In this document: one piece after another, positions 1 to 64,000 of the stretch | Layout: the number at the start of each line of letters is the position of its first letter | Numbering within the stretch: the stretch's first letter is position 1 | From: Escherichia coli | GTDB lineage: Bacteria > Pseudomonadota > Gammaproteobacteria > Enterobacterales > Enterobacteriaceae | Length of the DNA stretch: 64,000 bases | Assembly (NCBI RefSeq): GCF_003018255.1 | Contig: NZ_CP027440.1 | Strand: one strand, 5' to 3' | The notes under the pieces: generated by a model | The model's input: only the letters and a program-made list of their open reading frames with translations | Told to the model about the DNA's origin: nothing | Database searches by the model: none | Made by a program: the position numbers and the translations under genes

Positions 1-328
1 GCGCCCAGTGCGCCTCCAGTGGTTTGCCTTGCTCCTGAGCTTCCTTCTCAACCACCTGACGGCAGATAACCAGATCGCCCAGTAGCGACATTTCCATGCC
101 AGGCGGTACTTCAAACGGGAAGGAGAGCACGTTGGTCGGCTTATCCTTACCGCGATAGGTCAGATTCAGACTGTGGCTTTCGGCGGTATCGACCACGCGA
201 ATAGTCACTTCCGATTCTTCCTGAAACTGCGGGATCACCGCATTCAGCCATGTCTGAAACTGGCTCTCTTCCGGTAACCCGGAATTATCTTCACATGCCA
301 GTTGTAAATCGAGGATCACCTGACTCAT
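1..328 (-). CDS. ybeY: Endoribonuclease YbeY, N-terminal 109 codons (gene runs off the window start)
   Basis: Minus-strand ATG at 328..326; reverse-complement translation reads [27 protein letters not shown]..., matching YbeY. Start overlaps the ybeZ stop (ATGA). Confidence 0.85.
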
Positions 329-1365
329 TTTTGTTCCTGTTCTTCGCGCTTGCGTTCTGCTGCCAGCGCCGCTTTACGTTTTTGTTCGGCTTCTTCCCAG
401 GCTTCATAGGCGTTAACGATACGCGCCACCACCGGGTGACGAACCACGTCTTCGCTGTGGAAGAAGTTAAAGCTGATCTCTTCGACATCAGCCAGTACTT
501 CGATGGCATGACGCAAACCAGACTTGGTATTACGCGGCAGGTCGATCTGTGTGACGTCGCCGGTGATAACCGCTTTTGAGTTAAAACCGATACGGGTCAG
601 GAACATCTTCATCTGTTCGATGGTGGTGTTCTGGCTCTCATCAAGAATGATAAACGCGTCGTTCAGCGTACGACCACGCATATAGGCCAGCGGTGCGACT
701 TCAATAACGTTGCGCTCAATCAGTTTCTCGACTTTCTCAAAGCCCAGCATTTCAAACAGCGCGTCGTACAGCGGGCGCAGATACGGGTCTACTTTCTGGC
801 TTAAATCGCCAGGCAGGAAGCCCAGTTTCTCACCGGCTTCTACTGCCGGACGAGTCAGCAGAATACGGCGAATTTCCTGACGCTCCAGGGCATCAACTGC
901 CGCAGCCACTGCCAGGTAGGTTTTACCCGTACCCGCCGGGCCAACGCCGAAGGTAATGTCATGGTCGAGAATATTGGCGATGTACTGCGCCTGGTTTGGC
1001 GTGCGCGGCTTAATTACGCCGCGTTTGGTTTTGATATTGACCGCTTTGCCGTACTCCGGCACGCTCTCCGCGCTTTGCTCCAGTACCCGCGCTTCTTTAA
1101 TCGCAAGGTGGATCTGTTCCGGTTCGATATCCTGAATCTGACCGCGCATCGGGGCAGTATCGACATACAGGCTACGCAGAATGTCTGCCGCAGCGGTGAC
1201 GCAAATCGGACGGCCGGTCAGTTTAAAGTGGTTATCGCGGCGATTGATTTCGATGCCGAGACGGCGTTCGAGTTGTTTGATGTTGTCATCAAACGGGCCG
1301 CACAGGCTCAACAGACGCGCATTGTCTGCTGGCTCCAGGGTGATTTCGCGAGTGTCTATGTTCAA
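325..1365 (-). CDS. ybeZ: PhoH-like ATPase YbeZ
   Basis: Track ORF 325..1404; Walker A motif GPAGTGKT. Start placed at TTG 1365 ([11 protein letters not shown]...) preceded by AGAGGA; the longer ORF start at 1404 is the alternative. Confidence 0.85.
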
Positions 1366-1517
1366 ACCGTTCCTCTTATCTGTATGCCGCCGGAAGCTGA
1401 ACATTCACCGGCCTATAAGGAAATTATTCACGCCACAGGAAAAAGGCGCAAGCATTGCGATAAAGATGGGGATAAAGAGAGAAAAAACAAGGCCCACCGG
1501 AACGGCGGGCCTGAGAA

Positions 1518-2942
1518 TTACGGCTGATAATAACCCACGCCAAGGTCGTTTTCTTTGCGGGTACGGGCAATCACCGATTCCGGTGTTTCTGCCACGCGCA
1601 GACCCATTTCATCTTCAGTTCGCACCACTTTACCGCGCAGAGAGTTCGGGTAGACGTCGGTAATTTCTACATCGACGAATTTACCGATCATATCCGGCGT
1701 ACCTTCGAAGTTGACGACGCGGTTATTTTCAGTACGGCCGGAAAGCTCCATGATGCTCTTACGCGATGTACCTTCTACCAGAATACGCTGGGTGGTACCG
1801 AGCATCCGGCGGCTCCATGCCATTGCTTGCTGATTGATACGTTCTTGTAGAATATACAGGCGCTGCTTCTTCTCTTCTTCCGGAACATCATCAACCATAT
1901 CGGCGGCTGGTGTACCTGGACGAGCGGAGAAGATAAAGCTGTAGCTCATGTCGAAATTGACGTCGGCAATCAGCTTCATCGTTTTCTCGAAGTCTTCGGT
2001 GGTTTCGCCAGGGAAGCCAACGATGAAGTCAGAACTGATCTGAATATCCGGACGCGCCGCACGCAGCTTACGGATGATCGCTTTGTACTCCAGCGCTGTA
2101 TGGGTACGTCCCATCAGGTTCAGAATGCGATCGGAACCGCTCTGTACCGGCAGATGCAGGAAGCTCACCAGCTCCGGCGTGTCGCGGTACACTTCGATGA
2201 TATCGTCGGTGAATTCGATCGGATGGCTGGTGGTAAAGCGAATACGATCGATCCCGTCGATCGCCGCAACCAGACGCAGCAGATCGGCAAACGATCCGGT
2301 GGTGCCGTCGTAGTTCTCACCGCGCCAGGCGTTCACGTTCTGGCCGAGCAGGTTAACTTCACGCACGCCCTGAGCAGCAAGCTGGGCAATCTCAAACAGA
2401 ATATCGTCGGACGGACGGCTTACCTCTTCACCACGGGTGTAAGGCACTACGCAGTAGGTGCAATATTTATTGCAGCCTTCCATGATGGAGACAAACGCGG
2501 TCGGCCCTTCGGCGCGCGGTTCCGGCAGACGGTCAAACTTCTCGATTTCCGGGAAGCTGATATCTACAACCGGGCTGCGGTCGCCGCGCACGGAGTTGAT
2601 CATCTCCGGCAGACGGTGCAGCGTTTGCGGCCCAAAAATAATATCGACATAGTGGGCGCGCTGGCGAATGTGCTCGCCTTCTTGCGATGCCACGCAGCCG
2701 CCGACGCCGATAATCAGGTCTGGATTCTTCTCTTTTAACAGTTTCCAGCGACCCAACTGATGGAAGACTTTTTCCTGAGCCTTCTCGCGGATTGAGCAGG
2801 TGTTCAGCAGCAGCACATCCGCTTCTTCCGCCACGTCGGTCAGTTGATAGCCGTGGGTGGCATCCAGCAGATCGGCCATCTTCGATGAATCGTACTCGTT
2901 CATCTGACAGCCCCAGGTTTTAATATGGAGTTTTTTGGTCAT
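1518..2942 (-). CDS. miaB: tRNA-i6A37 methylthiotransferase MiaB
   Basis: 474-aa ORF beginning [19 protein letters not shown], radical-SAM family, ATG confirmed at 2942. Confidence 0.95.
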
Positions 2943-3087
2943 CGACTTGCTCTTGCGAAATAGTAGCCAGGAATGCAGGGCGCATAGTGTAATGCTTTGC
3001 TGCCGTTGTGACCAGTATGAGCGTTATCAGCCCTTGGGGGTAAAAATCCTGTAAACTTAAAGCATATTGCTAACAGGATGATTGACC

Positions 3088-4263
3088 ATGACAAATCAAC
3101 CAACGGAAATTGCCATTGTCGGCGGAGGAATGGTCGGCGGCGCACTGGCGCTGGGACTGGCTCAGCACGGATTTTCGGTAATGGTTATCGAACATGCCCA
3201 ACCTGCACCGTTTGTCGCTGACAGCCAGCCGGACGTGCGGATCTCGGCGATTAGTGCGGCTTCGGTATCATTGCTTAAAGGGTTAGGGGTCTGGGATGCA
3301 GTACAGGCTATGCGTTGCCATCCTTACCGCAGACTGGAAACGTGGGAGTGGGAAACGGCGCATGTGGTGTTTGACGCCGCTGAACTTAAGCTACCGTTGC
3401 TTGGCTACATGGTGGAAAACACTGTCCTGCAACAGGCGTTGTGGCAGGCGCTGGAAGCGCATCCGAAAGTAACGTTACGTGTGCCAACCTCGCTGATTGC
3501 ACTGCATCGCCATAATGATCTTCAGGAGCTGGAACTGAAGGGCGGTGAAACGATCCTCGCGAAGCTGGTGATTGGTGCCGACGGCGCAAATTCGCAGGTG
3601 CGACAGATGGCGGGAATTGGCGTTCATGCCTGGCAGTATGCGCAGTCGTGTATGTTGATTAGCGTACAGTGTGAGAACGATCCCGGCGACAGCACCTGGC
3701 AGCAATTTACCCCGGACGGACCGCGTGCGTTTCTGCCGTTGTTTGATAACTGGGCATCGCTGGTGTGGTATGACTCTCCGGCGCGCATTCGCCAGTTGCA
3801 GAATATGAATATGGCGCAGCTACAGGCGGAAATCGCGAAGCATTTCCCGTCGCGTCTGGGTTACGTGACACCGCTTGCCGCTGGTGCGTTTCCGCTGATA
3901 CGTCGCCATGCGTTGCAGTATGTGCAACCAGGGCTTGCTCTGGTGGGCGATGCCGCGCATACCATCCATCCGCTGGCGGGGCAGGGGGTGAATCTTGGTT
4001 ATCGTGATGTCGATGCCCTGATTGACGTTCTGGTGAACGCCCGCAGCTACGGCGAAGCGTGGGCCAGTTATCCTGTGCTCAAGCGTTACCAGATGCGGCG
4101 TATGGCGGATAACTTTATGATGCAAAGTGGTATGGATCTGTTTTATGCCGGATTCAGCAATAATCTGCCACCGCTGCGTTTTGTGCGTAATCTTGGTTTG
4201 ATGGCGGCGGAGCGTGCTGGCGTGTTGAAACGTAAGGCGCTGAAATATGCGTTAGGGTTGTAG
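3088..4263 (+). CDS. ubiF: FAD-dependent ubiquinone biosynthesis hydroxylase UbiF
   Basis: ORF with MTNQPTEIAIVGGGMVGG dinucleotide-binding N-terminus; ATG at 3088 (the track begins 2 codons earlier at TTG). Confidence 0.92.
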   Translation: MTNQPTEIAIVGGGMVGGALALGLAQHGFSVMVIEHAQPAPFVADSQPDVRISAISAASVSLLKGLGVWDAVQAMRCHPYRRLETWEWETAHVVFDAAELKLPLLGYMVENTVLQQALWQALEAHPKVTLRVPTSLIALHRHNDLQELELKGGETILAKLVIGADGANSQVRQMAGIGVHAWQYAQSCMLISVQCENDPGDSTWQQFTPDGPRAFLPLFDNWASLVWYDSPARIRQLQNMNMAQLQAEIAKHFPSRLGYVTPLAAGAFPLIRRHALQYVQPGLALVGDAAHTIHPLAGQGVNLGYRDVDALIDVLVNARSYGEAWASYPVLKRYQMRRMADNFMMQSGMDLFYAGFSNNLPPLRFVRNLGLMAAERAGVLKRKALKYALGL

Positions 4264-4293
4264 CCTCACAACATTGCTGGATGCATGCCAACC

Positions 4294-4365
4294 GTAGGTC
4301 GGATAAGACGCGGCAGCGTCGCATCCGACTTTGAAGGATAAGACGAGTCAACATCGCATTCGGCA
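4294..4365. repeat. REP-like palindromic unit(s) downstream of ubiF
   Basis: gtaggtcggataagacgcggcagcgtcgcatccgac resembles the REP consensus, followed by a partial second unit. Confidence 0.5.
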
Positions 4366-4385
4366 TTGAATATACGCAGAAAAGC

Positions 4386-4412
4386 AAAAAGCTCGCCGAG
4401 GCGAGCTTTTTT
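4386..4412. terminator. Bidirectional rho-independent terminator (ubiF on +, tRNA operon on -)
   Basis: A-run, GCTCGCC-ga-GGCGAGC hairpin, then T-run; it reads as a terminator on both strands. Confidence 0.65.
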
Positions 4413-4416
4413 AATG

Positions 4417-4491
4417 TGGCTGGGGTACGAGGATTCGAACCTCGGAATGCCGGAATCAGAATCCGGTGCCTTACCGCTTGGCGATACCCCA
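4417..4491 (-). tRNA. glnX: tRNA-Gln (anticodon CUG)
   Basis: 75-nt reverse complement matches the E. coli tRNA-Gln sequence ending CCA; anticodon loop UUCUGAU; ends verified against overlapping ORF codons. Confidence 0.95.
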
Positions 4492-4528
4492 ACTGGGTGC
4501 ACTTACAAGGTAAGCGTCTTGAATAAAT

Positions 4529-4603
4529 TGGCTGGGGTACGAGGATTCGAACCTCGGAATGCCGGAATCAGAATCCGGTGCCTTACCGCTTGGCGATACC
4601 CCA
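4529..4603 (-). tRNA. glnV: tRNA-Gln (anticodon CUG)
   Basis: Identical 75-nt copy of the CUG isoacceptor. Confidence 0.95.
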
Positions 4604-4651
4604 ACAAATTGGTTTTTGAATTTGCCGAACATATTCGACACATTCAGAATT

Positions 4652-4728
4652 TGGTGGCTACGACGGGATTCGAACCTGTGACCCCATCATTATGAGTGAT
4701 GTGCTCTAACCAACTGAGCTACGTAGCC
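4652..4728 (-). tRNA. metU: Elongator tRNA-Met (CAU)
   Basis: 77-nt reverse complement GGCTACGTAGCTCAGTTGGTTAGAGCACATCACTCATAATGATGGGGTCACAGGTTCGAATCCCGTCGTAGCCACCA. Confidence 0.95.
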
Positions 4729-4743
4729 AGATTGTTTCTTCGA

Positions 4744-4818
4744 TGGCTGGGGTACCTGGATTCGAACCAGGGAATGCCGGTATCAAAAACCGGTGCCTTA
4801 CCGCTTGGCGATACCCCA
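4744..4818 (-). tRNA. glnW: tRNA-Gln (anticodon UUG)
   Basis: 75-nt tRNA-Gln with anticodon loop UUUUGAU. Confidence 0.95.
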
Positions 4819-4852
4819 ATAACCGGGCGGTGAACCGCTTATTCGAAGAATA

Positions 4853-4927
4853 TGGCTGGGGTACCTGGATTCGAACCAGGGAATGCCGGTATCAAAAACC
4901 GGTGCCTTACCGCTTGGCGATACCCCA
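4853..4927 (-). tRNA. glnU: tRNA-Gln (anticodon UUG)
   Basis: Second copy of the UUG isoacceptor. Confidence 0.95.
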
Positions 4928-4950
4928 TCCGTACAACGCTTTCTGGTGAA

Positions 4951-5035
4951 TGGTGCGGGAGGCGAGACTTGAACTCGCACACCTTGCGGCGCCAGAACCT
5001 AAATCTGGTGCGTCTACCAATTTCGCCACTCCCGC
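4951..5035 (-). tRNA. leuW: tRNA-Leu (anticodon UAG), long variable arm
   Basis: 85-nt reverse complement GCGGGAGTGGCGAAATTGGTAGACGCACCAGATTTAGGTTCTGG...CACCA. Confidence 0.93.
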
Positions 5036-5043
5036 AAAAAAGA

Positions 5044-5120
5044 TGGTGGCTACGACGGGATTCGAACCTGTGACCCCATCATTATGAGTGATGTGCTCTA
5101 ACCAACTGAGCTACGTAGCC
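5044..5120 (-). tRNA. metT: Elongator tRNA-Met (CAU)
   Basis: 77-nt copy of the metU sequence; first gene of the operon. Confidence 0.95.
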
Positions 5121-5160
5121 ATCTTTTTTTTCGCGATACCTTATCGGCGTTGCGGGGCGC

Positions 5161-5189
5161 ATTATGCGTATAGAGCCTTGCAGCGTCAA
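5161..5189 (-). promoter_or_regulatory. Candidate sigma70 promoter of the metT-leuW-glnUW-metU-glnVX tRNA operon
   Basis: Minus strand reads TTGACG-N17-CATAAT followed by a GC-rich discriminator (GCGCCCCGC), about 35 nt upstream of the mature metT 5' end. Confidence 0.45.
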
Positions 5190-5464
5190 CCTCTTTTTCA
5201 AGGAAAATTGCTCGAAAGTGACTGTTTGGTTAGGTTGCGAACAGCATGGCGCTATATTCGTCAATTATTGTTTACTTTGTGTTTTTTCCCCACCCTACAG
5301 CCATTCTTTTGTCATACAGGATGAAATTCGGAATTCAACAATAGTGGTGGGAAATTAATCTATGAAATACTGGCCTACAGTAATGAGTTGTCAAACAGCG
5401 ATGTGGCAAACCCGGAACATTTCCTTACTGCATATCAGAATCAACAAGCGCCCCAGTAACTGAA

Positions 5465-5490
5465 ATTGCCCCGGATTTCTCCGGGGCAAT
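5465..5490 (-). terminator. Putative terminator hairpin downstream of asnB
   Basis: ATTGCCCCGGA-tttc-TCCGGGGCAAT stem-loop just after the asnB stop; the trailing U-tract is weak. Confidence 0.35.
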
Positions 5491-5500
5491 ATTACACGTC

Positions 5501-7165
5501 TTATTTATATGCCGACTGGTGAACGCCAACCGCGCGACCAGACGGATCGTCCATTTTCTTGAACGCTTCATCCCACTCAATCGCTTTAGCGGAAGAACAA
5601 GCGACGGAAGGACCGCCCGGCACGCACTCAGCGGCGCTCGGAAGCGGGAACAATTCTTCAAAGATCTCCCGGTACAGATACGCTTCTTTTGAGGTCGGCG
5701 TGTTGTACGGGAAGCGGAAGCGGGCAGTTTCCAGCTGTTGATCAGACACCTGCTGCGCTGCCACTTCTTTCAGGGTGTCGATCCAACTGTAACCGACGCC
5801 ATCGGAGAACTGCTCTTTTTGCCGCCAGGCCACGCTTGCAGGCAGATACGCTTCAAAACATTCACGCAGGATGTGTTTTTCCATTTTGCCGTTACCGCAC
5901 ATTTTATCCTGTGGGTTAATGCGCATCGCCACATCAAGGAATTTTTTGTCGAGGAACGGAACGCGTGCTTCCACGCCCCAGGCTGACATCGCTTTGTTGG
6001 CACGCGCGCAGTCATACATATGCAGGGCCAGCAGTTTACGCACCGTCTCTTCATGCAACTCTTTAGCGTTCGGCGCTTTGTGGAAGTATAGATAACCGCC
6101 AAACACTTCGTCAGAACCTTCACCGGACAGCACCATTTTAATGCCCATCGCCTTGATCTTACGCGACATTAAATACATCGGTGTTGAAGCGCGAATAGTG
6201 GTCACATCATAAGTTTCGATGTGGTAAATCACGTCGCGGATGGCATCCAGACCTTCCTGTACAGTGAAGTGAATTTCGTGATGCACCGTGCCCAGATGGT
6301 TTGCCACTTCCTGGGCTGCTTTCAGATCCGGTGAGCCCGGCAGACCTACAGCAAAGGAGTGCAACTGCGGCCACCAGGCTTCAGAGCGTTCCTGATCTTC
6401 CACGCGACGGGCGGCGTATTTCTTGGTGATAGCGGAAATAATTGAGGAATCCAGACCACCAGAAAGCAGCACACCGTAAGGCACATCAGACATCAGATGG
6501 CTTTTAACGGAATCTTCCAGTGCCTGACGCAGCTCGTTTTTGTCGGTCACGTTATCTTTCACCGCATCGTAGTCGAACCAGTCGCGATGATAATAAGAAC
6601 GGATTTCGCCGTCCTGACTCCACAAATAGCTCCCCGCCGGAAACTCTTTAATCGTGCGGCAAACTGGCACGAGGGCTTTCATTTCTGAGGCCACATACAG
6701 CTGACCGTGTTCGTCATAGCCCATATACAGTGGGATGATCCCCAGATGGTCGCGACCAATCAGATATGCATCTTTTTCGCTGTCGTACAGGGCAAAGGCA
6801 AACATGCCCTGCAAGTCGTCGAGAAATTCCGGCCCTTTTTCCTGATACAGCGCGAGGATCACTTCACAGTCAGACCCGGTCTGGAACTGGTAACGATCGC
6901 CATATTCAGCGCGCAATGCCTGGTGGTTGTAGATTTCACCGTTTACTGCCAGCACATGAGTTTTTTGTTGGTTGTAGAGAGGTTGCGCCCCCGCGTTAAC
7001 GTCAACAATTGACAGACGTTCGTGGGCGAGGATGGCGTTATCGCTGGCATAAATACCGGACCAGTCCGGGCCACGATGACGCATCAGGCGTGACAGCTCG
7101 AGTGCTTTCTTACGCAGCTCAACTGCGTCTGTTTTGATATCGAATACGCCAAAAATTGAACACAT
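5501..7165 (-). CDS. asnB: Asparagine synthetase B (glutamine-hydrolysing)
   Basis: 554-aa ORF, MCSIFGVFDIKTDAVELRKKALELSRLMRHRGPDWSGIY N-terminus (Ntn amidotransferase Cys2). Confidence 0.95.
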   Translation of the reverse strand: MCSIFGVFDIKTDAVELRKKALELSRLMRHRGPDWSGIYASDNAILAHERLSIVDVNAGAQPLYNQQKTHVLAVNGEIYNHQALRAEYGDRYQFQTGSDCEVILALYQEKGPEFLDDLQGMFAFALYDSEKDAYLIGRDHLGIIPLYMGYDEHGQLYVASEMKALVPVCRTIKEFPAGSYLWSQDGEIRSYYHRDWFDYDAVKDNVTDKNELRQALEDSVKSHLMSDVPYGVLLSGGLDSSIISAITKKYAARRVEDQERSEAWWPQLHSFAVGLPGSPDLKAAQEVANHLGTVHHEIHFTVQEGLDAIRDVIYHIETYDVTTIRASTPMYLMSRKIKAMGIKMVLSGEGSDEVFGGYLYFHKAPNAKELHEETVRKLLALHMYDCARANKAMSAWGVEARVPFLDKKFLDVAMRINPQDKMCGNGKMEKHILRECFEAYLPASVAWRQKEQFSDGVGYSWIDTLKEVAAQQVSDQQLETARFRFPYNTPTSKEAYLYREIFEELFPLPSAAECVPGGPSVACSSAKAIEWDEAFKKMDDPSGRAVGVHQSAYK

Positions 7166-7420
7166 AACCTTCTCCGTTAACCTGGTGTTTACTGCGTGTT
7201 GTGTTTACTTGTTAAAAAAATGCCGCAAAGCAGCACGGTGCGCAAGCGATTTGGCAGTGGAAAAATAAAAAACGTAATGGCGATTGCTGATTGATGAAAA
7301 AGGGGAGGGCTTTTGGGTATATTTATTGATGGATCGATAATTTTTGACGGGTTTTATTGAATGGGGTGATTTTAATGATGGGTAAAAATAAGAAACCACG
7401 CCCTGAGGCGTGGTTGCTAT

Positions 7421-8173
7421 TCAGATAACGTCGATTTCAGCGACCGATGGGTAAATCCAACTTGGGCGGAACGGCATACTGTCGATATCGTCGAGTGACG
7501 AAACACCAGAAAGCACCAGAATCGTCTCCAGACCGGCCTGGAAGCCCGCCAGAATATCGGTACGCAAGTTATCGCCGACAATCACCGTTTCTTCCGAATG
7601 CGCCTGCATTTTGTTTAATGCCGCGCGGATGATCCACGGACTCGGCTTTCCAACATAGAACGGTTTGCGCCCGGAGATTTTCTCGATCCCTGCACACAAC
7701 GCGCCACAGGCGGGATAAAAACCGCGCCCGTGGGTGTCCGGGTTGGTGGCGATAAAGCGTGCGCCGTTAGCGACGAAATAGGCTGCTTTATGCATCATGT
7801 CCCAGTTGTAGGAACGCGTTTCGCCAACAATCACAAAATCAGGGTTCACATCGGTAATAGTGAAACCGGCTTTGTACAGTTCATGAATCAGTGCGCCTTC
7901 GCCCACCACATACGCTTTCTTGCCTTCCTGGCGACGCAGGAAATCGGCGGTCGCCATCGCGGAGGTATAAAACACGCTATCCGGTACATCGACACCGGCA
8001 GTGGCAAAGCGATTCGCCAGATCTTGCCCGGTCTGCGAAGGATAGTTGGTCAGCAACACCAGCGGCAGGCCTTTATCCATAATCCCGTGCAAAAATTCCG
8101 CTGCACCCGGTACGGCGACGTTATCGTGCATCAGCACGCCGTCGATATCGCAAATTACATTTTTAATGGTCAT
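7421..8173 (-). CDS. umpH: UMP phosphatase (HAD family, NagD)
   Basis: 250-aa ORF MTIKNVICDIDGVLMHDN... with the HAD DxDGV motif. Confidence 0.93.
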   Translation of the reverse strand: MTIKNVICDIDGVLMHDNVAVPGAAEFLHGIMDKGLPLVLLTNYPSQTGQDLANRFATAGVDVPDSVFYTSAMATADFLRRQEGKKAYVVGEGALIHELYKAGFTITDVNPDFVIVGETRSYNWDMMHKAAYFVANGARFIATNPDTHGRGFYPACGALCAGIEKISGRKPFYVGKPSPWIIRAALNKMQAHSEETVIVGDNLRTDILAGFQAGLETILVLSGVSSLDDIDSMPFRPSWIYPSVAEIDVI

Positions 8174-8220
8174 GGACTACCCAGAATATTGACAACAATA
8201 AGCGCCACTATAAAAGCACA

Positions 8221-9441
8221 TTAATTTTCCAGCAAATGCTGGAGCAAAATACCGTTGAGCATGGCGCGTTTTACCAGCGCAAAAGCGCCGATTGCTGAGC
8301 GGTGATCCAACTCAGAACGTACCACCGGTAGATTAGTACGAAACGCCTTCAGCGCCTGGGTATTAATGCAGCTTTCAATAGCAGGGAGCAGCACTTTATC
8401 GGCTTCGGTGATTTCTCCAGCAATAACAATTTTTTGCGGATTAAATAAGTTGATAGCAATGGCGATGGTTTTACCCAGATGACGACCGACATATTCAATC
8501 ACTTCCGAGGCCAGGCTATCGCCTTTGTTCGCGGCTTTGCAGATAGTTTTGATGGTGCAGTCGTCCAGTGGCACACGGCTCTGGTAGCCCTGCTTTAACA
8601 GATTCAACACCCGTTGTTCAATGGCAGCATTGGCGGCGATAGTTTCCAGGCAGCCAAAGTTGCCGCAGTGGCAGCGTTCACCCAGCGGTTCGACCTGAAT
8701 ATGGCCAATTTCACCGACGTTGCCGTTGCGCCCGATAAAAATTCGCCCGTTAGAGATAATCCCGGCCCCGGTTCCGCGATGGACACGCACCAGAATGGAG
8801 TCTTCGCAATCCTGACTTGCACCGAAGTAGTGCTCTGCCAGCGCCAGACTGCGGATATCGTGGCCGACAAAACAGGTCACTTTAAAACGCTCTTCCAGTG
8901 CTTCAACCAGCCCCCAGTTTTCTACCTGAATATGCGGCATGTAATGAATTTTGCCGCTGTCCGGGTCTACAAGCCCTGGCAGGATCACCGAAATCGCGAT
9001 CAGCTCGCGTAGCTTGCGCTGGTAGCTATCAATAAACTGAGCAATGGCATTCAGCAGGGCATGTTCCAGCGTCTGCTGGGTACGTTCCGGCAGCGGGTAA
9101 TGTTCTTCTGCCAGCACTTTGCTGCTGAGATCAAACAAGGTGATGGTGGCGTCGTGACGACCAAGCCGTACGCCGATTGCGTGGAAATTGCGGGTTTCGG
9201 TGACGATGGAGATAGCGCGGCGGCCCCCGGTGGAGGCCTGCTGATCAACTTCTTTGATCAGCCCGCGTTCGATAAGCTGACGCGTAATTTTGGTTACGCT
9301 GGCGGGGGCAAGCTGACTTTGCTCGGCAATCTGAATCCGCGAGATTGGCCCGTACTGGTCAATCAGGCGATAAACCGCCGCGCTGTTAAGCTGTTTTACG
9401 AGATCAACATTACCTATCTGAGCTTGTCCGCCTGGTGTCAT
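8221..9441 (-). CDS. nagC: N-acetylglucosamine repressor NagC (ROK family)
   Basis: 406-aa ORF MTPGGQAQIGNVDLVKQLNSAAVYRLIDQYGPISRIQIAEQS... Confidence 0.95.
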   Translation of the reverse strand: MTPGGQAQIGNVDLVKQLNSAAVYRLIDQYGPISRIQIAEQSQLAPASVTKITRQLIERGLIKEVDQQASTGGRRAISIVTETRNFHAIGVRLGRHDATITLFDLSSKVLAEEHYPLPERTQQTLEHALLNAIAQFIDSYQRKLRELIAISVILPGLVDPDSGKIHYMPHIQVENWGLVEALEERFKVTCFVGHDIRSLALAEHYFGASQDCEDSILVRVHRGTGAGIISNGRIFIGRNGNVGEIGHIQVEPLGERCHCGNFGCLETIAANAAIEQRVLNLLKQGYQSRVPLDDCTIKTICKAANKGDSLASEVIEYVGRHLGKTIAIAINLFNPQKIVIAGEITEADKVLLPAIESCINTQALKAFRTNLPVVRSELDHRSAIGAFALVKRAMLNGILLQHLLEN

Positions 9442-9449
9442 ACTTTCTC

Positions 9450-11458
<2,009 letters not shown>

Positions 11459-11614
11459 TATTCACCTCAATAAGTAAAATGTAAGCCGTTGGCGGATTAG
11501 GCATCTTTAAGCGTAACCTGGATTTGCGCAGACAGGCGTCAATCCGACCTGATTTTTTGAATGATAAAATAAGTTTTCTGGTTTAGCCAGTAAAAGGGAG
11601 TGATGATAACGATA

Positions 11615-11671
11615 TTTGGTGACAAAACTCACAAAAGACACGCGTTTAATTTGCGATACGAATTAAATTTT
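11615..11671. promoter_or_regulatory. nagE-nagBACD divergent control region: CRP-like site and NagC operator palindrome
   Basis: GGTGAcaaaacTCACA (about 11618..11633) fits TGTGA-N6-TCACA; TTTAATTTGCGATACGAATTAAATT (about 11645..11671) is a near-perfect palindrome of the kind NagC binds. Confidence 0.5.
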
Positions 11672-11790
11672 CACACACTCTGTAGCAGATGATCTAACAA
11701 TCTGATTACAGAACATCGGCAGTACAATTTGCAGCAAAATAAAAATACGGCTTTAAACGAGCCAAATAGGGTTCTCGTAGGGGGAATAAG

Positions 11791-13737
11791 ATGAATATTT
11801 TAGGTTTTTTCCAGCGACTAGGTAGGGCGTTACAGCTCCCTATCGCGGTGCTGCCGGTGGCGGCGCTGTTGCTGCGATTCGGTCAGCCAGATTTACTTAA
11901 CGTTGCGTTTATTGCCCAGGCGGGCGGTGCGATTTTTGATAACCTCGCATTAATCTTCGCCATCGGCGTGGCATCCAGCTGGTCGAAAGACAGCGCAGGT
12001 GCGGCGGCACTGGCGGGTGCGGTAGGTTACTTTGTGTTAACCAAAGCGATGGTGACCATCAACCCAGAAATTAACATGGGTGTACTGGCGGGTATCATTA
12101 CCGGTCTGGTCGGTGGTGCAGCCTATAACCGTTGGTCCGATATTAAACTGCCGGACTTCCTGAGCTTCTTCGGCGGCAAACGCTTTGTGCCGATTGCCAC
12201 CGGCTTCTTCTGCCTGGTGCTGGCGGCCATTTTTGGTTACGTCTGGCCGCCGGTACAGCACGCTATCCATGCAGGCGGCGAGTGGATCGTTTCTGCGGGC
12301 GCGCTGGGTTCCGGTATCTTTGGTTTCATCAACCGTCTGCTGATCCCAACCGGTCTGCATCAGGTACTGAACACCATCGCCTGGTTCCAGATTGGTGAAT
12401 TCACCAACGCGGCGGGTACGGTTTTCCACGGCGACATTAACCGCTTCTATGCCGGTGACGGCACCGCGGGGATGTTCATGTCCGGCTTCTTCCCGATCAT
12501 GATGTTCGGTCTGCCGGGTGCGGCGCTGGCGATGTACTTTGCAGCACCGAAAGAGCGTCGTCCGATGGTTGGCGGTATGCTGCTTTCTGTTGCTGTTACT
12601 GCGTTCCTGACCGGTGTGACTGAGCCGCTGGAATTCCTGTTCATGTTCCTTGCGCCGCTGCTGTACCTCCTGCACGCACTGCTGACCGGTATCAGCCTGT
12701 TTGTGGCAACGCTGCTGGGTATCCACGCGGGCTTCTCCTTCTCTGCGGGGGCTATCGACTACGCGTTGATGTATAACCTGCCGGCCGCCAGCCAGAACGT
12801 CTGGATGCTGCTGGTGATGGGTGTTGTCTTCTTCGCTATCTACTTCGTGGTGTTCAGTTTGGTTATCCGCATGTTCAACCTGAAAACGCCGGGCCGTGAA
12901 GATAAAGAAGACGAGATCGTTACTGAAGAAGCCAACAGCAACACGGAAGAAGGTCTCAATCAACTGGCAACCAACTATATTGCTGCGGTTGGCGGTACTG
13001 ACAACCTGAAAGCCATTGACGCCTGTATTACTCGTCTGCGCCTTACCGTGGTTGACTCAGCTCGCGTCAACGATGTGATGTGTAAACGTCTGGGGGCTTC
13101 TGGGGTAGTAAAACTGAACAAACAGACTATTCAGGTGATTGTGGGCGCGAAAGCAGAATCCATCGGCGATGCGATGAAGAAAGTCGTTGCCCGTGGTCCG
13201 GTAGCCGCTGCGTCAGCTGAAACTGCGCCTGCAACTGCCGCGCCTGTAGCAAAACCGCAGGCTGTACCAAACGCGGTGTCTATCGCGGAGCTGGTATCGC
13301 CGATTACCGGTGATGTTGTGGCACTGGATCAGGTTCCTGACGAAGCATTCGCCAGCAAAGCGGTGGGTGACGGTGTGGCGGTGAAACCGACAGATAAAAT
13401 CGTCGTATCACCAGCCGCAGGGACAATCGTGAAAATCTTCAACACCAACCACGCGTTCTGTCTGGAAACCGAAAAAGGCGCGGAGATCGTCGTCCATATG
13501 GGTATCGACACCGTAGCGCTGGAAGGTAAAGGCTTTAAACGTCTGGTGGAAGAGGGCGCGCAGGTAAGCGCAGGACAACCGATTCTGGAAATGGATCTGG
13601 ATTACCTGAACGCTAACGCCCGCTCGATGATTAGCCCGGTGGTTTGCAGCAATATCGACGATTTCAGCGGCCTGATCATTAAAGCTCAGGGCCATGTTGT
13701 GGCGGGTCAAACACCGCTGTATGAAATCAAAAAGTAA
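11791..13737 (+). CDS. nagE: PTS N-acetylglucosamine-specific EIICBA component
   Basis: 648-aa ORF, hydrophobic N-terminal EIIC region, then EIIB and EIIA (glucose-family) domains. Confidence 0.95.
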   Translation: MNILGFFQRLGRALQLPIAVLPVAALLLRFGQPDLLNVAFIAQAGGAIFDNLALIFAIGVASSWSKDSAGAAALAGAVGYFVLTKAMVTINPEINMGVLAGIITGLVGGAAYNRWSDIKLPDFLSFFGGKRFVPIATGFFCLVLAAIFGYVWPPVQHAIHAGGEWIVSAGALGSGIFGFINRLLIPTGLHQVLNTIAWFQIGEFTNAAGTVFHGDINRFYAGDGTAGMFMSGFFPIMMFGLPGAALAMYFAAPKERRPMVGGMLLSVAVTAFLTGVTEPLEFLFMFLAPLLYLLHALLTGISLFVATLLGIHAGFSFSAGAIDYALMYNLPAASQNVWMLLVMGVVFFAIYFVVFSLVIRMFNLKTPGREDKEDEIVTEEANSNTEEGLNQLATNYIAAVGGTDNLKAIDACITRLRLTVVDSARVNDVMCKRLGASGVVKLNKQTIQVIVGAKAESIGDAMKKVVARGPVAAASAETAPATAAPVAKPQAVPNAVSIAELVSPITGDVVALDQVPDEAFASKAVGDGVAVKPTDKIVVSPAAGTIVKIFNTNHAFCLETEKGAEIVVHMGIDTVALEGKGFKRLVEEGAQVSAGQPILEMDLDYLNANARSMISPVVCSNIDDFSGLIIKAQGHVVAGQTPLYEIKK

Positions 13738-13747
13738 TCTGCTTTAT

Positions 13748-13776
13748 GCCTGATGCGACGCTTGAGCGTCGCATCC
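13748..13776. repeat. REP-derived hairpin downstream of nagE
   Basis: gcctGATGCGACGCttgaGCGTCGCATC, a 10-bp stem whose left half matches the REP consensus start; a weak T-run follows near 13803..13811. Confidence 0.4.
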
Positions 13777-13939
13777 AACAATGACAAGCGGTGGAGATCT
13801 TCTCTGCCGCTTTTTTTTTCATCAATCATCCCCATAATCTCAGTGAGATTTTCGATTTTCACTAACTAACAGTTGTCAGCCTGTCCCGCTTATAAGATCA
13901 TACGCCGTTATACGTTGTTTACGCTTTGAGGAATCCACG

Positions 13940-15604
13940 ATGAGTGAGGCAGAAGCCCGCCCGACTAACTTTATTCGTCAGATCATCGATGAAGATCTGG
14001 CCAGTGGTAAGCACACCACAGTACACACCCGTTTCCCGCCGGAGCCGAATGGCTATCTGCATATTGGCCATGCGAAATCTATCTGCCTGAACTTCGGGAT
14101 CGCCCAGGACTATAAAGGCCAGTGCAACCTGCGTTTCGACGACACTAACCCGGTAAAAGAAGATATCGAGTATGTTGAGTCGATCAAAAACGACGTTGAG
14201 TGGTTAGGTTTTCACTGGTCTGGTAACGTCCGTTACTCCTCCGATTATTTTGATCAGCTCCACGCCTATGCGATCGAACTGATCAATAAAGGCCTGGCGT
14301 ACGTTGATGAACTGACACCGGAACAGATCCGCGAATACCGCGGCACCCTGACGCAGCCGGGTAAAAACAGCCCGTACCGCGACCGCAGCGTTGAAGAGAA
14401 CCTGGCGCTGTTCGAAAAAATGCGTACCGGTAGTTTTGAAGAAGGTAAAGCCTGCCTGCGTGCGAAAATCGACATGGCGTCGCCATTTATCGTAATGCGC
14501 GATCCGGTGCTGTACCGCATTAAATTTGCTGAACACCACCAGACTGGCAACAAGTGGTGCATCTACCCGATGTACGACTTCACCCACTGCATCAGCGATG
14601 CGCTGGAAGGTATTACGCACTCTCTGTGTACGCTTGAGTTCCAGGACAACCGCCGTCTGTACGACTGGGTACTGGACAACATCACCATTCCTGTTCACCC
14701 GCGCCAGTACGAATTCTCGCGCCTGAATCTGGAATACACTGTGATGTCCAAGCGTAAGCTGAACCTGCTGGTGACCGATAAGCACGTTGAAGGCTGGGAT
14801 GACCCGCGTATGCCGACCATTTCTGGTCTGCGTCGTCGTGGTTACACTGCGGCTTCTATTCGTGAGTTCTGCAAACGCATTGGTGTGACCAAGCAGGACA
14901 ACACCATTGAGATGGCGTCACTGGAATCCTGCATCCGTGAAGATCTCAACGAAAATGCCCCGCGCGCAATGGCGGTTATCGATCCGGTGAAACTGGTTAT
15001 CGAAAACTACCAGGGCGAAGGCGAAATGGTCACCATGCCGAACCATCCGAACAAACCGGAAATGGGTAGCCGTCAGGTGCCGTTTAGCTGTGAGATTTGG
15101 ATCGATCGCGCCGATTTCCGCGAAGAAGCTAACAAGCAGTACAAACGTCTGGTGTTGGGTAAAGAAGTGCGTCTGCGTAATGCTTACGTGATTAAGGCAG
15201 AACGCGTCGAGAAAGATGCCGAAGGTAATATCACCACCATCTTCTGTACTTATGACGCCGACACCTTAAGCAAAGATCCGGCAGATGGTCGTAAAGTGAA
15301 AGGTGTTATTCACTGGGTGAGCGCGGCACATGCGCTGCCGGTTGAAATCCGTTTGTATGACCGTCTGTTCAGCGTGCCTAACCCAGGTGCTGCGGATGAT
15401 TTCCTGTCGGTGATTAACCCGGAATCGCTGGTGATCAAACAGGGTTTCGCTGAACCGTCGCTGAAAGACGCGGTAGCGGGTAAAGCATTCCAGTTTGAGC
15501 GTGAAGGTTATTTCTGCCTCGACAGCCGCCATTCCACTGCCGAAAAACCGGTATTTAACCGCACCGTAGGGCTGCGTGATACCTGGGCGAAAGTAGGCGA
15601 GTAG
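13940..15604 (+). CDS. glnS: Glutaminyl-tRNA synthetase
   Basis: 554-aa [50 protein letters not shown] (HIGH motif). Confidence 0.96.
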
Positions 15605-15672
15605 TTTTAAGTTCTACCAGGCCGGGTGAGGCATTTACGCCACATCCGGCAAGAAATATGCAAACAATCCCA

Positions 15673-15700
15673 AACGCCGCGCTCTGCGGCGTTTTTTTTC
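15673..15700 (+). terminator. glnS rho-independent terminator
   Basis: CGCCGC-gctct-GCGGCG hairpin followed by T8. Confidence 0.65.
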
Positions 15701-16053
15701 TGCTTTTCTTCGCGAATTAATTCCGCTTCGCAATTTATCCATAAAACAAATTTAAAATCACAAACCATAATTAAATAAAATGTAACCGTTTTCATCTTAC
15801 TGGAAATTCACGCTTTTATTCTTCTGCAAGCCTTTCAACTGCAAACTTAAGCCTTGTAACAAAAATCATCAAAATATGTGCGGTTGCTCATGTTCTTACA
15901 TTCTGGTTACAGAAAGAGATTGATAATTCGCGTCGCGAAAAATAGTCTGTTCCTGTAGTCAGCGAGACTTTTCTCAACGCTACTTTTTTAATTTTTATTT
16001 TTTTCGCTGTTCACCTTTGGTGCAGCAATTTATACGTCAAAGAGGATTAACCC

Positions 16054-17460
16054 ATGCGTACGTTTAGTGGCAAACGTAGTACGCTGGCGCTGGCTATCGC
16101 CGGTGTTACAGCAATGTCGGGCTTTATGGCAATGCCGGAGGCTCGCGCCGAAGGATTCATCGACGATTCAACCTTAACCGGCGGTATCTATTACTGGCAG
16201 CGTGAACGCGACCGTAAAGATGTTACCGACGGCGACAAATACAAAACCAACCTTTCTCACTCCACCTGGAATGCCAACCTCGATTTTCAGTCCGGTTATG
16301 CTGCTGATATGTTCGGCCTTGATATTGCTGCGTTTACGGCGATTGAAATGGCGGAAAACGGTGACAGCTCTCACCCGAACGAAATCGCGTTTTCAAAAAG
16401 CAATAAAGCCTATGACGAAGACTGGTCCGGCGACAAAAGCGGTATAAGCCTGTATAAAGCAGCGGCCAAATTTAAATACGGTCCGGTGTGGGCGAGGGCA
16501 GGTTACATTCAGCCAACTGGTCAGACGCTGTTAGCGCCGCACTGGAGCTTTATGCCGGGTACTTATCAGGGGGCGGAAGCCGGGGCGAATTTTGATTACG
16601 GCGATGCTGGTGCGTTGAGTTTCTCCTACATGTGGACCAACGAATACAAAGCACCGTGGCATCTCGAAATGGATGAGTTTTATCAGAACGATAAAACTAC
16701 CAAAGTTGATTATCTGCACTCCATCGGTGCGAAGTACGACTTCAAAAATAACTTTGTACTGGAAGCGGCATTTGGTCAGGCGGAAGGGTATATAGATCAA
16801 TATTTTGCCAAAGCCAGCTACAAATTTGATATCGCCGGTAGCCCGTTAACCACCAGCTACCAGTTCTACGGTACGCGCGATAAAGTTGACGATCGCAGCG
16901 TCAACGACATTTACGACGGCACTGCCTGGCTGCAAGCGTTGACCTTTGGTTACCGGGCGGCTGATGTAGTGGATTTGCGTCTGGAAGGCACCTGGGTTAA
17001 AGCCGACGGTCAGCAGGGATACTTCCTGCAACGTATGACTCCAACCTACGCTTCCTCGAACGGTCGCCTGGATATCTGGTGGGATAACCGTTCTGACTTC
17101 AACGCCAACGGCGAAAAAGCGGTCTTCTTCGGTGCGATGTATGACCTGAAAAACTGGAATCTTCCAGGCTTCGCCATCGGCGCTTCCTACGTTTACGCAT
17201 GGGATGCTAAACCTGCGACCTGGCAGAGCAATCCGGATGCGTACTACGACAAAAACCGGACTATTGAAGAGTCTGCCTACAGCCTGGATGCGGTGTACAC
17301 CATTCAGGACGGTCGCGCCAAAGGCACGATGTTCAAACTGCACTTCACCGAATACGACAACCACTCCGACATCCCAAGCTGGGGCGGCGGTTACGGTAAC
17401 ATCTTCCAGGATGAGCGCGACGTGAAATTTATGGTAATCGCACCATTCACCATCTTCTGA
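16054..17460 (+). CDS. chiP: Chitoporin (OprD-family outer membrane porin)
   Basis: 468-aa ORF with signal peptide [32 protein letters not shown] and C-terminal aromatic residue. Confidence 0.93.
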
Positions 17461-17509
17461 TGCCCGACGCGGCAGGTTTTGTGCCTGCCGCACATTTGAG
17501 GAATTTGCT

Positions 17510-17836
17510 ATGAAAAAACTGATTCTCATCGCCATGATGGCATCGGGGCTGGTAGCTTGTGCGCAATCAACCGCACCGCAGGAAGACAGTCGTCTGAAAG
17601 AGGCTTACAGCGCCTGTATCAACACCGCGCAAGGTTCGCCGGAAAAAATTGAAGCCTGCCAGAGCGTGTTAAACGTGCTGAAGAAAGAGAAACAACATCA
17701 GCAGTTTGCCGAGCAGGAAAGTGTCCGCGTACTGGATTATCAGCAGTGTATTCAGGCAACGCAAACCGGAAATGATCAGGCGGTGAAAGCCGATTGTGAT
17801 AAGGTCTGGCAGGAAATTCGCAGTAATAACAAATAA
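17510..17836 (+). CDS. chiQ: Lipoprotein ChiQ
   Basis: 108-aa ORF with lipobox LVAC (MKKLILIAMMASGLVACAQ), co-oriented 49 bp after chiP. Confidence 0.88.
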   Translation: MKKLILIAMMASGLVACAQSTAPQEDSRLKEAYSACINTAQGSPEKIEACQSVLNVLKKEKQHQQFAEQESVRVLDYQQCIQATQTGNDQAVKADCDKVWQEIRSNNK

Positions 17837-17876
17837 GTGAGAGCTGTAACTCTCGCTTTTCTTATTTCCCTTGTAT

Positions 17877-17906
17877 AAAAAAGCCAACCTGCAGGTTGGC
17901 TTTTCT
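17877..17906. terminator. Bidirectional terminator between chiQ (+) and fur (-)
   Basis: A6, GCCAACC-tgca-GGTTGGC hairpin, then T4. Confidence 0.7.
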
Positions 17907-17919
17907 CGTTCAGGCTGGC

Positions 17920-18366
17920 TTATTTGCCTTCGTGCGCGTGCTCATCTTCGCGGCAATCGCCTTCGGCACAGTGACCGTAAAGATAGAGACTGTGGTTAGT
18001 CAGGCGAATGCCATGTTTTGCGGCGATTTCACGCTGACGCGCTTCGATGGAATCATCACTAAATTCGATAACCTTGCCGCAGTCGAGGCAGATCAGGTGA
18101 TCGTGGTGATGTTGCTGTGTCAGTTCAAATACGGATTTACCGCCTTCAAAATTGTGGCGGGTGACGATACCAGCATCGTCAAACTGGTTCAGTACGCGAT
18201 ATACCGTAGCCAGACCAATTTCTTCACCCATATCGATCAGACGTTTGTATAAATCTTCCGCACTGACGTGATGGTTGTCCGGCTCCTGAAGAACTTCCAG
18301 GATTTTTAAACGAGGAAGCGTTACTTTCAGGCCAGCTTTCTTTAGGGCGGTATTGTTATCAGTCAT
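17920..18366 (-). CDS. fur: Ferric uptake regulator Fur
   Basis: 148-aa ORF MTDNNTALKKAGLKVTLPRLKILEVLQEPDNHHVSAEDLYKRL...HHHDHLICLDCGKV. Confidence 0.97.
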   Translation of the reverse strand: MTDNNTALKKAGLKVTLPRLKILEVLQEPDNHHVSAEDLYKRLIDMGEEIGLATVYRVLNQFDDAGIVTRHNFEGGKSVFELTQQHHHDHLICLDCGKVIEFSDDSIEARQREIAAKHGIRLTNHSLYLYGHCAEGDCREDEHAHEGK

Positions 18367-18445
18367 GCGGAATCTGTCCTGTTACTAAGCGGTTCACTTC
18401 ATTAGGAGAAGTGACAGAATTTGCTCTTGAGATAATGCGTATCAT
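18359..18445 (-). CDS. uof: fur leader peptide Uof (28 aa), translationally coupled to fur
   Basis: Internal ATG at 18445 of track ORF 18359..18595 gives MIRIISRANSVTSPNEVNRLVTGQIPHD; its stop overlaps the first fur codons by 8 nt. Confidence 0.7.
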   Translation of the reverse strand: MIRIISRANSVTSPNEVNRLVTGQIPHD

Positions 18446-18654
18446 TATAGAATTGCCACGCCTAAATGAAAACCACAAGTCCCTGGCAAATATTGTTAAT
18501 AAAAACGTGGCACAGCTTACATTTACAACGGCAAGGCCACTTGAACACCGGGACATTGTACAGGTACAACAGCAAAAGTTACAAATTTGTAGCAATTATT
18601 TTGATTGGCATTATCTATTAATACGGCGTAGACATGAGTCTACGCCGCATCACA

Positions 18655-19185
18655 TCAGGCATTGAGAATTTCGTCGAGATGCAGCTCTTCAGAAATTTGT
18701 TTAACCCATTTTTCTACACGTTCAGCAGTCAGTTCCGGCTGACGATCTTCGTCGATAGCCAGACCGACAAAGTGGTCATCATCAGCCAGACCTTTTGACG
18801 CTTCGAAGTGGTAGCCCGCGGTTGGCCAGTGACCAACGATAGTTGCGCCGCGCGGTTCAATGATGTCGCGGATGGTGCCTAATGCATCGCAGAAGTATTC
18901 TGCGTAATCTTCCTGGTCGCCACAACCAAACAGCGCAACCAGTTTACCATTGAAATCAATCTCTTCGAGAGTCGGGAAGAAGTCATCCCAGTCACACTGC
19001 GCTTCGCCGTAATACCAGGTTGGGATGCCCAGCAGCAGAATGTCATATGCTTCCAGATCTTCTTTGCTGCTTTTTGCAATGTCATGGACATCGGCAACGT
19101 CTTTACCAAGCTGTTTTTGAATCATTTTTGCGATATTTTCGGTATTACCGGTGTCGCTGCCGAAAAAGATGCCAGTGATAGCCAT
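18655..19185 (-). CDS. fldA: Flavodoxin 1
   Basis: Track ORF 18655..19302 trimmed to the ATG at 19185: [29 protein letters not shown]..., 176 aa. Confidence 0.93.
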
Positions 19186-19324
19186 GAGTGAAATAACCTC
19201 TTGAAACTTATTGAAATGGGGGTGGAAAATTGCCCACGGATAAAGGCAATCATAGCAGAACAGGCAGTCTTGCGGAATCAGCAAACGAGCAGGACTGCAC
19301 ACTGTGCTACATGAAAGTGGAAAT

Positions 19325-19618
19325 TTAAACGATGCCCTGACTACGCAGCGCCGCCAGTTGCTGCATTAACATCTCTTCGATCAGCTCGCTACGGCTCATA
19401 TTGCGCGATTCCGCCAGCTCGTTCAGTGCCTCGACAGCTTCCGCGTTCAGCTTCAGTTCGACACGCTTAAGGCCACGTACTTTGTCGCGTTTTAGTTGGT
19501 TGCGTTTATTAATACGCAGCTGCTCATCGCGCGAAAGCGGATTAGTTTTCGGTCGTCCCGGTCGACGCTCGTGCGCGAACAGATCTAATGTCGTACGGTC
19601 CGTTTGTTCTTTGGCCAT
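19325..19618 (-). CDS. ybfE: Small ribbon-helix-helix-like protein YbfE
   Basis: Track ORF 19325..19687 trimmed to the ATG at 19618: [33 protein letters not shown]..., 97 aa. Confidence 0.75.
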
Positions 19619-19757
19619 GATCTTGGTGACTTCGGGGGAAACAATCAGCCAGGCGCCTGCCCGGATGGATAGCGCGCCATAATACATCAGCGCGATGAGT
19701 CACGCCAACGTCCACGCGCGGAAAGCGACGCGGACGCTGGGTTTTTAATCAGTTGCG

Positions 19758-20522
19758 TTAATCATTGAGATAGCGACGGATAGCGCGTAATACCGCATCC
19801 GGTTTTTCAGCATGGACCCAGTGACCCGCGCCTGCAATCACATGCGCCCGAGCCTGTGGAAATTGTGCCAGTAAATCATCACGGTACTGCTCGCTAACAT
19901 ACGGAGAATTGCCGCCAGGGATAAACAGGGTAGGATGATCCCATGCCGGGATTTTCTCCCAACCCACAATATGCGGATACTGATCCCACAATACTGGCAC
20001 GTTAAAGCGCCACTCCCCGTCAACAAAAGATTTCAACAGAAACTGAATCACCCCTTCTTCATTAAGATGCTGGCGCATTATTGCCGCTGCTTGCTGGCGT
20101 GTTTGTGCGTCTGATTCACTGACTGCGTTGATGGCCGCGAAAATCTCATCATGACGGCGAACGTGATAATCGACCGGCGCAATATCAATCGCCACCAGCT
20201 TGTCAATGCGATCGGGGGCTAGTGCAGTAAGAGCCATTACCGCTTTACCGCCCATGGAGTGACCGATAAATGTTGCTTTGTCGATCTGCTGTGCATCCAG
20301 GGTATCAACAAGATCCTGCGCCATCGCCGGGTAATTCATTACCGGATCTCTCGGTGAAAGACCGTGGTTACGCATATCAACCTGGATGATATTGTGATCG
20401 TTTACCAGATCGCGAGCCAGTACGCCAAGGTTGTCGAGGCTGCCAAACAGACCATGGACAAGAACGATGGGAGAATTATTGTGCTGGTTTTGTGCAGTTT
20501 GCGCGCGGATATTCAATTTCAT
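19758..20522 (-). CDS. ybfF: Alpha/beta-hydrolase esterase YbfF
   Basis: 254-aa ORF with the GHSMGG nucleophile elbow. Confidence 0.92.
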   Translation of the reverse strand: MKLNIRAQTAQNQHNNSPIVLVHGLFGSLDNLGVLARDLVNDHNIIQVDMRNHGLSPRDPVMNYPAMAQDLVDTLDAQQIDKATFIGHSMGGKAVMALTALAPDRIDKLVAIDIAPVDYHVRRHDEIFAAINAVSESDAQTRQQAAAIMRQHLNEEGVIQFLLKSFVDGEWRFNVPVLWDQYPHIVGWEKIPAWDHPTLFIPGGNSPYVSEQYRDDLLAQFPQARAHVIAGAGHWVHAEKPDAVLRAIRRYLND

Positions 20523-20706
20523 GGCAAAGTTCTTTTTTTCGCGTTGTCGGGTTAGGGTATTATGTTGACCATTGTGCCACAGGGCTGCAACAAATAAGGT
20601 TTATTCCGAGTTTTTCTGCAAGCCAGGCTTGACGCTATCCGCTGCCGGGATTTATTCATATACTCCTGGCGACTTGTATTCAGCTAAGACACTGCACTGG
20701 ATTAAG

Positions 20707-21252
20707 ATGAAAACGATTGAAGTTGATGATGAACTCTACAGCTATATTGCCAGCCACACTAAGCATATCGGCGAGAGCGCATCCGACATTTTACGGCGTA
20801 TGTTGAAATTTTCCGCCGCATCACAGCCTGCTGCTCCGGTGACGAAAGAGGTTCGCGTTGCGTCACCTGCTATCGTCGAAGCGAAGCCGGTCAAAACGAT
20901 TAAAGACAAGGTTCGCGCAATGCGTGAACTTCTGCTTTCGGACGAATACGCAGAGCAAAAGCGAGCGGTCAATCGCTTTATGCTGCTGTTGTCTACACTA
21001 TATTCTCTTGACGCCCAGGCGTTTGCCGAAGCAACGGAATCGTTGCACGGTCGTACACGCGTTTACTTTGCGGCAGATGAACAAACGCTGCTGAAAAATG
21101 GTAATCAGACCAAGCCGAAACATGTGCCTGGTACGCCGTATTGGGTGATCACCAACACCAACACCGGCCGTAAATGCAGCATGATCGAACACATCATGCA
21201 GTCGATGCAATTCCCGGCGGAATTGATTGAGAAGGTTTGCGGAACTATCTAA
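20707..21252 (+). CDS. seqA: Replication initiation negative regulator SeqA
   Basis: Track ORF 20572..21252 trimmed to the ATG at 20707: [35 protein letters not shown], 181 aa. Confidence 0.93.
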
Positions 21253-21277
21253 AACGTTGCAGACAAAGGACAAAGCA

Positions 21278-22918
21278 ATGGCAATCCACAATCGTGCAGG
21301 CCAACCTGCACAACAGAGTGATTTGATTAACGTCGCCCAACTGACGGCGCAATATTATGTACTGAAACCAGAAGCAGGGAATGCGGAGCACGCGGTGAAA
21401 TTCGGTACTTCCGGTCACCGTGGCAGTGCAGCGCGCCACAGCTTTAACGAGCCGCACATTCTGGCGATCGCTCAGGCAATTGCTGAAGAACGTGCGAAAA
21501 ACGGCATCACTGGCCCTTGCTATGTGGGTAAAGATACTCACGCCCTGTCCGAGCCTGCGTTCATTTCCGTACTGGAAGTGCTGGCAGCGAACGGCGTTGA
21601 TGTCATTGTGCAGGAAAACAATGGCTTCACTCCGACACCTGCCATTTCCAATGCCATTCTGGTTCACAATAAAAAAGGTGGCCCACTGGCAGACGGTATC
21701 GTGATTACACCGTCCCATAACCCGCCGGAAGATGGTGGTATCAAGTACAATCCGCCAAATGGTGGCCCGGCTGATACCAACGTCACTAAAGTGGTGGAAG
21801 ACAGAGCCAACGCACTGCTGGCTGATGGCCTGAAAGGCGTGAAGCGTATCTCCCTCGACGAAGCGATGGCATCCGGTCATGTGAAAGAGCAGGATCTGGT
21901 GCAGCCGTTTGTGGAAGGGCTGGCCGATATCGTTGATATGGCGGCGATTCAGAAAGCGGGCCTGACGCTGGGCGTTGATCCGCTGGGTGGTTCCGGTATC
22001 GAATACTGGAAGCGCATTGGCGAGTATTACAACCTCAACCTGACCATCGTTAACGATCAGGTCGATCAAACCTTCCGCTTTATGCACCTCGATAAAGACG
22101 GTGCGATCCGTATGGACTGCTCCTCCGAGTGTGCGATGGCGGGCCTGCTGGCACTGCGTGATAAGTTCGATCTGGCGTTTGCTAACGACCCGGATTATGA
22201 CCGTCACGGTATCGTCACTCCGGCAGGTTTGATGAATCCGAACCACTACCTGGCGGTGGCGATCAACTACCTGTTCCAGCATCGTCCGCAGTGGGGCAAA
22301 GATGTTGCTGTCGGTAAAACGCTGGTTTCATCTGCGATGATCGACCGTGTGGTCAATGATTTGGGCCGTAAGCTGGTAGAAGTACCGGTAGGTTTCAAAT
22401 GGTTTGTTGATGGTTTGTTCGATGGCAGCTTCGGCTTTGGCGGCGAAGAGAGTGCAGGCGCTTCCTTCCTGCGTTTCGACGGCACGCCGTGGTCCACCGA
22501 TAAAGACGGTATCATTATGTGTCTGCTGGCGGCGGAAATCACCGCTGTCACCGGTAAGAACCCGCAGGAACACTATAACGAACTGGCAAAACGCTTTGGT
22601 GCGCCGAGCTATAACCGTTTGCAGGCAGCAGCGACTTCCGCACAAAAAGCGGCGTTGTCTAAGCTGTCTCCGGAAATGGTGAGCGCCAGCACCCTGGCAG
22701 GTGACCCGATCACCGCGCGTCTGACGGCGGCACCGGGTAATGGCGCTTCTATCGGCGGTCTGAAAGTGATGACTGACAACGGCTGGTTCGCCGCGCGTCC
22801 GTCAGGCACGGAAGACGCATATAAGATCTACTGCGAAAGCTTCCTTGGTGAAGAACATCGCAAGCAGATTGAGAAAGAAGCGGTTGAGATTGTTAGCGAA
22901 GTTCTGAAAAACGCGTAA
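21278..22918 (+). CDS. pgm: Phosphoglucomutase
   Basis: Track ORF 21227..22918 trimmed to the ATG at 21278: [27 protein letters not shown]...; TPSHNP active-site motif present. Confidence 0.93.
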
Positions 22919-22931
22919 ACATATCAAATAA

Positions 22932-22965
22932 GAAAAAGGGCGGTCGGAAGATCGCCCTTTTTTGC
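22932..22965. terminator. Bidirectional terminator between pgm (+) and potE (-)
   Basis: A5, GGGCG-gtcggaagat-CGCCC hairpin, then T7; it is the only element in the 56-bp pgm-potE spacer. Confidence 0.7.
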
Positions 22966-22974
22966 TTTGCTTAA

Positions 22975-24294
22975 TTAACCGTGTTTATTTTTCAGTTCAA
23001 AGCGTGGTGAGACCAGACCATACAGTGTCCAACCGAGGAAGGTCACGATGGAACCGTATAGCATGGCTTCTTCCCCGGATGAGTACAGCGCATAAAAGCT
23101 GTACATCGCGCCAACAAAAGCAACAAAGTTTGCAACTTTCGCTTTTGAGGGGGGCACATTAGCGACCTTCTGAATAATGACTAATGCCGCCATTGACAGA
23201 ATATACGGAATGATATTGGTCACCACGGCCAGGTTAACCAGCACGTTGAACTGACTGTTCAGCGACGGGCTAATGGTCATCAGTGATAATCCGCTCTGGA
23301 TGATGACAATGGTCAGCATTCCCTGTACTGGTGCATCGACTTTGCTCACACGGGAGAAAATTTTCGGGAAGTACCCTTCATCGGCAGAAGATTTAAACAC
23401 CTGGGCAATGGTGAACTGCCAGCCAAGCAGCGAACCGCAGCAGGACATCACCATCAGCGCCATAATGACTTTACCCACTTCCGGCGTGAACATCTGCGCG
23501 AAGGCCAGACCAAATGGTGCCGTTGAATTTGCCAGCTCCATATTTGGCACAATCCCGGCAATCACGTTGGTGGAGACGATATAAATCACCGCCGCACCTA
23601 ACGTACCGCCAAGAACTGCAATCGGCACGTTACGTTCCGGGTTTTCAACTACTTCGGCGTTGGCACAGGCTGACTCCAGACCGAGGAAAGCCCACAACGT
23701 CATGGCGATGGAAGAACCTACAGCGCTAAAGAACGGCACATGGTGCGGGTTCCATGAGTTAGCGTATAGCGTCGGGCTAAACCAGAACCAGCCGATAATG
23801 CACAGACCGACGACCGGAATAATGACCCCCCACACAGTAATGCTACTGATTTGCCCGGTAATGCGCGCACCACCAAAGTTAGCCACGGTACAAATCCACA
23901 GCACTCCGATGGTCGCAAGACCAATCTGCACTGGCGACAAACTCGCGCCGAGCAGTTCGGTGCCGTAACCAACCGCCGAAATAGCAATCGCGACGTTAGC
24001 AATCAGCAGCGAGACACCGTAGGTGTAGTTCGCCATAAAGTTCCCGGATTTACCGAAAGCATACTCCGCATAACCGCCCATACCGCCTGATTTACGGCTG
24101 AACATACCGCATTTTGCGAATGCCCATGCCAGTGCCATTGAGCCTACGGCTGTCACCAGCCAGGAGATAATTGAGATTGTCCCAACTTCGGCAAGCTTTG
24201 TCGGCAGCATGATGATACCGGAGCCCATCATGTTGACCATCGTCAGTATGGTTAACTGAACGACGCCCATCTTATTCGATTTAGCCTGACTCAT
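22975..24294 (-). CDS. potE: Putrescine/ornithine antiporter
   Basis: 439-aa APC-family transporter ORF MSQAKSNKMGVVQLTILTMVNMMGSGIIMLPTKLAEVG... Confidence 0.95.
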   Translation of the reverse strand: MSQAKSNKMGVVQLTILTMVNMMGSGIIMLPTKLAEVGTISIISWLVTAVGSMALAWAFAKCGMFSRKSGGMGGYAEYAFGKSGNFMANYTYGVSLLIANVAIAISAVGYGTELLGASLSPVQIGLATIGVLWICTVANFGGARITGQISSITVWGVIIPVVGLCIIGWFWFSPTLYANSWNPHHVPFFSAVGSSIAMTLWAFLGLESACANAEVVENPERNVPIAVLGGTLGAAVIYIVSTNVIAGIVPNMELANSTAPFGLAFAQMFTPEVGKVIMALMVMSCCGSLLGWQFTIAQVFKSSADEGYFPKIFSRVSKVDAPVQGMLTIVIIQSGLSLMTISPSLNSQFNVLVNLAVVTNIIPYILSMAALVIIQKVANVPPSKAKVANFVAFVGAMYSFYALYSSGEEAMLYGSIVTFLGWTLYGLVSPRFELKNKHG

Positions 24295-26489
24295 AATTTT
24301 TCCCCTTTCAACAGGGTGCTTTGCGCATCACGAGGCTTGATGACATAGCACCAAACTTGCTTACGACCATCATGTTCTTCGATATAGACACCCTGCAGCT
24401 CTGGTGCAAAACCTGGCAGCAGGTTGATCCCTTCTTCCAGAGCGCTGAAGTAACGCAGAACAGCACCACCCCAGATTTCACCCGGAACAACACACAGCAC
24501 ACCCGGAGGATAAGGAAGCGCACCTTCGGCAGCGATACGGCCTTCTGCATCCGGCAGACGAACCAGCTCCACTTCATCGCGTAAATAGGCGTAGTTGGCT
24601 TCTTGTGGATTCATGCTTACGCGTGGGAAGTGTTCCTTACGGAACATCTCTTTTTGCAGTTGTTTCACGTTGTGACGGGCATACAAATCATGCATTTCCT
24701 GACACAACTGACGCAGGGTATAACCGGTGTAGCGCTCTTCATGCTGTTTGTAGATGGAAGGCAGTACTTCTGATAATGGCGCGTCGGACTCAAGCAGTTT
24801 TTCGAAGCGTACCAGCAGAGCAACAAGTTGCTGAAGTTTGGCCATATCTTCTGCCGGAGTCAGCAGAAAGAGGATGGAGTTAAGATCGCATTTTTCCGGC
24901 ACTACGCCATTTTCGCGCAGGAAGTTAGCAAGAATCGTCGCGGGTACACCGAACGCTTCATATTCGCCGTTACGTGCATCAATACCTGGGGTTGTCAGCA
25001 ACAGTTTGCACGGATCGACAAAGTATTGATTCTCTGCATAGCCTTCAAAAGAATGCCAGTGCTCACCTGGTACAAACTGGAAGAAGCGCAGATCAACCGC
25101 AATTTGCGCCGTTTCATACGACTGCCAGGGTTTACCATCCACCAGTTCAGGTACGAATGGACGAATATGCTGACAGTTATCGAGGATTAGTTTGCGGGCA
25201 TTAATGCCATTTACCACACAATCCATCCACATATTACGACCGCTGACACCTTCATGCATTTTGGCGTTGATATCCAGTGCGGCAAACAGCGGATAGAACG
25301 GGCTGGTGGAGGCATGCATCATAAAGGCGTTGTTCATGCGTTTGTGCGGTACATAACGCTGTTGCCCTTTGATATGGCTGTCTTTTTTATGGATTTGTGA
25401 AGTCTGGGAAAAACCAGCCTGCTGTTTATGCACAGATTGCGTAACCAGAATACCCGGATCGTTCTCATTAAGATCCAGCAACAGTGGTGAACAGTCCGCC
25501 ATCATCGGGATAAACTGCTCATAGCCGACCCATGCGGAGTCAAAGAGGATGTAGTCACACAGATGACCAATTTTATCCACCACCTGACGGGCGTTATAAA
25601 TCGTACCGTCGTAAGTGCCTAGCTGAATAACGGCGAGGCGGAAAGGACGAGCCTCTTTTGCCCGCTGCGGTGCGAATTCCGCGATCAGTTCACGCAGGTA
25701 ACTTTCTTCAAAACAGTGAGCGTCAATACCACCGATAAAACCATACGGGTTACGTGCGGTTTCCAGATAAACCGGTGTCGCGCCAGCCTGTAGCAACGCT
25801 CCGTGGTGGTTAGATTTGTGGTTATTGCGGTCAAACAGCACCAGATCACCCGGTGTCAGCAGGGCGTTTAAAACCACTTTGTTAGAAGATGAAGTGCCAT
25901 TTAAAACGAAGTATGTTTTATCGGCATTAAACACTTTTGCCGCATGTTGCTGTGCAATGCATGGCGCGCCTTCGTGAATCAGCAGATCGCCCATCGCTAC
26001 GTCGGCGTTGCACAAGTCAGCACGGAACAGCGCCTCACCAAAGTATTCCACAAACTGATTCCCCGCGGGATGGCGACGGAAAAATTCGCCGCCCTGATGA
26101 CCGGGGCAATCAAACGCGCTGTTACCCTGATTGACATAATCGACCAGTGCGCGGAAGAAGGGCGGGCGCAGTTGCGTTTCATAATGGCTGGCTGCGGTTT
26201 CTAACTGACGACCATAAAATTCTCGTCGCGATTCGCAATTCTCAAAGACACCCGAAATACGGGGCAAATACTCTGCGGGTACACGTTCTTGATTTTCAGT
26301 AGCAATAAATACCGGGATGCCATAACCCGTGGCATCGATTTCATCGAGTTTTCCGCGTGTAACATCGTTGAGCGATAAAACTATTGCCGCCACATCGATA
26401 TTACTGTTTTCATTAATATAGATACATTCTCGCTGCGTGGTAAAACAGTCCGGGCAAGAATCACTAACCGCAATTTTTAATTTTGACAT
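24291..26489 (-). CDS. speF: Inducible ornithine decarboxylase
   Basis: Track ORF 24291..26567 trimmed to the ATG at 26489: MSKLKIAVSDSCPDCFTTQRECIYINENSNIDVAAIV..., 732 aa; its stop overlaps the potE start (ATGA). Confidence 0.93.
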   Translation of the reverse strand: MSKLKIAVSDSCPDCFTTQRECIYINENSNIDVAAIVLSLNDVTRGKLDEIDATGYGIPVFIATENQERVPAEYLPRISGVFENCESRREFYGRQLETAASHYETQLRPPFFRALVDYVNQGNSAFDCPGHQGGEFFRRHPAGNQFVEYFGEALFRADLCNADVAMGDLLIHEGAPCIAQQHAAKVFNADKTYFVLNGTSSSNKVVLNALLTPGDLVLFDRNNHKSNHHGALLQAGATPVYLETARNPYGFIGGIDAHCFEESYLRELIAEFAPQRAKEARPFRLAVIQLGTYDGTIYNARQVVDKIGHLCDYILFDSAWVGYEQFIPMMADCSPLLLDLNENDPGILVTQSVHKQQAGFSQTSQIHKKDSHIKGQQRYVPHKRMNNAFMMHASTSPFYPLFAALDINAKMHEGVSGRNMWMDCVVNGINARKLILDNCQHIRPFVPELVDGKPWQSYETAQIAVDLRFFQFVPGEHWHSFEGYAENQYFVDPCKLLLTTPGIDARNGEYEAFGVPATILANFLRENGVVPEKCDLNSILFLLTPAEDMAKLQQLVALLVRFEKLLESDAPLSEVLPSIYKQHEERYTGYTLRQLCQEMHDLYARHNVKQLQKEMFRKEHFPRVSMNPQEANYAYLRDEVELVRLPDAEGRIAAEGALPYPPGVLCVVPGEIWGGAVLRYFSALEEGINLLPGFAPELQGVYIEEHDGRKQVWCYVIKPRDAQSTLLKGEKL

Positions 26490-26746
26490 TTTCCATCTCT
26501 TTATTTTGGGTAATAGCAGGTCCTCAATTTCTCGAATGAGAAATCGATCGTGCCGGAAAAAAAGCAAAGTTACCCCGCTGATAAATTAATCAGAAGTTTG
26601 CTTTTTTCAGAATGCAGAAACCCTTATCAGTCCGGTGGCTGATAATACAAGGGTTAACAGAGAATGAGCACTGCGGAATACAGGCATATGCCTGTAATAC
26701 AGAGAGTCAGGAAGACCTGTACGCTGAAGTGCCCTTAGTCGGTAGA

Positions 26747-26851
26747 CTAACGGGCATTGAAGAAGTGAAAGTCGAAGCTATTGCGATGAGCAAACTTCAT
26801 AATATGAGTTGTCCGCCTTATATGGGGCATAGTGCGGCTGTTATTTTCCAT
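26747..26851 (-). CDS. speFL: speF leader peptide SpeFL (34 aa, ornithine-sensing arrest peptide)
   Basis: Hand translation of the minus strand from ATG 26851 gives MENNSRTMPHIRRTTHIMKFAHRNSFDFHFFNAR followed by TAG, about 260 nt upstream of speF and absent from the ORF track because it is under 60 aa. Confidence 0.8.
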   Translation of the reverse strand: MENNSRTMPHIRRTTHIMKFAHRNSFDFHFFNAR

Positions 26852-27021
26852 TTAATTTACCTTTCCTGATGTGAATGAAGGTGAAGGTATTCTATCCAGG
26901 AAATACGGTTGAACTGTGAAGGTGATCAATAAAAAATGATCAATCTTAATTTATTTAATGATGAGCTTTTTACTCAGTAATATAAAATATTGAATTGTTA
27001 TTTTTGTGTGTTGTTTAAGAT

Positions 27022-27050
27022 AAAAAGCCGTATTTATTATTACGGCTTTA
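27022..27050. terminator. Terminator downstream of kdpE (end of the kdpFABCDE operon)
   Basis: A5, GCCGTA-tttattat-TACGGC hairpin, then TTTA; it sits 35 bp after the kdpE stop. Confidence 0.6.
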
Positions 27051-27084
27051 ATTAATAAAAGGCAGGATGTATTGAAATTAATAT

Positions 27085-27762
27085 TCAAAGCATAAACCGA
27101 TACCCAATACCGGTTTCAGTAATGAAATGGCGAGGCCGGGCCGGGTCCTGTTCCAGTTTTTGTCGCAGATGCCCCATATAAATACGCAAATAATGACTGT
27201 GTTCGACCGCGTTTGGCCCCCACACCTGGTTAAGGAGCTGGCGCTGGGTGAGCACTTTTCCCGCATTATTAAGCAACACTGCCAGCAGGCGGAACTCAAT
27301 CGGGGTGAGATGCACCTCTTCCTCGCCCCGATGGATCACACGAGCTGCTAAATCGACGGTAACATCGGAAAATTTCACCAGCGGATCGGGCGCGGCGGTG
27401 GCGGAGTGGCGACGTAAAGCGACGCGCAGACGGGCCTGCAATTCGCCAATGCCAAACGGCTTACTCAGATAATCATCCGCTCCGGCATCCAGCGCGGCGA
27501 TTTTGTCGCTCTCTTCGCTACGTGCGGAAAGCACAATCACCGGCACCGCGCTCCACTGGCGCAGGTCGCGGATAAACTCAATCCCATCACCATCGGGCAG
27601 GCCGAGATCGAGAATAATCAAATCTGGCTTACGGGTAGCCGCTTCCAGCAAGCCGCGTTGCAGCGTTTCGGCCTCAAAGACGCGCATACCGTCGCCTTCC
27701 AGCGCCGTGCGCAGAAAGCGACGAATAGCCTGTTCATCTTCAACAATCAGAACGTTTGTCAC
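27085..27762 (-). CDS. kdpE: Two-component response regulator KdpE (OmpR family)
   Basis: 225-aa ORF (M)[30 protein letters not shown]...; the start is GTG at 27762, overlapping the kdpD stop (GTGA). Confidence 0.93.
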   Translation of the reverse strand: MTNVLIVEDEQAIRRFLRTALEGDGMRVFEAETLQRGLLEAATRKPDLIILDLGLPDGDGIEFIRDLRQWSAVPVIVLSARSEESDKIAALDAGADDYLSKPFGIGELQARLRVALRRHSATAAPDPLVKFSDVTVDLAARVIHRGEEEVHLTPIEFRLLAVLLNNAGKVLTQRQLLNQVWGPNAVEHSHYLRIYMGHLRQKLEQDPARPRHFITETGIGYRFML

Positions 27763-30443
27763 ATATCCTCATGAAATTCTTCAAGTTCAGGAGCGGTTTG
27801 CTGGGGAAGTGTAACACGAAAACAGGCACCACCTTCCGGTCGGTTGAACGCGGTAATGGTGCCGCCGTGTACATCCACAATCGCCCGACAAATTGCCAGC
27901 CCAAGCCCTACACCCGGTACCGCCGACTCTTTATTCCCGCGAGCAAACTTATCAAATATCGTCTGCTCCTGGCCTGGCGGAAGACCGGGGCCGTTATCCC
28001 AGACATCCAGTTGTAGCTTCTCGCCCTCAACGTGGGCATCGATACCAATTTCGGCCTGCGCACCCGCGTATTTCACCGCGTTCTCCAGCAGATTAATCAG
28101 CACCCGTTCAAAGAGCGGCCCGTCAACGTGGATTAAGGTCAGCGGTTCTGGCAGAGAAAGATTGATAGGCGACGATAAACCCGGTTCCAGCATTTGCAGC
28201 GCGCTGCCGACCACTTCTTCCAGCGTTAACCACTCTTTCTTCAAATTAAAGCCGCCGGACTGAATTCGCGCCATATCGAGCAGATTATTCACCAGTCGGG
28301 TCGTGTTCAGCACATGCTGACGAATCTCGCTGGCCTGGCGGGCGTGGGGCGATCCTTCGCTTGCCAGATCGAGCGTTAAGATTTCTGCCTGACCGAACAG
28401 CACCGTGAGCGGCGTGCGTAAATCATGCGAAAGCGCCGCCAGCAGAGCGTTGCGGATCTGTTCACGTTCGCTTGCCATCCGCGCCTGTTCTTCGCTGGCG
28501 GTCAGCGTCAGCCGCTCAAGCGCATTGGCGACTAACAGCGTAAACGTCTCCAGCAGGCGCTGCTGTTCCGGGATCATCAACTGGCGCAGATTCCCCGGTT
28601 CCACCACCACCAGTCCGTAGGTTTTCTCGCCGCTTTTTAGCGGCAAAATCTGGTACGGTACACCGGGTAACGTGTCGGTGCCCGCGCCCGCAGGCAGACC
28701 TTTATCAAAACTCCACTGCGCGATGGCATCGTCCCACGGCGTCATTCCTTGCGGATGTGTTAACGGCTGCAATTTACCGTTGTCATCAGGCAGCAACACC
28801 TGGCTACGGGCATGAAACGTGGAGGCAATAAACTGTTCGCTGGTGGCGGCGATATCCTGCGAACTGCGGCCCACAGCCAGAGCTTTGGACATTTCATATA
28901 AGTGCCGTGTGCGTTGTTCGCGGTAACGGGCTACCCGCGCCTGATAACGCACGCCAGCAGTAAGGTTCCCGATCACCAGCCCGACGGTTAACATCACCGC
29001 GAAGGTCAGCAGATATTGCACATCAGAGACGGCGAGCGTGCCGCGTGGGGCGATAAAAAAGAGATCGAAACTCACCACATTAATGACGGTAGCAACCACC
29101 GAAGGCCAGCGTCCATAAAATAGCGCCACCACCACCACGCCAAGTAGATACAGCATCACCAGGTTGGCGGCATCAAACGCCATCAGCCACTGCATGGCAA
29201 TTAAGGTGATAACGGCGCATAACGCGGCGGCAACCACGCATCCCTGAATCTGTACCCGCCACTTGTCTTTAAAAGAGCGGCTATCCGGCGCGTTGTTAAT
29301 CGTGCGGGCGGGTGGTTCATCAAGCGCGACCAGCACCTGATCGAGATCGGGGGCGATGCGCGCCAGTCGGTCAGCAAACGTTTCCCGACGCCACCAGCGG
29401 CGCGAGGCTGGGCGACCGAGAATAATCTTGCCGAGATTATGCTCACGGGCGTAACGCACTACCGCTTTCTCTTCCGCTGGATTAGAAAGTGTTGCCGTCT
29501 CCGCGCCCAGCTCCTGCGCCAGACGTAAGGCGCTGAGAATTGCCCGACGTTTTTTCTCCGGTAAGCGATGCAGGGCAGGGGTTTCAACATACACCGCGTG
29601 CCAGACGCTACCCAGCCGTGACGCCAGCCGCGCCGCCGCGCGGACCAGTTTCTCACTACCAGTGTTATGGCCGATGCATAAAAGGATCGCGTCGCGCGTG
29701 TGCCAGACTTTCTCTTCGCCAGGATGCCCCCGCCAGGCGCGCATTTGCTCATCTACGCGATCGGCAGTACGGCGCAGTGCCAGTTCGCGCAGGGCGATCA
29801 GATTGCCTTTGCGGAAAAAATGTTCAATGGCGCGCTCCGCCTGCCCGGCAATATAGACTTTGCCTTCTTTCAGTCGCTGGCGCAGATCGTCCGGGGGCAA
29901 GTCCACCAGCACTACGTCGTCGGCGGCATCAAAAAAAGGATCGGGCACGGTTTCCCGAACCTGAATTCCGGTGACGCCGCTGACCACATCATTCAGGCTT
30001 TCCAGATGTTGAACGTTGACGGTAGTGAAAACATCAATGCCAGCTTCCAGCAGCTCTTCGATGTCCTGCCAGCGTTTGGGATGACGAGAACCTGGCGCAT
30101 TACTGTGCGCCAGTTCGTCCATTAAGATCAGTGCCGGACGGCGGGCGAGGGCGGCATCGAGATCAAACTCGCTGATGTGCCGCCCACGGTACGCCTGGCG
30201 TTTTAACGGCAGAACAGCCAGCCCTTCCAGCATTGCGGCGGTATCTTTCCGCCCGTGGGTTTCTACCACGCCAACCACAATATCCAGCCCTTGCGCCCGC
30301 AGTCGCTGGGCTTCTGCCAGCATTGCCCAGGTCTTGCCGACGCCTGCGCAGGCACCGAAGAAAACTTTCAGCTTCCCCCGATGCGGCGCGGCAGTTTGTT
30401 CCAGCAGACGATCGGGGTCGGGACGTAAGGGTTCGTTATTCAT
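27759..30443 (-). CDS. kdpD: Sensor histidine kinase KdpD
   Basis: Track ORF 27759..30476 trimmed to the ATG at 30443: [38 protein letters not shown]..., 894 aa. Confidence 0.93.
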
Positions 30444-31008
30444 CAAGCTTATCCAGCGCCAGATTGAGTTCGACAATGTTGACGACCGGCTGGCCGATAT
30501 ATTTCACCAGCGGTTGTTGGCTATATTTTGCGATCAGCTGCGTGAGCTGTTCAACGCTGAGATTACGCGCTTTCGCCACGCGTGGGATCTGCCAGGCCGC
30601 CGCTTGCGGGGTGATGTTATTGTCCAGCCCGCTTGCCGACGCCGTCACCAGTTCAACCGGAACGTTCGCGCTGGCATCCGGGTTAGCGGCCCGTAATGCG
30701 GCAACGCGTGCAGCGATTTGTTTATCCAGCTCCGGGTTACTAACCGCCAGATTGCTCCCGCCAGAAGCCTGTGGATTATAGGGCATTTCTGCCGTTGCCG
30801 ACGGGCGACCATGAAAATAGCCGTTGCCAGTAAAATTCTGCCCGATCAATGCCGAGCCGCGCACCGTATCACCTTCGCGAATCAACGAACCGTTGGCCTG
30901 CCAGGGAAACCACCATTGCCCCAGCGCGGTGGTCAGCAGCGGGTAAACACCGCCAGTAATCAGTAACAAAAAGAGAAATGTTGATAATGCCGGACGTAAT
31001 CCACGCAT
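30436..31008 (-). CDS. kdpC: Potassium-transporting ATPase subunit KdpC
   Basis: Track ORF 30436..31032 trimmed to the ATG at 31008 (GAGG 8 nt upstream): [27 protein letters not shown]..., 190 aa. Confidence 0.88.
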
Positions 31009-31016
31009 GGTAAACC

Positions 31017-33065
31017 TCACACCAGACCGCAAACGGTCAGCAGTAAATCAATGACTTTGATACCAATAAACGGCACCAGCAGCCCACCCAGACCGTAAAT
31101 CCATAAGTTACGGCGCAACATGGCAGAAGCGGTAAGCGGTTTATAACTCACGCCTTTTAACGCCAGGGGAATCAAAAAGACGATAATCAAGGCGTTGAAA
31201 ATGACCGCACTGAGAATGGCGGAGTCGGGCGAATGCAGGCGCATGATGTTCAGCGCATTTAACTGCGGATACGTTGCCGCGAACGCCGCCGGAATAATGG
31301 CGAAGTATTTCGCCACATCGTTGGCAATGCTGAAGGTGGTCAGCGAGCCACGGGTCATCAGCATCTGTTTGCCAATATGCACCACCTCGATCAACTTGGT
31401 CGGGTTAGAGTCGAGATCCACCATATTGCCCGCTTCTTTCGCCGCCTGAGTACCGGAGTTCATCGCTACCGCGACATCTGCCTGCGCCAGCGCCGGAGCA
31501 TCATTGGTGCCGTCGCCGGTCATCGCCACCAAACGGCCTTCCGCCTGATACTGACGAATTAACGCCAGCTTGGCCTCCGGTGTCGCTTCGGCGAGAAAAT
31601 CATCGACACCCGCTTCCGCAGCAATGGCGGCGGCAGTCAGACGGTTATCGCCGGTAATCATCACCGTTTTAATGCCCATTTTGCGCAGCTGGGCGAAGCG
31701 CTCTTTAATACCGCCTTTGACGATATCTTTCAGCGCAATAACGCCCAGCACACGAGAACCTTCCACCACCACCAGCGGCGTGGCCCCCTGACGCGCAACC
31801 TGATCGACTTTTTGATCAACATCGACAGGGAAGTGACCACCGTTAGCCTCAACATGGCGGCGAATGGCATCGACAGAACCTTTACGGATCATGCGGTTGT
31901 CGATATTGATCCCGCTCATTCGACTTTGCGCAGTAAACGGTACAAAAGTGGCGTGAAGCGACTGCACATCGCGCTCGCGCAGGTTAAAGCGCTGCTTGGC
32001 GAGGATCACAATACTGCGGCCTTCCGGCGTTTCGTCGGCCAGCGAAGCCAGTTGTGCTGCGTCGGCCAGCGTTTTTTCCTCTACGCCCTGCGCAGGGATA
32101 AACTCTGATGCCTGACGGTTACCGAGGGTGATGGTGCCAGTTTTATCCAGCAGCAGGACGTCCACGTCGCCCGCCGCTTCAACTGCACGCCCGCTGGTGG
32201 CAATCACATTCGCGCCCAACATCCGGCTCATCCCGGCGACGCCGATCGCTGACAACAGGCCGCCAATAGTGGTTGGGATCAGACAGACCAACAGCGCCAC
32301 CAGTACCGTTACGCTGACTGCATTACCACCCCATGCGGAAAACGGCCACAGCGTGGCGGTTGCCAGTAAAAAGACGATAGTCAGGGCAATCAGCAGGATG
32401 GTCAGGGCAATCTCGTTCGGCGTTTTGCGTCGCTGCGCGCCTTCCACCATCGCGATCATCCGATCCAGAAATGTCTCGCCGGGGTTAACGCTGCACTCAA
32501 TCACCAGCCAGTCAGAAAGAATACGCGTGCCGCCAGTGACGGAGGCAAAATCGCCGCCGGATTCACGGATCACCGGAGCCGATTCCCCGGTGATGGCGCT
32601 TTCATCGACCGATGCGCCGCCTTCAATGACTTCACCATCGCAGGGGATAATATCGCCAGCTTCTACCAGTACGATATCGCCTTTACGCAGTTGATCTGCG
32701 GGAACTTTGTCCGCCGCAGCGCCATATTTCGGCTCACGCAGCTTGCGGGCAAAGGCAGTTTTTTTCACCCCTTTCAGACTATTGGCTTGCGCTTTACTGC
32801 GGCCTTCTGCCAGCGCCTCGGCGAAATTAGCGAACAGTACGGTGACCCACAGCCAGCCGCTAATTGCCGCGCTAAACAGCGCATTGCCAGGCATCGCGCC
32901 GCTTGCCATTGCAATGCTAATAAAGGTGGTTAACAGACTGCCGATCCAGACGATAAACATCACTGGATTACGCCATTGCGCCTGCGGGTTTAATTTTTTC
33001 ACCGCTTCTTTCAGCGCCTGAACGACAAGTGTTGGTTCGAATAGCGCCAGTTGTTTACGACTCAT
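31017..33065 (-). CDS. kdpB: Potassium-transporting P-type ATPase subunit KdpB
   Basis: 682-aa ORF with DKTGT phosphorylation motif and TGDGTND hinge motif. Confidence 0.95.
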
Positions 33066-33087
33066 ATTCAGTGCTCACTCAATATCA

Positions 33088-34761
33088 TCAGGAGAGATAT
33101 TCCGCCACCGGACCAAGCGCCAGGGCAGGGATAAAGGTCAGTGCGCCAACCAGCAACACGGTGCCGATTAACAGGCCAACAAACAGCGGGCCGTGCGTTG
33201 GCAGCGTGCCGGAGCTGGCGGGCTGGCTCTTTTTACTCACCAGCGAACCGGCAATTGCCATCACCGGGATAATTACCCCGAAGCGACCGACAAACATGCA
33301 GAACGCCAGCAAACAGTTCCAGAATGGAGAGTTGGCGCTTAATCCGGCAAAGGCGCTGCCGTTGTTGTTAGCGGCGGATGACACGGCGTACAGCACTTCG
33401 CTAAAACCATGCGGGCCAGGGTTGAGCATGGCGCTACGTCCGGCGTCGGTCATCATTGCCAGCGCCGCGCCCATCAGCGCCAGCGTTGGGGTGACCAGAA
33501 TCGCCAGCGCGGTCAGTTTCATCTCGCGTACGTCGATTTTTTTACCCAGATATTCCGGTGTACGACCAATCATCAGCCCAGCAATAAACACCGCCAGCAG
33601 GACAAACAGCATCATGCCGTAAAGACCAGAACCGACACCGCCGAACACCACTTCACCAATTTGCATCAGCCACATCGGCACCATGCCACCAAGAGCGGTA
33701 AACGAATCATGCATCGCAATCACCGCGCCACAGGAAGCCGCCGTAGTCACGACCGCAAACAGGCTACTGACCAGCACGCCGAAACGACTCTCTTTACCTT
33801 CCATATTGATGCTGCTGTCCGCGCCCAGTGCCAGCAGATGCGGATTACCCTGAACTTCTGCCCACATCACCACGCCTGTGCAGATGATAAAAATCACTGA
33901 CATCGCCCACAGCAACATGCGCCCCTGACGGCGATCGCCCGCCACTTCGCCAAAGGCAAAGCACAGCGCTGTTGGGATCAAGAAGATCGCCAGCATCTGC
34001 ACGAAGTTGGTCAGTGCGGTTGGGTTTTCAAACGGATGCGACGAGTTGGCATTAAAGAAGCCACCGCCGTTAGTGCCGAGCATCTTGATCGCTTCCTGAG
34101 AAGCTACAGGCCCCATGGGTAACAGCTGTTGCGCTCCTTCAACGGTATTCACCGCCTGATAGGGCAGAAAGTTTTGCAGCGCACCTTGTTGAATAAAAAA
34201 CAATGCGATCAACAACGCCACAGGGACTAGCACCCATAACGTGATGCGTAGCAGATCGACCCAGGCATTCCCGAGTGTGCTCATGCTCTGGCGGGTAAAT
34301 GCACGTATGAGGGCAAAAATCACCGCAATCCCGCTGGCGGCAGAAAGAAAGTTTTGCACCGTTAAGCCCGCCATCTGGCTGAAATAGCTCAACGTGGTTT
34401 CACCGCTGTAAGATTGCCAGTTGGTATTTGTGACAAAGCTGACGGCGGTATTCAGCGCCAGATCCCACGACAGTCCTGGCAACTGCTGTGGATTAAGCGG
34501 CAGATAGTGCTGACCGAGCAACATAAAAAACAGCACCGCCAGCCCCAGTATATTCAGGCCAAGAATGGCTGAGAGATACTGCTTCCAGTTCATCTCGCGG
34601 TCAGAGACGCCAAGCGCGCGAAAAAGTACGCGCTCAACGCCCGTCGTACCGGGAAGAGGAATGTCATTAATCAGCCGCGCCAGCCCGCTGCCTAAAGGAC
34701 GCGCCAGCACCATTAACACCAGTAAAAACGTGGCAATCAGTAAGAACCCTTGCGCAGCCAT
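33088..34761 (-). CDS. kdpA: Potassium-transporting ATPase channel subunit KdpA
   Basis: Track ORF 33088..34905 trimmed to the ATG at 34761: [32 protein letters not shown]..., 557 aa. Confidence 0.92.
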
Positions 34762-34850
34762 CAGAACGCCTCCGCATTGATCAGGGCATAAACCAGATAA
34801 CCCAGTAATAAAAACACCAGCAACACGCCGGCTATCACGCCTGCACTCAC
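34761..34850 (-). CDS. kdpF: Small membrane subunit KdpF (29 aa)
   Basis: GTG at 34850 gives (M)[28 protein letters not shown]; its stop overlaps the kdpA ATG by 1 nt. Confidence 0.65.
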
Positions 34851-34923
34851 AGTGCACCTCCAGTGGCCTAAAAGTGATACCGGAAGAGTAGAATTCTGGC
34901 TGCAAAGATTTCGCAAAAATCTG

Positions 34924-34953
34924 CGGGCGGGGTGTAAAAAAAGTATAAAAATG
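34924..34953 (-). promoter_or_regulatory. KdpE binding site of the kdpFABC promoter
   Basis: Minus strand reads CATTTTTATACTTTTTTTACACCCCGCCCG, which I recall as the KdpE-protected sequence, about 75-105 bp upstream of the kdpF start. Confidence 0.55.
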
Positions 34954-35162
34954 GCAAAAGCCATGATTTAACTAATGTTTAGTATTAATTTAACCTTTGT
35001 GTAACTTAATTACGGTATGAATGTAAATAAACCATCAATAAGCAAAAATAAGTGGTCGGATGAGTAGTAAAATTACACAAAAGGCGGTACTATTTTCATC
35101 AGATAAACAAATTCATTTTTCCGGTGCTATTCACCGGGTAGATACAAAAGGGGGAGAAAAGT

Positions 35163-35369
35163 ATGGAACTCTACAGAGAATATCCTGCATGGCTTATCTT
35201 TTTACGCCGTACTTATGCGGTTGCAGCGGGCGTTCTGGCGCTGCCTTTCATGCTTTTCTGGAAAGACCGCGCCCGCTTTTACAGCTACCTGCACCGCGTC
35301 TGGTCGAAAACCAGCGATAAACCGGTGTGGATGGATCAGGCCGAAAAGGCGACTGGTGATTTTTACTGA
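35163..35369 (+). CDS. ybfA: Small conserved protein YbfA (DUF2517)
   Basis: 68-aa [71 protein letters not shown]. Confidence 0.85.
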
Positions 35370-35391
35370 TTGCTGAGTTCTGAATACATTG

Positions 35392-35427
35392 AAAACCGCC
35401 AGCGGAAACGCTGGCGGTTTTTTTTGT
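35392..35427 (+). terminator. ybfA rho-independent terminator
   Basis: AACCGCCAGCG-gaaa-CGCTGGCGGTT hairpin followed by T9. Confidence 0.7.
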
Positions 35428-35613
35428 ATCAGGAAGATGTTCAGAGGAATATTTAGACACCGTTATACCAATCGAAACATATATTCATGAAATATATATA
35501 AATATTTTCCTAATTGTTCTTATCTGACAGATATCTCACTTAAGGCTTTCTTATAAATCTGTAGGGTTTCGCCTGTCAGCAGACAAATAACCCGATAAAA
35601 CAAGGATGAGCAG

Positions 35614-38600
35614 ATGAGCGGAAAACCGGCGGCGCGTCAGGGCGACATGACGCAGTATGGCGGTAGCATTGTTCAGGATTCAGCCGGGGTACGTATTGGT
35701 GCCCCCACCGGCGTGGCCTGTTCGGTGTGCCCCGGCGGGGTGACGTCCGGCCATCCGGTCAATCCGCTGCTCGGTGCGAAGGTCCTTCCCGGCGAAACCG
35801 ACCTTGCCCTGCCCGGCCCGCTGCCGTTCATCCTCTCCCGCACCTACAGCAGTTACCGGACAAAAACGCCCGCGCCGGTGGGGAGCCTCGGCCCCGGCTG
35901 GAAAATGCCTGCGGATATCCGCTTACAGCTGCGCGATAACACACTGATACTCAGTGATAACGGCGGCAGAAGCCTGTATTTTGAGCACCTGTTTCCCGGT
36001 GAGGACGGTTACAGCCGCAGCGAGTCACTCTGGCTGGTGCGCGGCGGCGTGGCGAAACTGGATGAAGGTCACCGGCTGGCCGCACTCTGGCAGGCGCTGC
36101 CGGAAGAGCTTCGCCTGAGTCCGCATCGTTATCTGGCGAAGAACAGTCCGCAGGGGCCGTGGTGGGTATTCGGCTGGTGTGAGCGGGTGCCGGAGGCGGA
36201 TGAGGTGCTGCCTGCGCCGCTGCCGCCGTACCGGATACTGACCGGGCTGGTGGACCGCTTCGGGCGCACACAGACGTTTCACCGTGAGGCTGGCGGCGAA
36301 TTCAGCGGCGAAATCACCGGCGTGACCGACGGCGCAGGCCGTCACTTCCGGCTGGTACTGACCACGCAGGCGCTGCGGGCAGAAGAGGCCCGGCAGAAGG
36401 CCACTTCCGGCGGGACGGAACCGTCCGCTTTTCCTGATACCCAGCCGGACTACACGGAATATGGCCGGGACAACGGTATCCGTCTGTCTGCCGTGTGGCT
36501 GACGCACGACCCGGAATACCCGGAGAATTTACCTGCCGCGCCGCTGGTACGCTATGGCTGGACGCCGCGCGGCGAACTGGCGGCGGTGTATGACCGCAGC
36601 AATACACAGGTGCGCAGCTTTACTTACGATGATAAATACCGGGGCCGGATGGTGGCGCACCGTCACACGGGCCGGCCGGAAATCCGTTACCGTTACGACA
36701 GTGACGGGCGGGTGACAGAACAGCTAAACCCGGCAGGCTTAAGCTACACGTATCAGTATGAGAAAGACCACATCACCATCACCGACAGCCTGGACCGCCG
36801 TGAAGTGCTGCACACGCAGGGCGAAGGCGGGCTGAAGCGGGTGGTGAAAAAGGAACACGCGGACGGCAGCGTCACGCAGAGTCAGTTTGACGCGGTGGGC
36901 AGGCTTAAGGCACAGACGGATGCCGCAGGCCGGACGACTGAGTACAGCCCGGATGTGGTGACCGGACTCATCACGCGCATCACCACGCCGGATGGCAGGG
37001 CATCGGCGTTTTACTATAACCACCACAGCCAGTTAACGTCAGCCACCGGGACTGACGGGCTGGAGTTGCGCAGGGAATATGATGAATCCGGCCGTCTGAT
37101 TCAGGAAACTGCCCCTGACGGCGATATCACCCGCTACCGTTATGATAATCTACACAGTGAATTACCCTGCGCAACGGAAGATGCCACCGGCAGCCGGAAA
37201 ACCATGACATGGAGCCGTTACGGTCAGTTGCTGACCGTCACTGACTGTTCCGGTTATGTAACCCGTTATGACCATGACCGTTTTGGTCAGATGACGGCGG
37301 CGCACCGCGAGGAAGGGCTGAGTCAGTATCGCGCATACGACAGCCGTGGACAGTTAATTGCGGTGAAAGACATGCAGGGCCATGAAACGCGGTATGAATA
37401 CAACGCCGCCGGTGACCTGACCGCCGTCATTGCCCCGGACGGCAGCAGAAACGGGACACAGTACGATACGTGGGGAAAGGCCATCCGTACCACGCAGGGT
37501 GGTCTGACGCGCAGTATGGAATACGATGCTGCCGGACGGGTCATCCGCCTGACCAGTGAAAACGGCAGCCACACCACCTTCCGTTACGATGTACTCGACC
37601 GGCTGATACAGGAAACCGGCTTTGACGGCCGCACACAGCGTTATCATCACGACCTGACCGGTAAACTTATCCGCAGCGAGGATGAGGGGCTGGTCACCCA
37701 CTGGCACTATGACGAAGCAGACCGCATCACGCACCGCACCGTGAAGGGTGAAACCGCAGAACAGTGGCGGTACGACGAACGCGGCTGGCTGACACAAATC
37801 AGCCATCTCAGCGAAGGCCACCGGGTGACGGTGCATTACGGGTATGATGAGAAAGGCCGCCTGACCGGTGAGCGCCAGACGGTACATCACCCGCAGACGG
37901 AAGCACTGCTCTGGCAGCATGAGACCAGACATGCGTACAACGCGCAGGGGCTGGCGAACCGCTGTATACCGGACAGCCTGCCCGCCGTGGAATGGCTGAC
38001 TTACGGCAGCGGCTGGCTGGCAGGCATGAAACTCGGCGACACACCGCTGGTGGATTTCACCCGTGACCGCCTGCACCGGGAAACGCTGCGCAGCTTCGGC
38101 CGTTATGAACTCACCACCGCTTATACCTCTGCCGGGCAGTTACAGAGCCAGCACCTGAACAGCCTGCAGTATGACCGCGATTACACCTGGAACGACAACG
38201 GCGAACTCATCCGCATCAGCAGCCCGCGACAGACCCGGAGTTACAGCTACAGCGACTCCGGCAGGCTGACCGGCGTCCACACCACCACCTCAAATCTGGA
38301 TATCCGCATCCCGTATGCCACGGACCCGGCAGGTAACCGCCTGCCCGACCCGGAGCTGCACCCGGACAGCACCCTCAGCATGTGGCCGGATAACCGTATC
38401 GCCCGTGACGCGCACTATCTTTACCAGTATGACCGTCACGGCAGGCTGACAGAGAAAACCGACCTCATCCCGGAAGGGGTTATCCGCACGGATGATGAGC
38501 GGACTCACCGGTACCATTACGACAGCCGGCACCGGCTGGTGCACTACACGCGGACACAATATGCAGAGCCGCTGGTCGAAAGTCGCTATCTTTACGACCC

Positions 38601-39300
38601 GCTGGGGCGCAGGGTGGCAAAACGGGTATGGCGGCGTGAACGGGACCTGACGGGCTGGATGTCGCTGTCACGGAAACCGGAAGTGACCTGGTACGGCTGG
38701 GACGGCGACCGGCTGACCACAATACAGAACGACAGAACCCGCATCCAGACGGTTTATCAGCCGGGGAGCTTCACGCCACTCATCAGGGTCGAAACTGCCA
38801 CCGGTGAGCTGGCGAAAACGCAGCGCCGCAGCCTGGCGGATGCGCTTCAGCAGTCCGGCGGTGAAGACGGTGGCAGTGTGGTGTTCCCGCCGGTGCTGGT
38901 GCAGATGCTCGACCGGCTGGAAAGTGAAATCCTGGCTGACCGGGTGAGTGAGGAAAGCCGCCGCTGGCTGGCATCGTGCGGCCTGACGGTGGAGCAGATA
39001 CAAAACCAGATGGACCCGGTGTACACGCCGGCGCGAAAAATCCACCTGTACCACTGCGACCATCGCGGCCTGCCGCTGGCGCTTGTCAGCACGGAAGGGG
39101 CAACAGAATGGTGCGCAGAATACGATGAATGGGGCAACCTGCTGAATGAAGAGAACCCGCACCAGCTGCAGCAGCTCATCCGCCTGCCGGGTCAGCAGTA
39201 TGATGAGGAGTCCGGCCTGTATTACAACCGCCACCGCTATTATGACCCGCTGCAGGGGCCAGGGAAAGATCACGTAACGCTGCTTTTTTGTACTAAATAA
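35614..39300 (+). CDS. rhsC: Rhs-family protein (RhsC-like core), C-terminally truncated: no DPxGL cleavage motif and no toxin domain
   Basis: 1228-aa GC-rich ORF with a PAAR-like N-terminal motif (KPAARQGD) and many YD repeats; it ends ...[11 protein letters not shown] plus 13 unrelated residues ([13 protein letters not shown]) and a stop. Confidence 0.85.
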
Positions 39301-40312
39301 TTCGCATTTTATGTTTAAAAATTGAGATATTCCTCATTACCTAAAGCTGTTTTTCATTGCTTATACATGATCAAATACTCCTTACATAATTAAGGAGAAC
39401 AAAATGGAACTTAAAAAATTGATGGAGCATATTTCTATTATCCCAGATTACAGACAAGCCTGGAAAGTGGAACATAAATTGTCTGATATTCTACTGTTGA
39501 CTATTTGTGACGTTATTTCTGGTGCAGAAGGTTGGGAAGATATAGAGGATTTTGGGGAAACACATCTCGATTTTTTAAAACAATATGGTGATTTTGAAAA
39601 TGGTATTCCTGTTCACGATACCATTGCCAGAGTTGTATCCTGTATCAGTCCTGCAAAATTTCACGAGTGCTTTATTAACTGGATGCGTGACTGCCATTCT
39701 TCAGATGATAAAGACGTCATTGCAATTGATGGAAAAACGCTCCGGCACTCTTATGACAAGAGTCGCCGCAAGGGAGCGATTCATGTCATTAGTGCGTTCT
39801 CAACAATGCACAGTCTGGTCATCGGACAGATCAAGACGGATGAGAAATCCAATGAGATCACAGCTATCCCGGAACTTCTTAACATGCTGAATATTAAAGG
39901 AAAAATAATCACAACTGATGCGATGGGTTGCCAGAAAGATATTGCAGAGAAGATACAAAAACAGGGCGGTGATTATTTATTCGCTGTAAAAGGAAACCAG
40001 GGGCGGCTAAATAAAGCCTTCGAGGAAAAATTTCCGCTGAAAGAATTAAATAATCCAGAGCATGGCAGTTACGCAATGAGTGAAAAGAGTCACGGCAGAG
40101 AAGAAATCCGTCTTCATATTGTTTGCGATGTCCCTGATGAACTTATTGATTTCACGTTTGAATGGAAAGGGCAGCCATGGACAGAAAATATCTGGCGTCA
40201 GTCCTTGCGGGGAGCGTGCTTTCGTAATTTTGCCCTGCTACAACAGGATTAACTTCACAAACATCATTTGCCAACGTCTACACTTACTCCTGTTAATATC
40301 TCAGGAGCAGTA
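39301..40312 (+). mobile_element. H-repeat (ISAs1-family) element remnant with an internal deletion
   Basis: AT-rich left end, then an ISAs1-like transposase ORF; the expected C-terminus ([18 protein letters not shown]) is present but in the +1 frame near 40171..40230, implying an internal deletion of roughly 0.3 kb. Confidence 0.65.
39404..40252 (+). pseudogene. ybfD: H-repeat-associated (ISAs1-family) transposase, frameshifted by an internal deletion (YbfD-like)
   Basis: 282-aa [35 protein letters not shown]...; about 250 aa are transposase-like, then an out-of-frame tail [26 protein letters not shown]. Confidence 0.7.
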
Positions 40313-40822
40313 ATGAATCAGCAACGATTTGATGAAAGCACTCTAATCCGTATCTTCGCGCTTTATGAGTTACATCGACTGAAAGAACATGGCTTAACGC
40401 GCGGGGCACTCAACGATTATCACAGCCGCTATAAACTCGTCTTTCTGGCCCATTCCCAGCCCGAGTACCGCAAACTTGGCCCGTTCGTGGCTGATATTCA
40501 CCAGTGGCAAAATCTGGATGACTATTACAACCAGTACCGCCAACGCGTAGTTGTTTTGCTTTCTCACCCCGCCAACCGACGTGACCACACCAATGTTTTG
40601 ATGCACGTTCAGGGTTATTTTCGCCCTCATATTGATTCCACAGAACGCCAGCAGCTGGCGGCGCTTATCGACAGTTATCGCGGTGGCGAGCAACCGCTTC
40701 TTGCGCCGCTGATGCGTATCAAACACTATATGGCGCTTTATCCTGACGCCTGGCTTTCAGGGCAGCGTTATTTCGAACTTTGGCCGCGTGTGATTAACTT
40801 GCGCCATTCAGGAGTTTTATGA
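40313..40822 (+). CDS. ybgA: DUF1722 protein YbgA (cotranscribed with photolyase)
   Basis: Track ORF 40268..40822 trimmed to the ATG at 40313 (CAGGAG RBS): MNQQRFDESTLIRIFALYELHRLKEHG..., 169 aa. Confidence 0.88.
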   Translation: MNQQRFDESTLIRIFALYELHRLKEHGLTRGALNDYHSRYKLVFLAHSQPEYRKLGPFVADIHQWQNLDDYYNQYRQRVVVLLSHPANRRDHTNVLMHVQGYFRPHIDSTERQQLAALIDSYRGGEQPLLAPLMRIKHYMALYPDAWLSGQRYFELWPRVINLRHSGVL

Positions 40823-42237
40823 CTACCCATCTGGTCTGGTTTCGCCAGGATTTACGTCAGCATGATAATCTCGCGCTGGCTGCCGCCTGCCGCAATTCGT
40901 CTGCAAGCGTGCTGGCGTTGTATATCGCTACACCACGCCAGTGGGCGGCGCATAATATGTCGCCGCGTCAGGCTGAATTTATCAATGCACAACTGAACGG
41001 GCTACAAATCGCGCTGGCGGAAAAAGGCATTCCTTTGCTGTTTCATGAAGTGGATGACTTTGCCGCCAGCGTCGAAATAGTTAAACAGGTGTGCGCGGAA
41101 AATCGTGTTACCCATCTGTTTTATAACTATCAGTATGAGGTGAATGAGCGGGCGCGGGATGTGCAGGCTGAGAGGGCGCTGCGTAACGTGGTGTGTGAAG
41201 GATTTGACGACGGCGTGATCCTGCCGCCGGGGGCGGTGATGACTGGCAATCATGAGATGTACAAAGTCTTTACGCCATTTAAAAACGCCTGGCTTAAACG
41301 GCTGCGAGAAGGGATGCCGGAGTGCGTCGCTGCGCCAAAAGTACGTAGTAGCGGATCGATAGATCCCGCGCCATCCATTACGCTGAATTATCCTCGTCAG
41401 CCTTTCGATACTGCGCATTTCCCGGTGGAAGAGAAAGCGGCGATTGCGCAATTACGCCAGTTTTGCCAGAACGGTGCCGGAGAGTATGAGCAACAGCGAG
41501 ATTTCCCTGCGGTAGAAGGCACCAGCCGTTTGTCCGCCAGCCTGGCAACGGGCGGGTTATCGCCTCGCCAGTGTTTGCATCGCCTGTTGGCGGAACAGCC
41601 GCAGGCGCTGGACGGTGGGGCCGGTAGTATCTGGCTTAATGAGCTGATCTGGCGCGAGTTTTACCGTCATCTGATAACGTATTACCCCTCGCTGTGTAAA
41701 CATCGTCCGTTTATTGTCTGGACCGACCGCGTGCAGTGGCAGAGCAATTCCGCGCATTTAAAGGCCTGGCAGGAAGGCAAAACGGGATACCCGATTGTTG
41801 ATGCTGCCATGCGTCAGCTTAACAGCACCGGCTGGATGCATAACCGGCTACGGATGATTACAGCCAGTTTTTTGGTGAAAGATTTATTGATCGACTGGCG
41901 CGAAGGTGAGCGATATTTCATGTCGCAGCTGATTGATGGTGATTTGGCAGCCAATAACGGTGGCTGGCAGTGGGCCGCTTCAACCGGAACCGATGCAGCG
42001 CCGTATTTTCGTATTTTTAACCCGACAACCCAGGGCGAGAAATTTGACCGTGAGGGCGAGTTTATCCGCCAGTGGCTACCGGAACTGCGCGATGTGCCAG
42101 GGAAAGTGGTGCATGAGCCGTGGAAGTGGGCGCAGAAAGCAGGTGTGACGCTGGATTATCCGCAACCGATAGTTGATCACAAAGAGGCAAGGCTGCGAAC
42201 GCTGGCAGCGTACGAAGAAGCGAGGAAAGGAGCCTGA
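40819..42237 (+). CDS. phr: Deoxyribodipyrimidine photolyase
   Basis: 472-aa ORF MTTHLVWFRQDLRQHDNLALAAA...; overlaps the ybgA stop (ATGA). Confidence 0.95.
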   Translation: MTTHLVWFRQDLRQHDNLALAAACRNSSASVLALYIATPRQWAAHNMSPRQAEFINAQLNGLQIALAEKGIPLLFHEVDDFAASVEIVKQVCAENRVTHLFYNYQYEVNERARDVQAERALRNVVCEGFDDGVILPPGAVMTGNHEMYKVFTPFKNAWLKRLREGMPECVAAPKVRSSGSIDPAPSITLNYPRQPFDTAHFPVEEKAAIAQLRQFCQNGAGEYEQQRDFPAVEGTSRLSASLATGGLSPRQCLHRLLAEQPQALDGGAGSIWLNELIWREFYRHLITYYPSLCKHRPFIVWTDRVQWQSNSAHLKAWQEGKTGYPIVDAAMRQLNSTGWMHNRLRMITASFLVKDLLIDWREGERYFMSQLIDGDLAANNGGWQWAASTGTDAAPYFRIFNPTTQGEKFDREGEFIRQWLPELRDVPGKVVHEPWKWAQKAGVTLDYPQPIVDHKEARLRTLAAYEEARKGA

Positions 42238-42279
42238 TAAAACGCAGCGAGCGTCTTATCAGGCATCGGTGCTGGCCTG

Positions 42280-43944
<1,665 letters not shown>

Positions 43945-44031
43945 TTAATATGTCAAAAGATTGGCTATCGACGAACAGGCGAGGTAACGCTATGTTAACG
44001 GTGTAGCTATCAGAATACGGAAGGCGCGAAG

Positions 44032-44775
44032 ATGAAAAACACCGAACTGGAACAACTGATTAACGAAAAACTGAACAGCGCGGCGATTAGTGATTACGCG
44101 CCGAATGGTTTGCAGGTGGAAGGCAAAGAGACGGTGCAAAAAATTGTTACCGGTGTCACCGCCAGCCAGGCTTTGCTCGATGAAGCGGTGCGTCTGGGCG
44201 CGGATGCGGTCATTGTGCATCATGGCTACTTCTGGAAAGGTGAATCTCCGGTCATTCGCGGAATGAAGCGTAACCGTTTAAAAACGTTGCTGGCGAATGA
44301 TATCAACCTGTATGGCTGGCATCTGCCCCTGGACGCGCATCCGGAGCTGGGTAATAACGCACAACTGGCGGCGTTACTGGGGATCACGGTCATGGGCGAA
44401 ATTGAGCCGTTGGTGCCGTGGGGCGAACTGACCATGCCTGTGCCGGGACTGGAACTGGCCTCCTGGATTGAAGCGCGTCTGGGACGTAAGCCGTTATGGT
44501 GTGGCGATACCGGACCTGAGGTGGTCCAGCGCGTCGCCTGGTGCACGGGCGGCGGGCAAAGTTTTATCGATAGCGCCGCGCGTTTTGGCGTGGATGCTTT
44601 TATTACTGGCGAAGTTTCTGAACAGACCATTCATTCAGCCCGCGAGCAGGGATTGCATTTTTATGCTGCGGGTCACCATGCCACTGAACGCGGTGGTATT
44701 CGCGCGTTGAGCGAGTGGCTGAATGAAAATACCGATCTTGATGTGACCTTTATTGATATTCCTAATCCTGCATAA
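44032..44775 (+). CDS. ybgI: NIF3-family metal-binding protein YbgI
   Basis: 247-aa ORF MKNTELEQLINEKLNSAAISDYAPNGLQVEGKETVQKIVTGVTAS... Confidence 0.92.
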   Translation: MKNTELEQLINEKLNSAAISDYAPNGLQVEGKETVQKIVTGVTASQALLDEAVRLGADAVIVHHGYFWKGESPVIRGMKRNRLKTLLANDINLYGWHLPLDAHPELGNNAQLAALLGITVMGEIEPLVPWGELTMPVPGLELASWIEARLGRKPLWCGDTGPEVVQRVAWCTGGGQSFIDSAARFGVDAFITGEVSEQTIHSAREQGLHFYAAGHHATERGGIRALSEWLNENTDLDVTFIDIPNPA

Positions 44776-44797
44776 CGAATAATCAGAGGGATCGAAA

Positions 44798-45454
44798 GTG
44801 CAACGAGCGCGTTGTTATCTGATAGGTGAAACGGCGGTAGTGCTGGAGCTGGAACCGCCGGTGACGCTGGCTAGCCAGAAACGGATCTGGCGACTGGCGC
44901 AGCGTCTGGTGGATATGCCGAATGTGGTTGAAGCCATTCCCGGCATGAACAATATCACGGTGATTTTACGTAATCCTGAGTCGCTGGCGCTGGATGCCAT
45001 AGAGCGTTTGCAACGCTGGTGGGAGGAGAGTGAGGCGCTGGAGCCGGAGTCTCGCTTTATTGAAATTCCGGTGGTTTACGGTGGCGCAGCCGGACCGGAT
45101 TTGGCGGTGGTCGCGGCGCATTGTGGATTGAGCGAAAAACAGGTTGTTGAATTGCACTCCTCCGTGGAATACGTGGTCTGGTTTTTAGGTTTTCAACCGG
45201 GCTTCCCGTATCTCGGGAGTTTGCCGGAACAACTACACACGCCACGGCGCGCTGAACCGCGCTTGCTCGTTCCGGCAGGTTCTGTCGGGATCGGCGGGCC
45301 GCAGACTGGTATTTATCCGTTGGCAACGCCGGGTGGCTGGCAGTTGATTGGTCATACCTCACTCAGCCTGTTTGATCCGGCGCGTGACGAACCCATCTTA
45401 TTACGTCCGGGAGACAGCGTGCGCTTTGTACCGCAGAAGGAGGGAGTATGCTGA
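44798..45454 (+). CDS. pxpB: 5-oxoprolinase subunit B (YbgJ)
   Basis: 218-aa ORF starting at GTG: (M)[36 protein letters not shown]... Confidence 0.9.
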
Positions 45455-46380
45455 AGATTATTCGTGCGGGTATGTATACCACTGTGCAGGATGGCGGTCG
45501 TCACGGTTTTCGCCAGTCGGGTATCAGCCACTGCGGCGCACTGGATATGCCTGCGCTGCGCATTGCTAACCTACTGGTGGGTAATGACGCCAATGCCCCC
45601 GCGCTGGAGATCACGCTCGGTCAGTTAACGGTTGAGTTCGAAACTGATGGGTGGTTTGCTCTGACGGGGGCCGGTTGCGAAGCGCGGCTGGATGATAACG
45701 CCGTCTGGACCGGCTGGCGATTGCCGATGAAAGCAGGCCAGCGTTTAACGCTTAAACGCCCGCAGCACGGGATGCGCAGTTATCTGGCGGTCGCGGGTGG
45801 TATTGATGTTCCGCCGGTAATGGGGTCATGCAGCACCGATCTCAAAGTGGGGATTGGCGGGCTGGAAGGCCGTTTACTGAAGGATGGTGACCGACTCCCG
45901 ATTGGCAAATCGAAGCGTGATTTTATGGAAGCGCAGGGCGTTAAACAGCTGCTGTGGGGCAACCGCATTCGCGCCTTGCCGGGGCCGGAATATCATGAGT
46001 TCGATCGCGCCTCGCAGGATGCATTCTGGCGTTCGCCCTGGCAGCTTAGCTCGCAAAGTAACCGAATGGGCTATCGCTTACAGGGGCAAATTTTAAAACG
46101 CACCACCGATCGCGAACTGTTATCTCACGGTTTGTTACCGGGCGTGGTGCAGGTGCCACATAACGGGCAGCCGATTGTGTTGATGAACGACGCACAGACC
46201 ACCGGTGGTTATCCGCGTATTGCCTGTATCATTGAGGCTGATATGTACCATCTGGCGCAAATTCCGCTCGGTCAGCCGATTCATTTTGTCCAGTGTTCAC
46301 TGGAAGAGGCACTGAAAGCACGGCAAGATCAACAACGTTATTTCGAACAATTAGCGTGGCGGCTGCACAATGAAAATTGA
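45448..46380 (+). CDS. pxpC: 5-oxoprolinase subunit C (YbgK)
   Basis: 310-aa [36 protein letters not shown]...; overlaps pxpB by 7 nt. Confidence 0.9.
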
Positions 46381-47104
46381 CCTGAACGCCGATCTGGGCG
46401 AAGGCTGCGCCAGCGACGCAGAGCTATTAACGCTGGTTTCCTCTGCCAATATTGCCTGTGGATTTCATGCAGGCGATGCGCAAACCATGCAGGCTTGCGT
46501 GCGTGAAGCCATAAAAAATGGTGTTGCGATTGGCGCTCACCCGAGTTTTCCCGACAGGGAAAATTTTGGGCGCAGCGTCATGCAGCTGCCGCCAGAAACC
46601 ATTTACGCCCAGACGCTGTATCAAATTGGCGCGCTGGCAACGATTGCCCGTGCGCAAGGCGGTGTTATGCGTCATGTCAAACCTCACGGCATGTTATACA
46701 ACCAGGCAGTGAAAGAGGCACAACTGGCAGACGCCATCGCCAGAGCGGTATACGCTTGCGATCCGGCATTGATTCTCGTCGGACTGGCGGGAAGCGAGCT
46801 GATTCGTGCAGGCAAGCAATATGGCCTGACAACGCGCGAGGAAGTGTTTGCCGATCGCGGTTACCAGGCTGACGGCTCGCTGGTGCCGCGAAGCCAGCCA
46901 GGCGCGTTGATTGAAGACGAAGAACAGGCGCTGGCGCAAACGTTGGAGATGGTGCAACACGGCAGAGTCAAAAGTATCACCGGCGAATGGGCAACGGTCA
47001 CGGCGCAAACGGTCTGCCTGCATGGCGACGGCGAGCACGCACTGGCATTCGCCCGCCGACTACGCTCTACATTTGCCGAAAAGGGGATTGTTGTCGCAGC
47101 ATAA
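46370..47104 (+). CDS. pxpA: 5-oxoprolinase subunit A (LamB/YcsF family, YbgL)
   Basis: 244-aa [39 protein letters not shown]...; overlaps pxpC by 11 nt. Confidence 0.9.
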
Positions 47105-47139
47105 CCCCGTTTAATAAAGAATGAAAAAAGGATATCACC

Positions 47140-47931
47140 ATGCCTGAAGGCCCGGAGATCCGCCGTGCAGCGGATAACCTGGAGGCGGCGATCAAAGGCA
47201 AACCACTAACTGATGTCTGGTTTGCCTTCCCGCAGTTAAAACCTTATCAATCACAACTTATCGGTCAACACGTTACCCATGTGGAAACGCGTGGTAAGGC
47301 GTTGTTAACTCATTTTTCCAACGACTTAACGCTCTACAGCCATAATCAGCTTTACGGCGTCTGGCGCGTGGTTGATACCGGCGAAGAGCCGCAGACTACG
47401 CGAGTATTGCGGGTAAAACTGCAAACGGTTGACAAAACCATTCTGCTTTATAGCGCCTCGGATATTGAGATGTTGACGCCGGAACAACTGATCACGCATC
47501 CGTTTTTACAACGAGTCGGCCCCGATGTGCTGGATCCGAATCTGACGCCGGAGGTGGTAAAGGAACGGTTATTGTCGCCGCGCTTTCGTAACCGTCAGTT
47601 TGCTGGATTACTGCTCGATCAGGCGTTTCTGGCTGGGCTTGGCAATTATTTGCGGGTGGAGATCCTCTGGCAGGTTGGGTTGACTGGAAATCATAAAGCG
47701 AAAGATCTCAGTGCGGCGCAACTGGATGCACTCGCACACGCGTTACTGGATATTCCTCGATTTTCCTACGCTACGCGGGGGCAGGTGGATGAGAATAAGC
47801 ATCATGGGGCGCTGTTTCGCTTTAAGGTTTTTCATCGTGATGGCGAACTGTGCGAACGCTGTGGCGGCATCATTGAGAAAACCACGCTGTCATCTCGCCC
47901 GTTTTACTGGTGCCCTGGCTGTCAGCACTAG
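47140..47931 (+). CDS. nei: Endonuclease VIII (DNA glycosylase/AP lyase)
   Basis: 263-aa [31 protein letters not shown]... (N-terminal PEGPE catalytic motif), C-terminal zinc finger CERCG...CPGCQ. Confidence 0.95.
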
Positions 47932-48974
47932 GCCGTACGTTTCGGCGCATAGGTTGAAATAAACCGCGCAATGGCAGGTCCCGTCAGCAAAATACTGAAC
48001 AGGCGCAGGGTTTGCATCGCCATGATGAGCGCCATATCGGCATTGCTCCCTGCGGCGATGACCGCCACGGTATCAAGCCCGCCGGGGCTGGTGGCGAGGT
48101 AGGCGGTCATAAAATCAATATGCATAAACCGGGTCAGCCCCCACGCCATACCCGCACAAATAGCCAGCAGAGCAAAAATCGACAGCAGGATTTGCGGTAG
48201 CGGGCGCAATGCCCGCAGTAAGATTTGTTTATCGAAACCAAGACCAATCCGCCAACCAATTGCCATATACGCCATCGCAAGCAGCCATTCCGGTAGTTCG
48301 ATGGTGATGAGCTGACCAGACTGGAGCACTGCGCCCGCCAGCATCGGGATGAGCATCGTGCCGGAAGGAAGACGTAGCAAGCATCCCACTGTACCGGCAA
48401 CGACCGCGAGCAAAATCGTAAGCAGGAGATTAATGCTCACTGGCGGAAACCAGACGATCTGCTGGTTAACCGCTTCAGCGTTATCGCCCAGCATCATGCG
48501 GGTGACCAGAACAGCGGCCCCTGCGACGAACAGCACTCGCAGATATTGCATAAACGCCACCAGGCGAATATCTGCGCCGTAATCTTGCGCCATAGCGACC
48601 ATTGCCGCCGCGCCGCCAGGAGAAGAACCCCAGGCACCGGTATTTCCAGGCAGTGAGCTATAGCGCACCAATAACCAACCCACGATGGCGCTGGAAAGTA
48701 ACGTCACCAGTAAAATAGCTAACACAATCGGCCAGTTCACCGCTAGCGTGGTCAGGATCGAACCGGTCAGGTTTTGCGCAATCATGCAGCCAAGAATGGC
48801 CTGGGCGGCGAGAAAAGCGGAGCGGGGAAGTTGCAGAGTAATTCCGCGCATACTAAAGATGATCCCGGCGATCATCGGCCCAAGTAATAGCGCCGCCGGG
48901 AGATGAACCGCGAGGAAACCAATTGAAAGGAGAAGTGAGAGCACACATAACATTCCCCACTGCAAAACTGGCAT
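47928..48974 (-). CDS. abrB: AbrB-family inner membrane protein (regulator of aidB)
   Basis: Track ORF 47928..49052 trimmed to the ATG at 48974: [37 protein letters not shown]..., 348 aa; its 3' end overlaps the nei stop by 4 nt (convergent). Confidence 0.85.
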
Positions 48975-49089
48975 CCTTCGTTCCCTCATTATTTTTTCTT
49001 TGGTGTATCGATACAGCATAAAGAAAGCCGGGCCAGGAAAAAATAACAGCAATCAAGGAAAAGGGGAAAATCAGCAATTTTCTGAAAGA

Positions 49090-49118
49090 GAGGCCCTTTA
49101 CTAACTGCAAAGGGCATC
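49090..49118 (-). terminator. Putative terminator hairpin downstream of ybgO
   Basis: GCCCTTT-actaactgc-AAAGGGC stem-loop just after the ybgO stop; the U-tract is weak. Confidence 0.35.
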
Positions 49119-49126
49119 ATGATAAA

Positions 49127-50188
49127 TTAGTTATAGTTAATCTTAAAAAGCACCACTGTATCGAAGGGACCCGCTTCGATGGGGGTGCCGGGAATGGACG
49201 AAAGTTCAGCCGTATAGGTTTTTTCGTAGATCAGCATATCGCTGGTGAAATCAGCATATTCGCTGTATTTGTTGAAAGTATAGGGTGAAGAATTTTCATC
49301 CAGCAAACGTAGCTTCAGTCCATTACCAATCAGCAGTGCTTTATCCTCTTCAATCAATGTTTCTTCGGTATAAAACGAAGAGCTGACCTTAAATCCGTCG
49401 GTGCACTGGTCATTTTGTGATTTTGTCGTCTTAATACTGAATGTTTTCGACATTGTGTGGCGGCGAATATCCAGCAGGTTAAATTTACCAAAATCAATCA
49501 CCTGTGTTTCTGGTGAAATAGAAAAATTGACGCTGCAATCCAGTACACGAATGTTTTCCAGACCAGTAATATGGTATTTCAGGTTTTGGGCGGTAGGGTC
49601 TTCGTTAACGCTACCGGCACCATCAAATTGCACGACGATGTAGTCGCTAAGCGAACTTTGATAATCATGCGGCGGTATTTCGCGAATCTTAACGTATAAC
49701 CGCATACGAGCAAGAAAGGTTCGCGACATGTGAATATTAGCGGGGTCACCCGAGCATATTTTGTTCTGCCAGCCCATCGCGATAATCTGCTCAGGGGTAT
49801 AAATGTTAATGTTCTTACTGTCGATACACTGGTTGGTGTCGATGCGGCTTTTCCCCAGACTGGCATCGTAATCGACACCATTGTATGTCACGCCGAGTTG
49901 ATAATAACGATCCTGTACCCCCGGGTAGGGGTTTACCCATGCGTAGACATGTTCGCTTTCAAAGTTGCCGTTGGTATTGTTGTCACAATAGACGGGAATT
50001 TTAATATCGTCAGATTCCCAGATCTTATCGCCGGGTTTGGCATTACCTGGCACAGCAAAGGGTTGAATCGCTTCCGATTTTTCTACCGTTCCGCCGGAAG
50101 TACCAAAATAGCAGTTCAGCGCTAGCGCAGACTTCAATGGCAGAAATACCAGACAGATGACGAGCAACACTCCCTTGCCAGCACTCAT
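49127..50188 (-). CDS. ybgO: Putative fimbrial adhesin-like protein (tip subunit of the ybgD operon)
   Basis: Track ORF 49127..50218 trimmed to the ATG at 50188: [23 protein letters not shown]... (signal peptide), 353 aa; last gene of the chaperone-usher operon. Confidence 0.8.
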
Positions 50189-50916
50189 TTCTTCGCCTCC
50201 ACTGCTTGTAAACGGCATTGTCCGCTGCAGTTGAGCGTCGTCATGCGTAACGCGCCGTAATCATCCATATAACCGAGATAAAACTGACTGCCGCTATAAC
50301 TTCCGGTGTTTGTAATTACTGTACTAAAAGGCGCAACCATCACGGTTTTGAAGCCGGGAAGAACGCCTTTTTCATTTCTCCCCAGATAGGCAATGGTCAG
50401 ATAATACGCGGTAGGATTTTTCAGTGTCAGTTGGTTGCCCTGCTGGCTGACCTGTAACTGCAGTTCGACCTTTTCTCCTGCTTTCTTGCGTAATGCAGCC
50501 GGTCGCCAGAATACCTTGATACGACTCTGAATGGCGACTTGCAGAACGGCATGGCCGCTGTTTTTTTCTGGGGAGGGAGGAATTTCACGCATATTGTAGA
50601 AAAATAGCGTTTCGCGATCGCCCGGTAATTTTGTGGTCGAGGCTTGCTTTACTATCCGTACCTGCGTTGTTGCTTTCGGTTCCAGACGTTGTATCGGTGG
50701 CAGGGCAACCAGAAGATCATCGCTTTTCTCCCCTTTTTCATTTTCGAGCCAGGAATAAGCGAGGTAGGGGAGTTTATCGCTACGATTATCCACGCGCAGA
50801 CTGGTAGCTTTATCATTAGCGTTAAACACAATACGAGTGCGATCGGGTTGTAGTGCAGCGTGGCTGCACAGACTGGCAACCAACAACAAAAGGGGTAGTC
50901 CTTTCATAAATGTCAT
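50185..50916 (-). CDS. ybgP: Periplasmic fimbrial chaperone (PapD-like)
   Basis: Track ORF 50185..50940 (TTG start); ATG at 50916 has the best-spaced AAGGA: [20 protein letters not shown].... The exact start is uncertain (50922 and 50907 are alternatives). Confidence 0.8.
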
Positions 50917-50930
50917 TTTCATTTCCTTAA

Positions 50931-53390
50931 TTAATGACAAGGTAAAATCAGGCGATTTGCGGTGTCTTCCATATGTTCAGGAAGATGGAGCGAGCAACGC
51001 TGGCTATCACCCCAGATCACGGTAAATTGTTGATTTTCAGCGACTCCGCTTAACCAGGCATGTCCTTCCTCGCCAACCATCCCCACGCTAATGCCGCTGT
51101 TATCCTGGCGGATATCCGCACCGAGGGGAGGGAACTGACCGCTGGCGTTGCGAATGATGACGTTAACGTCTTTACCGGAACGGGAAGCCAGCGATTTGTA
51201 ACCTATCGCGCCTTCAATCCACGTTTCTTTGATAACGTTTTCTGCCACTGTTACGCCGTCGGGTAAGTCATTCATGTTCACCGCCACGGTGGAAGGCTGA
51301 TAACTGGAAATCAACGGCACCACCGCAATGCCAAAATGGTTGGTGTAGTCGAGATTGCCCTGAACCGGAATATCTGCCACGCCATCGGTACTGACCATCA
51401 GACGTGGTTCATTGGTGGAGCTGCGACGATGGAACGCCGCACCATATTGAGTTGCCGTGAAAGAACCGCTCCAGCTGCTGCTGACGGAACTGTAATCATT
51501 GGCGGCATAGGTACCAGAAATATCCCACTCACCCGCTGAACTCAGGTGCTGATAGTTACCGCTCACCTGGGCTCCATTATCCGGACGGTCGGATTGCAGT
51601 CCGGTAGACATGCCCCAGCTATTACGTTCATCTAACGTATCATTCCACGACATGCGGTGCGTGGTGCTGTGACTACTGTTTTGCATGTCATAACCGACCC
51701 GCCCCCCGTTACCGAAGGGGAGCGAAATCGACAGGTAAATCTGATTGTCGCGATCTTTATCTTCGTAATGGGTTGTATTGAATGACGTCGAGATCGAGAT
51801 ATCTCTCCAGTTACCAATATCAACATTAAAACCCGCCGTGATGTTGGCGGTCGTGGAGGCGTCTGCATTCCACCAGGTTTGATGCAGCAGGTTGGCGTAC
51901 AGATTGAGGTTCAGTGGGGTAATCGGTTGGCCCACGGATAAGCTGATCGTCTGTTTTTCGTCCTGCGCATCGCTGTTGTTGTATTTGTGATCCAGATAGT
52001 TGGCGTAGCTGTGAAAATGACGATCGGAGAAACGATAAGCGGCGAGCGAAATCGTGCTGTCGGTGGCATCCACTTGTTTGCTGTAATTAAAGCGGTAACT
52101 TAAGCCCCGCTCGTCCTGCTGAGTATCAAACTGACTACTGGCCCACGTGACATCAAACGACAATGCACCAAGCCACAGCATATTTTGCCCGATACCCATT
52201 GCGGCAGAATGGTAGTCGTCACCCGAAATCAGCAGGCCGCCGTACAGTGAGGTATTTGACAGCATCCCCCAGGAAACTTCATTGCTAAAAAAGGTTTCAT
52301 TTTCAGTTTGATGAGACATAGATGTTCGCGGCTGACCGGCAGCAAGTTTATAGCGAACCTGCCCCTGGCGCGTAAGGAAAGGCGTCGATGCTGCCGAAAC
52401 CTGGAAATTGTTCGCCCGACCATCTTCTTCCGTCACTTTGACATCTAACGTACCCTGGACGGACTGATTAAGGTCATCAATGATAAACGGACCTGGTGGG
52501 ACTTTCTTCTGGTAAATAACTCGCCCTGAGTGACTCACGGTGACGGTGGCGTTGGTTTGTGCAATGCCGCTGATTTGTGGGGCGTAGCCGCGTAGCTCCC
52601 ACGGTAACATCCGATCGTCACTTGCCAGTGCCGCGCCGGTATAAGAAAAGCCGTCGAAAATATTGGAACTGAAATCCGTTTCACCAAGGGTTAATTTTGA
52701 ACCTAATTGCGGTAATGGACGAAAAAGATAGGTGCGTGATATTTCGCCTGACTGTTCATGGTTATCATCGCTATCGGTCTGATTCAATTGGTAATCACTG
52801 CGTAAACGCCATGCTCCCGCGTTAATTCCGGCTGTTCCATAGGCGTTCAGGTTAGTGCTGTTGCTACCATCCTGTGGGCGGTAGCTGCTTGCAAACAGGT
52901 TGTAGTCCATCAGGACGCCGGCGACACCTTCTTTCCATGTTGAGGGGGGAGTCCAGTTATCTGAGTGCCACGCCAGCCAGGCTTGTGGAATAGTGATATT
53001 CAGTTGCTGGCTAGCCTGATCAAAAATGAAGAGAATTTCAGGCCGGGAGCTAAAATCGACGCACTGGTTTAACCGTGGTAACGACTGACGAACTTCAGGT
53101 TTTAAACCAAATTTATCTACCAGTAAATCATTAATACACGGAATGGTTTGGTCACCGTTCTTTTTCCAGTCAATTTTTTGTCCGTTACTGATTTGGTTGT
53201 TATTTACTGCAACGCTAACAAAATATTCACCGGGAACAATGACCCCTTTTCCCTTTAATAATGAAATATCAATGCGATCTCGCATCGATTTATCGAGGAC
53301 ATTCAGGTTGAATTCGACCGCCAATGCGCAAGGCATCGCCATGACCAGACAGGATATAAAAGAGAGTCGATAAATATTCACGGTGTCCAT
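50931..53390 (-). CDS. ybgQ: Outer membrane fimbrial usher
   Basis: About 820-aa ORF; the first ATG at 53390 gives MDTVNIYRLSFISCLVMAMPCALA...; large beta-barrel usher architecture. Confidence 0.85.
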   Translation of the reverse strand: MDTVNIYRLSFISCLVMAMPCALAVEFNLNVLDKSMRDRIDISLLKGKGVIVPGEYFVSVAVNNNQISNGQKIDWKKNGDQTIPCINDLLVDKFGLKPEVRQSLPRLNQCVDFSSRPEILFIFDQASQQLNITIPQAWLAWHSDNWTPPSTWKEGVAGVLMDYNLFASSYRPQDGSNSTNLNAYGTAGINAGAWRLRSDYQLNQTDSDDNHEQSGEISRTYLFRPLPQLGSKLTLGETDFSSNIFDGFSYTGAALASDDRMLPWELRGYAPQISGIAQTNATVTVSHSGRVIYQKKVPPGPFIIDDLNQSVQGTLDVKVTEEDGRANNFQVSAASTPFLTRQGQVRYKLAAGQPRTSMSHQTENETFFSNEVSWGMLSNTSLYGGLLISGDDYHSAAMGIGQNMLWLGALSFDVTWASSQFDTQQDERGLSYRFNYSKQVDATDSTISLAAYRFSDRHFHSYANYLDHKYNNSDAQDEKQTISLSVGQPITPLNLNLYANLLHQTWWNADASTTANITAGFNVDIGNWRDISISTSFNTTHYEDKDRDNQIYLSISLPFGNGGRVGYDMQNSSHSTTHRMSWNDTLDERNSWGMSTGLQSDRPDNGAQVSGNYQHLSSAGEWDISGTYAANDYSSVSSSWSGSFTATQYGAAFHRRSSTNEPRLMVSTDGVADIPVQGNLDYTNHFGIAVVPLISSYQPSTVAVNMNDLPDGVTVAENVIKETWIEGAIGYKSLASRSGKDVNVIIRNASGQFPPLGADIRQDNSGISVGMVGEEGHAWLSGVAENQQFTVIWGDSQRCSLHLPEHMEDTANRLILPCH

Positions 53391-53440
53391 ACCTGATAAA
53401 TATTTGAAGAAAGGCAGCGATAGCGCCGCCAAAGTGATAC

Positions 53441-54007
53441 TTATTTATAATCCAGCACGTAGGTTGCATTCGCCGTAACTGCACCTGGCGTTACAGGTGT
53501 TGCCTGATCAATTTGTTCCATCCAGGCAAAGAAATTCAGCGTTTGCTCGCTGGAGGTCGGAGCCAGGTCGATATCTGGAGTCGCGGTGCCTAAAACGATA
53601 TTGCTTTGATCTTTATTCATTAAACGCACGCCGACACCGGTGGCTTCACCCGTGCTGGTGTTGTTGAGAATCGGATCTGCGCCGGTGGTTTTCGCTGAGC
53701 TGTCAAAGGTGACTGCAACTTTAGAAATCTTGCCGCCGGAACCGTTGTTGGAGTTTTCCAAATCGCAGTTGACTAAGCGCAGGTCGACAGCAACGGCATC
53801 GCTGTGATGTGACTGATTAATGTGGCTGGTGGTCACCTGACCGAGTTCAACCTCTTTATCAATATCATCCTGATGTATTTCACACGGTGCTTCAATAACT
53901 TCACCTTTAAAGTGAATTTCACCGGATCCTTCATCAGCCGCATAAACAGGTGCTGTGAATAGCAGAGATATGGCCAGTGCGGCCAATGTTTTTTGTCCTT
54001 TAAACAT
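53441..54007 (-). CDS. ybgD: Fimbrial major subunit (FimA-like pilin)
   Basis: Track ORF 53441..54094 trimmed to the ATG at 54007: MFKGQKTLAALAISLLFTAPVYA (signal peptide), 188 aa, C-terminal ...ATYVLDYK donor-strand-type tail. Confidence 0.85.
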   Translation of the reverse strand: MFKGQKTLAALAISLLFTAPVYAADEGSGEIHFKGEVIEAPCEIHQDDIDKEVELGQVTTSHINQSHHSDAVAVDLRLVNCDLENSNNGSGGKISKVAVTFDSSAKTTGADPILNNTSTGEATGVGVRLMNKDQSNIVLGTATPDIDLAPTSSEQTLNFFAWMEQIDQATPVTPGAVTANATYVLDYK

Positions 54008-54334
54008 AGCTGAGTCCTTTAAATAATGAGATAGAGTGTTGCGAGGCAAGAATATATTAACTGACAGTTGAATGTATTTGGTTTTATTTAACAATATTAA
54101 AAAGCTTGTTATATAAAGAATGGAATAATTGAGTGCATAAATTTATTGTTTAATGAGATGAAAGATGGGGTGGGATGGATATGCATAATTTTCATTGGGT
54201 TAACAATGCTACCGGCAGGAAAGTAAAAAAATAAACTTATCATTCTGCTCAGTATGTGGCTTGTCACATTTTTTCACCTTATTAATGGGTATTTGCATCT
54301 GGTTTAATTTTTACAATTTATTATGTTCAGCCAT

Positions 54335-54368
54335 ATAAAAAAGAACCCGCTCTATTAAAGGCGGGTCC
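54335..54368 (-). terminator. gltA rho-independent terminator
   Basis: Minus strand reads GGACCCGC-ctttaataga-GCGGGTTC followed by T6, 30 bp after the gltA stop. Confidence 0.6.
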
Positions 54369-54396
54369 GGAAAGTAAACGGCTTAGCAATCAACCA

Positions 54397-55680
54397 TTAA
54401 CGCTTGATGTCGCTTTTAAAGTCGCGTTTTTCATATCCTGTATACAGTTGACGCGGACGGGCAATCTTCATACCGTCACTGTGCATTTCGCTCCAGTGGG
54501 CGATCCAGCCAACGGTGCGTGCCATAGCGAAGATCACGGTGAACATAGAAGACGGAATACCCATCGCTTTCAGGATGATACCAGAGTAGAAATCGACGTT
54601 CGGATAGAGTTTCTTCTCGATAAAGTACGGGTCGTTCAGCGCGATGTTTTCCAGCTCCATAGCCACTTCCAGCAGGTCATCTTTGGTACCCAGCTCTTTC
54701 AGCACTTCATGGCAGGTTTCACGCATTACGGTGGCGCGCGGGTCGTAATTTTTGTACACGCGGTGACCGAAGCCCATCAGGCGGAAAGAATCATTTTTAT
54801 CTTTCGCACGACGAACAAATTCCGGAATGTGTTTAACGGAGCTGATTTCTTCCAGCATTTTCAGCGCCGCTTCGTTAGCACCACCGTGCGCAGGTCCCCA
54901 CAGTGAAGCAATACCTGCTGCGATACAGGCAAACGGGTTCGCCCCCGAAGAGCCAGCGGTACGCACGGTGGAGGTGGAGGCGTTCTGTTCATGGTCAGCG
55001 TGCAGGATCAGAATACGGTCCATAGCACGTTCCAGAATCGGATTAACTTCATACGGTTCGCACGGCGTAGAGAACATCATATTCAGGAAGTTACCGGCGT
55101 AGGAGAGATCGTTGCGCGGGTAAACAAATGGCTGACCAATGGAATACTTGTAACACATCGCGGCCATGGTCGGCATTTTCGACAGCAGGCGGAACGCGGC
55201 AATTTCACGGTGACGAGGATTGTTAACATCCAGCGAGTCGTGATAGAACGCCGCCAGCGCGCCGGTAATACCACACATGACTGCCATTGGATGCGAGTCG
55301 CGACGGAAAGCATGGAACAGACGGGTAATCTGCTCGTGGATCATGGTATGACGGGTCACCGTAGTTTTAAATTCGTCATACTGTTCCTGAGTCGGTTTTT
55401 CACCATTCAGCAGGATGTAACAAACTTCCAGGTAGTTAGAATCGGTCGCCAGCTGATCGATCGGGAAACCGCGGTGCAGCAAAATACCTTCATCACCATC
55501 AATAAAAGTAATTTTAGATTCGCAGGATGCGGTTGAAGTGAAGCCTGGGTCAAAGGTGAATACACCTTTTGAACCGAGAGTACGGATATCAATAACATCT
55601 TGACCCAGCGTGCCTTTCAGCACATCCAGTTCAACAGCTGTATCCCCGTTGAGGGTGAGTTTTGCTTTTGTATCAGCCAT
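54397..55680 (-). CDS. gltA: Citrate synthase
   Basis: 427-aa [50 protein letters not shown]... Confidence 0.97.
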
Positions 55681-56388
55681 TTAAGGTCTCCTTAGCGCCT
55701 TATTGCGTAAGACTGCCGGAACTTAAATTTGCCTTCGCACATCAACCTGGCTTTACCCGTTTGTTATTTGGCTCGCCGCTCTGTGAAAGAGGGGAAAACC
55801 TGGGTACAGAGCTCTGGGCGCTTGCAGGTAAAGGATCCATTGATGACGAATAAATGGCGAATCAAGTACTTAGCAATCCGAATTATTAAACTTGTCTACC
55901 ACTAATAACTGTCCCGAATGAATTGGTCAATACTTCCACACTGTTACATAAGTTAATCTTAGGTGAAATACCGACTTCATAACTTTTACGCATTATATGC
56001 TTTTCCTGGTAATGTTTGTAACAACTTTGTTGAATGATTGTCAAATTAGATGATTAAAAATTAAATAAATGTTGTTATCGTGACCTGGATCACTGTTCAG
56101 GATAAAACCCGACAAACTATATGTAGGTTAATTGTAATGATTTTGTGAACGGCCTATACTGCCGCCAGGTCTCCGGAACACCCTGCAATCCCGAGCCACC
56201 CAGCGTTGTAACGTGTCGTTTTCGCATCTGGAAGCAGTGTTTTGCATGACGCGCAGTTATAGAAAGGACGCTGTCTGACCCGCAAGCAGACCGGAGGAAG
56301 GAAATCCCGACGTCTCCAGGTAACAGAAAGTTAACCTCTGTGCCCGTAGTCCCCAGGGAATAATAAGAACAGCATGTGGGCGTTATTC
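55681..56388. promoter_or_regulatory. gltA-sdhC divergent intergenic control region
   Basis: 708-bp AT-rich spacer between divergent TCA-cycle operons; it holds the divergent promoters and, from the literature, the sdhC leader targeted by small RNAs. Individual sites were not resolved. Confidence 0.5.
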
Positions 56389-56778
56389 ATGATAAGAAAT
56401 GTGAAAAAACAAAGACCTGTTAATCTGGACCTACAGACCATCCGGTTCCCCATCACGGCGATAGCGTCCATTCTCCATCGCGTTTCCGGTGTGATCACCT
56501 TTGTTGCAGTGGGCATCCTGCTGTGGCTTCTGGGTACCAGCCTCTCTTCCCCTGAAGGTTTCGAGCAAGCTTCCGCGATTATGGGCAGCTTCTTCGTCAA
56601 ATTTATCATGTGGGGCATCCTTACCGCTCTGGCGTATCACGTCGTCGTAGGTATTCGCCACATGATGATGGATTTTGGCTATCTGGAAGAAACATTCGAA
56701 GCGGGTAAACGCTCCGCCAAAATATCCTTTGTTATTACTGTCGTGCTTTCACTTCTCGCAGGAGTCCTCGTATGGTAA
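56389..56778 (+). CDS. sdhC: Succinate dehydrogenase cytochrome b556 subunit
   Basis: Track ORF 56374..56778 trimmed to the ATG at 56389: [34 protein letters not shown]..., 129 aa. Confidence 0.92.
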
Positions 56779-57119
56779 GCAACGCCTCCGCATTAGGACG
56801 CAATGGCGTACATGATTTCATCCTCGTTCGCGCTACCGCTATCGTCCTGACGCTCTACATCATTTATATGGTCGGTTTTTTCGCTACCAGTGGCGAGCTG
56901 ACATATGAAGTCTGGATCGGTTTTTTCGCCTCTGCGTTCACCAAAGTGTTCACCCTGCTGGCGCTGTTTTCTATCTTGATCCATGCCTGGATCGGCATGT
57001 GGCAGGTGTTGACCGACTACGTTAAACCGCTGGCCTTGCGCCTGATGCTGCAACTGGTGATTGTCGTTGCTCTGGTGGTTTACGTGATTTATGGATTCGT
57101 TGTGGTGTGGGGTGTGTGA
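56772..57119 (+). CDS. sdhD: Succinate dehydrogenase hydrophobic membrane anchor subunit
   Basis: 115-aa [40 protein letters not shown]... Confidence 0.95.
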
Positions 57120-58885
57120 TGAAATTGCCAGTCAGAGAATTTGATGCAGTTGTGATTGGTGCCGGTGGCGCAGGTATGCGCGCGGCGCTGCAAATTTCCC
57201 AGAGCGGCCAGACCTGTGCGCTGCTCTCTAAAGTCTTCCCGACCCGTTCCCATACCGTTTCTGCGCAAGGCGGCATTACCGTTGCGCTGGGTAATACCCA
57301 TGAAGATAACTGGGAATGGCATATGTACGACACCGTAAAAGGGTCGGACTATATCGGTGACCAGGACGCGATTGAATATATGTGTAAAACCGGGCCGGAA
57401 GCGATTCTGGAACTGGAACATATGGGCCTGCCGTTCTCGCGTCTTGATGATGGTCGTATCTATCAACGTCCGTTTGGCGGTCAGTCGAAAAACTTCGGCG
57501 GCGAGCAGGCGGCACGTACTGCGGCGGCAGCTGACCGTACCGGTCACGCACTGTTGCACACCCTTTATCAGCAGAACCTGAAAAACCACACCACCATTTT
57601 CTCCGAGTGGTATGCGCTGGATCTGGTGAAAAACCAGGATGGCGCGGTGGTCGGTTGTACCGCACTGTGCATCGAAACTGGTGAAGTGGTTTACTTCAAA
57701 GCTCGCGCTACCGTGCTGGCGACTGGCGGGGCAGGGCGTATTTATCAGTCCACTACCAACGCCCACATTAACACTGGCGACGGCGTCGGCATGGCTATCC
57801 GTGCAGGCGTACCAGTGCAGGATATGGAAATGTGGCAGTTCCACCCGACCGGTATTGCCGGTGCGGGCGTACTGGTCACCGAAGGTTGCCGTGGTGAAGG
57901 CGGTTATCTGCTGAACAAACATGGCGAACGCTTTATGGAGCGTTATGCGCCGAACGCCAAAGACCTGGCGGGCCGTGACGTGGTGGCGCGTTCCATCATG
58001 ATCGAAATCCGTGAAGGCCGCGGCTGTGATGGTCCGTGGGGGCCACACGCAAAACTGAAACTTGACCATCTGGGGAAAGAAGTTCTCGAATCCCGTCTGC
58101 CGGGTATTCTGGAACTCTCCCGCACCTTCGCTCACGTTGATCCGGTGAAAGAGCCGATTCCGGTAATTCCAACCTGTCACTACATGATGGGCGGTATTCC
58201 GACCAAAGTGACCGGTCAGGCGCTGACTGTGAATGAGAAAGGCGAAGATGTGGTTGTTCCGGGGCTGTTTGCCGTTGGTGAAATCGCTTGTGTATCGGTA
58301 CATGGCGCTAACCGTCTGGGCGGCAACTCGCTGCTGGACCTGGTCGTATTTGGTCGTGCGGCAGGTCTGCATCTGCAAGAGTCTATTGCCGAGCAGGGCG
58401 CACTGCGCGATGCCAGCGAGTCTGATGTAGAAGCGTCTCTGGATCGCCTGAACCGCTGGAACAATAACCGTAACGGTGAAGATCCGGTGGCGATCCGTAA
58501 AGCACTGCAAGAATGTATGCAGCATAACTTCTCGGTCTTCCGTGAAGGTGATGCGATGGCGAAAGGGCTTGAGCAGTTGAAAGTTATCCGCGAGCGTCTG
58601 AAAAATGCCCGTCTGGATGACACTTCCAGCGAGTTCAACACCCAGCGCGTTGAGTGCCTGGAACTGGATAACCTGATGGAAACGGCGTATGCAACGGCTG
58701 TTTCTGCCAACTTCCGTACCGAAAGCCGTGGCGCGCATAGCCGCTTCGACTTCCCGGATCGCGATGATGAAAACTGGCTGTGCCACTCCCTGTATCTGCC
58801 AGAGTCGGAATCCATGACGCGCCGAAGCGTCAACATGGAACCGAAACTGCGCCCGGCATTCCCGCCGAAGATTCGTACTTACTAA
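57119..58885 (+). CDS. sdhA: Succinate dehydrogenase flavoprotein subunit
   Basis: Track ORF 57107..58885 trimmed to the ATG at 57119 (overlapping the sdhD stop): [25 protein letters not shown]..., 588 aa. Confidence 0.95.
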
Positions 58886-58900
58886 TGCGGAGACAGGAAA

Positions 58901-59617
58901 ATGAGACTCGAGTTTTCAATTTATCGCTATAACCCGGATGTTGATGATGCTCCGCGTATGCAGGATTACACCCTGGAAGCGGAAGAAGGTCGTGACATGA
59001 TGCTGCTGGATGCGCTTATCCAGCTGAAAGAGAAAGATCCCAGCCTGTCGTTCCGTCGCTCCTGCCGTGAAGGTGTGTGCGGTTCCGACGGTCTGAACAT
59101 GAACGGCAAGAATGGTCTGGCCTGTATTACCCCGATTTCGGCACTCAACCAGCCGGGCAAGAAGATTGTGATTCGCCCGCTGCCAGGTTTACCGGTGATC
59201 CGCGATTTGGTGGTAGACATGGGACAATTCTATGCGCAATATGAGAAAATTAAGCCTTACCTGTTGAATAATGGACAAAATCCGCCAGCTCGCGAGCATT
59301 TACAGATGCCAGAGCAGCGCGAAAAACTCGACGGGTTGTATGAATGTATTCTCTGCGCATGTTGTTCAACCTCTTGTCCGTCTTTCTGGTGGAATCCCGA
59401 TAAGTTTATCGGCCCGGCAGGCTTGTTAGCGGCATATCGTTTCCTGATCGATAGCCGTGATACCGAGACTGACAGCCGCCTCGACGGTTTGAGCGATGCA
59501 TTCAGTGTATTCCGCTGTCACAGCATCATGAACTGCGTCAGTGTATGTCCGAAGGGGCTGAACCCGACGCGCGCCATCGGCCATATCAAGTCGATGTTGT
59601 TGCAACGTAATGCGTAA
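58901..59617 (+). CDS. sdhB: Succinate dehydrogenase iron-sulfur subunit
   Basis: 238-aa ORF with Cys clusters CREGVCGSDGLNMNG and CILCACCSTSCP. Confidence 0.96.
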   Translation: MRLEFSIYRYNPDVDDAPRMQDYTLEAEEGRDMMLLDALIQLKEKDPSLSFRRSCREGVCGSDGLNMNGKNGLACITPISALNQPGKKIVIRPLPGLPVIRDLVVDMGQFYAQYEKIKPYLLNNGQNPPAREHLQMPEQREKLDGLYECILCACCSTSCPSFWWNPDKFIGPAGLLAAYRFLIDSRDTETDSRLDGLSDAFSVFRCHSIMNCVSVCPKGLNPTRAIGHIKSMLLQRNA

Positions 59618-59620
59618 ACC

Positions 59621-59738
59621 GTAGGCCTGAGAAGACGCGCAAGCGTCGCATCAGGCAACCAGTGCCGGATGCGGCGTGAACGCCTTATCCGGCCTACAAG
59701 TCATTACCCGTAGGCCTGATAAGCGCAGCGCATCAGGC
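59621..59738. repeat. Cluster of three REP units (BIME) in the sdhB-sucA spacer
   Basis: gtaggcctgagaagacgcgcaagcgtcgcatcaggc / gccggatgcggcgtgaacgccttatccggcctac / gtaggcctgataagcgcagcgcatcaggc, alternating orientation. Confidence 0.75.
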
Positions 59739-59760
59739 GTAACAAAGAAATGCAGGAAAT

Positions 59761-59799
59761 CTTTAAAAACTGCCCCTGACACTAAGACAGTTTTTAAAG
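59761..59799 (+). other. Perfect 12-bp-stem hairpin in the sdhB-sucA spacer
   Basis: CTTTAAAAACTG-cccctgacactaaga-CAGTTTTTAAAG; two further inverted repeats follow before the sucA start codon. Confidence 0.5.
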
Positions 59800-59917
59800 G
59801 TTCCTTCGCGAGCCACTACGTAGACAAGAGCTCGCAAGTGAACCCCGGCACGCACATCACTGTGCGTGGTAGTATCCACGGCGAAGTAAGCATAAAAAAG
59901 ATGCTTAAGGGATCACG

Positions 59918-62719
59918 ATGCAGAACAGCGCTTTGAAAGCCTGGTTGGACTCTTCTTACCTCTCTGGCGCAAACCAGAGCTGGATAGAACAGCTCTATGA
60001 AGACTTCTTAACCGATCCTGACTCGGTTGACGCTAACTGGCGTTCGACGTTCCAGCAGTTACCTGGTACGGGAGTCAAACCGGATCAATTCCACTCTCAA
60101 ACGCGTGAATATTTCCGCCGCCTGGCGAAAGACGCTTCACGTTACTCTTCAACGATCTCCGACCCTGACACCAATGTGAAGCAGGTTAAAGTCCTGCAGC
60201 TCATTAACGCATACCGCTTCCGTGGTCACCAGCATGCGAATCTCGATCCGCTGGGACTGTGGCAGCAAGATAAAGTGGCCGATCTGGATCCGTCTTTCCA
60301 CGATCTGACCGAAGCAGACTTCCAGGAGACCTTCAACGTCGGTTCATTTGCCAGCGGCAAAGAAACCATGAAACTCGGCGAGCTGCTGGAAGCCCTCAAG
60401 CAAACCTACTGCGGCCCGATTGGTGCCGAGTATATGCACATTACCAGCACTGAAGAAAAACGCTGGATCCAACAGCGTATCGAGTCTGGTCGCGCGACTT
60501 TCAATAGCGAAGAGAAAAAACGCTTCTTAAGCGAACTGACCGCCGCTGAAGGCCTTGAACGTTACCTCGGCGCAAAATTCCCTGGCGCAAAACGCTTCTC
60601 GCTGGAAGGTGGTGACGCGTTAATCCCGATGCTTAAAGAGATGATCCGCCACGCTGGCAACAGCGGCACCCGCGAAGTGGTTCTCGGGATGGCGCACCGT
60701 GGTCGTCTGAACGTGCTGGTGAACGTGCTGGGTAAAAAACCGCAAGACTTGTTCGACGAGTTTGCCGGTAAACATAAAGAACACCTCGGCACGGGCGACG
60801 TGAAATACCACATGGGCTTCTCGTCTGACTTCCAGACCGATGGCGGCCTGGTGCACCTGGCGCTGGCGTTTAACCCGTCTCACCTTGAGATTGTAAGCCC
60901 GGTCGTTATCGGTTCTGTTCGTGCCCGTCTGGACAGACTTGATGAGCCGAGCAGCAACAAAGTGCTGCCAATCACCATTCATGGTGACGCCGCAGTGACC
61001 GGGCAGGGCGTGGTTCAGGAAACCCTGAACATGTCGAAAGCGCGTGGTTATGAAGTTGGCGGTACGGTACGTATCGTTATCAACAACCAGGTTGGCTTCA
61101 CCACCTCTAACCCGCTGGATGCCCGTTCGACGCCGTACTGTACTGATATCGGCAAGATGGTACAGGCACCGATTTTCCACGTTAATGCGGATGATCCGGA
61201 AGCCGTTGCTTTTGTGACCCGTCTGGCGCTCGATTTCCGTAACACCTTTAAACGTGATGTCTTCATCGACCTGGTGTGCTACCGCCGTCACGGCCACAAC
61301 GAAGCCGACGAGCCGAGCGCAACCCAGCCGCTGATGTATCAGAAAATCAAAAAACATCCGACGCCGCGCAAAATCTATGCTGACAAGCTGGAGCAGGAAA
61401 AAGTCGCGACGCTGGAAGATGCCACCGAGATGGTTAACCTGTACCGCGATGCGCTGGATGCTGGCGATTGCGTTGTAGCAGAGTGGCGTCCGATGAACAT
61501 GCACTCTTTCACCTGGTCGCCGTACCTCAACCACGAATGGGACGAAGAGTACCCGAACAAAGTTGAGATGAAGCGCCTGCAGGAACTGGCTAAACGCATC
61601 AGCACGGTGCCGGAAGCAGTTGAAATGCAGTCTCGCGTTGCCAAGATTTATGGCGATCGCCAGGCGATGGCTGCTGGTGAGAAACTGTTCGACTGGGGCG
61701 GCGCGGAAAACCTCGCTTACGCCACGCTGGTTGATGAAGGCATTCCGGTTCGCCTGTCGGGTGAAGACTCCGGTCGCGGTACCTTCTTCCACCGCCACGC
61801 GGTGATCCACAACCAGTCTAACGGTTCCACTTACACGCCGCTGCAACATATCCATAACGGTCAGGGCGCGTTCCGTGTCTGGGACTCCGTACTGTCAGAA
61901 GAAGCCGTGCTGGCGTTTGAATACGGTTATGCCACCGCAGAACCACGCACTCTGACCATCTGGGAAGCGCAGTTCGGTGACTTCGCCAACGGTGCGCAGG
62001 TGGTTATCGACCAGTTCATCTCCTCTGGCGAACAGAAATGGGGCCGGATGTGTGGCCTGGTGATGTTGCTGCCGCACGGTTACGAAGGGCAGGGGCCGGA
62101 GCACTCCTCCGCGCGTCTGGAACGTTATCTGCAACTTTGCGCTGAGCAAAACATGCAGGTGTGCGTACCTTCTACCCCGGCACAGGTTTACCACATGCTG
62201 CGTCGTCAGGCGTTGCGCGGGATGCGTCGTCCACTGGTCGTGATGTCGCCGAAATCCCTGCTGCGTCATCCGCTGGCGGTATCCAGCCTCGAAGAACTGG
62301 CGAACGGCACCTTCCTGCCAGCCATCGGTGAAATCGACGAGCTTGATCCGAAGGGCGTGAAGCGCGTAGTGATGTGTTCTGGTAAGGTTTATTACGACCT
62401 GCTGGAACAACGTCGTAAGAACAATCAACACGATGTCGCCATTGTGCGTATCGAGCAACTCTACCCGTTCCCGCATAAAGCGATGCAGGAAGTGTTGCAG
62501 CAGTTTGCTCACGTCAAGGATTTTGTCTGGTGCCAGGAAGAGCCGCTCAATCAGGGCGCATGGTACTGCAGCCAGCATCATTTCCGTGAAGTGATTCCGT
62601 TTGGGGCTTCTCTGCGTTATGCAGGCCGCCCGGCCTCCGCCTCTCCGGCGGTAGGGTATATGTCCGTTCACCAGAAACAGCAACAAGATCTGGTTAATGA
62701 CGCGCTGAACGTCGAATAA
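59918..62719 (+). CDS. sucA: 2-oxoglutarate dehydrogenase E1 component
   Basis: 933-aa [51 protein letters not shown]... Confidence 0.97.
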
Positions 62720-62733
62720 ATAAAGGATACACA

Positions 62734-63951
62734 ATGAGTAGCGTAGATATTCTGGTCCCTGACCTGCCTGAATCCGTAGCCGATGCCACCGTCGCAACCT
62801 GGCATAAAAAACCCGGCGACGCAGTCGTACGTGATGAAGTGCTGGTAGAAATCGAAACTGACAAAGTGGTACTGGAAGTACCGGCATCAGCAGACGGCAT
62901 TCTGGATGCGGTTCTGGAAGATGAAGGTACAACGGTAACGTCTCGTCAGATCCTTGGTCGCCTGCGTGAAGGCAACAGCGCGGGTAAAGAAACCAGCGCC
63001 AAATCTGAAGAGAAAGCGTCCACTCCGGCGCAACGCCAGCAGGCGTCTCTGGAAGAGCAAAACAACGATGCGTTAAGCCCGGCGATCCGTCGCCTGCTGG
63101 CTGAACATAACCTCGACGCCAGCGCCATTAAAGGCACCGGTGTGGGTGGTCGTCTGACCCGTGAAGATGTGGAAAAACATCTGGCGAAAGCCCCGGCGAA
63201 AGAGTCTGCACCGGCAGCGGCTGCTCCGGCGGCGCAACCGGCTCTGGCTGCACGTAGCGAAAAACGTGTCCCGATGACTCGCCTGCGTAAGCGTGTGGCA
63301 GAGCGTCTGCTGGAAGCGAAAAACTCCACCGCCATGCTGACCACGTTCAACGAAGTCAACATGAAGCCGATTATGGATCTGCGTAAGCAGTACGGTGAAG
63401 CGTTTGAAAAACGCCACGGCATCCGTCTGGGCTTTATGTCCTTCTACGTGAAAGCGGTGGTTGAAGCTCTGAAACGTTACCCGGAAGTGAACGCGTCTAT
63501 CGACGGCGATGACGTGGTTTACCACAACTATTTCGACGTCAGCATGGCGGTTTCTACGCCGCGCGGCCTGGTGACGCCGGTACTGCGTGATGTCGATACC
63601 CTCGGTATGGCAGACATTGAGAAGAAAATTAAAGAGCTGGCTGTTAAAGGTCGTGACGGCAAGCTGACGGTTGAAGATCTGACCGGTGGCAACTTCACCA
63701 TCACCAACGGTGGTGTGTTCGGTTCCCTGATGTCTACGCCTATCATCAACCCGCCGCAGAGCGCAATTTTGGGTATGCACGCTATCAAAGATCGTCCGAT
63801 GGCGGTGAATGGTCAGGTTGAGATCCTGCCGATGATGTACCTGGCGCTGTCCTACGATCACCGTCTGATCGATGGTCGCGAATCCGTGGGCTTCCTGGTA
63901 ACGATCAAAGAGTTGCTGGAAGATCCGACGCGTCTGCTGCTGGACGTGTAG
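62734..63951 (+). CDS. sucB: Dihydrolipoyllysine-residue succinyltransferase (2-oxoglutarate dehydrogenase E2)
   Basis: 405-aa [54 protein letters not shown] (lipoyl domain), Ala/Pro-rich linker, C-terminal catalytic domain with DHRLIDG. Confidence 0.97.
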
Positions 63952-64000
63952 TAGTTTAAGTTTCACCTGCACTGTAGACCGACGTGGATAGGGTGTCGGT

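Follow-up and report, generated by a model that had tools for sequence, protein, structure and literature searches.

A seven-gene tRNA array of Escherichia coli is the metT (supB-E) operon, and its gene number varies among strains and genera

The seven tRNA genes carried by the 64,000-nucleotide stretch of Escherichia coli DNA analysed here (the window) are the known metT (supB-E) tRNA operon, showing strain-level polymorphism only. The first-pass annotation of the window, made from the letters alone, had made a real observation and read it correctly; the content was already known, and nothing departs from prior knowledge. Its annotation is confirmed, a phylogenetic footprint backs the promoter that it proposed, and the size of the array changes in nature. 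Only mildly new are a population-scale survey of copy number and the evidence that some 'complete' genomes are misassembled at this locus. Taken whole, the account that best explains the data, and in which we place very high confidence, is that of a known operon with a single promoter, a processed transcript, regulation deduced from its sequence, and a copy number driven by recombination.

The classic suppressors supE and supB map to the operon, which has been known since 1981; the original description is reportedly that of Nakajima, Ozeki and Shimura in Cell in that year (23:239).

Gene content and chromosomal setting

Gene calls. Over the whole window ARAGORN calls seven tRNA genes and no others; all lie on the minus strand, from 4417 to 5120, and their anticodons in transcription order are cat, tag, ttg, ttg, cat, ctg and ctg. 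The same seven are scored independently at 57.6-71.1 bits by Rfam model RF00005, whose gathering score is 29. Both programs return exactly the coordinates and order read at first pass, namely seven minus-strand tRNAs in 704 bp in the order Met, Leu(UAG), two Gln(UUG), Met, two Gln(CUG). The identity that had been claimed within the Met, UUG and CUG pairs also holds: string comparison, like the repeat families, shows no differences between metT and metU (77 nt), glnU and glnW (75 nt), or glnV and glnX (75 nt). Gln(UUG) and Gln(CUG) genes differ from each other at 7 of 75 positions, and where the changes fall in the anticodon or T stem they are paired. Spacers between the genes measure, in transcription order, 8, 23, 34, 15, 48 and 37 nt, and the CCA ends are encoded within the genes. 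Protein-coding potential was considered and rejected, the open reading frames that overlap the array being only short, mechanical ones of at most 112 aa. Coordinates of the genes and of the elements around them are collected in Table 1.

Table 1. Features of the metT operon in the window
Feature	Coordinates	Strand	Evidence
A/T-rich tract, T-run 5207-5204 and A-run 5198-5194; candidate UP element	5190..5213	-	sequence; A5+ conservation
-35 hexamer TTGACG	5184..5189	-	promoter scan; TTGACG in 102/105 matched regions
-10 hexamer CATAAT, 17 nt from -35	5161..5166	-	promoter scan; invariant in 22-genus alignment
GC-rich discriminator GCGCCCC	5154..5160	-	sequence; conserved in 105/110 upstream regions
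Predicted 5' leader, ~33 nt, start G5153 +/-1, predicted to be removed by RNase P	5121..5153	-	position of the -10 hexamer
metT, elongator tRNA-Met(CAU)	5044..5120	-	ARAGORN; Rfam 71.1 bits; tRNA-Met in RefSeq
leuW, tRNA-Leu(UAG), 85 nt	4951..5035	-	ARAGORN; Rfam; RefSeq
glnU, tRNA-Gln(UUG)	4853..4927	-	ARAGORN; Rfam; string comparison
glnW, tRNA-Gln(UUG), identical to glnU	4744..4818	-	ARAGORN; Rfam; string comparison
metU, elongator tRNA-Met(CAU), identical to metT	4652..4728	-	ARAGORN; Rfam; string comparison; PMC6265465
glnV, tRNA-Gln(CUG)	4529..4603	-	ARAGORN; Rfam; string comparison
glnX, tRNA-Gln(CUG), identical to glnV; supE44 position	4417..4491	-	ARAGORN; Rfam; string comparison
Rho-independent terminator, 11-bp stem, 4-nt loop, T-run	4376..4411	-	terminator scan; RNA fold

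Type of the Met genes. Elongator tRNA-Met was told apart from tRNA-fMet and tRNA-Ile2(CAU) by a Watson-Crick 1:72 pair, by an anticodon stem without a three-G-C run, and by identity with metT/metU. The two Met genes of the array are of elongator type, with GGCTACG...CGTAGCC ends that give a G1-C72 pair and with the anticodon stem CATCA/TGATG. Elongator tRNA-Met is encoded identically by metT and metU (PMC6265465), and these are the two genes found here.

Locus. Gene order, the single strand and the position between ubiF and asnB are all those of the metT operon, for which we use the name and gene order of earlier work (PMC2241853, PMC6265465, PMC11480407). A 1.2-kb query spanning the locus is 100% identical to E. 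coli strain 317, where RefSeq gives the order ubiF, two tRNA-Gln, Met, two Gln, Leu, Met, asnB, with miaB, ybeZ, ybeY, corC and lnt further out at one end and, at the opposite end, nagD, nagC, nagA and nagB. Over its length the window is collinear with strain 317 at 1-4% divergence, with three indels of 4.7-9 kb. Of 5,426 complete E. coli genomes, 5,424 have the locus, and in 5,262 of these a single match covers 80% or more of the query; 59 of 60 sampled matches overlie ubiF, and asnB stands beside the array in every locus fetched. Strains differ in the flanks: laboratory-strain records whose ubiF and asnB protein alleles are of K-12 type are 98.3% identical to the 1.2-kb query, and some strains have an insertion with a 146-aa open reading frame between the promoter and asnB, which the window strain lacks.

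Essentiality. The transcription unit was found experimentally to be essential in MG1655(DE3), and no gene for the CAU (elongator Met), UAG, UUG or CUG anticodon lies outside it (PMC11480407). The operon is essential because it supplies all elongator tRNA-Met, tRNA-Leu(UAG) and both tRNA-Gln species. In our survey leuW is a single-copy gene in 5,413 of the 5,426 genomes. The suppressor supE44 has been reassigned to glnX (PMC4444293, PMC11148124), and one laboratory strain examined has a CTA anticodon at the glnX position.

Promoter, transcript and processing

Promoter. The hexamers TTGACG-17-CATAAT are near consensus, matching it at 10 of 12 positions, and form the sole sigma-70-like site, on the minus strand, that a consensus scan returned in 2 kb. 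That scan is not above chance, with one site against an average of 2.0 in shuffled sequences, so the promoter call rests on position and conservation. For the latter, one genome per species was scanned for the metT-leuW junction. This gave 120 loci across Enterobacterales, from genera that include Yersinia, Serratia, Pantoea, Erwinia, Photorhabdus, Xenorhabdus, Edwardsiella, Hafnia, Dickeya, Pectobacterium, Budvicia and Arsenophonus, and 110 upstream regions. Of those 110 regions, 105 contain TTGACN-17-CATAAT-GCGCCCC. In all 105 the spacer is 17 nt and the pattern ends 29-33 nt upstream of metT; all 105 likewise have a run of at least five A no more than 12 nt ahead of the -35 hexamer, preceded in turn by a T-run. 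An alignment of 22 genera shows GTTGACG and CGCATAATGCGCCCCGCAACGCCG to be invariant or nearly so, with free variation in both the 17-nt spacer and the distal part of the leader. This footprint strongly supports a predicted promoter at the very position proposed at first pass, together with its GC-rich discriminator, all seven of whose positions are G or C. The A/T-rich tract upstream resembles UP-element subsites, and binding of the alpha subunit is a candidate role for it.

Leader. The leader opens with a stretch of ~20 nt, GCAACGCCGAT(A/G)AAGGT, that hardly changes over the same 22 genera. Inspection of the alignment by eye for a conserved leader hairpin turned up no consistent pairing. The in vitro precursor of Kime et al. 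was designed to begin at CGCAACGCCGATAAGGTA / CGCAACGCC (PMC3985628), and in an RNase P mutant a pre-metT with an unprocessed 5' end measures ~125 nt (Mohanty and Kushner, PMC2241853). The predicted start at G5153 fits both, the distance from it to the leuW cleavage site being ~118 nt.

Terminator and transcript. The terminator begins five nucleotides after glnX and folds at -19.1 kcal/mol (z = -4.6), a stability reached by 0 of 200 shuffled sequences. Scanning placed promoter and terminator elements at the ends of the array and none within it. Northern blots have shown a full-length transcript made up of the 5' leader, the seven tRNAs and the terminator; the primary transcript still carries the terminator, which is taken off chiefly by RNase E, and RNase P, which separates the tRNAs, is inhibited where the terminator has not been removed (PMC2241853). 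In vitro, RNase E cuts the precursor by direct entry (PMC3985628). The single seven-gene operon read at first pass is thus supported by the match to the ubiF-asnB locus and by the published full-length transcript.

On this evidence, one sigma-70 promoter with its upstream A/T-rich tract would produce a polycistronic precursor of ~770 nt, running from about 5153 to the terminator. As published work shows, RNase E strips the terminator first, RNase P then cuts at each tRNA 5' end to release seven units, and the short 3' spacers are trimmed by exonucleases.

Regulation. G/C-rich discriminators correlate with stringent control and with the supercoiling sensitivity of stable-RNA promoters (PMC8422995). 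Output of the metT promoter most likely tracks growth rate and ppGpp/DksA through its GC-rich discriminator. We found no measurement of the metT promoter's transcription start, of its response to ppGpp/DksA or of its growth-rate dependence in the searchable literature, and the label 'stringent-type' therefore rests on sequence features.

Two other readings of the locus were weighed. Transcription could be divided, with metU-glnV-glnX under a promoter of its own and the locus made up of two units; the array does resemble an ancient duplication of a Met-...-Gln-Gln module, and its spacers, the 48-nt one between metU and glnV among them, are A/T-rich. The scan of positions 3900-5900, however, holds no second sigma-70-like site, only 15 nt of spacer precede metU, and the transcript seen on northern blots spans all seven tRNAs, while a metU-glnV-glnX species without sequence 5' of metU has been explained by RNase P cleavage (PMC2241853). 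A second, internal promoter was rejected on the scan and the full-length transcript, and we regard the two-unit reading as very improbable. Still less probable, to the point of deserving almost no credence, is that the array was acquired horizontally as a tRNA island of phage or mobile-element origin and is not a core operon. Clusters with duplicated isoacceptors are often carried by phages and islands, and REP elements and strain-variable DNA flank the locus; yet the array keeps its place between ubiF and asnB in nearly every E. coli genome, only 4 of ~25,000 matching places fall in plasmid-labelled records, its Met-Leu(UAG)-Gln core is found with the same promoter throughout Enterobacterales, and the cluster is the sole gene source for four essential tRNA species. 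Neither integrase genes or att sites at the array borders nor a patchy phylogenetic distribution were seen. An island origin was rejected on the conserved placement and the order-wide core.

Array size among genomes

Survey of E. coli. Synthetic queries were built for the junctions expected from unequal recombination and run over the 5,426 complete genomes. The single-Gln(CUG) junction occurs in 152 of them (2.8%), E2348/69 included, in agreement with the 159 from which the glnV-glnX spacer is missing. For Gln(UUG) the corresponding deletion-junction query had to be dropped: its metU flank also matches metT, and joined wild-type pieces reached at least 80% coverage in 5,413 genomes. Single-UUG arrays were counted instead by absence of the glnU-glnW spacer; the raw figure of 91 includes Met-Met collapses and genomes without the locus, and removing these leaves ~80 genomes with one Gln(UUG). 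Three or more tandem copies of Gln(CUG) were called in 29 genomes at threshold (~27 convincing); the array of K-12 GM4792 numbers ten genes, five of them CUG. For Gln(UUG), 35 records show at least three copies in tandem, of which 8 are of the same length and apparently represent one genome and 6 are laboratory strains with neighbouring accession numbers. The record of Origami2(DE3) shows a twelve-gene array, consistent with a Met-Met duplication plus a Gln gain.

Nine single-CUG genomes are spread over seven flanking haplotypes, one of which matches the seven-gene window in all but 1 nt over 2 kb. Unrelated isolates have both haplotype and single-CUG allele in common: SBF22, from Swiss surface water, with EC332, from Vietnamese chicken meat, and BCE049 with JCM 20135. 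Given these multiple haplotypes and this sharing among unrelated isolates, loss of one CUG gene is both recurrent and heritable.

Mechanism. The identical pairs lie 109, 112 and 392 bp apart and serve as substrates for unequal homologous recombination; whole gene-plus-spacer units are gained or lost, so that copy number drifts among strains and genera. That the repeats could change copy number had been put forward at first pass, with a comparison of strains as the way to check it. Array size does vary among the complete E. coli genomes, and the idea is borne out by the recombination junctions in them, by the genus-level differences between arrays described below, and by a sequenced metT x metU recombinant.

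Misassembled genomes. Some variants in the databases cannot be real, since leuW is missing from them although the unit is essential: 13 'complete' E. coli genomes have no leuW at all, and eight among these contain a Met-Met collapse junction. Collapsed assemblies include E. coli 536 (Met-Gln-Gln) and HS13-1 and K-12 MC1061 (both Met-Gln), and in CEA224S the promoter and leader are fused straight to the terminator with all seven genes gone. Such variants without leuW are best explained as repeats collapsed in assembly, though genomes of the Sanger era may instead have lost the genes through recombination in the cloning host. With assembly errors among the variants, the copy-number percentages above are upper bounds for real variation. 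Wrong 'complete' assemblies at the metT locus matter for any tRNA gene counts taken from assemblies.

Pressed further, the same argument would make every public copy-number difference a collapse or expansion in assembly and leave the true E. coli array fixed at seven genes. The genomes without essential, single-copy leuW, the stripped-down arrays just listed, and the triple-UUG arrays in the neighbouring records of BL21(DE3), TOP10, Stbl4, XL1-Blue, XL10-Gold and Origami2 can all be cited for it. Against it stand the single-CUG allele that recurs with identical flanks in the two pairs of isolates named above and an architecture fixed by genus: every Yersinia and Photorhabdus array has a single CUG gene, and every Erwinia array a single UUG gene. 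Strains with supE44, moreover, survive on one functional CUG gene, and recombination between metT and metU has been sequenced (PMC5400242). We consider a fixed array distinctly unlikely, and prefer recombination as the source of the variation that remains once the collapsed assemblies are set aside.

Other species. Architectures of the 88 complete arrays from other species are given in Table 2. Arrays of related genera span four genes (MLuc) to eight (MLuuMccc, MLuuuuMc), and architecture is largely uniform by genus: Yersinia and Photorhabdus are all MLuuMc, Erwinia is all MLuMcc, and both Budvicia are MLuuMLu.

Table 2. Array architectures in species other than E. coli (M, Met; L, Leu; u, Gln-UUG; c, Gln-CUG)
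Architecture	Species
MLuuMcc (window form)	35
MLuuMc	26
MLuMcc	8
MLuc	4
MLucMc	3
MLuuMccc	2
MLuuMLu	2
MLuu	2
Single-case architectures, including MLuuuuMc	6

Comparison with known systems

The promoter of tyrT in E. coli K-12 is the classic stringent, supercoiling-sensitive tRNA promoter; its regulation has been measured, whereas that of metT is deduced. Homology between promoters of stable RNAs was already remarked on in the early 1980s. The metT and tyrT promoters have in common, at nearly the same register, ATGCGCCCCGC, which covers the end of the -10 hexamer and the discriminator, and, in their early leaders, CCGATAAGG, so that across the -10 region, discriminator and early leader they have identical runs of 11 and 9 nt. 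The discriminator GCGCCCC is the same in both. They differ in the -35 hexamer and spacer (TTTACA and 16 nt in tyrT, TTGACG and 17 nt in metT), and the remaining leader and the downstream genes of tyrT are unrelated to those of metT.

The block that begins with the -10 hexamer and reaches about +20, CGCATAATGCGCCCCGCAACGCCGAT(A/G)AAGGT, is nearly invariant in the 22 genera. Because it is conserved so widely and has ATGCGCCCCGC and CCGATAAGG in common with the otherwise unrelated tyrT leader, it may have more than a plain promoter role. It may be an initially transcribed or leader element shared by tRNA operons, and the recurrent gain and loss of Gln genes in natural E. coli may be a selected tuning of tRNA-Gln dosage and not neutral drift; that both hold together we think unlikely. 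If the first were true, the block might set open-complex lifetime or promoter escape, or be a factor-binding site.

With the metT operon of E. coli as described, the window shares genes, order, strand, ubiF-asnB site, promoter, leader and terminator, and differs in spacers and flanks. The metT operon of Salmonella enterica has the same seven-gene order, and on the Salmonella plasmid pUST313 a spontaneous, sequenced recombination between metT and metU deleted leuW-glnU-glnW (PMC5400242). This recombinant is direct experimental support for the mechanism suggested at first pass. The plasmid was multicopy and the selection acted against an excess of tRNA-Gln(UUG) (PMC5400242); the chromosomal equivalent would remove essential genes.

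That the copy number of tRNA arrays can shift by duplication and deletion is general background (PMC7661048, PMC10954465). In E. coli, argQZYV-serV and lysT-valT-lysW-valZ-lysYZQ are likewise polycistronic with repeated identical tRNA genes. The metT array differs from them in that three repeat families are interleaved in it and four tRNA species have all of their genes there, and for that reason only some of its recombination products are viable.

Missing, extra and altered genes in the metT array

One departure from the seven-gene array was found in strain CEA224S (NZ_CP166080.1, a 'complete' RefSeq genome), where at positions 1700-1740 of its ubiF-asnB locus (L004) the leader end ...GCGAAAAAAAAGA abuts CATTAAAAAAGCTCGC... 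directly, so that all seven tRNA genes, the equivalent of window 4417-5121, are gone with base precision. Since the metT unit is essential, this absence is probably an artefact of assembly or polishing; a search of the CEA224S record yielded no second place matching the metT locus. In eight 'complete' genomes the array has collapsed between metT and metU, leaving only Met-Gln-Gln or Met-Gln (examples in the table), and leuW is absent altogether from 13 genomes, these eight included. The collapsed genomes have the same architecture as the spontaneous plasmid recombinant pUST314 (PMC5400242). These genomes are likely misassembled at the locus, which bears on tRNA gene counts derived from assemblies.

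Arrays with additional genes were also found, the longest of those tabulated having 12 tRNAs. Triple-UUG arrays occur in records for BL21(DE3), TOP10, Stbl4, XL1-Blue and XL10-Gold, whose neighbouring accession numbers suggest either a pipeline artefact or genuine amplification in laboratory stocks.

A different kind of variant is present in the laboratory strain EC2648-R2, in which the final gene of the array (L005 717-791, corresponding to window 4417-4491) has the anticodon CTA. ARAGORN calls this gene 'tRNA-Pyl' and RefSeq leaves it without annotation; it is the supE44 amber suppressor, located in glnX rather than glnV, a position already published by Singaravelan et al. 2010, as relayed in PMC4444293 and PMC11148124.

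Features at the metT locus and elsewhere in the window
Feature	Source	Coordinates	Strand	Description
Expanded array	L009 (locus of K-12 GM4792)	826-1865		10 tRNAs, including five tandem Gln(CUG)
Expanded array	L010 (locus of Origami2-DE3)	516-1612		12 tRNAs, Met-Leu-Gln x3-Met-Leu-Gln-Met-Gln-Gln
metT/metU collapse	L006 (E. coli 536), L007 (HS13-1), L008 (K-12 MC1061)			Junction, window 4652-4728 fused to 5121
Additional promoter-asnB segment	L002; L135 (loci of other E. coli)	2149-2586; 3485-3922		Annotated 145-aa hypothetical protein, WP_000943484.1 or WP_000943489.1
glnS (glutaminyl-tRNA synthetase)	Window	13940-15604	+	554-aa ORF; assigned by collinearity with strain 317
Rhs protein, then DDE_Tnp_1 transposase	Window	35614-40252	+	1,228 aa; RHS repeats, DUF6531, RHS core
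Chaperone-usher fimbrial operon	Window	49127-54094	-	Fimbrial subunit, usher (833 aa), PapD-like chaperone, fimbrial-like protein

Flanks of the operon and the wider window

Two tandem 35-nt units (GGATAAGACGCGGCAGCGTCGCATCCGAC...) of 80% identity are located in the stretch that separates the ubiF stop codon from the tRNA terminator (window 4301-4370). They resemble REP/BIME palindromic elements; Rfam gave no match in this interval. On the other side, the intergenic DNA that separates asnB from the tRNA promoter (window ~5375-5500) varies among strains, and for many of them the match to the window ends at ~5375 and is followed by the additional segment with the annotated hypothetical protein, which the window lacks.

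The window places glnS ~9 kb from its four tRNA-Gln genes and directly adjoining nagE (11791-13737), whereas in strain 317, which shares an identical metT locus, a 9-kb island (D-threonate genes, a sialidase-family protein and an SLC13 permease) separates the two. Strain 317 also lacks the 4.8-kb Rhs/DDE_Tnp_1 segment at the corresponding site, and beside gltA it has just a fimbrial pseudogene in place of the chaperone-usher operon.

The metT leader and its likeness to tyrT

An alignment across 22 genera showed near-invariance of the metT leader to ~+20, beyond the extent of known promoter elements. The promoter/leader regions of metT (window 5121-5172) and MG1655 tyrT (L142 1124-1180, the tyrT promoter region) have ATGCGCCCCGC in common and, a few bases past it, CCGATAAGG, both in almost equal register.

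Follow-up and report, generated by a model that had tools for sequence, protein, structure and literature searches.

What controls the two divergent transcription units nagE and nagBACD from the 332 bp that lie between them, and are the palindromes visible in this spacer those of the system already described in Escherichia coli? The window examined here, meaning the whole 64,000-nucleotide stretch of E. coli DNA that was analysed, almost certainly carries the canonical E. coli nagE-nagBACD control region, with a NagC loop and activation by CRP. This control region is already known, and our analysis is the correct re-identification of an ordinary, explained system; nothing that we found contradicts the canonical model. 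In K-12, the nagE-nagBACD control region was reportedly described by Plumbridge and Kolb, with its NagC operators BoxE and BoxB, a CAP site and a DNA loop.

The spacer occupies positions 11459-11790 and is divergent according to the open reading frame (ORF) table, direct reading and the RefSeq annotation of identical DNA. An earlier inspection of the letters alone (the sequence-only reading) had placed a 332-bp spacer between divergent nagE and nagBACD, and both its coordinates and its gene identities were borne out by ORFs, NCBIfam and RefSeq. The genes surrounding the spacer are listed below.

Positions 5501-7165, minus strand: asnB (ORF table and NCBIfam).
Positions 7421-8173, minus strand: nagD (ORF table and NCBIfam equivalog match).
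Positions 8221-9441, minus strand: nagC, the repressor for both operators (NF047937 TransRegNagC equivalog, 719 bits).
Positions 9450-10598, minus strand: nagA, GlcNAc-6-phosphate deacetylase (NF008371 equivalog, 744 bits).
Positions 10658-11458, minus strand: nagB, glucosamine-6-phosphate deaminase (NF001685 equivalog, 627 bits; RefSeq annotation).
Positions 11791-13737, plus strand: nagE, PTS GlcNAc transporter IIABC (NF007608 equivalog, 1446 bits; RefSeq annotation).
Positions 13940-15604, plus strand: glnS (ORF table and NCBIfam).

Gene boundaries in the window agree with the RefSeq annotation of identical DNA. A 451-bp region spanning the spacer matches many complete E. coli chromosomes, annotated with nagB and nagE on its two sides, at 100% identity, and was found in 5424 of 5426 genomes; the spacer itself has a G+C content of 38%, compared with 52% for the whole window. 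The locus shares with the K-12 nagE-nagBACD region both NagC operators and the CRP 22-mer, each identical to the published sequences, as well as the 332-bp spacer length and the positions of the sites relative to the genes. The single difference seen is a strain-level SNP at position 11605 (G in the window, A in the K-12 RegulonDB string), which lies outside every site. Downstream of nagE, strain-level differences in gene content were also observed: E. coli 536 has an identical nag spacer and carries a six-gene island downstream of nagE (9826-15658 of its locus), including genes for an SLC13 permease and a sialidase-family protein, whereas in the window nagE is directly followed by glnS, with 13738-13939 between them.

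Two NagC operators were located in the spacer, both by exact match to published sequences.

Positions 11551-11573, minus strand: BoxB, the nagB NagC operator, CTTATTTTATCATTCAAAAAATC (exact match, FITBAR Table 1, PMC3098098).
Positions 11645-11667, no strand assigned: BoxE, the nagE NagC operator, TTTAATTTGCGATACGAATTAAA (exact match, FITBAR Table 1, PMC3098098).

The long palindrome that had been proposed as a NagC operator, TTTAATTTGCGATACGAATTAAATT at 11645-11669, contains the published 23-bp nagE operator base for base, the true palindrome within it being TTTAATT-N9-AATTAAA at 11645-11667. The accompanying claim of a NagC operator architecture holds for this nagE operator and is incomplete in that it overlooked the stronger nagB operator at 11551-11573, and looping with it. 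The NagC site is a quasi-palindrome of 23 bp in which TT/AA at positions +/-5,6 is invariant and C/G occupies +/-11 where affinity is high (PMC4288165). In the wild-type nagE operator positions +/-11 are A/T, and NagC does not regulate a fusion that carries only this operator; its repression depends on binding in cooperation with the strong operator of nagB via a DNA loop (PMC4288165). Likewise, nagE-B is counted among the operons that require two NagC sites and looping, and the nagE-nagB region has served as the positive control for NagC in footprints and EMSA (PMC5401889). In the window, BoxE and BoxB (minus strand) both carry T6 T7 and A17 A18, as the invariant TT/AA rule demands. BoxB has the C/G signature of the high-affinity type at +/-11 (C..C, minus strand), and BoxE has A/T (T..A), which departs from the high-affinity signature and fits the published status of this operator as weak, hybrid and loop-dependent.

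Scores from a NagC matrix built on 7 published FITBAR operators, all outside the window, and applied to 63,978 positions placed BoxE second (18.65 bits) and BoxB third (15.4 bits). Among 2000 random 332-bp spacers of the same composition, only 0.2% reached the score of BoxE and 1.6% that of BoxB, and a perfect 7-N9-7 palindrome occurred in 2.9% of random spacers. The arms of the NagC palindrome, at 7 nt, escaped a repeat search with a minimum length of 8, whose sole return was an unrelated imperfect palindrome at 11629-11656; direct search confirmed the NagC palindrome.

The first rank with the NagC matrix (21.8 bits) went to an exact copy of the published chiP/ybfM operator, GATAATTCGCGTCGCGAAAAATA, at 15922-15944, approximately 110 bp upstream of the chiP ORF (16054-17460). 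Three further matches were judged to be probably chance: 56381-56403 at the start of the sdhC ORF (15.1 bits), 17861-17883 between chiQ and fur (14.2 bits) and 11456-11478 over the nagB start codon (11.3 bits). To our knowledge, none of these three is a published NagC site.

Between the two operators lies a site for cAMP-CRP, and a second CRP entry overlaps BoxE.

Positions 11615-11636, centre 11625.5, no strand assigned: cAMP-CRP site TTTGGTGACAAAACTCACAAAA (RegulonDB; Genomic SELEX, PMC3105977 supplements).
Positions 11649-11670, no strand assigned: second CRP entry ATTTGCGATACGAATTAAATTT (RegulonDB nagE -27.5, nagB -104.5), overlapping BoxE.

The core GGTGACAAAACTCACA (GGTGA-N6-TCACA, 11618-11633) had been called CRP-like, and it proved to be that of the RegulonDB CRP site, which also appears in Genomic SELEX; 9 of 10 core positions match TGTGA-N6-TCACA, with the key G4 and C13 present. 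RegulonDB places TTTGGTGACAAAACTCACAAAA at -61.5 for nagE and -70.5 for nagBACD and labels it 'dual' (via PMC3105977 supplements), and the Genomic SELEX table lists the same CRP box as TTTGGTGACAAAACTCACAAAA (Shimada 2011, PMC3105977 supplements). Both distances are appropriate for class I activation, given that the positions are those of RegulonDB and the start sites were back-calculated from them.

With a CRP matrix trained on 45 RegulonDB sites, all from outside nag, 11615-11636 scored 13.25 bits and ranked third in the window, against a training-site median of 10.8, and 1.45% of composition-matched random spacers reached the same score. The second entry, ATTTGCGATACGAATTAAATTT at 11649-11670, scored 13.6 bits and ranked second. 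The first rank fell to the gltA/sdhC CRP site TATCGTGACCTGGATCACTGTT at 56076-56097, but this site belongs to the training set. A search for the bare TGTGA-N6-TCACA core with at most one mismatch across the 64 kb returned 1 match against 1.7 expected, which is not significant, and position-specific matrices and conservation were used for this reason. The matrix scan and the comparison with published sites, both of which the sequence-only reading had put forward as checks, thus came out in its favour: the elements rank within the top three of approximately 64,000 positions, and both NagC operators and the CRP 22-mer match published sites exactly.

The start sites of nagE and nagB were back-calculated from the RegulonDB CRP positions (-61.5 and -70.5), and the promoter hexamers were read from the sequence.

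Positions 11651-11687, plus strand: nagE promoter, with -35 TTGCGA at 11651-11656, a 17-bp spacer, -10 CACACT at 11674-11679 and +1 at 11687.
Positions 11555-11589, minus strand: nagB promoter, with -35 TGGCTA at 11589 to 11584, -10 TATCAT at 11566 to 11561 and +1 at 11555.

The -35 and -10 hexamers of both genes lie at distances consistent with CRP at -61.5 and -70.5, and the two calculated start sites are 132 bp apart. Relative to the start sites calculated from the RegulonDB CRP positions, BoxB spans -18 to +5 at the nagB promoter, and BoxE spans -42 to -20 at the nagE promoter. A generic sigma-70 consensus scan detected neither the nagE nor the nagB promoter, as expected because both are weak and CRP-dependent; the one match that it flagged overlaps the nagB start codon and is no more than the chance expectation.

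To follow these elements across species, a degenerate DNA pattern covering residues 8-22 of NagE was used, which recovered 67 loci in a species-representative genome collection, from Enterobacteriaceae together with Rahnella, Ewingella, Rouxiella and one Serratia-like genome. A complete divergent nagB-nagE spacer was present in 64 of the 67 (Enterobacteriaceae and Yersiniaceae), giving 65 sequences when compared with E. coli. Spacer length in the 64 other species ranged from 312 to 501 bp, identity to E. coli had a median of 0.67 and a minimum of 0.49, and leader lengths took 23 distinct values on the nagB side and 24 on the nagE side. The two highest-scoring NagC matches keep a distance of exactly 94 bp in every one of the 65 sequences, and the CRP centre is likewise fixed at 63.5 bp from BoxB and 30.5 bp from BoxE. 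With a helical repeat of 10.5 bp, these distances amount to 8.95 (94 bp), 6.05 (63.5 bp) and 2.90 (30.5 bp) helical turns, which would place the proteins bound at BoxB, BoxE and the CRP site all on one face of the helix.

Mean conservation was highest in the spacer at BoxB (0.98), followed by BoxE (0.95) and the CRP 22-mer (0.86), with the rest of the spacer at 0.56-0.71; both Shine-Dalgarno regions are also conserved in the alignment. Within the CRP 22-mer both 8-nt half-sites are approximately 100% conserved and the central N6 is variable. The right core TCACA is present in 65/65 sequences and the left core is GGTGA in 63 and AGTGA in two (two Salmonella subspecies), the consensus TGTGA occurring in none of the 65, so that a slightly sub-optimal CRP half-site appears to be maintained. 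Among the promoter hexamers, the nagE -35 is conserved in 64/65 and CACACT at its fixed position in 43/65, with a highly conserved ACACT core in the alignment, and the nagB hexamers TATCAT and TGGCTA are kept in 52/65 and 49/65, respectively. The outer positions of the operators are fixed as well: BoxB ends in C/G at +/-11 (G..G) and BoxE in A/T, each in 65/65. Conservation thus extends to the weakness of the nagE operator, which suggests that the dependence of this operator on looping is under selection.

The site over the nagE -35 deserves closer scrutiny, as 11645-11670 could be read mainly as an Mlc operator or a second CRP site rather than a NagC operator. Its A/T at +/-11 is an Mlc-type signature and it has been termed a hybrid Mlc/NagC site (PMC4288165), and it is overlapped by the RegulonDB CRP entry at nagE -27.5 with a CRP-matrix score of 13.6 bits. 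This entry scores at least 10 bits in 51 of the 65 species, a conservation that is inseparable from that of BoxE; its score drops to 8-11 bits in many species, whereas the NagC score stays at 16-19. Furthermore, NagC preferentially regulates the nagE operator when the nagB operator is present, and Mlc cross-regulation does not occur at physiological protein levels (PMC4288165). The fixed 94-bp phasing of BoxE and BoxB in 65/65 sequences is explained by NagC-NagC looping, and we regard an operator devoted mainly to Mlc or CRP as very improbable.

Slightly less probable again is that the single NagC palindrome at 11645-11667 and the CRP site make up the whole switch, a view implied by the sequence-only reading, to which the palindrome lends itself as the best NagC match in the spacer (18.65 bits) and by its overlap with the nagE -35. 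Repression requires the nagB operator and looping (PMC4288165), so the cited literature refutes a switch of this kind, and BoxB is present, the most conserved element of the spacer (0.98) and an invariant 94 bp from BoxE. An origin of the motifs by chance, in a spacer rich in A and T, has a next to negligible probability: the spacer is 38% G+C, one would expect 1.7 copies of the CRP core pattern per 64 kb and 7-N9-7 palindromes arise in 2.9% of random spacers, but the motifs match experimentally defined sites exactly, take top-three ranks with independent matrices and stand out across 65 species as nearly invariant islands at fixed distances from one another, with flanks that diverge to 49-67% identity, and conservation together with identity to published sites refutes a chance origin.

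The canonical reading, a NagC loop enclosing a CRP site, has its case in the position of the sites within the spacer, their conservation across species and the published data. The identity of the sites, their matrix scores, their positions relative to the promoters, their conservation and their invariant spacing come from our own analysis, and NagC and CRP binding, looping, induction by GlcNAc-6-P and CRP activation rest on the literature. According to the model, two weak divergent sigma-70 promoters would serve nagB and nagE. Without GlcNAc-6-P, NagC would occupy the strong BoxB over the nagB -10/+1 and the weak BoxE over the nagE -35, and NagC-NagC interaction would form a loop from the 94 bp (approximately 9 helical turns) that separate the centres of the operators, silencing the nagB and nagE promoters simultaneously. 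One cAMP-CRP dimer would be bound inside this loop, approximately 6 turns from BoxB and 3 from BoxE and on the same face. From this same-face geometry and the 'dual' label in RegulonDB, we infer that the CRP bend inside the loop may assist loop closure. GlcNAc-6-P would then free NagC, and CRP would activate both promoters from its class-I-type positions at -61.5 and -70.5.

Short repression loops are also known from the gal (GalR-HU) and deoP2/cdd (CytR-CRP) systems, where a cooperative repressor acts over approximately 90-115 bp and a protein that bends DNA sits between the operators or next to them. The nagE-nagB region differs from these in that the bending protein, cAMP-CRP, doubles as activator of both promoters, and a direct contact between NagC and CRP is not claimed. 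Among NagC-controlled loci, glmUS, chbBCARFG, fimB and manXYZ resemble nagE-nagB in having the same type of 23-bp NagC operator with TT/AA at +/-5,6 (PMC5401889, PMC3098098) and in needing cooperative binding to two separated sites (PMC5401889). What sets the nagE-nagB loop apart from the other NagC loops is its short length (94 bp), the CRP site within it and the joint silencing of two divergent promoters, and at glmU, unlike at nagE-nagB, NagC additionally activates transcription.

Outside the operators, the transcribed parts of the locus also carry conserved features. With the calculated start site, the nagB 5'UTR is 97 nt long (11555 to 11459) and contains a conserved block ACGGATTG (+9..+16) that can pair with a second one, AATCCGCC (approximately +60); a further block, TACGCTTA at 11509-11518, is unpaired and conserved without explanation. 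RNAalifold predicted a 5-bp stem for the nagB 5'UTR, with compensatory changes in three pairs, and its energy of -1.78 kcal/mol is too weak for a claim of a structured element. An Rfam scan of 7000-16500 (E<=1) returned nothing within the nagB-nagE spacer. Just 3' of glnS, at 15620-15700, the Rfam model naRNA4 (REP-derived) gave a match of 28.8 bits, below the gathering score of 59.5, and this stretch is probably a REP/BIME element.

Inside the operon, two junctions were examined, which the sequence-only reading had taken together as signs of tight packing.

Positions 9442-9449, 8 nt, minus strand: nagA-nagC junction, TAA GAGAAAGT ATG (direct reading; ORF and annotation coordinates).
Positions 10614-10647, minus strand: terminator-like hairpin, with the stem-loop TGCCCTGGCTCCTTGCTCAGGGCA from 10647 to 10624 followed by ATATTTTTTA from 10623 to 10614 (terminator scan).

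The nagA-nagC junction is genuinely tight, and its earlier length of 9 nt is corrected to the 8 nt given by the sequence. The nagB-nagA spacer was rightly placed at 10599-10657 (59 nt) with its GC-rich string GAGCAAGGAGCCAGGGCAGGG (10630-10650), but there is more to it than tight packing, since on the transcribed strand this string forms one side of a stem-loop. This hairpin has an 8-pair stem with 5 G-C pairs and is followed by a T-run, the sequence make-up of an intrinsic terminator, and its minimum free energy is -17.8 kcal/mol (z = -2.8), with none of 200 shuffles folding as well. Klebsiella, Enterobacter, Citrobacter, Kluyvera and Salmonella have a different stem sequence and keep a GC-rich hairpin with a T-run in the same position, with a conserved GGGGGT ribosome-binding site of nagA 3' of it; in a few lineages the spacer measures 21-26 nt and is without the hairpin. 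A search of the accessible literature for a nagB-nagA terminator found nothing. On this sequence evidence, the hairpin may be a partial intrinsic terminator or an RNA stabiliser inside the nagBACD operon. A wider proposal, in which the hairpin would set the ratio of NagB to NagA/NagC/NagD by partial termination or stabilisation and the nagB 5'UTR blocks ACGGATTG...AATCCGCC and TACGCTTA would act as a regulatory RNA element or factor binding site, together forming a post-transcriptional layer, appears rather unlikely.

Because the system is so well characterised, our analysis carries little weight as a discovery. The annotation of the window gains the nagB operator, two promoters, the 8-nt junction and the intra-operon hairpin. 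The nagE-nagBACD region is one of the best-characterised cases of DNA-looping repression combined with CRP activation at divergent promoters, and the comparative data back the published looping model, with the 94-bp spacing and the CRP position invariant while spacer length is free to vary.

Follow-up and report, generated by a model that had tools for sequence, protein, structure and literature searches.

What is the short open reading frame that overlaps the start of fur in E. coli, and how would its translation bear on the synthesis of Fur? The question matters because fur encodes the master iron regulator, and the leader ORF uof has become a textbook case of a small RNA that acts on a gene indirectly, through an ORF in its leader. 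We analysed a 64,000-nucleotide stretch of E. coli DNA (the window) in which the genes are ordered chiP, chiQ, fur, uof, fldA, ybfE and ybfF, with fur and its neighbours on the minus strand. An earlier note, made from the letters alone, had described a 28-codon ORF that precedes fur and ends 8 nt inside it. This ORF was found on the minus strand at 18359..18445 and its translation was as quoted in that note (MIRIISRANSVTSPNEVNRLVTGQIPHD): 28 sense codons, beginning with the ATG at 18445..18443, are followed by a TGA at 18361..18359. The fur coding sequence (148 aa) occupies 17920..18366 on the same strand, and its start, ATGACTGA (18359..18366, read from 18366 to 18359 on the minus strand), supplies the 8 nt that are common to both frames, so that the uof TGA falls within codons 2-3 of fur. 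On the other side, the upstream neighbour fldA (flavodoxin 1; 18655..19185, minus strand) ends with a stop codon at 18657..18655. The spacer between fldA and uof (18446..18654) therefore measures 209 bp, not the 290 bp that the earlier note had given, and it is the same range that the note had proposed to scan for regulatory sites. The figure of 290 probably came from the distance between fldA and fur, which is 288 bp (18367..18654).

The call and translation of the ORF were followed by a comparison with annotated genomes. Of 5426 complete E. coli genomes, 5424 contained a match to a 401-nt query across the region, and the RefSeq annotation on the matches with 100% identity reads 'uof: fur leader peptide'. 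Over the 111 nt around uof, identity was at least 99% in 5402 of the 5424 genomes, and uof was annotated in all 30 of the E. coli genomes that were sampled evenly down the ranking. The NCBIfam equivalog model NF011344 matched residues 1-28 of the 28 in the window peptide with 81.3 bits (cut-off 71), and the K-12 peptide scored 85.2 bits against the same model. In K-12 MG1655, uof is b4637 (YP_001491546.1, 'RyhB-regulated fur leader peptide'), and K-12 and the window have in common the fldA-uof-fur-chiQ-chiP locus, the length of uof, the 8-nt overlap with fur and the UCA at codon 6. Outside fldA, the two agree at 360 of 361 compared bases. The sole base of the leader that differs is 18406, in codon 14, which reads CCT (Pro) in the window and TCT (Ser) in K-12, and the same codon is TTT (Phe) in the GTDB representative of E. 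coli. Within E. coli, uof thus has three alternatives at codon 14 (Ser, Pro, Phe), and the variable site falls in the hairpin loop of the leader. The primary paper on uof is said to be that of Vecerek et al. (2007, EMBO J). Taken together, RefSeq, b4637 and the NF011344 score above cut-off bear out the name uof that the earlier note had used, and the ORF at 18359..18445 is the known fur leader ORF of E. coli, which very probably acts by the coupling and RyhB mechanism of the literature. The uof of this window is already described and annotated, and nothing about it is new for E. coli.

The statistics of ORFs would not have led to the same identification. The window contains 391 ATG-initiated ORFs of at least 28 codons, or 6.1 per kb over six frames, and the uof ORF by itself is not beyond chance. 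The overlap is of a similar kind: ATGACTGA holds a stop in both of the frames that fur does not use (aTGA and atgacTGA), and an upstream ORF in either of these frames can therefore extend only 4 or 8 nt into fur. We regard uof as real because it is identical to an annotated and experimentally studied gene, not because of its length or its overlap. Two further ORFs of the region were rejected as candidates. One is an 84-aa ORF on the plus strand (18411..18665), a mechanical ORF without RefSeq annotation; the other is a 78-aa extension of uof from a TTG (18359..18595), which likewise is a mechanical ORF without RefSeq annotation and is interrupted by stop codons in E. albertii and Citrobacter.

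According to secondary descriptions, the translation of fur is coupled to that of the 28-aa uof, and RyhB blocks the initiation of uof and hence the synthesis of Fur (PMC7534054, PMC12683245, PMC11550727). The earlier note had interpreted the arrangement in these terms, as translational coupling with uof as the target of RyhB, and the literature on the E. coli gene supports it. On transcripts that carry the uof AUG, ribosomes would translate uof and terminate at the UGA within fur codons 2-3, and this termination would enable initiation at the overlapping fur AUG. The small RNA RyhB, which is repressed by Fur, would pair around the start of uof and block its initiation, with the consequence that less Fur would be made when iron is scarce. 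The serine codon UCA at position 6 of uof (TCA, 18428..18430, minus strand) may add a second link to iron, as this codon is reported to need ms2i6A-modified tRNA-Ser and to be read preferentially by the methylthiolated form, tying decoding to iron (MiaB; PMC7466049). The decoding of uof would then depend on an iron-sulfur-dependent modification of the tRNA. It is probably the act of translation that matters in all this, the uof peptide itself being irrelevant.

The Shine-Dalgarno-like match in front of uof is weak (-3.6 kcal/mol). The Shine-Dalgarno sequence of fur, AGGA, is located 10 nt before the fur ATG (18377..18380, minus strand), inside an invariant block ACAGGAC. A weak local stem (GGA/UCC plus UUAGU/ACUGA) is predicted to enclose both this sequence and the fur AUG, in a fold that is not significant (z = -0.67). 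The overlap of the two genes and the placement of the fur Shine-Dalgarno and AUG in a weak predicted stem are compatible with coupling. A ribosome-profiling paper mentioning uof was not found among the papers searched.

The promoter region indicates which transcripts could carry an intact uof. The best promoter-like site for sigma-70 (18444..18472, minus strand; 10/12 match) consists of TTTTCA (18472..18467), a spacer of 17 nt and TATAAT (18449..18444), and the last two bases of this -10 hexamer are the A and the T of the uof ATG. Since the -10 overlaps the start codon, the predicted transcription start falls at about 18437, inside codon 3 of uof, and such an mRNA should not translate uof. The -10 hexamer also forms the first six bases of a Fur box (TATAATGATACGCATTATC; 18431..18449, minus strand), which agrees with the consensus GATAATGATAATCATTATC at 16 of 19 positions, straddles the uof ATG and is centred on it, with 15 of its 19 bp within uof. 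The consensus match is unique within the 64 kb and had 0 matches in 100 shuffles, and in related loci the box is kept with a median of 13/19 (81 loci). While the overlap of the box with the core promoter elements is observed, the site as such is predicted from its match to the consensus. The earlier note had expected the autoregulatory site of fur in the spacer between fldA and uof; a Fur box does exist, but most of it lies inside uof. Because the start codon of uof is physically part of the -10 and of the Fur box, chromosomal start-codon mutants of uof are confounded with changes of the promoter and the operator. A Fur-repressed promoter on the uof start codon would produce fur mRNAs that start inside uof and do not translate it, and an intact uof would be present only on transcripts from an upstream promoter-like site or from read-through of fldA. 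Indeed, two fur transcription starts (a and b) have been placed within uof and a separate uof start upstream of the ORF (PMC6191717, PMC7867234), and two RNA species have been seen on Northern blots, a long one with uof and fur and a shorter one for fur (PMC6191717).

The upstream promoter-like site (18555..18584, minus strand; 9/12 match) has TTGTAA (18584..18579) and TACAAT (18560..18555) with 18 nt between them. This site can be considered a candidate source of the uof-containing mRNA, and we infer that the reported uof start may be assigned to it. Its -35, TTGTAA, is abutted by an OxyR-consensus-like site (ATAGATAATGCCAATCAAAATAATTGCTACAAATTTG; 18582..18618), for which we used a pattern of four ATAG/CTAT-type elements with 10-bp spacing beside the -35. 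The site agrees with the pattern at 14 of 20 specified positions, which is the top score of the approximately 128,000 positions on both strands of the window, the score being a count of consensus positions only. Such a putative OxyR-like site beside the upstream -35 fits with the reported control of fur by OxyR (PMC2189734).

The earlier note had proposed a SoxS scan of the same spacer, and this did not yield a site: the SoxS/MarA marbox AYNGCACNNWNNRYYAAAY had no match with two or fewer mismatches in 18446..18654. The nearest match (19294..19312) is upstream of fldA, and the 14 matches observed window-wide, against 16.4 expected, correspond to chance. A spacer without a marbox fits with SoxS acting at fldA, where this control has been located (PMC12683245). 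As to read-through of fldA, a stem-loop of 15 bp directly follows the fldA stop (18619..18652, minus strand; -25.4 kcal/mol) and has no U tract, and a scan for intrinsic terminators over 18300..19350 on both strands returned no terminator-like site. Both results are compatible with the reported co-transcription of ybfE-fldA-uof-fur (PMC4161252).

For the pairing with RyhB, we used as query a RyhB sequence with a match to Rfam RF00057; E. coli genomes contain it once, at 100% identity. When whole-length RyhB was paired with 231 nt, the predicted duplex ran over the full length, had no meaning and did not surpass shuffles, and pairing was assessed instead by duplex runs on the core region and on local windows. 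A region around the start of uof (18412..18463, minus strand) is complementary to RyhB nt 37-77, with an extended predicted duplex of -24.4 kcal/mol. Within this region, one motif lies on each side of the uof AUG, GGCAAU (18457..18452) and GAGCAA (18426..18421). Both are able to base-pair with RyhB at its two UUGC repeats, G44 and C45 included, and G44C45 has been found to be needed for the repression of uof/fur (PMC6191717). Dinucleotide shuffles were as good as the extended duplex in 4.6% of cases (p ~0.05), and the gain in the cofold was no better than that of shuffles. The core pairing alone reached -11.9 kcal/mol, a value equalled in 31% of random 30-nt windows. The sequence is thus compatible with RyhB pairing at uof, but the match is statistically marginal and cannot demonstrate pairing; in a published benchmark, the RyhB-uof model of the literature was not predictable (PMC3018821). 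The strongest local complement of RyhB in these runs was at 18573..18544 (-16.7 kcal/mol, equalled by about 5% of random windows). It lies within or upstream of the upstream promoter, and would be found only on read-through RNA from fldA.

To see how widely the arrangement occurs, we compared 80 fur loci from different Enterobacterales species, or 81 sequences with the window. The conserved blocks are GTTTTCATTT in the -35 region, CTATAATGA.ACGCATTA over the -10 and the Fur box, and AGCAACAGGACAGATTCCGCATGACTGA over the ribosome binding site (RBS) and start of fur. These promoter, Fur-box and RBS blocks extend to Erwinia, Pantoea and Dickeya, and almost all 80 related loci share the fur start ATGACTGA. 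The ORF is less regular. TATAATG is kept in 73 of the 81 sequences, and the ORF that begins there ends on the fur start in 44 of these 73 (the 8-nt overlap in 37, and the ATGA of the other frame in 7), meets an early stop in 24 and shares the reading frame of fur in 4. A uof-type ORF occurs in a part of the Enterobacteriaceae only: Escherichia, most Citrobacter, Enterobacter, Kosakonia, Kluyvera, Phytobacter, Leclercia and Pseudescherichia. Frameshifts nested among these groups break it in C. sedlakii, Citrobacter Awk4, Enterobacter Bisph1, Klebsiella/Raoultella and Pluralibacter UBA, and the overlap is lost by frameshift also in Salmonella and Atlantibacter. The promoter, the hairpin and the fur RBS are kept in Salmonella, Klebsiella/Raoultella, Atlantibacter and the Citrobacter with such a loss. 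The uof-like ORFs of the seven genera other than Escherichia have 28-29 codons, an ATG in the Fur box and the ATGACTGA overlap (37 of 81 sequences, the window included). Only Escherichia peptides pass the NF011344 cut-off; those outside the genus score 65.3 (Citrobacter), 55.6 (Enterobacter), 38.6 and 34.5 bits, below the cut-off of 71, and are therefore unannotated. The codon that ties uof to tRNA modification differs as well, since codon 6 is CCA, not UCA, in Enterobacter and Kosakonia.

Salmonella illustrates the loss. The Salmonella-type leader was seen in S. enterica subsp. arizonae (locus L026) and in loci L084-L089, which were assigned to Salmonella by their 150-aa Fur sequence and by L026. 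The TATAATG/Fur box, the first five codons, the arms of the hairpin and the fur RBS block are as in E. coli. A 1-nt deletion in the hairpin loop leads to a 16-codon uORF (MIRIILSAISVTSLMK) with its stop 30 nt upstream of the fur ATG; there is no overlap, and no gene is called.

The hairpin itself lies inside uof, over codons 11-18 (18394..18414, minus strand), with the arms UCACUUC and GAAGUGA around UCCUAAU (7 bp, -8.5 kcal/mol), and it is the single stable element of the single-sequence fold. Relatives have different stems at this position (CUUCC/GGAAG, GCUCC/GGAGC, CGCUCA/UGAGCG and GCCC/GGGC). In a covariance model of 59 loci, with an alignment that was fitted to the model and is thereby biased towards structure, 85% of the cells were paired and 7 of 9 pairs showed compensatory change. 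None of 500 shuffles reached the observed values, and controls slid along the alignment were 33-52% paired. RNAalifold on a MAFFT alignment detected no more than a 3-bp GGA/UCC stem, which is invariant; the arms of the hairpin were out of register there, so that it was missed. Rfam had no family covering 18359..18660. The hairpin is present whether or not a species has the overlapping ORF, and both the frameshifting indels and the codon-14 polymorphism are located in its loop. Close relatives, Salmonella among them, lack the overlapping ORF but retain a covarying leader hairpin. Conservation of the ORF in relatives, on which the earlier note had staked its reading, holds within Escherichia, Citrobacter and Enterobacter and is in part lost outside them. 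This patchy distribution limits the generality of the uof arrangement, not the identity of the E. coli gene.

Three other explanations of the E. coli locus were weighed together with a wider one. The uof ORF could be an incidental by-product of overlapping conserved elements, in a leader that works as an untranslated 5' UTR and in which the translation of uof has no role. The Fur-box consensus contains an ATG, ATGACTGA supplies the stops, and a run of about 26 stop-free codons between them is not rare; ORFs of this size number 6.1 per kb. In the comparison of species, TATAATG is kept as -10/Fur box in 73 of 81 sequences, yet only 44 of 73 ORFs end on the fur start, with at least five nested losses by frameshift, Salmonella included. 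The substitution pattern is not of a coding type either: codons 6-18 have no excess at third positions (entropy 0.69/0.36/0.68), and among 61 codon variants, 40 are non-synonymous. At the N and C termini of uof, the conserved residues coincide with the Fur box and with the fur RBS in its translation initiation region, both of which are conserved in species without the ORF too. Against this, 49 of 73 loci have no stop in the uof frame before the fur start, as compared with 19 of 73 expected from shuffles of the interior (26% left open), although the control frame ATG+2 is itself open in 31 of 73. Also, despite frame-shifting indels in Mangrovibacter, Cedecea and one Buttiauxella, the ORF reaches the alternative stop ATGA in 7 loci, and several papers report experiments in E. 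coli for the translation of uof, for coupling and for RyhB acting via uof (PMC11550727, PMC12683245, PMC7534054, PMC7466049). With these reports, an incidental ORF is quite improbable. Judging from the comparison of loci, selection for the ORF as such would be modest, weak in one clade, with none for the peptide. Weak selection for an open frame fits with a mechanism that depends on translation and not on its product, and also with a recent origin of the uORF from elements that already existed.

It has to be considered, too, that RyhB may act mainly and directly on fur mRNAs, the short ones included, by pairing at GAGCAA..UGUC (18426..18412) with decay of the mRNA, in which case the translation of uof would be secondary and confined to long transcripts. 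The best local complement of the RyhB core (nt 38-47, with G44C45) is at 18427..18412, downstream of the predicted internal start, and on Northern blots the short fur mRNA falls upon RyhB induction while the long uof-fur mRNA is not destabilised (PMC6191717). However, the pairing energy of -11.9 kcal/mol is unremarkable against the background (31% of random 30-nt windows match it), GAGCAA is replaced by GUGCAA or GUGCAU outside Escherichia, and reviews explain the repression by blocked initiation of uof (PMC7534054). We consider mainly direct action unlikely, and retain coupling with RyhB acting through uof as the explanation for E. coli. A wider reading, which we offer only tentatively, is that uof may be a young uORF restricted to one clade, put together from elements present for other reasons, an ATG supplied by the Fur box/-10 and the two stops within ATGACTGA of fur, the ancestral leader having consisted of the Fur-box promoter, the covarying hairpin and the fur RBS. 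Since the conserved Fur-repressed promoter starts inside uof, control by uof, RyhB and tRNA modification would on this reading be limited to long transcripts, which would originate at the OxyR-type promoter upstream or by read-through of fldA. If this is true, the control by uof would be a layer specific to oxidative stress and not a general feature of Fur synthesis.

The last alternative is a leader peptide of the trpL/thrL type, which would act by transcription attenuation with a terminator before fur. EcoCyc counts uof among its 'leader peptides' (PMC7815308), and a hairpin is present inside the ORF. This hairpin is not followed by a U tract, however, no alternative pairing partner for it was seen, and neither strand of 18300..19350 has an intrinsic-terminator-like site; the overlap with the fur start suits coupling rather than attenuation. 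For want of a terminator we rejected the attenuator, which is scarcely credible here. The known systems that uof resembles in another respect are the leaders thrL and ivbL as targets of GcvB, in which, as for uof, a small RNA prevents initiation at a short upstream ORF, and expression of the downstream gene falls as a result (PMC7534054). While thrL and ivbL act via transcription attenuation, uof-fur has no terminator and would be coupled through the overlap of the two frames.

Folding of the uof sequence, the 28-codon leader ORF that overlaps the start of fur, showed a 7-bp hairpin within codons 11-18 (18394..18414, minus strand), corresponding to about 1450..1475 in the fetched fur loci L002-L064. 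Across these Enterobacteriaceae loci the stem sequences vary and the hairpin is retained, with 85% of the cells paired and compensatory changes in seven of the nine pairs. The hairpin is also retained in species without an overlapping uORF. No Rfam family was found over 18394..18414 (minus strand). Rfam hits elsewhere in the window (4420..5120 and 59624..59694, both minus strand) are seven clustered tRNA genes plus a single naRNA4, a REP-derived nucleoid-associated RNA; they have no relation to the uof finding.

The E. coli variants at codon 14 of uof lie in the hairpin loop. This codon (18406, minus strand) is CCT (Pro) in the window, as opposed to TCT (Ser) in K-12 and TTT (Phe) in another E. 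coli, and all three variants are non-synonymous. Because only two of 30 genomes in an evenly spaced sample matched the window allele at 100%, it appears to be a minority allele.

At the 5' end of uof, translation and transcription signals coincide. The conserved -10 element TATAAT includes the A and T of the uof ATG (both elements within 18443..18449, minus strand), and the Fur box is centred on the same ATG. Thus, a start-codon mutation made in situ would also change the promoter and the operator. Transcripts from this TATAAT promoter should start inside uof. A putative 12-codon mini-ORF in the uof frame (18359..18397, minus strand), which begins with GTG and ends at ATGACTGA, would be available on such short transcripts without the uof ATG. 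Its GTG lies at -31 from fur in the 3' arm of the hairpin, and most Enterobacteriaceae loci carry the same in-frame GTG.

Further upstream, a second promoter-like site (TTGTAA-18-TACAAT, 18584..18555) has its -35 element directly adjoined by an OxyR-consensus match at 18582..18618, which with 14 of 20 positions is the top match in the whole 64-kb window. Directly after the fldA stop codon, a 15-bp stem-loop (18619..18652, minus strand; -25.4 kcal/mol) is strong and lacks a U tract. It does not count as a canonical intrinsic terminator; it may terminate transcription partially, or stabilise the RNA 3' end, while permitting read-through from fldA into fur.

Outside Escherichia, uof-like ORFs of 28-29 codons, with the overlap ATGACTGA as in the window, were found in many genera, including Citrobacter, Enterobacter, Kosakonia and Kluyvera (loci L005-L045, about 1419..1508). 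Their scores against NF011344, the NCBIfam model for the fur leader peptide, run from 65.3 down to 20 bits as compared with a cut-off of 71, so automatic annotation overlooks them. In the Salmonella-type fur leaders (L026, 1423..1500; L084-L089, 523..600), one nucleotide is deleted from the hairpin loop. This leaves a uORF of 16 codons (MIRIILSAISVTSLMK or MIRIILSAISATSLMK) that, unlike uof, does not overlap fur and stops 30 nt before its ATG.

Follow-up and report, generated by a model that had tools for sequence, protein, structure and literature searches.

The window, i.e. the whole 64,000-nucleotide stretch of Escherichia coli DNA analysed here, raises a question of local gene order: its phosphoglucomutase gene pgm and its putrescine-ornithine antiporter gene potE face each other tail to tail across a very short spacer, at a place where K-12 is known to carry additional small genes. 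The original prediction took the absence of ybfP and ybfG as a mark of a non-K-12 strain, and proposed that the K-12 genes are a later insertion at a terminator-defined hotspot or were deleted here. The genes around the junction (SeqA, Pgm, PotE and SpeF) were identified by NCBIfam equivalog models, and the features used below are the following.

21278-22918, + strand: pgm (phosphoglucomutase), 546 codons, ATG at 21278 and TAA at 22916-22918; NCBIfam TIGR01132, 1074 bits, and RefSeq annotation of identical matches.
22919-22974: pgm-potE spacer, exactly 56 bp between the stop codons as read from the sequence.
22933-22963, both strands in principle: a single intrinsic-terminator hairpin of type T1, called from fold energies, a + strand terminator prediction and mismatch counts; its parts are A5 (22933-22937), stem GGGCGGTC (22938-22945), loop GGAA (22946-22949), stem GATCGCCC (22950-22957) and T6 (22958-22963).
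22964-22968: equivalent of the left boundary of the K-12-type insert, where the megablast matches of island-bearing genomes stop (alignment).
22975-24294, - strand: potE (putrescine-ornithine antiporter), 439 codons, its stop seen as TTA at 22975-22977; NCBIfam NF007938, 856 bits.
24291-26489, - strand: speF (inducible ornithine decarboxylase), 732 codons, start and stop read; NCBIfam TIGR04301, 1430 bits.
26747-26851, - strand: open reading frame of the speFL leader peptide (MENNSRTMPHIRRTTHIMKFAHRNSFDFHFFNAR); the same gene is annotated speFL in SMS-3-5.
27085-27762, - strand: kdpE, the last 143 bp of which (27085-27227) recur, as a decayed second copy, within the K-12 insert.

The two convergent stops (22918 and 22975), the 56-bp spacer and its single hairpin could all be read from the sequence as they had been described. 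The hairpin has a stem of 8 bp (six G-C/C-G pairs, one G.U and one U-A), lengthened by A:U pairs and closed by the GGAA loop, that is, the GC-rich stem of at least five pairs and the short loop of an intrinsic terminator. A U-rich tract lies directly 3' of the stem on both strands (UUUUUUGCUUUGCUU on the + strand, UUUUUCUUAUUU on the - strand), and the arrangement of the stops around one hairpin with a 5' A-tract and a 3' T-tract is the one expected of a bidirectional terminator. As RNA of the pgm strand, the hairpin folds with -22.9 kcal/mol (z = -4.3; 1 of 200 shuffles as good) and, on the potE strand, where an A.C mismatch splits the stem, with -17.2 kcal/mol (z = -3.2; 2 of 200 shuffles as good); the consensus scan called a terminator on the + strand only. 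"One bidirectional terminator" is a fair description of the spacer sequence, and the shared GC-rich hairpin with its A-tract and T-tract most likely ends the transcription of both pgm and potE. In an Rfam scan of positions 22600-27300, no known small RNA reached threshold in the spacer; the sub-threshold matches to MicX (23 bits, gathering score 75) and STnc320 (22 bits, gathering score 50) reflect the hairpin. At the other end of the operon, the speFL reading frame is intact, so the ornithine-sensing regulatory leader of speF appears to be present in the window.

K-12 does carry ybfP and ybfG between pgm and potE: in place of a 56-bp junction, 1,747 bp separate the two stops in K-12 MG1655. 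The window is 95-97% identical to K-12 across the region, and its strain is not K-12. The MG1655 region b0688-b0692 shares with the window pgm, potE, speF, speFL, kdpE and the pgm-side terminator T1 (1 mismatch), whereas the window lacks a 1.69-kb block made of a REP pair, the ybfP lipoprotein gene, the ybfG DUF2625 pseudogene, a 3' relic of kdpE (kdpE'), the repeat R' and a second terminator, T2. The K-12 spacer runs from T1 through an inverted REP pair, ybfP, the convergent ybfG and a "winged-helix" fragment to T2 and potE, which, with the repeats named, gives the layout T1 - REP pair - R - ybfP - ybfG - kdpE' - R' - T2 - potE. The product of ybfP is a 164-aa lipoprotein with no Pfam family, ybfG/ybfH is a DUF2625 pseudogene with an internal stop, and DUF2625 is the only Pfam family found on the insert. 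Megablast and alignment showed that pgm-side homology between the window and island-bearing genomes stops at window positions 22963-22967, after TTTTTTGCTT.

Direct repeats, which had been suggested as a check, are indeed found at the boundaries of the K-12 insert. T1 and T2 form a repeat of 31 nt, 81% identical, sharing ATCGCCCTTTTTTAC exactly (15 bp in K-12), and nested with it is the pair R/R' of 43 nt, also 81% identical, consisting of a REP arm followed by AACGAAC..TTTG.CAACAAAC. The paired inverted palindromes GCCTGATGCGCTACGCTTATCAGGCCTAC ... GTAGGCCGGATAAGGCGTTCACGCCGCATCCGGC, which correspond to the REP consensus, occur in K-12, strains E69 and AF39 and the divergent Escherichia L006, and queries containing REP units matched at least 40 places per genome. 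These REP/BIME repeats flank T1 in the island-bearing haplotypes and are absent from the window spacer. No integrase, transposase or recombinase is present in the insert, for which the RefSeq annotation lists only the lipoprotein, DUF2625 and the kdpE fragment, and its ends show neither a short exact target-site duplication nor terminal inverted repeats, the boundaries being imperfect direct repeats (terminator and REP flank). A mobile element or genomic island was considered for the K-12 insert, and the missing mobility genes and target-site duplications rule it out.

How the two arrangements are distributed was read from a census of 5426 complete E. coli genomes. The window arrangement, pgm-T1|potE-speF-speFL-kdpE (form A), is present in 3196 of them (59%), including O157:H7, O111:H8, ST38, Nissle 1917 and many others. 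The K-12 type, pgm-T1-REP pair-R-ybfP/ybfG-kdpE'-R'-T2-potE... (form B), was counted in 1851 genomes (about 34%) as those holding at least 80% of the K-12 insert, a count that includes the three genomes of form D (pgm-...-ybfP-ybfG-kdpE); insert carriers comprise K-12 derivatives, many commensal and ETEC strains and SMS-3-5. Two further forms lack speF-potE: pgm-T1-REP pair-R-ybfP-REP pair-kdpE (form C) in 247 genomes (about 4.6%) and pgm-T1-REP pair-kdpE (form E) in about 58 (about 1%), the latter figure being 305 matches less the 247 form C genomes which also show that join. Finally, form A' (the E69 type), pgm-T1-REP pair-R-T2-potE, with two terminators and without ybfP/ybfG, was seen in 2 genomes. 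Altogether, 296 of the 5426 genomes gave no speF-potE match whatsoever, and in these kdpE adjoins pgm or ybfP (e.g. loci L002, L093 and L092). Strain HS, which also carries an IS1 in the interval, is one of the genomes without speF-potE.

The direct pgm-potE junction is the commonest E. coli arrangement, the absence of ybfP/ybfG is ordinary and the K-12 state is a minority. The idea that this absence marks the strain does not hold, since most E. coli genomes have the direct junction and the insert occurs well beyond K-12; the junction tells nothing special about the window strain, whose layout is the usual one for E. coli. Earlier reports place ybfP among the accessory genes enriched in phylogroup A and note that speF is often a pseudogene. 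The pgm-potE difference is essentially a known presence/absence polymorphism, the accessory status of ybfP/ybfG and the kdpE-like fragment being already in public annotation, and the locus shows only familiar kinds of bacterial genome variation. For users of speF-potE phenotypes, or of the K-12 gene order as reference for the species, it matters that about 5-7% of complete E. coli genomes are without the inducible ornithine decarboxylase/antiporter operon.

Outside E. coli, the locus was examined by a Pgm scan of one genome per species, which gave 80 loci annotated by tblastn; E. fergusonii and the named cryptic-clade species are not among them. The next conserved gene after pgm is potE in 38 of the 80 loci, with spacers mostly of 39-164 bp, and these loci include E. 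albertii (57 bp), Citrobacter braakii, C. sedlakii, Enterobacter, Leclercia, Atlantibacter and Cedecea; kdpE directly follows pgm in another 33. Nearly every outgroup spacer contains a hairpin and a T-run, of unrelated sequence. Only the E. coli loci gave YbfP and YbfG, neither of them lying beside pgm in 77 other species, and a search of 5.8 billion proteins found YbfP in just 27 clusters, all E. coli-like. A distant YbfP homologue (P0017, 63% identity) was considered as an outgroup copy and rejected, its genome being an ordinary E. coli (seqA 99.8% identical to K-12). In Salmonella (L014, L023), Kluyvera (L033, L041, L048), a Citrobacter and Intestinirhabdus (L019 and L070 between them), the pgm-potE spacer holds a conserved gene of 158-161 aa of the family PF12900 (Pyridox_ox_2, pyridoxamine-phosphate-oxidase-like), joined in Kluyvera by a DUF1294 gene. 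From these gene orders and spacer contents, it follows that the window order is the general one for Enterobacteriaceae and that small differences in cargo recur at the spacer. The hotspot part of the original prediction is supported by this recurrent variation; the simple arrival of a cassette in K-12 fits less well with what the insert itself contains.

The fragment annotated by RefSeq as a partial winged-helix protein in K-12 corresponds to the last 44 codons of kdpE, with 40 of 44 amino acids identical by BLASTP. We take it to be the pseudogene listed as ybfI; no literature linking ybfI with kdpE was found. At the DNA level, the relic can be aligned with kdpE over 143 bp counted from the stop codon, as far as the breakpoint ...CA[T/C]CTG | CCGGATGCGGCA, which lies within a REP. 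K-12 and SMS-3-5 have this breakpoint in common, as well as derived substitutions in their relics, yet the two relics are 7% diverged from one another and one of them is frameshifted; the common breakpoint and substitutions, together with this divergence, indicate that the relic probably stems from a single old event. Its place downstream of ybfG implies that ybfP-ybfG would once have adjoined kdpE in a haplotype without speF-potE. A synthetic junction query, composed of the ybfG 5' end, the spacer and the relic continued into full-length kdpE, was covered end to end in 3 genomes, so that the predicted parental haplotype exists; one of them, CUWW10, is annotated pgm - ybfP - DUF2625 (intact) - kdpE - kdpD. 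The relic is thus a worked example of a gene fragment that correctly predicted a rare surviving haplotype.

Taken with this surviving ybfG-kdpE haplotype, the relic suggests that the K-12 layout is best read as an old chimera, composed of two alternative haplotypes, and not as a cassette insertion; its small extra genes would belong to an older version of the locus. In such a scheme, DNA of the form D type (ybfP-ybfG-kdpE) would have been joined, inside kdpE at about codon 177 and at a REP, to a T2-potE-speF haplotype. The join looks like one homologous crossover plus one illegitimate joint, and not like transposition or site-specific integration. The adjacency of R' and T2 would need an A'-like parent; A' could itself derive from form B. 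A deletion between R and R' would yield the arrangement of E69. Likewise, a deletion between T1 and T2 in a two-terminator haplotype would yield exactly the window junction, i.e. the T1 stem-loop followed by the potE-side flank, and homologous recombination in the flanks would afterwards have shuffled the presence and absence of the insert among lineages. We give a probability of roughly 0.8 to this overall account, in which an ordinary majority junction belongs to a small set of haplotypes, form B is chimeric and the repeats serve as substrates for deletion. A side observation was made on a metagenome contig (L095, about positions 780-960), where a second, apparently independent kdpE 3' relic of about 90 bp lies between REP pairs beside the true kdpE end; it is a hint that the 3' end of kdpE has undergone REP-associated rearrangement more than once.

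The origin of the direct junction itself depends on the hairpins. Two types of the 20-nt hairpin exist, T1 (GGGCGGTCG[G/C]AAGATCGCCC) and T2 (GGGCGATCATTC[A/G]ATCGCCC). T1 comes after pgm in all E. coli haplotypes as well as in L006, which is without speF-potE; in K-12, SMS-3-5 and E69, T2 stands before potE, and E. albertii has T2 as its only terminator here. The window hairpin differs from K-12 T1 at one position, from K-12 T2 at six and from E. albertii T2 at five, and the T2 hairpins of K-12 and E. albertii differ from each other at one. When nine direct junctions of E. coli were read base by base, the window and all 8 others showed a T1-type hairpin followed by the potE-side flank. No single T2-type (E. 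albertii-like) direct junction was found in E. coli with a designed query, whose best full-length matches reached 94.7%, the value that six stem-loop mismatches give. The potE gene lying beside T2 in K-12 is of the E. coli type (98-99% identical to form A strains, 88% to E. albertii), which makes T2-potE look like the native linkage and T1-potE like the recombinant one. We lean slightly to the conclusion that a secondary collapse between T1 and T2 produced, or produced anew, the direct junction of E. coli.

This conclusion was weighed against a simple insertion, in which the direct T1 junction is ancestral and vertically inherited and the K-12 DNA (REP pair, ybfP, ybfG, kdpE', R' and T2) entered later right after the T-tract. 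The direct pgm|potE order of E. albertii and of about half of the sampled Enterobacteriaceae speaks for it, as do the confinement of YbfP to E. coli-like sequences and the absence of YbfP/YbfG beside pgm in the other species. Moreover, the positions of T1 in L006 and of T2 in E. albertii are orthologous and their flanks homologous, so that T1 could simply be the E. coli variant of one terminator of the common ancestor, the direct junction then being vertically inherited. Also against the collapse, the bases from the T-tract to the potE stop in the sampled form A genomes differ at 2-3 positions from the flank of K-12 T2, and none of these genomes is therefore a recent deletion derivative of a K-12-like form B. 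An inserted segment, however, would have to have arrived with a kdpE 3' fragment and with a second terminator one mismatch from the E. albertii type, placed beside an E. coli-type potE; T1 is otherwise always linked to pgm and the REP pair in the speF-potE-less haplotypes, and both a mobility gene and a target-site duplication are missing. We consider the simple insertion a serious competitor with a little less than an even chance. The alternative of insertion or deletion posed at the outset is thus answered in part: the outgroups favour the direct gene order as ancestral, and the T1 hairpin type of E. coli fits a secondary deletion at least as well.

Such a deletion should not be confused with a recent, strain-specific one, in which the window lineage would have lost a K-12-type island and the junction would be a fresh scar. 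The T1/T2 repeats could mediate such a loss, and the window hairpin with its TTTTTTGCTT tail is identical to T1 of AF39, which bears the island or ybfP. An identical 86-bp junction is nevertheless common to the unrelated Ec15103, WGS1363 and ST38 (the last with differing alleles in the left flank), and O157:H7, O111:H8, Nissle and others have the same architecture; being as widespread as 59% of genomes, the junction is therefore old and not a private event. A fresh loss in the window lineage is in our view very improbable. An assembly or reading artefact, by which a collapsed repeat would have produced the short spacer, is suggested only by the repeats (REPs, T1/T2) of the other haplotypes, and as 3196 independent complete genomes share the junction, one of which matches the window at 100% over 1,056 bp and over 3,301 bp, its chance is practically nil. 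The secondary T1 x T2 collapse can also be placed in a wider frame, in which the pgm-kdpE interval is an old, maintained multi-haplotype polymorphism of Escherichia and the clean majority junction is a T1 x T2 recombinant scar and not the ancestral state. The acid-inducible speFL-speF-potE operon and the ybfP-ybfG cargo would then have been gained, lost and combined through recombination at the duplicated terminators and REPs. We regard this wider reading as rather doubtful; if true, it would add a small, if elegant, detail to the population genomics of E. coli.

The flanks of the junction were also compared. Over the pgm 3' end, the identity between K-12 (form B) and O157:H7 (form A) is 99.6%, and the Pgm and PotE proteins of strain A31 (form A) carry accessions identical to those of K-12. 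With such mosaic flanks, ordinary homologous recombination has clearly shuffled the presence and absence of the insert. The use of flanking haplotypes to tie the island to a lineage was given up, the mosaic flanks being uninformative in this respect.

Some peculiarities of individual alleles were noted on the way. The potE-speF allele of the window (23100-26400) is rare and divergent, with matches of at least 99% over 3.3 kb in only 5 of the 5426 genomes; its identity is 96.4% to K-12 and 93-95% to most genomes. The last 480 bp of potE are at most 96% identical to every other sampled E. coli, and parts of speF are 98.6-99.6% identical to SMS-3-5. This rarity and patchy identity suggest a mosaic or introgressed speF-potE operon. 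The last third of pgm (22200-22918) is unusually polymorphic in E. coli, with identities down to about 95% between strains against at least 99% for the adjacent seqA, which is consistent with recombination breakpoints clustering beside the variable interval. Strain E69 (L005, 1857-5594) has its two terminators separated by nothing more than the REP pair and R; its speF-potE differs from that of the window as much as the E. albertii operon does (85-91% identity at the DNA level), although its kdpD is about 96% identical.

Compared with known systems, the window hairpin resembles the shared bidirectional terminators of convergent genes by its GC-rich stem, its GNRA-type tetraloop, its A-tract and T-tract and its position a few bases from both stops; it differs from them on the potE strand, where an A.C mismatch lies inside the stem and the U-tract is weaker and broken up. 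The K-12 form is similar to the products of homology-facilitated illegitimate recombination and to REP-associated rearrangement junctions, in that kdpE coding sequence is newly fused to a REP on one side while homology is available on the other, and in that a gene-fragment relic and no mobility genes were left; this likeness is drawn from the end products alone. At a larger scale, the pgm-kdpE interval behaves like the accessory "regions of genome plasticity" at E. coli core junctions, where a fixed junction receives a few alternative sets of cargo. It differs from other such regions in being tiny (0-1.7 kb, or 3.9 kb with speF-potE), in having no phage, IS or integrase content and in being bounded by a terminator and REP repeats instead of tRNA genes.

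Follow-up and report, generated by a model that had tools for sequence, protein, structure and literature searches.

Two open reading frames (ORFs) occupy the same DNA upstream of speF in Escherichia coli, one on each strand, and the locus raises the question of which of them is a gene. In the 64-kb stretch of E. coli DNA analyzed here (hereafter the window, 64,000 nucleotides), a frame of 34 codons on the minus strand lies antisense inside a frame of 85 codons on the plus strand. We are almost certain that the minus-strand frame is SpeFL, the ornithine-sensing arrest leader of speF-potE, and that the 85-codon plus-strand frame is not a gene. The speFL element has been described before, and current reference annotation has settled the conflict between the two frames. 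The present analysis covers the identity, position, conservation, codon pattern and hairpin covariation of the element. Stalling, the ligand pocket, the RF1 block and Rho dependence of this exact peptide have been shown experimentally by others.

Results

Organization of the speF leader locus

Both ORFs were confirmed where an earlier sequence-only reading had placed them, and the surrounding features of the window are as follows.

27759 onward, minus strand: kdpD
27085..27762, minus strand: kdpE
27024..27049, minus strand: terminator-like hairpin between kdpE and speFL
26747..26851, minus strand: speFL coding sequence, with ATG start, 34 codons and TAG stop, encoding the peptide MENNSRTMPHIRRTTHIMKFAHRNSFDFHFFNAR
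26612..26869, plus strand: 85-codon antisense ORF with ATG start, the historical ybfK, judged non-coding
26490..26746, minus strand: speFL-speF intergenic leader, 257 nt, structured RNA
24291..26489, minus strand: speF, inducible ornithine decarboxylase, the regulated gene (from the ORF and the PGAP annotation on a 100%-identical genome)
22975..24294, minus strand: potE, putrescine-ornithine antiporter, second gene of the operon

Read along the minus strand, the order is kdpD, kdpE, the terminator-like hairpin, speFL, the 257-nt spacer, speF and potE. The 34-codon frame lies on the same strand as speF-potE and 257 nt upstream of speF, which is the published speFL-speF distance in E. coli (10.1101/604074); the earlier argument that position and orientation favor the leader therefore holds. 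The plus-strand ORF spans the whole of speFL together with 135 nt of the speFL-speF leader, and the codons of the two frames are in exact antisense register (26851-26612 = 239 = 3x79+2).

The mere existence and length of the two frames are statistically unremarkable. Across the window, 138 ORFs reach 85 aa or more, and 62 of these are shadows that fall within longer ORFs; with a cut-off of 34 aa, the number rises to 562. What distinguishes the 34-codon ORF is its conservation and its identity to a characterized peptide, not its length.

At the far end of the operon, potE follows pgm almost directly in the window (22918..22975). In K-12, this position is occupied by ybfP together with the pseudogenes ybfG and ybfI, all of which are absent downstream of potE in the window.

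Identity of the minus-strand frame

The sequence-only reading had recognized the minus-strand frame as speFL, and each comparison of the sequence agreed with this. The window peptide is identical at 34/34 residues to the SpeFL chain of PDB entries 6TBV and 6TC3 (E=7.6e-20), and the coding DNA is identical to MG1655 b4803, annotated as "leader peptide SpeFL". The same name is given by PGAP/RefSeq to exactly this 34-codon ORF in E. coli genomes, including the one complete genome that matched a 651-bp query at 100%, and the exact-sequence protein cluster bears the name SPEFL_ECOLI. The sole Pfam match was PF10940 (SpeFL, formerly DUF2618), over residues 8-33, with a score of 23.8 bits (E=4e-5) that is marginally below the curated gathering cut-off of 25 bits for this 34-residue query. 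NCBIfam held no model matching either speFL or the plus-strand ORF. The sub-threshold Pfam score and the blank NCBIfam result probably reflect the statistics of short peptides, not doubt about identity.

Peptide domains and expression signals

The following elements were located in and upstream of speFL.

26889..26894, minus strand: predicted promoter -10 box TAGAAT, from cross-species alignment
26882, minus strand: predicted transcription start, an A, from which the speFL AUG would be at +32
26860..26867, minus strand: Shine-Dalgarno sequence AGGAAAGG, 8 nt 5' of the speFL ATG
26804..26824, minus strand: HIRRXXH ornithine-recognition motif, codons 10-16, sensor domain, as read from the sequence
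26813..26818, minus strand: consecutive rare arginine codons, R12 AGG and R13 CGG
26750..26812, minus strand: effector domain, codons 14-34 (F20, F26, F28, F30, F31, N32)

The motif residues in the window are H10, I11, R12, R13, T14, T15 and H16; the HIRRXXH motif functions in ornithine recognition, and the effector domain blocks RF1 upon compaction (10.1101/604074). F26, F28, F30, F31 and Asn32 are all present, and the stop codon directly follows residue 34. A purine-rich block is kept across genera at the position of the speFL Shine-Dalgarno sequence.

The -10 hexamer is invariant as TA-AAT in the alignment of 14 taxa, and the AUG of Salmonella orf34 lies at +32 from a start mapped by primer extension (PMC6386406). 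From homology with the Salmonella start and from the cross-species alignment, we infer the placement of the speFL promoter and start in the window. A sigma-70 consensus scan of 26400..27150 reported no promoter for speFL; a simple scan of this kind missed it because its -35 element is poor.

Further upstream, a block of the form TGATC-N7-TTGATC followed by CTTCACAG (26914..26942, minus strand, 5' of the -10 box) has been conserved in genera ranging from Escherichia to Kluyvera and Yokenella. It is too far from the -10 box to be the -35 element and may be a binding site for a regulator, for example one for acid induction.

Structure of the leader RNA

Three elements were placed around the end of speFL.

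26730..26756, minus strand: RNA hairpin from the third base of Asn32 through Ala33, Arg34 and UAG to 17 nt downstream
26718..26807, minus strand: C-rich, G-poor tract (C/G 1.8-1.9), candidate rut site
26722..26733, minus strand: match to the pause consensus G-11 G-10 ... Y-1 G+1, as read from the sequence

The hairpin over the speFL stop appeared in both the MFE and the centroid folds, and it corresponds to the published RNA polymerase pause hairpin over the end of speFL (10.1101/604074). Counted on an explicit 11-pair structure, it is kept in 40 Enterobacteriaceae sequences, with 86.5% of cells paired versus 19-42% when the partner is slid. Four of its pairs show compensatory changes, one of which joins the wobble base of Asn32 and its partner. 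Enterobacter has its outer stem shifted by one base, and for this reason RNAalifold recovered only 7 of the pairs when given the MAFFT alignment.

The C-rich tract extends over the 3' half of speFL into the sequence that immediately follows it, and a rut site is known to overlap speFL (10.1101/604074); the boundaries given here for the window are predicted ones. The pause site is likewise a prediction from the consensus match. The predicted premature 3' end lies at 26723, ~160 nt from the predicted start, and the premature transcript in Salmonella is 157 nt (PMC6386406).

Over the 401-nt stretch 26480..26880, the fold z-score was -3.85 versus shuffled sequence. An Rfam scan of 24000..29000 returned two chance-level matches only, none on the speF leader. 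The leader also carries a terminator-like stem, AGCGGGG..CTTTGCT followed by seven Ts (26563..26579, minus strand), ~75 nt 5' of the speF ATG, which is retained with changes in the O157 allele described below.

Conservation of the speFL frame

We collected 80 loci encoding close SpeF relatives in other species, one genome per species, and located speFL orthologues upstream of speF by a regular expression of the form MENN...HIRRxxH.... The leader was found upstream in 75/80 speF loci, with exactly 34 codons in 70/75 and 35 codons in Morganella and Proteus. Among the 76 loci with potE downstream, 74 carried speFL by this search; the exceptions were L062, with a divergent ORF, and L074, truncated upstream. 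Three speF-like loci without speFL were also without potE and are probably speC-type paralogues.

Substitutions within the frame followed the codon. Site entropy, computed over 68 unique sequences of 34 codons, was 0.39 at first, 0.25 at second and 0.99 at third codon positions. The sequence-only reading had proposed a comparison of synonymous with non-synonymous change in the two overlapping frames as a check, and the outcome clearly favors the leader: pN/pS was 0.136 overall in the speFL frame (68 unique sequences) versus 1.25 in the ybfK frame. Among close relatives, a set in which speFL synonymous sites are near saturation, the speFL value was 0.067.

No variation was seen at H10, I11, R12, R13 or H16 among 69 unique orthologous coding sequences, an invariance that is partly built in, since the search expression required HIRRxxH. 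F26 and F28 are also invariant, and F31 and N32 are each present in 68/69. Arg12 is encoded only by rare codons in the 69 orthologues (AGG 52, CGA 12, CGG 3, AGA 2); the codons for R23 are mostly CGT or CGC, which are common ones.

Two variants were observed outside the main set. Yersinia proxima (L062 2277..2402) has a 41-aa SpeFL-like ORF that is extended at its C terminus and reads HIQRVIH, with Gln in place of Arg12. Aeromonas veronii (L081 ~2070..2155) has a MAHIRRIRH... variant without the MENN start. Both loci retain potE, and the variants may be degenerate sensors or sensors of altered specificity. In addition, a 2.2-kb contig from a Collinsella sp. MAG (L004, JAIJJM010000551.1) carries speFL and speF that are 99-100% identical to those of E. 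coli; this contig is most likely mis-binned.

Two alleles of the leader region in E. coli

Alleles were counted in 5426 complete E. coli genomes. At a coverage of at least 80%, the window/K-12 type was present in 1699 genomes and the O157:H7 type in 3318. A first megablast search had matched 1706/5426 genomes, as if the locus were often missing from E. coli; with longer and O157-type queries, most of the remaining genomes proved to have a diverged allele. The diverged regions are 26490..27084 in the window and 791..1479 in L084, the O157-type locus, and the kdpE-speFL part is nearly unalignable between the two alleles.

The O157-type speFL still has 34 codons and encodes MENNNRLMPHIRRTTHIMKFAHRNSFDFHFFNAR. 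It differs from the window speFL at 15/105 nt (14%), 12 of these at third positions, amounting to 11 synonymous and 2 non-synonymous codon changes. Read in the ybfK frame, the same 13 codon differences are all non-synonymous, and the TTA codon of Leu7 in the O157 type creates a stop; the ybfK-frame ORF of the O157 type has 45 codons only. Two deeply diverged leader alleles within one species provide a natural test of both frames, and this is the sole mildly new by-product of the study.

The O157-type leader also contains a 51-nt insertion (L084 946..1002, minus strand), absent from the window at ~26640/26641. With 26.4 bits versus a gathering score of 45, the insert gave a weak, partial match to Rfam isrH. 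Short copies of it occur at other places in E. coli genomes, and it probably represents a small dispersed repeat. On the O157-type locus, PGAP calls a 44-aa "hypothetical protein" over the speFL promoter (L084 1184..1318, minus strand). This ORF overlaps the speFL start by 22 nt and covers conserved promoter DNA, and it is probably spurious as well. In some E. coli strains, an IS1 copy interrupts the speF-kdpE spacer; with some insertion points, speF-potE could be released from regulation by SpeFL.

The plus-strand frame

The ORF of 85 codons is intact in the window, in K-12 and in other genomes of the same allele type. In the ybfK register, pN/pS was 1.25 overall and 2.19 in the close set, and a stop falls inside speFL in 27/68 unique sequences. 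The ORF in this register ranges from 12 to 127 aa in other species (70 aa in E. albertii, 37 aa in Salmonella, 22 aa in Enterobacter) and reaches 85 aa only in K-12-type E. coli. No Shine-Dalgarno sequence was found in the 25 nt upstream of the ybfK ATG, where the preceding sequence is GCTTTTTTCAGA; the sigma-70 scan of the plus strand over 26400..27150 gave no promoter-like site for ybfK, and searches of Pfam and NCBIfam gave no match to the ORF. The earlier expectation that only one of the two frames is likely real is borne out by the lack of purifying selection in the ybfK frame, set against a pN/pS of 0.136 for speFL.

Only three sense codons, TTA, CTA and TCA, read as stops on the antisense strand in this register. 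The K-12-type speFL contains none of these, which is why the antisense frame is open over the window speFL. The plus-strand ORF is open only through their absence and because the adjacent leader is by chance free of stops in that frame. We conclude that it is a chance shadow frame and not a gene: intactness across species, purifying selection, expression signals and membership of a protein family were each looked for, and none was found.

Annotation records were also compared. In a 2017 genomic SELEX table, "ybfK >" stands beside "< kdpE" at ~720060 in older K-12 coordinates. The plus-strand ORF lies at 720583..720840 in current K-12 coordinates. Converted to the updated K-12 sequence, ~720060 would fit the 3' end of this ORF, and the old ybfK entry was presumably also 85 aa long. 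On this footing, the sequence-only reading was right to equate the plus-strand ORF with the historical ybfK. A literature search on b4590 returned nothing relevant. The current MG1655 record and RefSeq contain speFL and no ybfK; the 85-aa ORF is called only as a "hypothetical protein" by some gene callers, and its cluster has 469 members.

Price et al. list YbfK among proteins that are expressed at <1 ppm yet important for fitness (10.1101/038851), a listing cited by later work. The effect attributed to YbfK in that transposon study was not separated from disruption of speFL or the leader. Because ybfK is not a gene, the phenotype should instead be attributed to speFL or to the leader of speF. 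The main text of the initiation-profiling preprint of Weaver et al. makes no mention of speF, ybfK or kdpE. A table in PMC7521043 lists YbfK without saying whether the protein was detected, and it was left out of the evidence.

Discussion

Our results identify the 34-codon frame of the window as a peptide whose mechanism has been established. Ornithine-dependent, puromycin-resistant toeprints were obtained at codons 33/34 for the identical peptide, and they were lost upon a double frameshift or mutation of H10, I11, R12, R13, H16 or the Phe core (10.1101/604074). A single L-ornithine is held in a pocket formed by 23S rRNA and the HIRRXXH hairpin, and Asn32 pushes U2585 into the space required by RF1. 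In the same study, induction of a speF reporter was constitutive with the Rho inhibitor bicyclomycin, and the rare Arg12/13 codons were required for tight repression. In Salmonella, start-codon (AUG-to-AAA) and premature-stop mutants of orf34 abolished speF transcription via Rho (PMC6386406).

The hairpin over the stop, the rare Arg12/13 codons and the C-rich tract are in keeping with the published account, in which ornithine stalls the ribosome and Rho termination is prevented. In the scheme proposed for the window, transcription would start ~31 nt upstream of the speFL AUG, and RNA polymerase would pause at the hairpin that contains the last speFL codons and the stop, until a ribosome translating speFL melts it. 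At low ornithine, the ribosome would terminate at UAG, and the rare Arg12/Arg13 codons would prevent ribosomes from piling up. The C-rich rut site overlapping speFL would then be exposed and Rho would terminate transcription ~160 nt from the start; speF-potE would therefore be off. At high ornithine, 23S rRNA and the HIRRXXH hairpin of the nascent chain would enclose one molecule between them, the peptide would compact in its Phe-rich C-terminal half, and Asn32 would displace U2585. RF1 would be unable to act, so that the ribosome would stall on the stop codon and others would queue behind it. The stalled and queued ribosomes would mask rut, and transcription would proceed into speF-potE.

We considered whether the main signal read by this leader is instead the supply of arginine, with pausing at the rare Arg12-Arg13 codons changing how the leader folds and its decay by RNase G. 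The window has the AGG-CGG pair, and the rare codon at position 12 is conserved; effects of arginine and RNase G have been shown for Salmonella orf34, whose translation also frees the speF ribosome-binding site (PMC6386406). However, the leader is 257 nt in E. coli versus ~379 nt in Salmonella, and because it is shorter, the long-range structure of Salmonella need not be conserved in E. coli. Moreover, structures and toeprints demonstrate direct and highly selective sensing of ornithine by the exact peptide (10.1101/604074), and the E. coli work explains the rare codons by rut exposure and folding of the sensor domain. We therefore regard arginine as an unlikely, if conceivable, main signal. 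The arginine/RNase G effect may be an additional layer of control in E. coli, not a replacement for ornithine sensing by SpeFL.

A second possibility is that both ORFs are real, ybfK being a young, lineage-restricted gene antisense to speFL in K-12-type E. coli. The intact 85-codon ATG ORF in the window, K-12 and other genomes of the same allele type is in line with this, as is the report that YbfK is weakly expressed yet important for fitness (10.1101/038851); if true, a young antisense ybfK would account for the transposon fitness signal. However, that signal is equally explained by transposon hits in speFL or the leader. The ybfK frame is under no purifying selection (pN/pS 1.25-2.19), and it is broken in E. 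albertii, Salmonella, Enterobacter and the more common E. coli allele. A Shine-Dalgarno sequence, a promoter-like site and a family match are all lacking, and ORFs of such length are common by chance, as the 138 of at least 85 aa in the window illustrate. The existence of two real genes here is thus very improbable. We find it just as hard to believe that ybfK is translated solely in the K-12-type allele, with every codon shared with an arrest peptide on the opposite strand.

That the conserved element acts as RNA alone, as a structured or riboswitch-like leader in which the 34-codon frame is incidental, has practically no chance of being correct: the leader folds better than shuffled sequence (z = -3.85), the stop-codon hairpin covaries, and Alphaproteobacteria have an RNA motif upstream of speF (PMC6386406), but the three-base periodicity of substitutions, the saturated synonymous sites, a pN/pS of 0.07-0.14, the ORF length and start codon that are invariant across genera and the lack of an Rfam family match all oppose it, as do the published double frameshift that abolishes stalling (10.1101/604074) and the AUG-to-AAA and premature-stop mutants that abolish speF expression (PMC6386406).

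Several known systems are close to this one. The K-12 SpeFL (b4803, 10.1101/604074) has the same peptide, coding DNA, UAG stop, AGG-CGG pair, 257-nt spacer and stop hairpin; the window shows no difference from K-12 in speFL and differs by ~1% over a 664-column alignment, at a few leader and promoter positions. Salmonella enterica orf34 (PMC6386406) is the orthologous 34-codon leader of speF-potE and likewise shows Rho-dependent premature termination just past a hairpin at the end of the ORF, with the AUG at +32. A few residues of its peptide differ; subspecies diarizonae and arizonae have MENNNRFMPHIRRTTHIMMFAHRNSFDFHFFNAR. Control by arginine and RNase G, as well as the helix sequestering the ribosome-binding site, have been demonstrated in Salmonella only, where the spacer is longer.

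TnaC, the leader of tnaCAB, resembles SpeFL in that it senses a free amino acid in the exit tunnel, blocks a release factor at the stop codon, masks rut and prevents Rho termination. In contrast to SpeFL, it has an unrelated sequence, a tryptophan ligand and another pocket, acts on RF2 at UGA and has no N-terminal sensor hairpin. The motif in the 5' UTR of alphaproteobacterial speF and the uORFs of eukaryotic ornithine decarboxylase are also cis-acting leader controls (PMC6386406); unlike SpeFL, they are an RNA motif and polyamine-responsive uORFs, respectively, and not a Rho-coupled, ornithine-binding arrest peptide.

This study also bears on annotation. The conflict between ybfK and speFL is an example of a short genuine ORF being displaced by a long one that is open by chance, and an 85-aa "hypothetical protein" persists in many GenBank submissions. 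Automatic six-frame tracks are untrustworthy at the speFL locus, and phenotypes or expression that older data sets assign to "ybfK" should be understood as hits in speFL or in the leader of speF. [quoted passage not shown]

Follow-up and report, generated by a model that had tools for sequence, protein, structure and literature searches.

The promoter of the speFL-speF-potE operon of Escherichia coli carries a conserved 16-bp CRP-type site centred near position -41, and the most likely binder of this site is cAMP-CRP, a reading to which we would give a probability of roughly 70%. The site is located at 26915-26930, on the minus strand, in the stretch of 64,000 nucleotides analysed here, referred to below as the window. 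This predicted CRP site is apparently undescribed before, and the promoter is otherwise ordinary. Little is firmly established about how transcription of the inducible ornithine decarboxylase/antiporter operon is controlled, and a conserved class II CRP-type site provides a concrete and easily tested hypothesis for what drives its promoter. The initial annotation had pointed to short direct repeats upstream of speFL as possible binding sites for an activator of the operon. An activator-type site does lie in the speFL promoter region, but its units are not periodic direct repeats.

Layout of the locus

The locus is K-12-like, and the list of open reading frames places potE (22975-24294), speF (24291 to about 26489), speFL (26747-26851) and kdpE (27085-27762) all on the minus strand. 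The short open reading frame at 26747-26851 (MENNSRTMPHIRRTTHIMKFAHRNSFDFHFFNAR) is annotated as the leader peptide SpeFL in identical or near-identical E. coli records, and corresponds to the 34-codon ornithine-sensing leader described in the literature (bioRxiv 10.1101/604074). The interval 26852-27084 covers the entire 233-bp spacer from the kdpE stop to the speFL start, which is also 233 bp long in MG1655, and it serves speFL-speF-potE as promoter and 5' UTR on the minus strand. Its G+C content of 26% bears out the earlier description of a strongly AT-rich block. The sense-strand anatomy of the speFL promoter reads ...GATTGATCATTTTTTATTGATCACCTTCACAGTTCAACCGTATTTCCTGGATAGAATACCTTCACCTTCATTCACATCAGGAAAGGTAAATTAAATG. 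An E-value search of Rfam over 26300-27300 matched no family.

At its upstream end, the spacer contains the intrinsic terminator of kdpE, which had been placed at 27022-27050 and was recovered by a hairpin scan at 27024-27049 on the minus strand. It is composed of a 9-bp stem (AAAGCCGTA / TACGGCTTT, running from 27049 to 27024) followed by a T-run, and lies 35 nt past the kdpE stop. Another hairpin arrangement is present on the other side of speFL, in the speFL-speF leader at 26545-26600 on the minus strand, where an 11-bp inverted repeat (AAAAAAGCAAA...TTTGCTTTTTT) surrounds a further hairpin, CTGAT-TAATTT-ATCAG, with a T-run after it. The segment 26579-26563 within this leader was flagged as terminator-like by the scan. 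The published work on Salmonella saw no intrinsic terminator in the Salmonella leader.

The CRP-type site and the core promoter

The 16-bp site at 26915-26930 reads TGTGAAGGTGATCAAT on the plus strand and ATTGATCACCTTCACA on the sense strand, and was delimited with a CRP matrix and by its conserved register. On the sense strand it forms the inverted repeat ATTGA-TCACCT-TCACA (26930-26915), which combines two elements that had been listed as members of separate direct repeats. The proximal TGATCAAT (26923-26930) supplies the promoter-distal half-site (sense ATTGA, followed by the spacer bases TCA) and includes a GATC. The upstream copy of GTGAAGGT (26916-26923) supplies the promoter-proximal half-site (sense TCAC) together with spacer. 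A sense-strand run of six T residues (26931-26936, minus strand, positions -49 to -54), whose length is polymorphic within E. coli, flanks the site.

The site is situated 20 nt upstream of a -10 hexamer, TAGAAT (26889-26894, minus strand), which matches the consensus at five of six positions and is the block of highest conservation. Primer extension in Salmonella detected a single start, with the AUG of orf34 (speFL) at +32 (PMC6386406). Transferring this 31-nt leader to E. coli puts the start at the A of 26882 on the minus strand, exactly 7 nt after TAGAAT, and in S. enterica subsp. arizonae the placements of +1 based on the -10 hexamer and on the leader coincide. With a start at 26882, the centre of the site (26922.5) falls at about -40.5, i.e. 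at the position of a class II activator; the class II norm is -41.5, and the E. coli start used in this calculation was placed by means of the -10 hexamer and the Salmonella mapping. A consensus scan of 26852-27084 found no sigma-70 -35/-10 pair, as is expected of an activator-dependent promoter, and the combination of a weak or absent -35 with a good -10 is the one found at class II promoters. TTCACA was considered as a -35 hexamer and discarded, as its spacer would be 20 bp.

The CRP matrix was symmetric and was built from 150 16-mers taken from Table S3 of a CRP genomic SELEX study (PMC3105977). The speFL site scores 12.3 bits with it, compared with a training median of 11.1, and ranks third among 63,985 positions of the window. 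The only two positions that outscore it are the published CRP sites of nagB/nagE and gltA/sdhC, both members of the training set; these top matches, at 11618-11633 and 56079-56094, serve as an internal positive control. The E. coli site departs from the CRP consensus in its promoter-distal half-site, which is TTGA and not GTGA, so that the G preferred by CRP at position 5 is lost. Matches to the CRP consensus with up to two mismatches are at chance level across the window (25 versus 26 expected), and so are matches to the FNR consensus with two mismatches. With plain consensus counts at chance, a match in a single genome would by itself be unconvincing.

Conservation across Enterobacterales

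The comparative evidence is decisive for the assignment of the predicted site to the CRP type. A protein search of genome contigs with SpeF returned 80 loci; in about 55, tblastn placed speFL ahead of speF. The 260 nt preceding speFL were scanned with the CRP matrix in 49 Enterobacterales promoters, and in every one the best match is followed, after exactly 20 nt, by a TAnAAT-like hexamer. The motif [G/T]TGA-N6-TCAC is present in this exact register in each of the 49, with scrambled flanks. The CRP score is at least 11.1 bits in 90% of 50 promoters (these 49 plus MG1655). Serratia, Hafnia, Buttiauxella, Cedecea, Yersinia and Edwardsiella have the palindrome in its clean form, GTGA-N6-TCAC, as in CGTGACTAACGTCACA and AGTGATAAATATCACG. 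For Serratia, Hafnia, Buttiauxella, Yersinia and Cedecea, the flanks are unalignable, and conservation peaks only on GTGA, on TCAC and on the -10 hexamer. At position 18, where CRP has C and FNR has A, C is found in 48 of the 49 orthologs and A in none. Position 5 is a G in 14 of 20 promoters from outside the Enterobacteriaceae and a T in 21 of 29 from the Enterobacteriaceae.

Conservation of the repeats in other enterics had been put forward as a check on their function. It is the CRP-type register that is held throughout the Enterobacterales, whereas the two GTGAAGGT copies are not conserved jointly and the TGATC pair, formed by the cores of the two TGATCAAT copies, is confined to the Enterobacteriaceae.

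A related arrangement is found in Shewanella. The five Shewanella speFL promoters examined carry TATGAC-N4-GTCATA or TAAGAC-N4-GTCATR located 19-20 nt before TATAAA, that is, the architecture is retained and the half-site is different.

Published evidence on the regulation of the operon

Several studies bear on a role for CRP. A crp mutant of Proteus mirabilis is defective in ornithine decarboxylase activity, and RNA-seq of this mutant gave log2 changes of -3.0 for speF (8-fold less transcript) and -2.0 for potE, next to which the known CRP-activated genes ptsG and treB appear in the same table (PMC5544767). The site in the P. mirabilis speFL promoter scores 17 bits on the CRP matrix and is in the same register. 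The cAMP-CRP genomic SELEX table contains no peak at the speFL promoter (PMC3105977). The target labelled 'kdpE' in that table was considered as a possible speFL promoter signal and set aside, its site being at 723360, within kdpD. For E. coli and Salmonella, a literature search turned up no paper in which speF depends on crp or cAMP. A Salmonella promoter fusion gave strong activity at 17 h of growth in glucose minimal medium, a result that is uninformative on this point and that does not look obviously CRP-limited.

Other regulators have been connected with the operon. Weak NtrC binding was seen at the E. coli operon by ChIP, and a direct regulator that would account for acid induction was still lacking in 2017 (PMC5217608). 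Repression by OmpR has been described in E. coli, supported by a gel shift of a fragment with 384 bp of upstream DNA (PMC5686162), and ArcA activates the operon in H. influenzae. CRP does not account for low pH and anaerobiosis, the signals classically known to induce the operon.

A possible second regulator at the TGATC pair

The second copy of TGATCAAT is located at 26937-26944 (about -55 to -62), and the two copies are separated by AAAAAA, as had been noticed at the outset. Its GATC is 14 bp from that of the proximal copy. This spacing of exactly 14 bp to an upstream GATC is shared by 22 of the 29 Enterobacteriaceae and by none of the 20 other Enterobacterales; kinship among the 29 genomes inflates the first of these counts. 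The clade that has the pair is also the one in which the adjacent half-site switched from GTGA to TTGATC. One explanation is that the two TGATC cores form a site, overlapping the distal half of the CRP-type site, for a second regulator, which would relay an acid or anaerobic signal either as a co-activator or as a competitor of CRP, and which could act in addition to CRP. Further conserved blocks upstream, together with the gap in knowledge about acid induction mentioned above, speak in its favour. However, the spacing between the two GATC sequences ranges from 12 to 15 bp within Escherichia, along with the length of the T-run, the distal GATC is lost in strain E69 and in E. albertii, and the TGATC pair was matched to no known factor motif. 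Taken as a second CRP site, the distal 16-mer scores -4.1 bits on the CRP matrix and was rejected. The T-run and the AT-rich DNA between -49 and -62 could simply help DNA bending or the docking of the C-terminal domain of the polymerase alpha subunit. The distal TGATCAAT may be either a second-regulator site or AT-rich DNA of this kind, and we are doubtful of the former, although it is the competing explanation that fares best.

The region further upstream, at 26945-27020 on the minus strand (about -63 to -138), is AT-rich and was delimited from an anchored conservation profile and from the alignment of E. coli alleles. Its blocks are partly conserved in Enterobacteriaceae, and the anchored profile places additional conserved blocks as far upstream as about -120. 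Three blocks, GACTAATTATTTCTG, ATATGCATAA and AACAAAACAGCATTTT, are kept within this region by Enterobacteriaceae, and only partly by the K-12-type allele. Sigma-54, IHF, Fis, ArgR, GAD-box, NsrR, Fur, H-NS and LysR-type motifs, compared by eye with their consensus sequences, fit these upstream blocks poorly. A broader proposal would unite the TGATC pair and the AT-rich blocks to about -120 as the operator of a further regulator or as a Dam-methylation-sensitive switch, which would overlap the CRP-type site and supply control by low pH or anaerobiosis. The Dam variant is conceivable since both TGATC cores are GATC sites. This proposal is somewhat less probable than a second regulator at the pair itself, and it is put forward as speculation.

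FNR and ArcA as candidate binders

The initial annotation had placed the repeats in an operon induced by acid and anaerobiosis, and had suggested a comparison with CRP, FNR and ArcA matrices. CRP came out of this comparison as described above, and the two anaerobic regulators did not. FNR acting near -41.5 in anaerobic activation is a competing reading of the site at 26915-26930. It would explain the reported anaerobic induction of the operon at low pH (PMC11434309). Moreover, E. coli, Citrobacter and Salmonella carry a perfect TTGAT half-site, in a sequence that matches TTGAT-N4-ATCAA at 8 of 10 positions, and the sites of Proteus, Kluyvera, Mangrovibacter and Shimwellia reach 14-18 bits on an FNR matrix. 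This matrix was derived from 63 ChIP-bound sites (Table S6 of PMC3688515). On it, however, the E. coli speFL site scores 5.3 bits and the weakest ChIP-bound site 12.0, a value that only 16% of the orthologs attain. The C that predominates at position 18 is likewise not the base of an FNR site, and neither speF nor kdpE is mentioned anywhere in the FNR ChIP-seq paper or in its 15 supplements, including the genome-wide predicted sites (PMC3688515). Binding of FNR is on this evidence improbable, more so than either proposal based on the TGATC pair.

The site can also be compared with hybrid CRP/FNR sites such as that of ompW (TGTGATTTAAATCAAT), which is both a CRP SELEX site and an FNR ChIP site. 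As in ompW, there is one half-site of each type, and the two sequences have both arms in common. The speF site differs in its low FNR score and in that no FNR ChIP peak has been reported for it. Its score is brought down by the spacer and by the bases at positions 10 and 14.

As for ArcA, a search for its box (direct TGTTA repeats 11 bp apart) gave only two poor matches in or touching the region, at 26839 and 26996 on the plus strand, each with two mismatches. Across the window, a single count gave 60 such matches compared with 39.9 ± 6.6 expected. None of the mismatch counts for CRP, FNR or ArcA is relied upon for the assignment of the site. With neither the FNR nor the ArcA matrix lending support, the suggested link to anaerobiosis is unsupported by the sequence.

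Repeats and chance

The other direct repeat proposed at the outset, a tandem GTGAAGGT, is not one: there are two copies, at 26881-26888 and 26916-26923, which are 35 bp apart, and the unit that is truly in tandem is the hexamer TGAAGG (26876-26887). The repeats of the spacer were compared with those of 2000 shuffles that preserve dinucleotide composition. The 233-bp region contains 6 exact non-overlapping 8-mer pairs, compared with 1.97 ± 1.89 in the shuffled sequences (P = 0.057), and 3 pairs whose members are at most 40 nt apart, compared with 0.59 ± 1.02 (P = 0.059). TGATCAAT occurs 5 times in the window, and 2.55 occurrences are expected. Since the excess of repeats is borderline (P≈0.06), the significance of these elements lies in their conservation and not in their repetition. 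That all the repeats arose by chance in AT-rich intergenic DNA and play no part in regulation, as these borderline values and the failure of the GTGAAGGT pair to be conserved might suggest, is very improbable, because the bases of the CRP-type site and of the -10 hexamer are nearly invariant over about 50 species and two E. coli alleles whose surroundings are scrambled. As judged from sequence, the chance reading holds for the GTGAAGGT copy at 26881-26888 and is contradicted for the proximal elements.

The copy at 26881-26888 (-6 to +2) is included in a lineage-specific tandem, ACCTTC-ACCTTC (26877-26888). It is not conserved: MG1655 has GTGAAGAT in its place, reading ATCTTC at -6 to -1, where the bases of other genera bear no relation to it. 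It is an unconserved coincidence over the transcription start, of which only the transcribed ACCTT seems to matter.

The 5' end of the transcript

The speFL 5' UTR spans 31 nt (26852-26882, minus strand). Its first five bases, ACCTT (+1 to +5, 26878-26882), can pair with the AAGGT of the Shine-Dalgarno stretch (26859-26863). Folds of single sequences support such a pairing between the 5' end and the Shine-Dalgarno sequence, with weak stems of -3 to -6 kcal/mol. The conserved transcribed sequence, which is ACCTTCA, GCTTTCA or TTTCC, is complementary in each species to that species' own speFL Shine-Dalgarno purine stretch. The first five to six transcribed bases co-vary with it between genera in most species, with ACCTT facing AAGGT, CTTTCA facing TGAAAG and TTTCC facing GGAAA. 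When the arms were swapped between species in a permutation test, the native pairings of 5' and 3' arms were more stable than the swapped ones (p = 0.007). RNAalifold predicted zero pairs on the speFL 5' UTRs, a null result attributable to variable loops that misalign the arms. Taken together, these comparisons suggest a small 5'-terminal hairpin in the speFL mRNA, which could possibly affect mRNA stability or the translation of speFL.

Proposed mechanism and relation to known systems

With cAMP-CRP as the preferred binder of the site, the operon might work as follows. cAMP-CRP would bind at about -41, where it would stand in for the missing -35 element and recruit RNA polymerase by direct contact. 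Transcription would start at 26882, and the transcript would open with the short hairpin and speFL. Rho termination would then be blocked by a published step, the arrest of ribosomes on SpeFL in response to ornithine (bioRxiv 10.1101/604074, PMC6386406). The operon would be on when glucose is absent or exhausted, and the low-pH and oxygen inputs may act via upstream elements or after transcription start.

The proposed promoter resembles the class II cAMP-CRP promoters galP1 and melR. Like them, it has a 16-bp inverted repeat of the TGTGA-N6-TCACA type over the -35 position, no recognisable -35 and a good -10, the distance from the site to the -10 being fixed in all speFL orthologs. It differs in that its centre is at -40.5 (from an inferred start) and not at -41.5, and in that its distal half-site is TTGA, which is FNR-like. 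Furthermore, the speFL site is a predicted CRP site and is missing from the published SELEX screen.

The tnaCAB operon combines a CRP-activated promoter with TnaC/Rho attenuation. The layout proposed for speFL would be the same, with an activator responding to carbon status followed by a leader peptide on which ribosomes stall in the presence of the substrate, so that Rho does not terminate transcription. In speFL, by contrast, the CRP layer is a prediction, the ligand is ornithine and there is an extra control by pH. If CRP does drive the promoter, the operon would be tied to carbon status, which fits the classical decarboxylase test, positive once the small amount of glucose has been consumed. 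It would also parallel the tna logic, and it would not surprise a specialist.

Variation within Escherichia

The kdpE-speFL spacer is dimorphic in E. coli. Among 5,426 complete genomes, 1,699 carry the K-12-type allele studied here and 3,333 an O157-type allele. The two alleles are mutually scrambled, and their kdpE terminator hairpins are non-homologous. Nevertheless, both E. coli alleles, E. coli strain E69 and E. albertii retain TTGATC..CTTCACAG, TGGATAGAATA and ACCTTCA, against a spacer that is otherwise scrambled. The adjacent kdpE is about 90% identical between alleles (26735-27084 compared with loci L002, L084, L005 and L004). The dimorphism resembles an old haplotype that arose by recombination or replacement.

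Two annotation and structural variants were also noted. O157-type genomes carry, over the speFL promoter and start codon, a CDS of 44 amino acids that PGAP calls a 'hypothetical protein' (3728-3862 in L002, 249-383 in L084); it is probably a spurious call. Finally, in strain E04, speFL and the kdp side are missing immediately upstream of speF, their place being taken by IS1A and by unrelated genes (for a DUF1436 protein, a SymE-family toxin and a primase), so that speF is left there with neither promoter nor leader.

Follow-up and report, generated by a model that had tools for sequence, protein, structure and literature searches.

Start codons, gene overlaps and the KdpE box of a kdpFABCDE locus in an Escherichia coli chromosome

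Identity and layout of the locus

Two GTG start codons, three overlapping gene junctions and a recognizable KdpE site, all within a single minus-strand operon, raise the question of whether this kdp locus departs from the reference operon of E. coli or simply repeats it. The locus lies in a 64,000-nt stretch of E. coli chromosome, referred to here as the window, and we consider it virtually certain (probability about 0.97) that the region is the canonical E. coli kdpFABCDE locus, encoded on the minus strand; no evidence contradicting this identification was found. A sequence-only reading had already named the operon and gathered its features under positions 34761-35000, an interval that holds kdpF and its promoter only: the other features that it described lie at 31003-31008 (the start of kdpC), 30436-30443 and 27759-27762.

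Gene coordinates were taken from the RefSeq annotation of a near-identical genome (NZ_AP045072.1) and mapped 1:1 onto the window, where the operon runs from 34850 down to 27085 on the minus strand. It opens with kdpF (34761-34850; 29 codons, GTG start, TGA stop) and continues with kdpA (33088-34761; 557 aa, ATG start), with kdpB, which encodes the P-type ATPase subunit (31017-33065; 682 aa, ATG start 22 nt past the kdpA stop), and with kdpC (30436-31008; 190 aa, ATG start 8 nt past the kdpB stop), before ending in the genes for the sensor kinase, kdpD (27759-30443; 894 aa, ATG start), and the response regulator, kdpE (27085-27762; 225 aa, GTG start). The divergent gene ybfA lies upstream, and speFL-speF lies downstream. 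Among 5,426 complete E. coli genomes, 5,423 matched an 8.2-kb kdp query, and all six genes from kdpF to kdpE are annotated beneath the match.

The identity of the operon is borne out by its products, all six of which score above the cut-offs of NCBIfam equivalogs, have the same lengths as their K-12 counterparts and are 97-99.6% identical to them. KdpF, a single-helix subunit, matched NF011332 over residues 1-29 of 29 (74.3 bits; cut-off 56), KdpA, which is the channel-like subunit that binds K+, matched TIGR00680 over its full length (1001.8 bits; cut-off 387.7), and KdpB and KdpC matched TIGR01497 (1276.8 bits; cut-off 527.9) and TIGR00681 (333.7 bits; cut-off 152.55), respectively. KdpD, a sensor kinase made up of the KdpD N-terminal domain, a membrane segment and a histidine-kinase core, aligned to NF007793 with residues 1-894 on profile positions 1-895 (1835.7 bits; cut-off 1123), and KdpE, a response regulator of the OmpR/PhoB type, to NF007820 over residues 1-225 of 225 (487.4 bits; cut-off 325). 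Because these alignments begin at residue 1 or 2 of each protein, they provide independent support for the annotated starts.

Residue by residue, KdpA agrees with K-12 at 549 of 557 positions, KdpB at 677 of 682 (with the DKTGT phosphorylation motif seen at residues 304-313), KdpD at 890 of 894 (with the H-box LSHDLRTP at residues 671-678) and KdpE at 224 of 225. Matching PDB entries are 6HRA, 5MRW and 4KNY, the chains of which are depositor sequences and not measured N-termini: KdpF is identical to chain D of 6HRA at 28 of 29 residues (T7A), KdpC to chain C of the same entry at 185 of 190, and KdpE matches 4KNY (E 7.7e-146). A 29-residue KdpF was reported by Gassel et al. (1999), as cited in PMC10723866, to co-purify with the complex as one of its subunits. 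From the roughly 99% protein identity to the characterized K-12 system, the operon is predicted to serve high-affinity K+ uptake under K+ limitation.

The same agreement holds for the architecture of the operon. In K-12 MG1655 (b4513 and b0698-b0694), gene order, gene lengths and stops are those of the window, as are the start codons (GTG, ATG, ATG, ATG, ATG and GTG, from kdpF to kdpE), the spacers (22 and 8 nt), the overlaps (1, 8 and 4 nt), the KdpE box and ribosome-binding sites, the divergent ybfA and the downstream speFL-speF. The alignment with K-12 that had been proposed as a check on the sequence-only reading is collinear over 8,078 nt, with zero indels and with junctions that are identical base for base. 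All of the architectural features are thus found in K-12 too, and the strain is set apart only by a handful of substitutions, KdpC S2R and KdpF T7A among them. Nor are the starts and overlaps unusual when set against chance. GTG is the start codon of about 14% of E. coli genes, a frequency at which a set of six genes has a chance of about 20% of containing at least two such starts, and junctions at which stop and start overlap by 1 or 4 nt rank with the most frequent in bacterial operons. The features of the locus are already known, being those of the reference operon and junctions of common kinds.

For a wider comparison, species-representative genomes were scanned with the back-translated N-terminus of KdpA, a pattern that leaves the sequence upstream unconstrained. 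This yielded 49 loci, 47 of which have a kdpF-type junction and which, with the window, make a set of 48 sequences. The two loci without such a junction, L013 (Desulfovibrio) and L052 (Clostridia), were set aside as off-target; another, L047, is labelled Chryseobacterium and looks enterobacterial.

The KdpE box and the kdpF promoter

The KdpE-protected site that the sequence-only reading placed upstream of kdpF is indeed present: the sequence CATTTTTATACTTTTTTTACACCCCGCCCG is identical to that of K-12 and contains the published half-sites (PMC3264566). The box occupies 34933-34949 on the minus strand and consists of two direct repeats, S1 (TTTATA, 34949-34944) and S2 (TTTACA, 34938-34933), separated by the spacer CTTTT. 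Narayanan et al. identified TTTATA and TTTACA, at a spacing of 5 bp, as the KdpE half-sites S1 and S2 within a footprint extending from -72 to -50 (PMC3264566). For the identical K-12 sequence, phosphorylated KdpE has been shown to bind the box and to activate kdpFABC (PMC3264566, PMC5934670), and activated KdpE produced a single peak in genomic SELEX, located in the spacer between kdpF and ybfA (PMC5934670). In nearly all of the 48 enterobacterial loci of our survey, the box and the kdpF GTG are a fixed distance apart.

This arrangement resembles the sites of OmpR/PhoB-family activators, such as the pho box, in which two direct-repeat half-sites bound by a head-to-tail dimer lie upstream of a weak -35 element, and KdpE itself, like the regulators of that family, combines a receiver domain with a winged-helix domain. 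It differs from them in that its half-sites are KdpE-specific (TTTATA/TTTACA) and in that it is reported to be a single-target regulator (PMC5934670).

Back-calculation from the published footprint (-72 to -50; PMC3264566) would place the start of transcription at about 34880, and our tentative -10 and -35 assignments for the kdpF promoter are likewise derived from these footprint coordinates. A conserved block, GATTTTTGCGAAATCTTTGC (34901-34920, minus strand), lies between the KdpE box and the putative -10 region; it would correspond to the -35 and spacer region of an activator-dependent promoter, and in 43 unique enterobacterial sequences its columns are at least 95% identical. The putative -10 region differs by one base change relative to K-12 (TACTCT vs TACCCT). 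A scan of 34700-35200 for consensus sigma-70 promoters found none, a result that is expected of an activator-dependent promoter and that is not positive evidence for one. Two terminator-like matches in the same interval are not credible: one falls within kdpF, and the second owes its T-rich tail to the KdpE box, next to which it lies.

Start codons and gene junctions

The starts and overlaps that had been read from the letters alone hold throughout the operon. On the minus strand, kdpF begins at the GTG at 34850-34848 (GTG AGT GCA GGC), which is situated 4-6 nt past the Shine-Dalgarno sequence GGAGGTG (34861-34855, minus strand), and the A at 34761 belongs both to its TGA stop (34763-34761) and to the ATG of kdpA, such that the 1-nt overlap reads TGATG within TTCTGATGGCT. 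The ribosome-binding site of kdpA, GGAGG, is contained in codons 26-28 of kdpF (gcGGAGGcg). Further downstream, kdpC, ending in GAT GAA TAA, and kdpD, beginning ATG AAT AAC, have in common the 8 nt ATGAATAA (30443-30436, minus strand), which include the TAA stop of the former and the ATG of the latter. The GTG of kdpE (27762-27760) falls within GTGA, the TGA of which is the stop of kdpD, giving an overlap of 4 nt (27762-27759) between a gene that ends ATG TGA and one that begins GTG ACA AAC. An in-frame TGA is located three codons upstream of this GTG, which is hence the first possible start of kdpE, and the receiver domain starts immediately past it.

Most of these features recur in the survey. 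All 48 sequences have a GTG at codon -29 relative to kdpA that is preceded by GGAGG, and in seven of them an in-frame stop stands directly before the GTG; the 1-nt overlap of kdpF and kdpA is also present in 48 of 48 (as TGATG, or once as TAATG). Every one of the 17 loci long enough to show the start of kdpE has its GTG in GTGA. The kdp operons of other Enterobacteriaceae, among them Citrobacter, Salmonella, Klebsiella, Raoultella, Leclercia, Trabulsiella and Kluyvera, share with the window the kdpF GTG with its GGAGG, the 1-nt overlap, the KdpE box at fixed distance, the GTGA of kdpE and the divergent ybfA. They differ from it at the junction of kdpC and kdpD, where only Escherichia loci have the 8-nt overlap; in the other genera the two genes are separated by 0-10 nt or overlap by 1 or 4 nt. 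Four loci (L021, L037, L038 and L044), as well as the kdpE junctions of L020, L040 and L049, were left out of the overlap counts on account of implausibly large gaps, which are likely to stem from frameshifts, assembly errors or simple ORF tracking. For kdpF and kdpE, the annotated GTG starts gain comparative support from the survey, and the Escherichia-specific overlap of kdpC and kdpD is a minor point at the level of annotation.

Other start codons are open to both kdpF and kdpD. The longest open reading frame over kdpF in a mechanically generated list extends from an ATG at 34964 to 34761 (67 codons), and an in-frame GTG at codon 5, seen in the window and in many relatives, offers a start downstream. 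The ATG, however, is situated upstream of both the KdpE box and the inferred start of transcription, which would leave it off the kdp mRNA, it is missing in many genera, and seven loci have a stop directly before the GTG at codon -29. Several genera (e.g., L014, L015 and L018) lack the codon-5 GTG, whereas the codon-1 GTG is accompanied by GGAGG in every sequence surveyed and the NCBIfam model covers all 29 residues of KdpF. We therefore regard a start of kdpF at either of these codons as scarcely credible.

A start of kdpD at a TTG upstream of its ATG is also highly improbable, if slightly less so. In-frame TTGs are found 1 and 11 codons upstream, at 30446, immediately preceding the ATG, and at 30476, from which the mechanical open reading frame of 905 codons begins; either would lengthen the overlap with kdpC, to 11 or 41 nt, and the ribosome-binding match ahead of the ATG (TAAG) is weak. 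Yet the KdpD equivalog model aligns from the first residue of the annotated protein, the ATG is common to the K-12 annotation, and in other genera kdpD begins at an aligned ATG that follows the kdpC stop and allows no extension upstream. The 8-nt overlap holds if the annotated ATG of kdpD is accepted, as we accept it here together with the GTG start of kdpF. Direct data on the initiation sites of kdpF and kdpE, by ribosome profiling or N-terminal sequencing, were not found in the searchable literature.

Taken with the annotated starts, the promoter suggests how the operon might be expressed. Under K+ limitation, the kinase KdpD would phosphorylate KdpE, a dimer of which would occupy TTTATA-N5-TTTACA some 60 bp upstream of the start of transcription and would recruit RNA polymerase to a promoter without good -35 and -10 elements. 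The resulting polycistronic mRNA would be translated with tight coupling: kdpF would be initiated at its GTG by means of a strong GGAGG, kdpA from a ribosome-binding site in the last codons of kdpF, with its ATG sharing a base with the kdpF stop, and kdpD and kdpE from starts that lie within the gene before them or at its end. Stop and start overlap at the junctions of kdpF with kdpA (TGATG), of kdpC with kdpD (ATGAATAA) and of kdpD with kdpE (GTGA), and since terminating ribosomes can reinitiate at such overlaps, the output of neighbouring genes could be linked. On the strength of these junction sequences, we infer that the overlaps probably couple the translation of neighbouring genes; a full-text literature search found no paper on translational coupling in kdp. 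The weak GTG start codons, which are kept across genera, may hold initiation at a modest rate and thereby tune expression; that their strict conservation at kdpF and kdpE represents a selected tuning of subunit or regulator dosage is a lesser reading.

Strain background and neighbouring sequences

The single departure from K-12 that the sequence-only reading had pointed out, a KdpC beginning MRGL instead of MSGL, is present as described: the gene opens ATG CGT GGA TTA against ATG AGT GGA TTA in K-12, codon 2 (CGT) being located at 31005-31003. Its attribution to a non-K-12 strain background is also upheld, the coding sequences being 96.61% identical to those of K-12, a divergence of 3.4%. The codon changes comprise 232 that are synonymous and 24 that are non-synonymous, and they are spread evenly along the operon, at 14-24 per 500 nt. 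The 24 substitutions are distributed over KdpF (T7A), KdpA (8), KdpB (5), KdpC (5: S2R, I12L, V28A, L97Q and S115N), KdpD (4) and KdpE (T123A). The differences from K-12 are ordinary allelic variation under purifying selection.

Some observations might nonetheless be taken to mean that the divergent allele, including KdpC S2R, arose by adaptive change or by horizontal replacement of the operon and does not merely reflect a neutral background. Over the operon, identity to the window reaches 99% or more in only 3 of 5,423 genomes and 97.6% in the next best, and the exact 57-mer around codon 2 of kdpC is rare, occurring in 59 of 5,405 E. coli genomes; moreover, CGT at this codon is found in E. 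albertii and in two other species representatives, the representative of cluster E69 having Arg2. But the flanks behave in the same way. In the 8.2 kb from chiP to potE upstream, four genomes are at least 99% identical and the next best, LF82, reaches 98.9%, and the downstream flank has nine genomes that are at least 99% identical: this shared pattern indicates that the lineage is under-sampled and that the kdp allele is not special. The changes, besides, are overwhelmingly synonymous and, running evenly along the operon, mark no mosaic boundary, and residue 2 of KdpC is absent from PDB entry 5MRW, the KdpC chain of which aligned only from residue 4. Import from other Escherichia species was rejected, identity over the operon being 95.3% to E69, 92.6-92.8% to E. 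albertii and 93.3% to E. whittamii, as against 97.6% to mainstream E. coli, values too low for E. albertii or E69 to have been its source. Adaptive change or replacement of the operon is accordingly very unlikely. We retain the view of a neutral strain background, in which KdpC Arg2 is a minority natural allele and the window a standard segment of the E. coli chromosome from an under-sampled lineage.

The spacer between kdpF and ybfA shows conservation of its own. Its length is nearly constant across genera, at about 300-312 nt and mostly 305-312 nt, and two long blocks within it (approximately 34966-35013 and 35051-35100) have at least 95% column identity across genera and are as invariant as the KdpE box over about a dozen enterobacterial genera. 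We found no described role for either block, and an Rfam scan of 34700-35400 (E<=1) returned only a spurious miRNA match and thus no known RNA family in the spacer. That the blocks constitute an undescribed regulatory input, acting either as a further site for a regulator or as a leader RNA and linking the conserved divergent ybfA to kdp control, is a doubtful proposition, and they are the only element perhaps worth a small follow-up. A small hairpin in the ybfA leader, at approximately 35122-35138, has one covarying pair that takes three pair types across genera.

The adjacent Rhs locus differs from its closest relatives by some 2.85 kb of missing sequence, the break, at approximately 39259, falling at a 190-bp repeat. 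This truncation stems from recent recombination or from a collapse of the assembly. The truncated open reading frame ends 13 codons past YYDPLQG, without a toxin tip, and the junction is essentially unique among the 5,426 complete genomes.

Conserved sequence between kdpF and ybfA

The region separating kdpF, the first gene of the minus-strand kdpFABCDE operon (27085-34850), from its divergent neighbour ybfA spans 34851-35162, and its arrangement is stable: across the compared enterobacterial loci the divergent neighbour is always ybfA, and the length of the spacer is nearly constant, mostly 305-312 nt. Within it are two long non-coding blocks, at 34966-35013 and 35051-35100, with the minus-strand readings TAATTAAGTTACACAAAGGTTAAATTAATACTAAACATTAGTTAAAT and TAATTTTACTACTCATCCGACCACTTA, the second block running on to about 35100. 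Both blocks show at least 95% per-column identity among roughly 39 enterobacterial species representatives, a level of conservation equal, in these representatives, to that of the KdpE box (34933-34949, minus strand). An Rfam scan of 34700-35400 at E ≤ 1 returned no family match beyond a spurious miRNA. The two blocks could belong to the ybfA promoter or leader, or could form a site for an additional regulator.

The 5′ leader of ybfA also contains a hairpin, CCGGTG-CTATT-CACCGG (35122-35138, plus strand), which precedes the start of ybfA by about 25-40 nt. One of its stem pairs occurs as three pair types across genera (UA in 16, CG in 8 and AU in 5), and a second alternates between GU and GC, which hints that the structure of the leader RNA is conserved. 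Taken as a whole, the alignment gives a weak covariation term (-1.19 kcal/mol).

On the kdpF side of the spacer, the putative -10 hexamer of the kdp promoter, assigned by inference to 34885-34890 on the minus strand, reads TACTCT and differs by one base from TACCCT, the likely -10 hexamer of the K-12 promoter; the two match TATAAT at an equal number of positions.

One of the species-representative loci retrieved with a back-translated KdpA N-terminus, L047 (CACSKA010000002.1, 2545-2955), lies on a contig labelled Chryseobacterium sp. 18061 and has the ybfA-kdpF-kdpA order typical of enterobacteria, along with the KdpE box and the GTG start. Either contamination or a wrong label on the assembly in that collection is the probable explanation.

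Lineage of the source strain

Measured by nucleotide identity, the source strain is a member of an under-sampled E. coli lineage. Of about 5,400 complete genomes, just 3-9 reach 99% identity or more in the kdp segment (27000-35200) and the flanks 16000-24200 and 43100-51300, and the next-best identity falls to 97.6% for the kdp segment and to 98.9% (LF82 and NRG 857C) for the upstream flank. The nearest records, JNE112863 and JNE23-011, are human isolates from Japan; neither is identical to the window, JNE112863 differing by 39 mismatches over 39 kb.

A shortened Rhs gene

The Rhs gene adjoining ybfA, in the rhsC position (35614-39300, plus strand), has 1,228 codons compared with 1,399 in the two closest genomes. 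The locus lacks about 2.85 kb that both contain, a segment encoding the original Rhs C-terminal tip and, downstream of it, genes whose annotated products are a hypothetical protein, an NTF2-fold immunity protein and a DUF6258 protein. The open reading frame stops 13 residues past YYDPLQG and is therefore without a toxin domain. The deletion point is a 190-bp repeat (39069-39259) common to the Rhs gene and a downstream orphan Rhs fragment, and the loss reflects either recent homologous recombination or assembly collapse. A 581-nt probe across the junction was at least 80% covered in only 2 of 5,426 genomes, and in the one of them that was listed this coverage consisted of two pieces spread across 772 nt.
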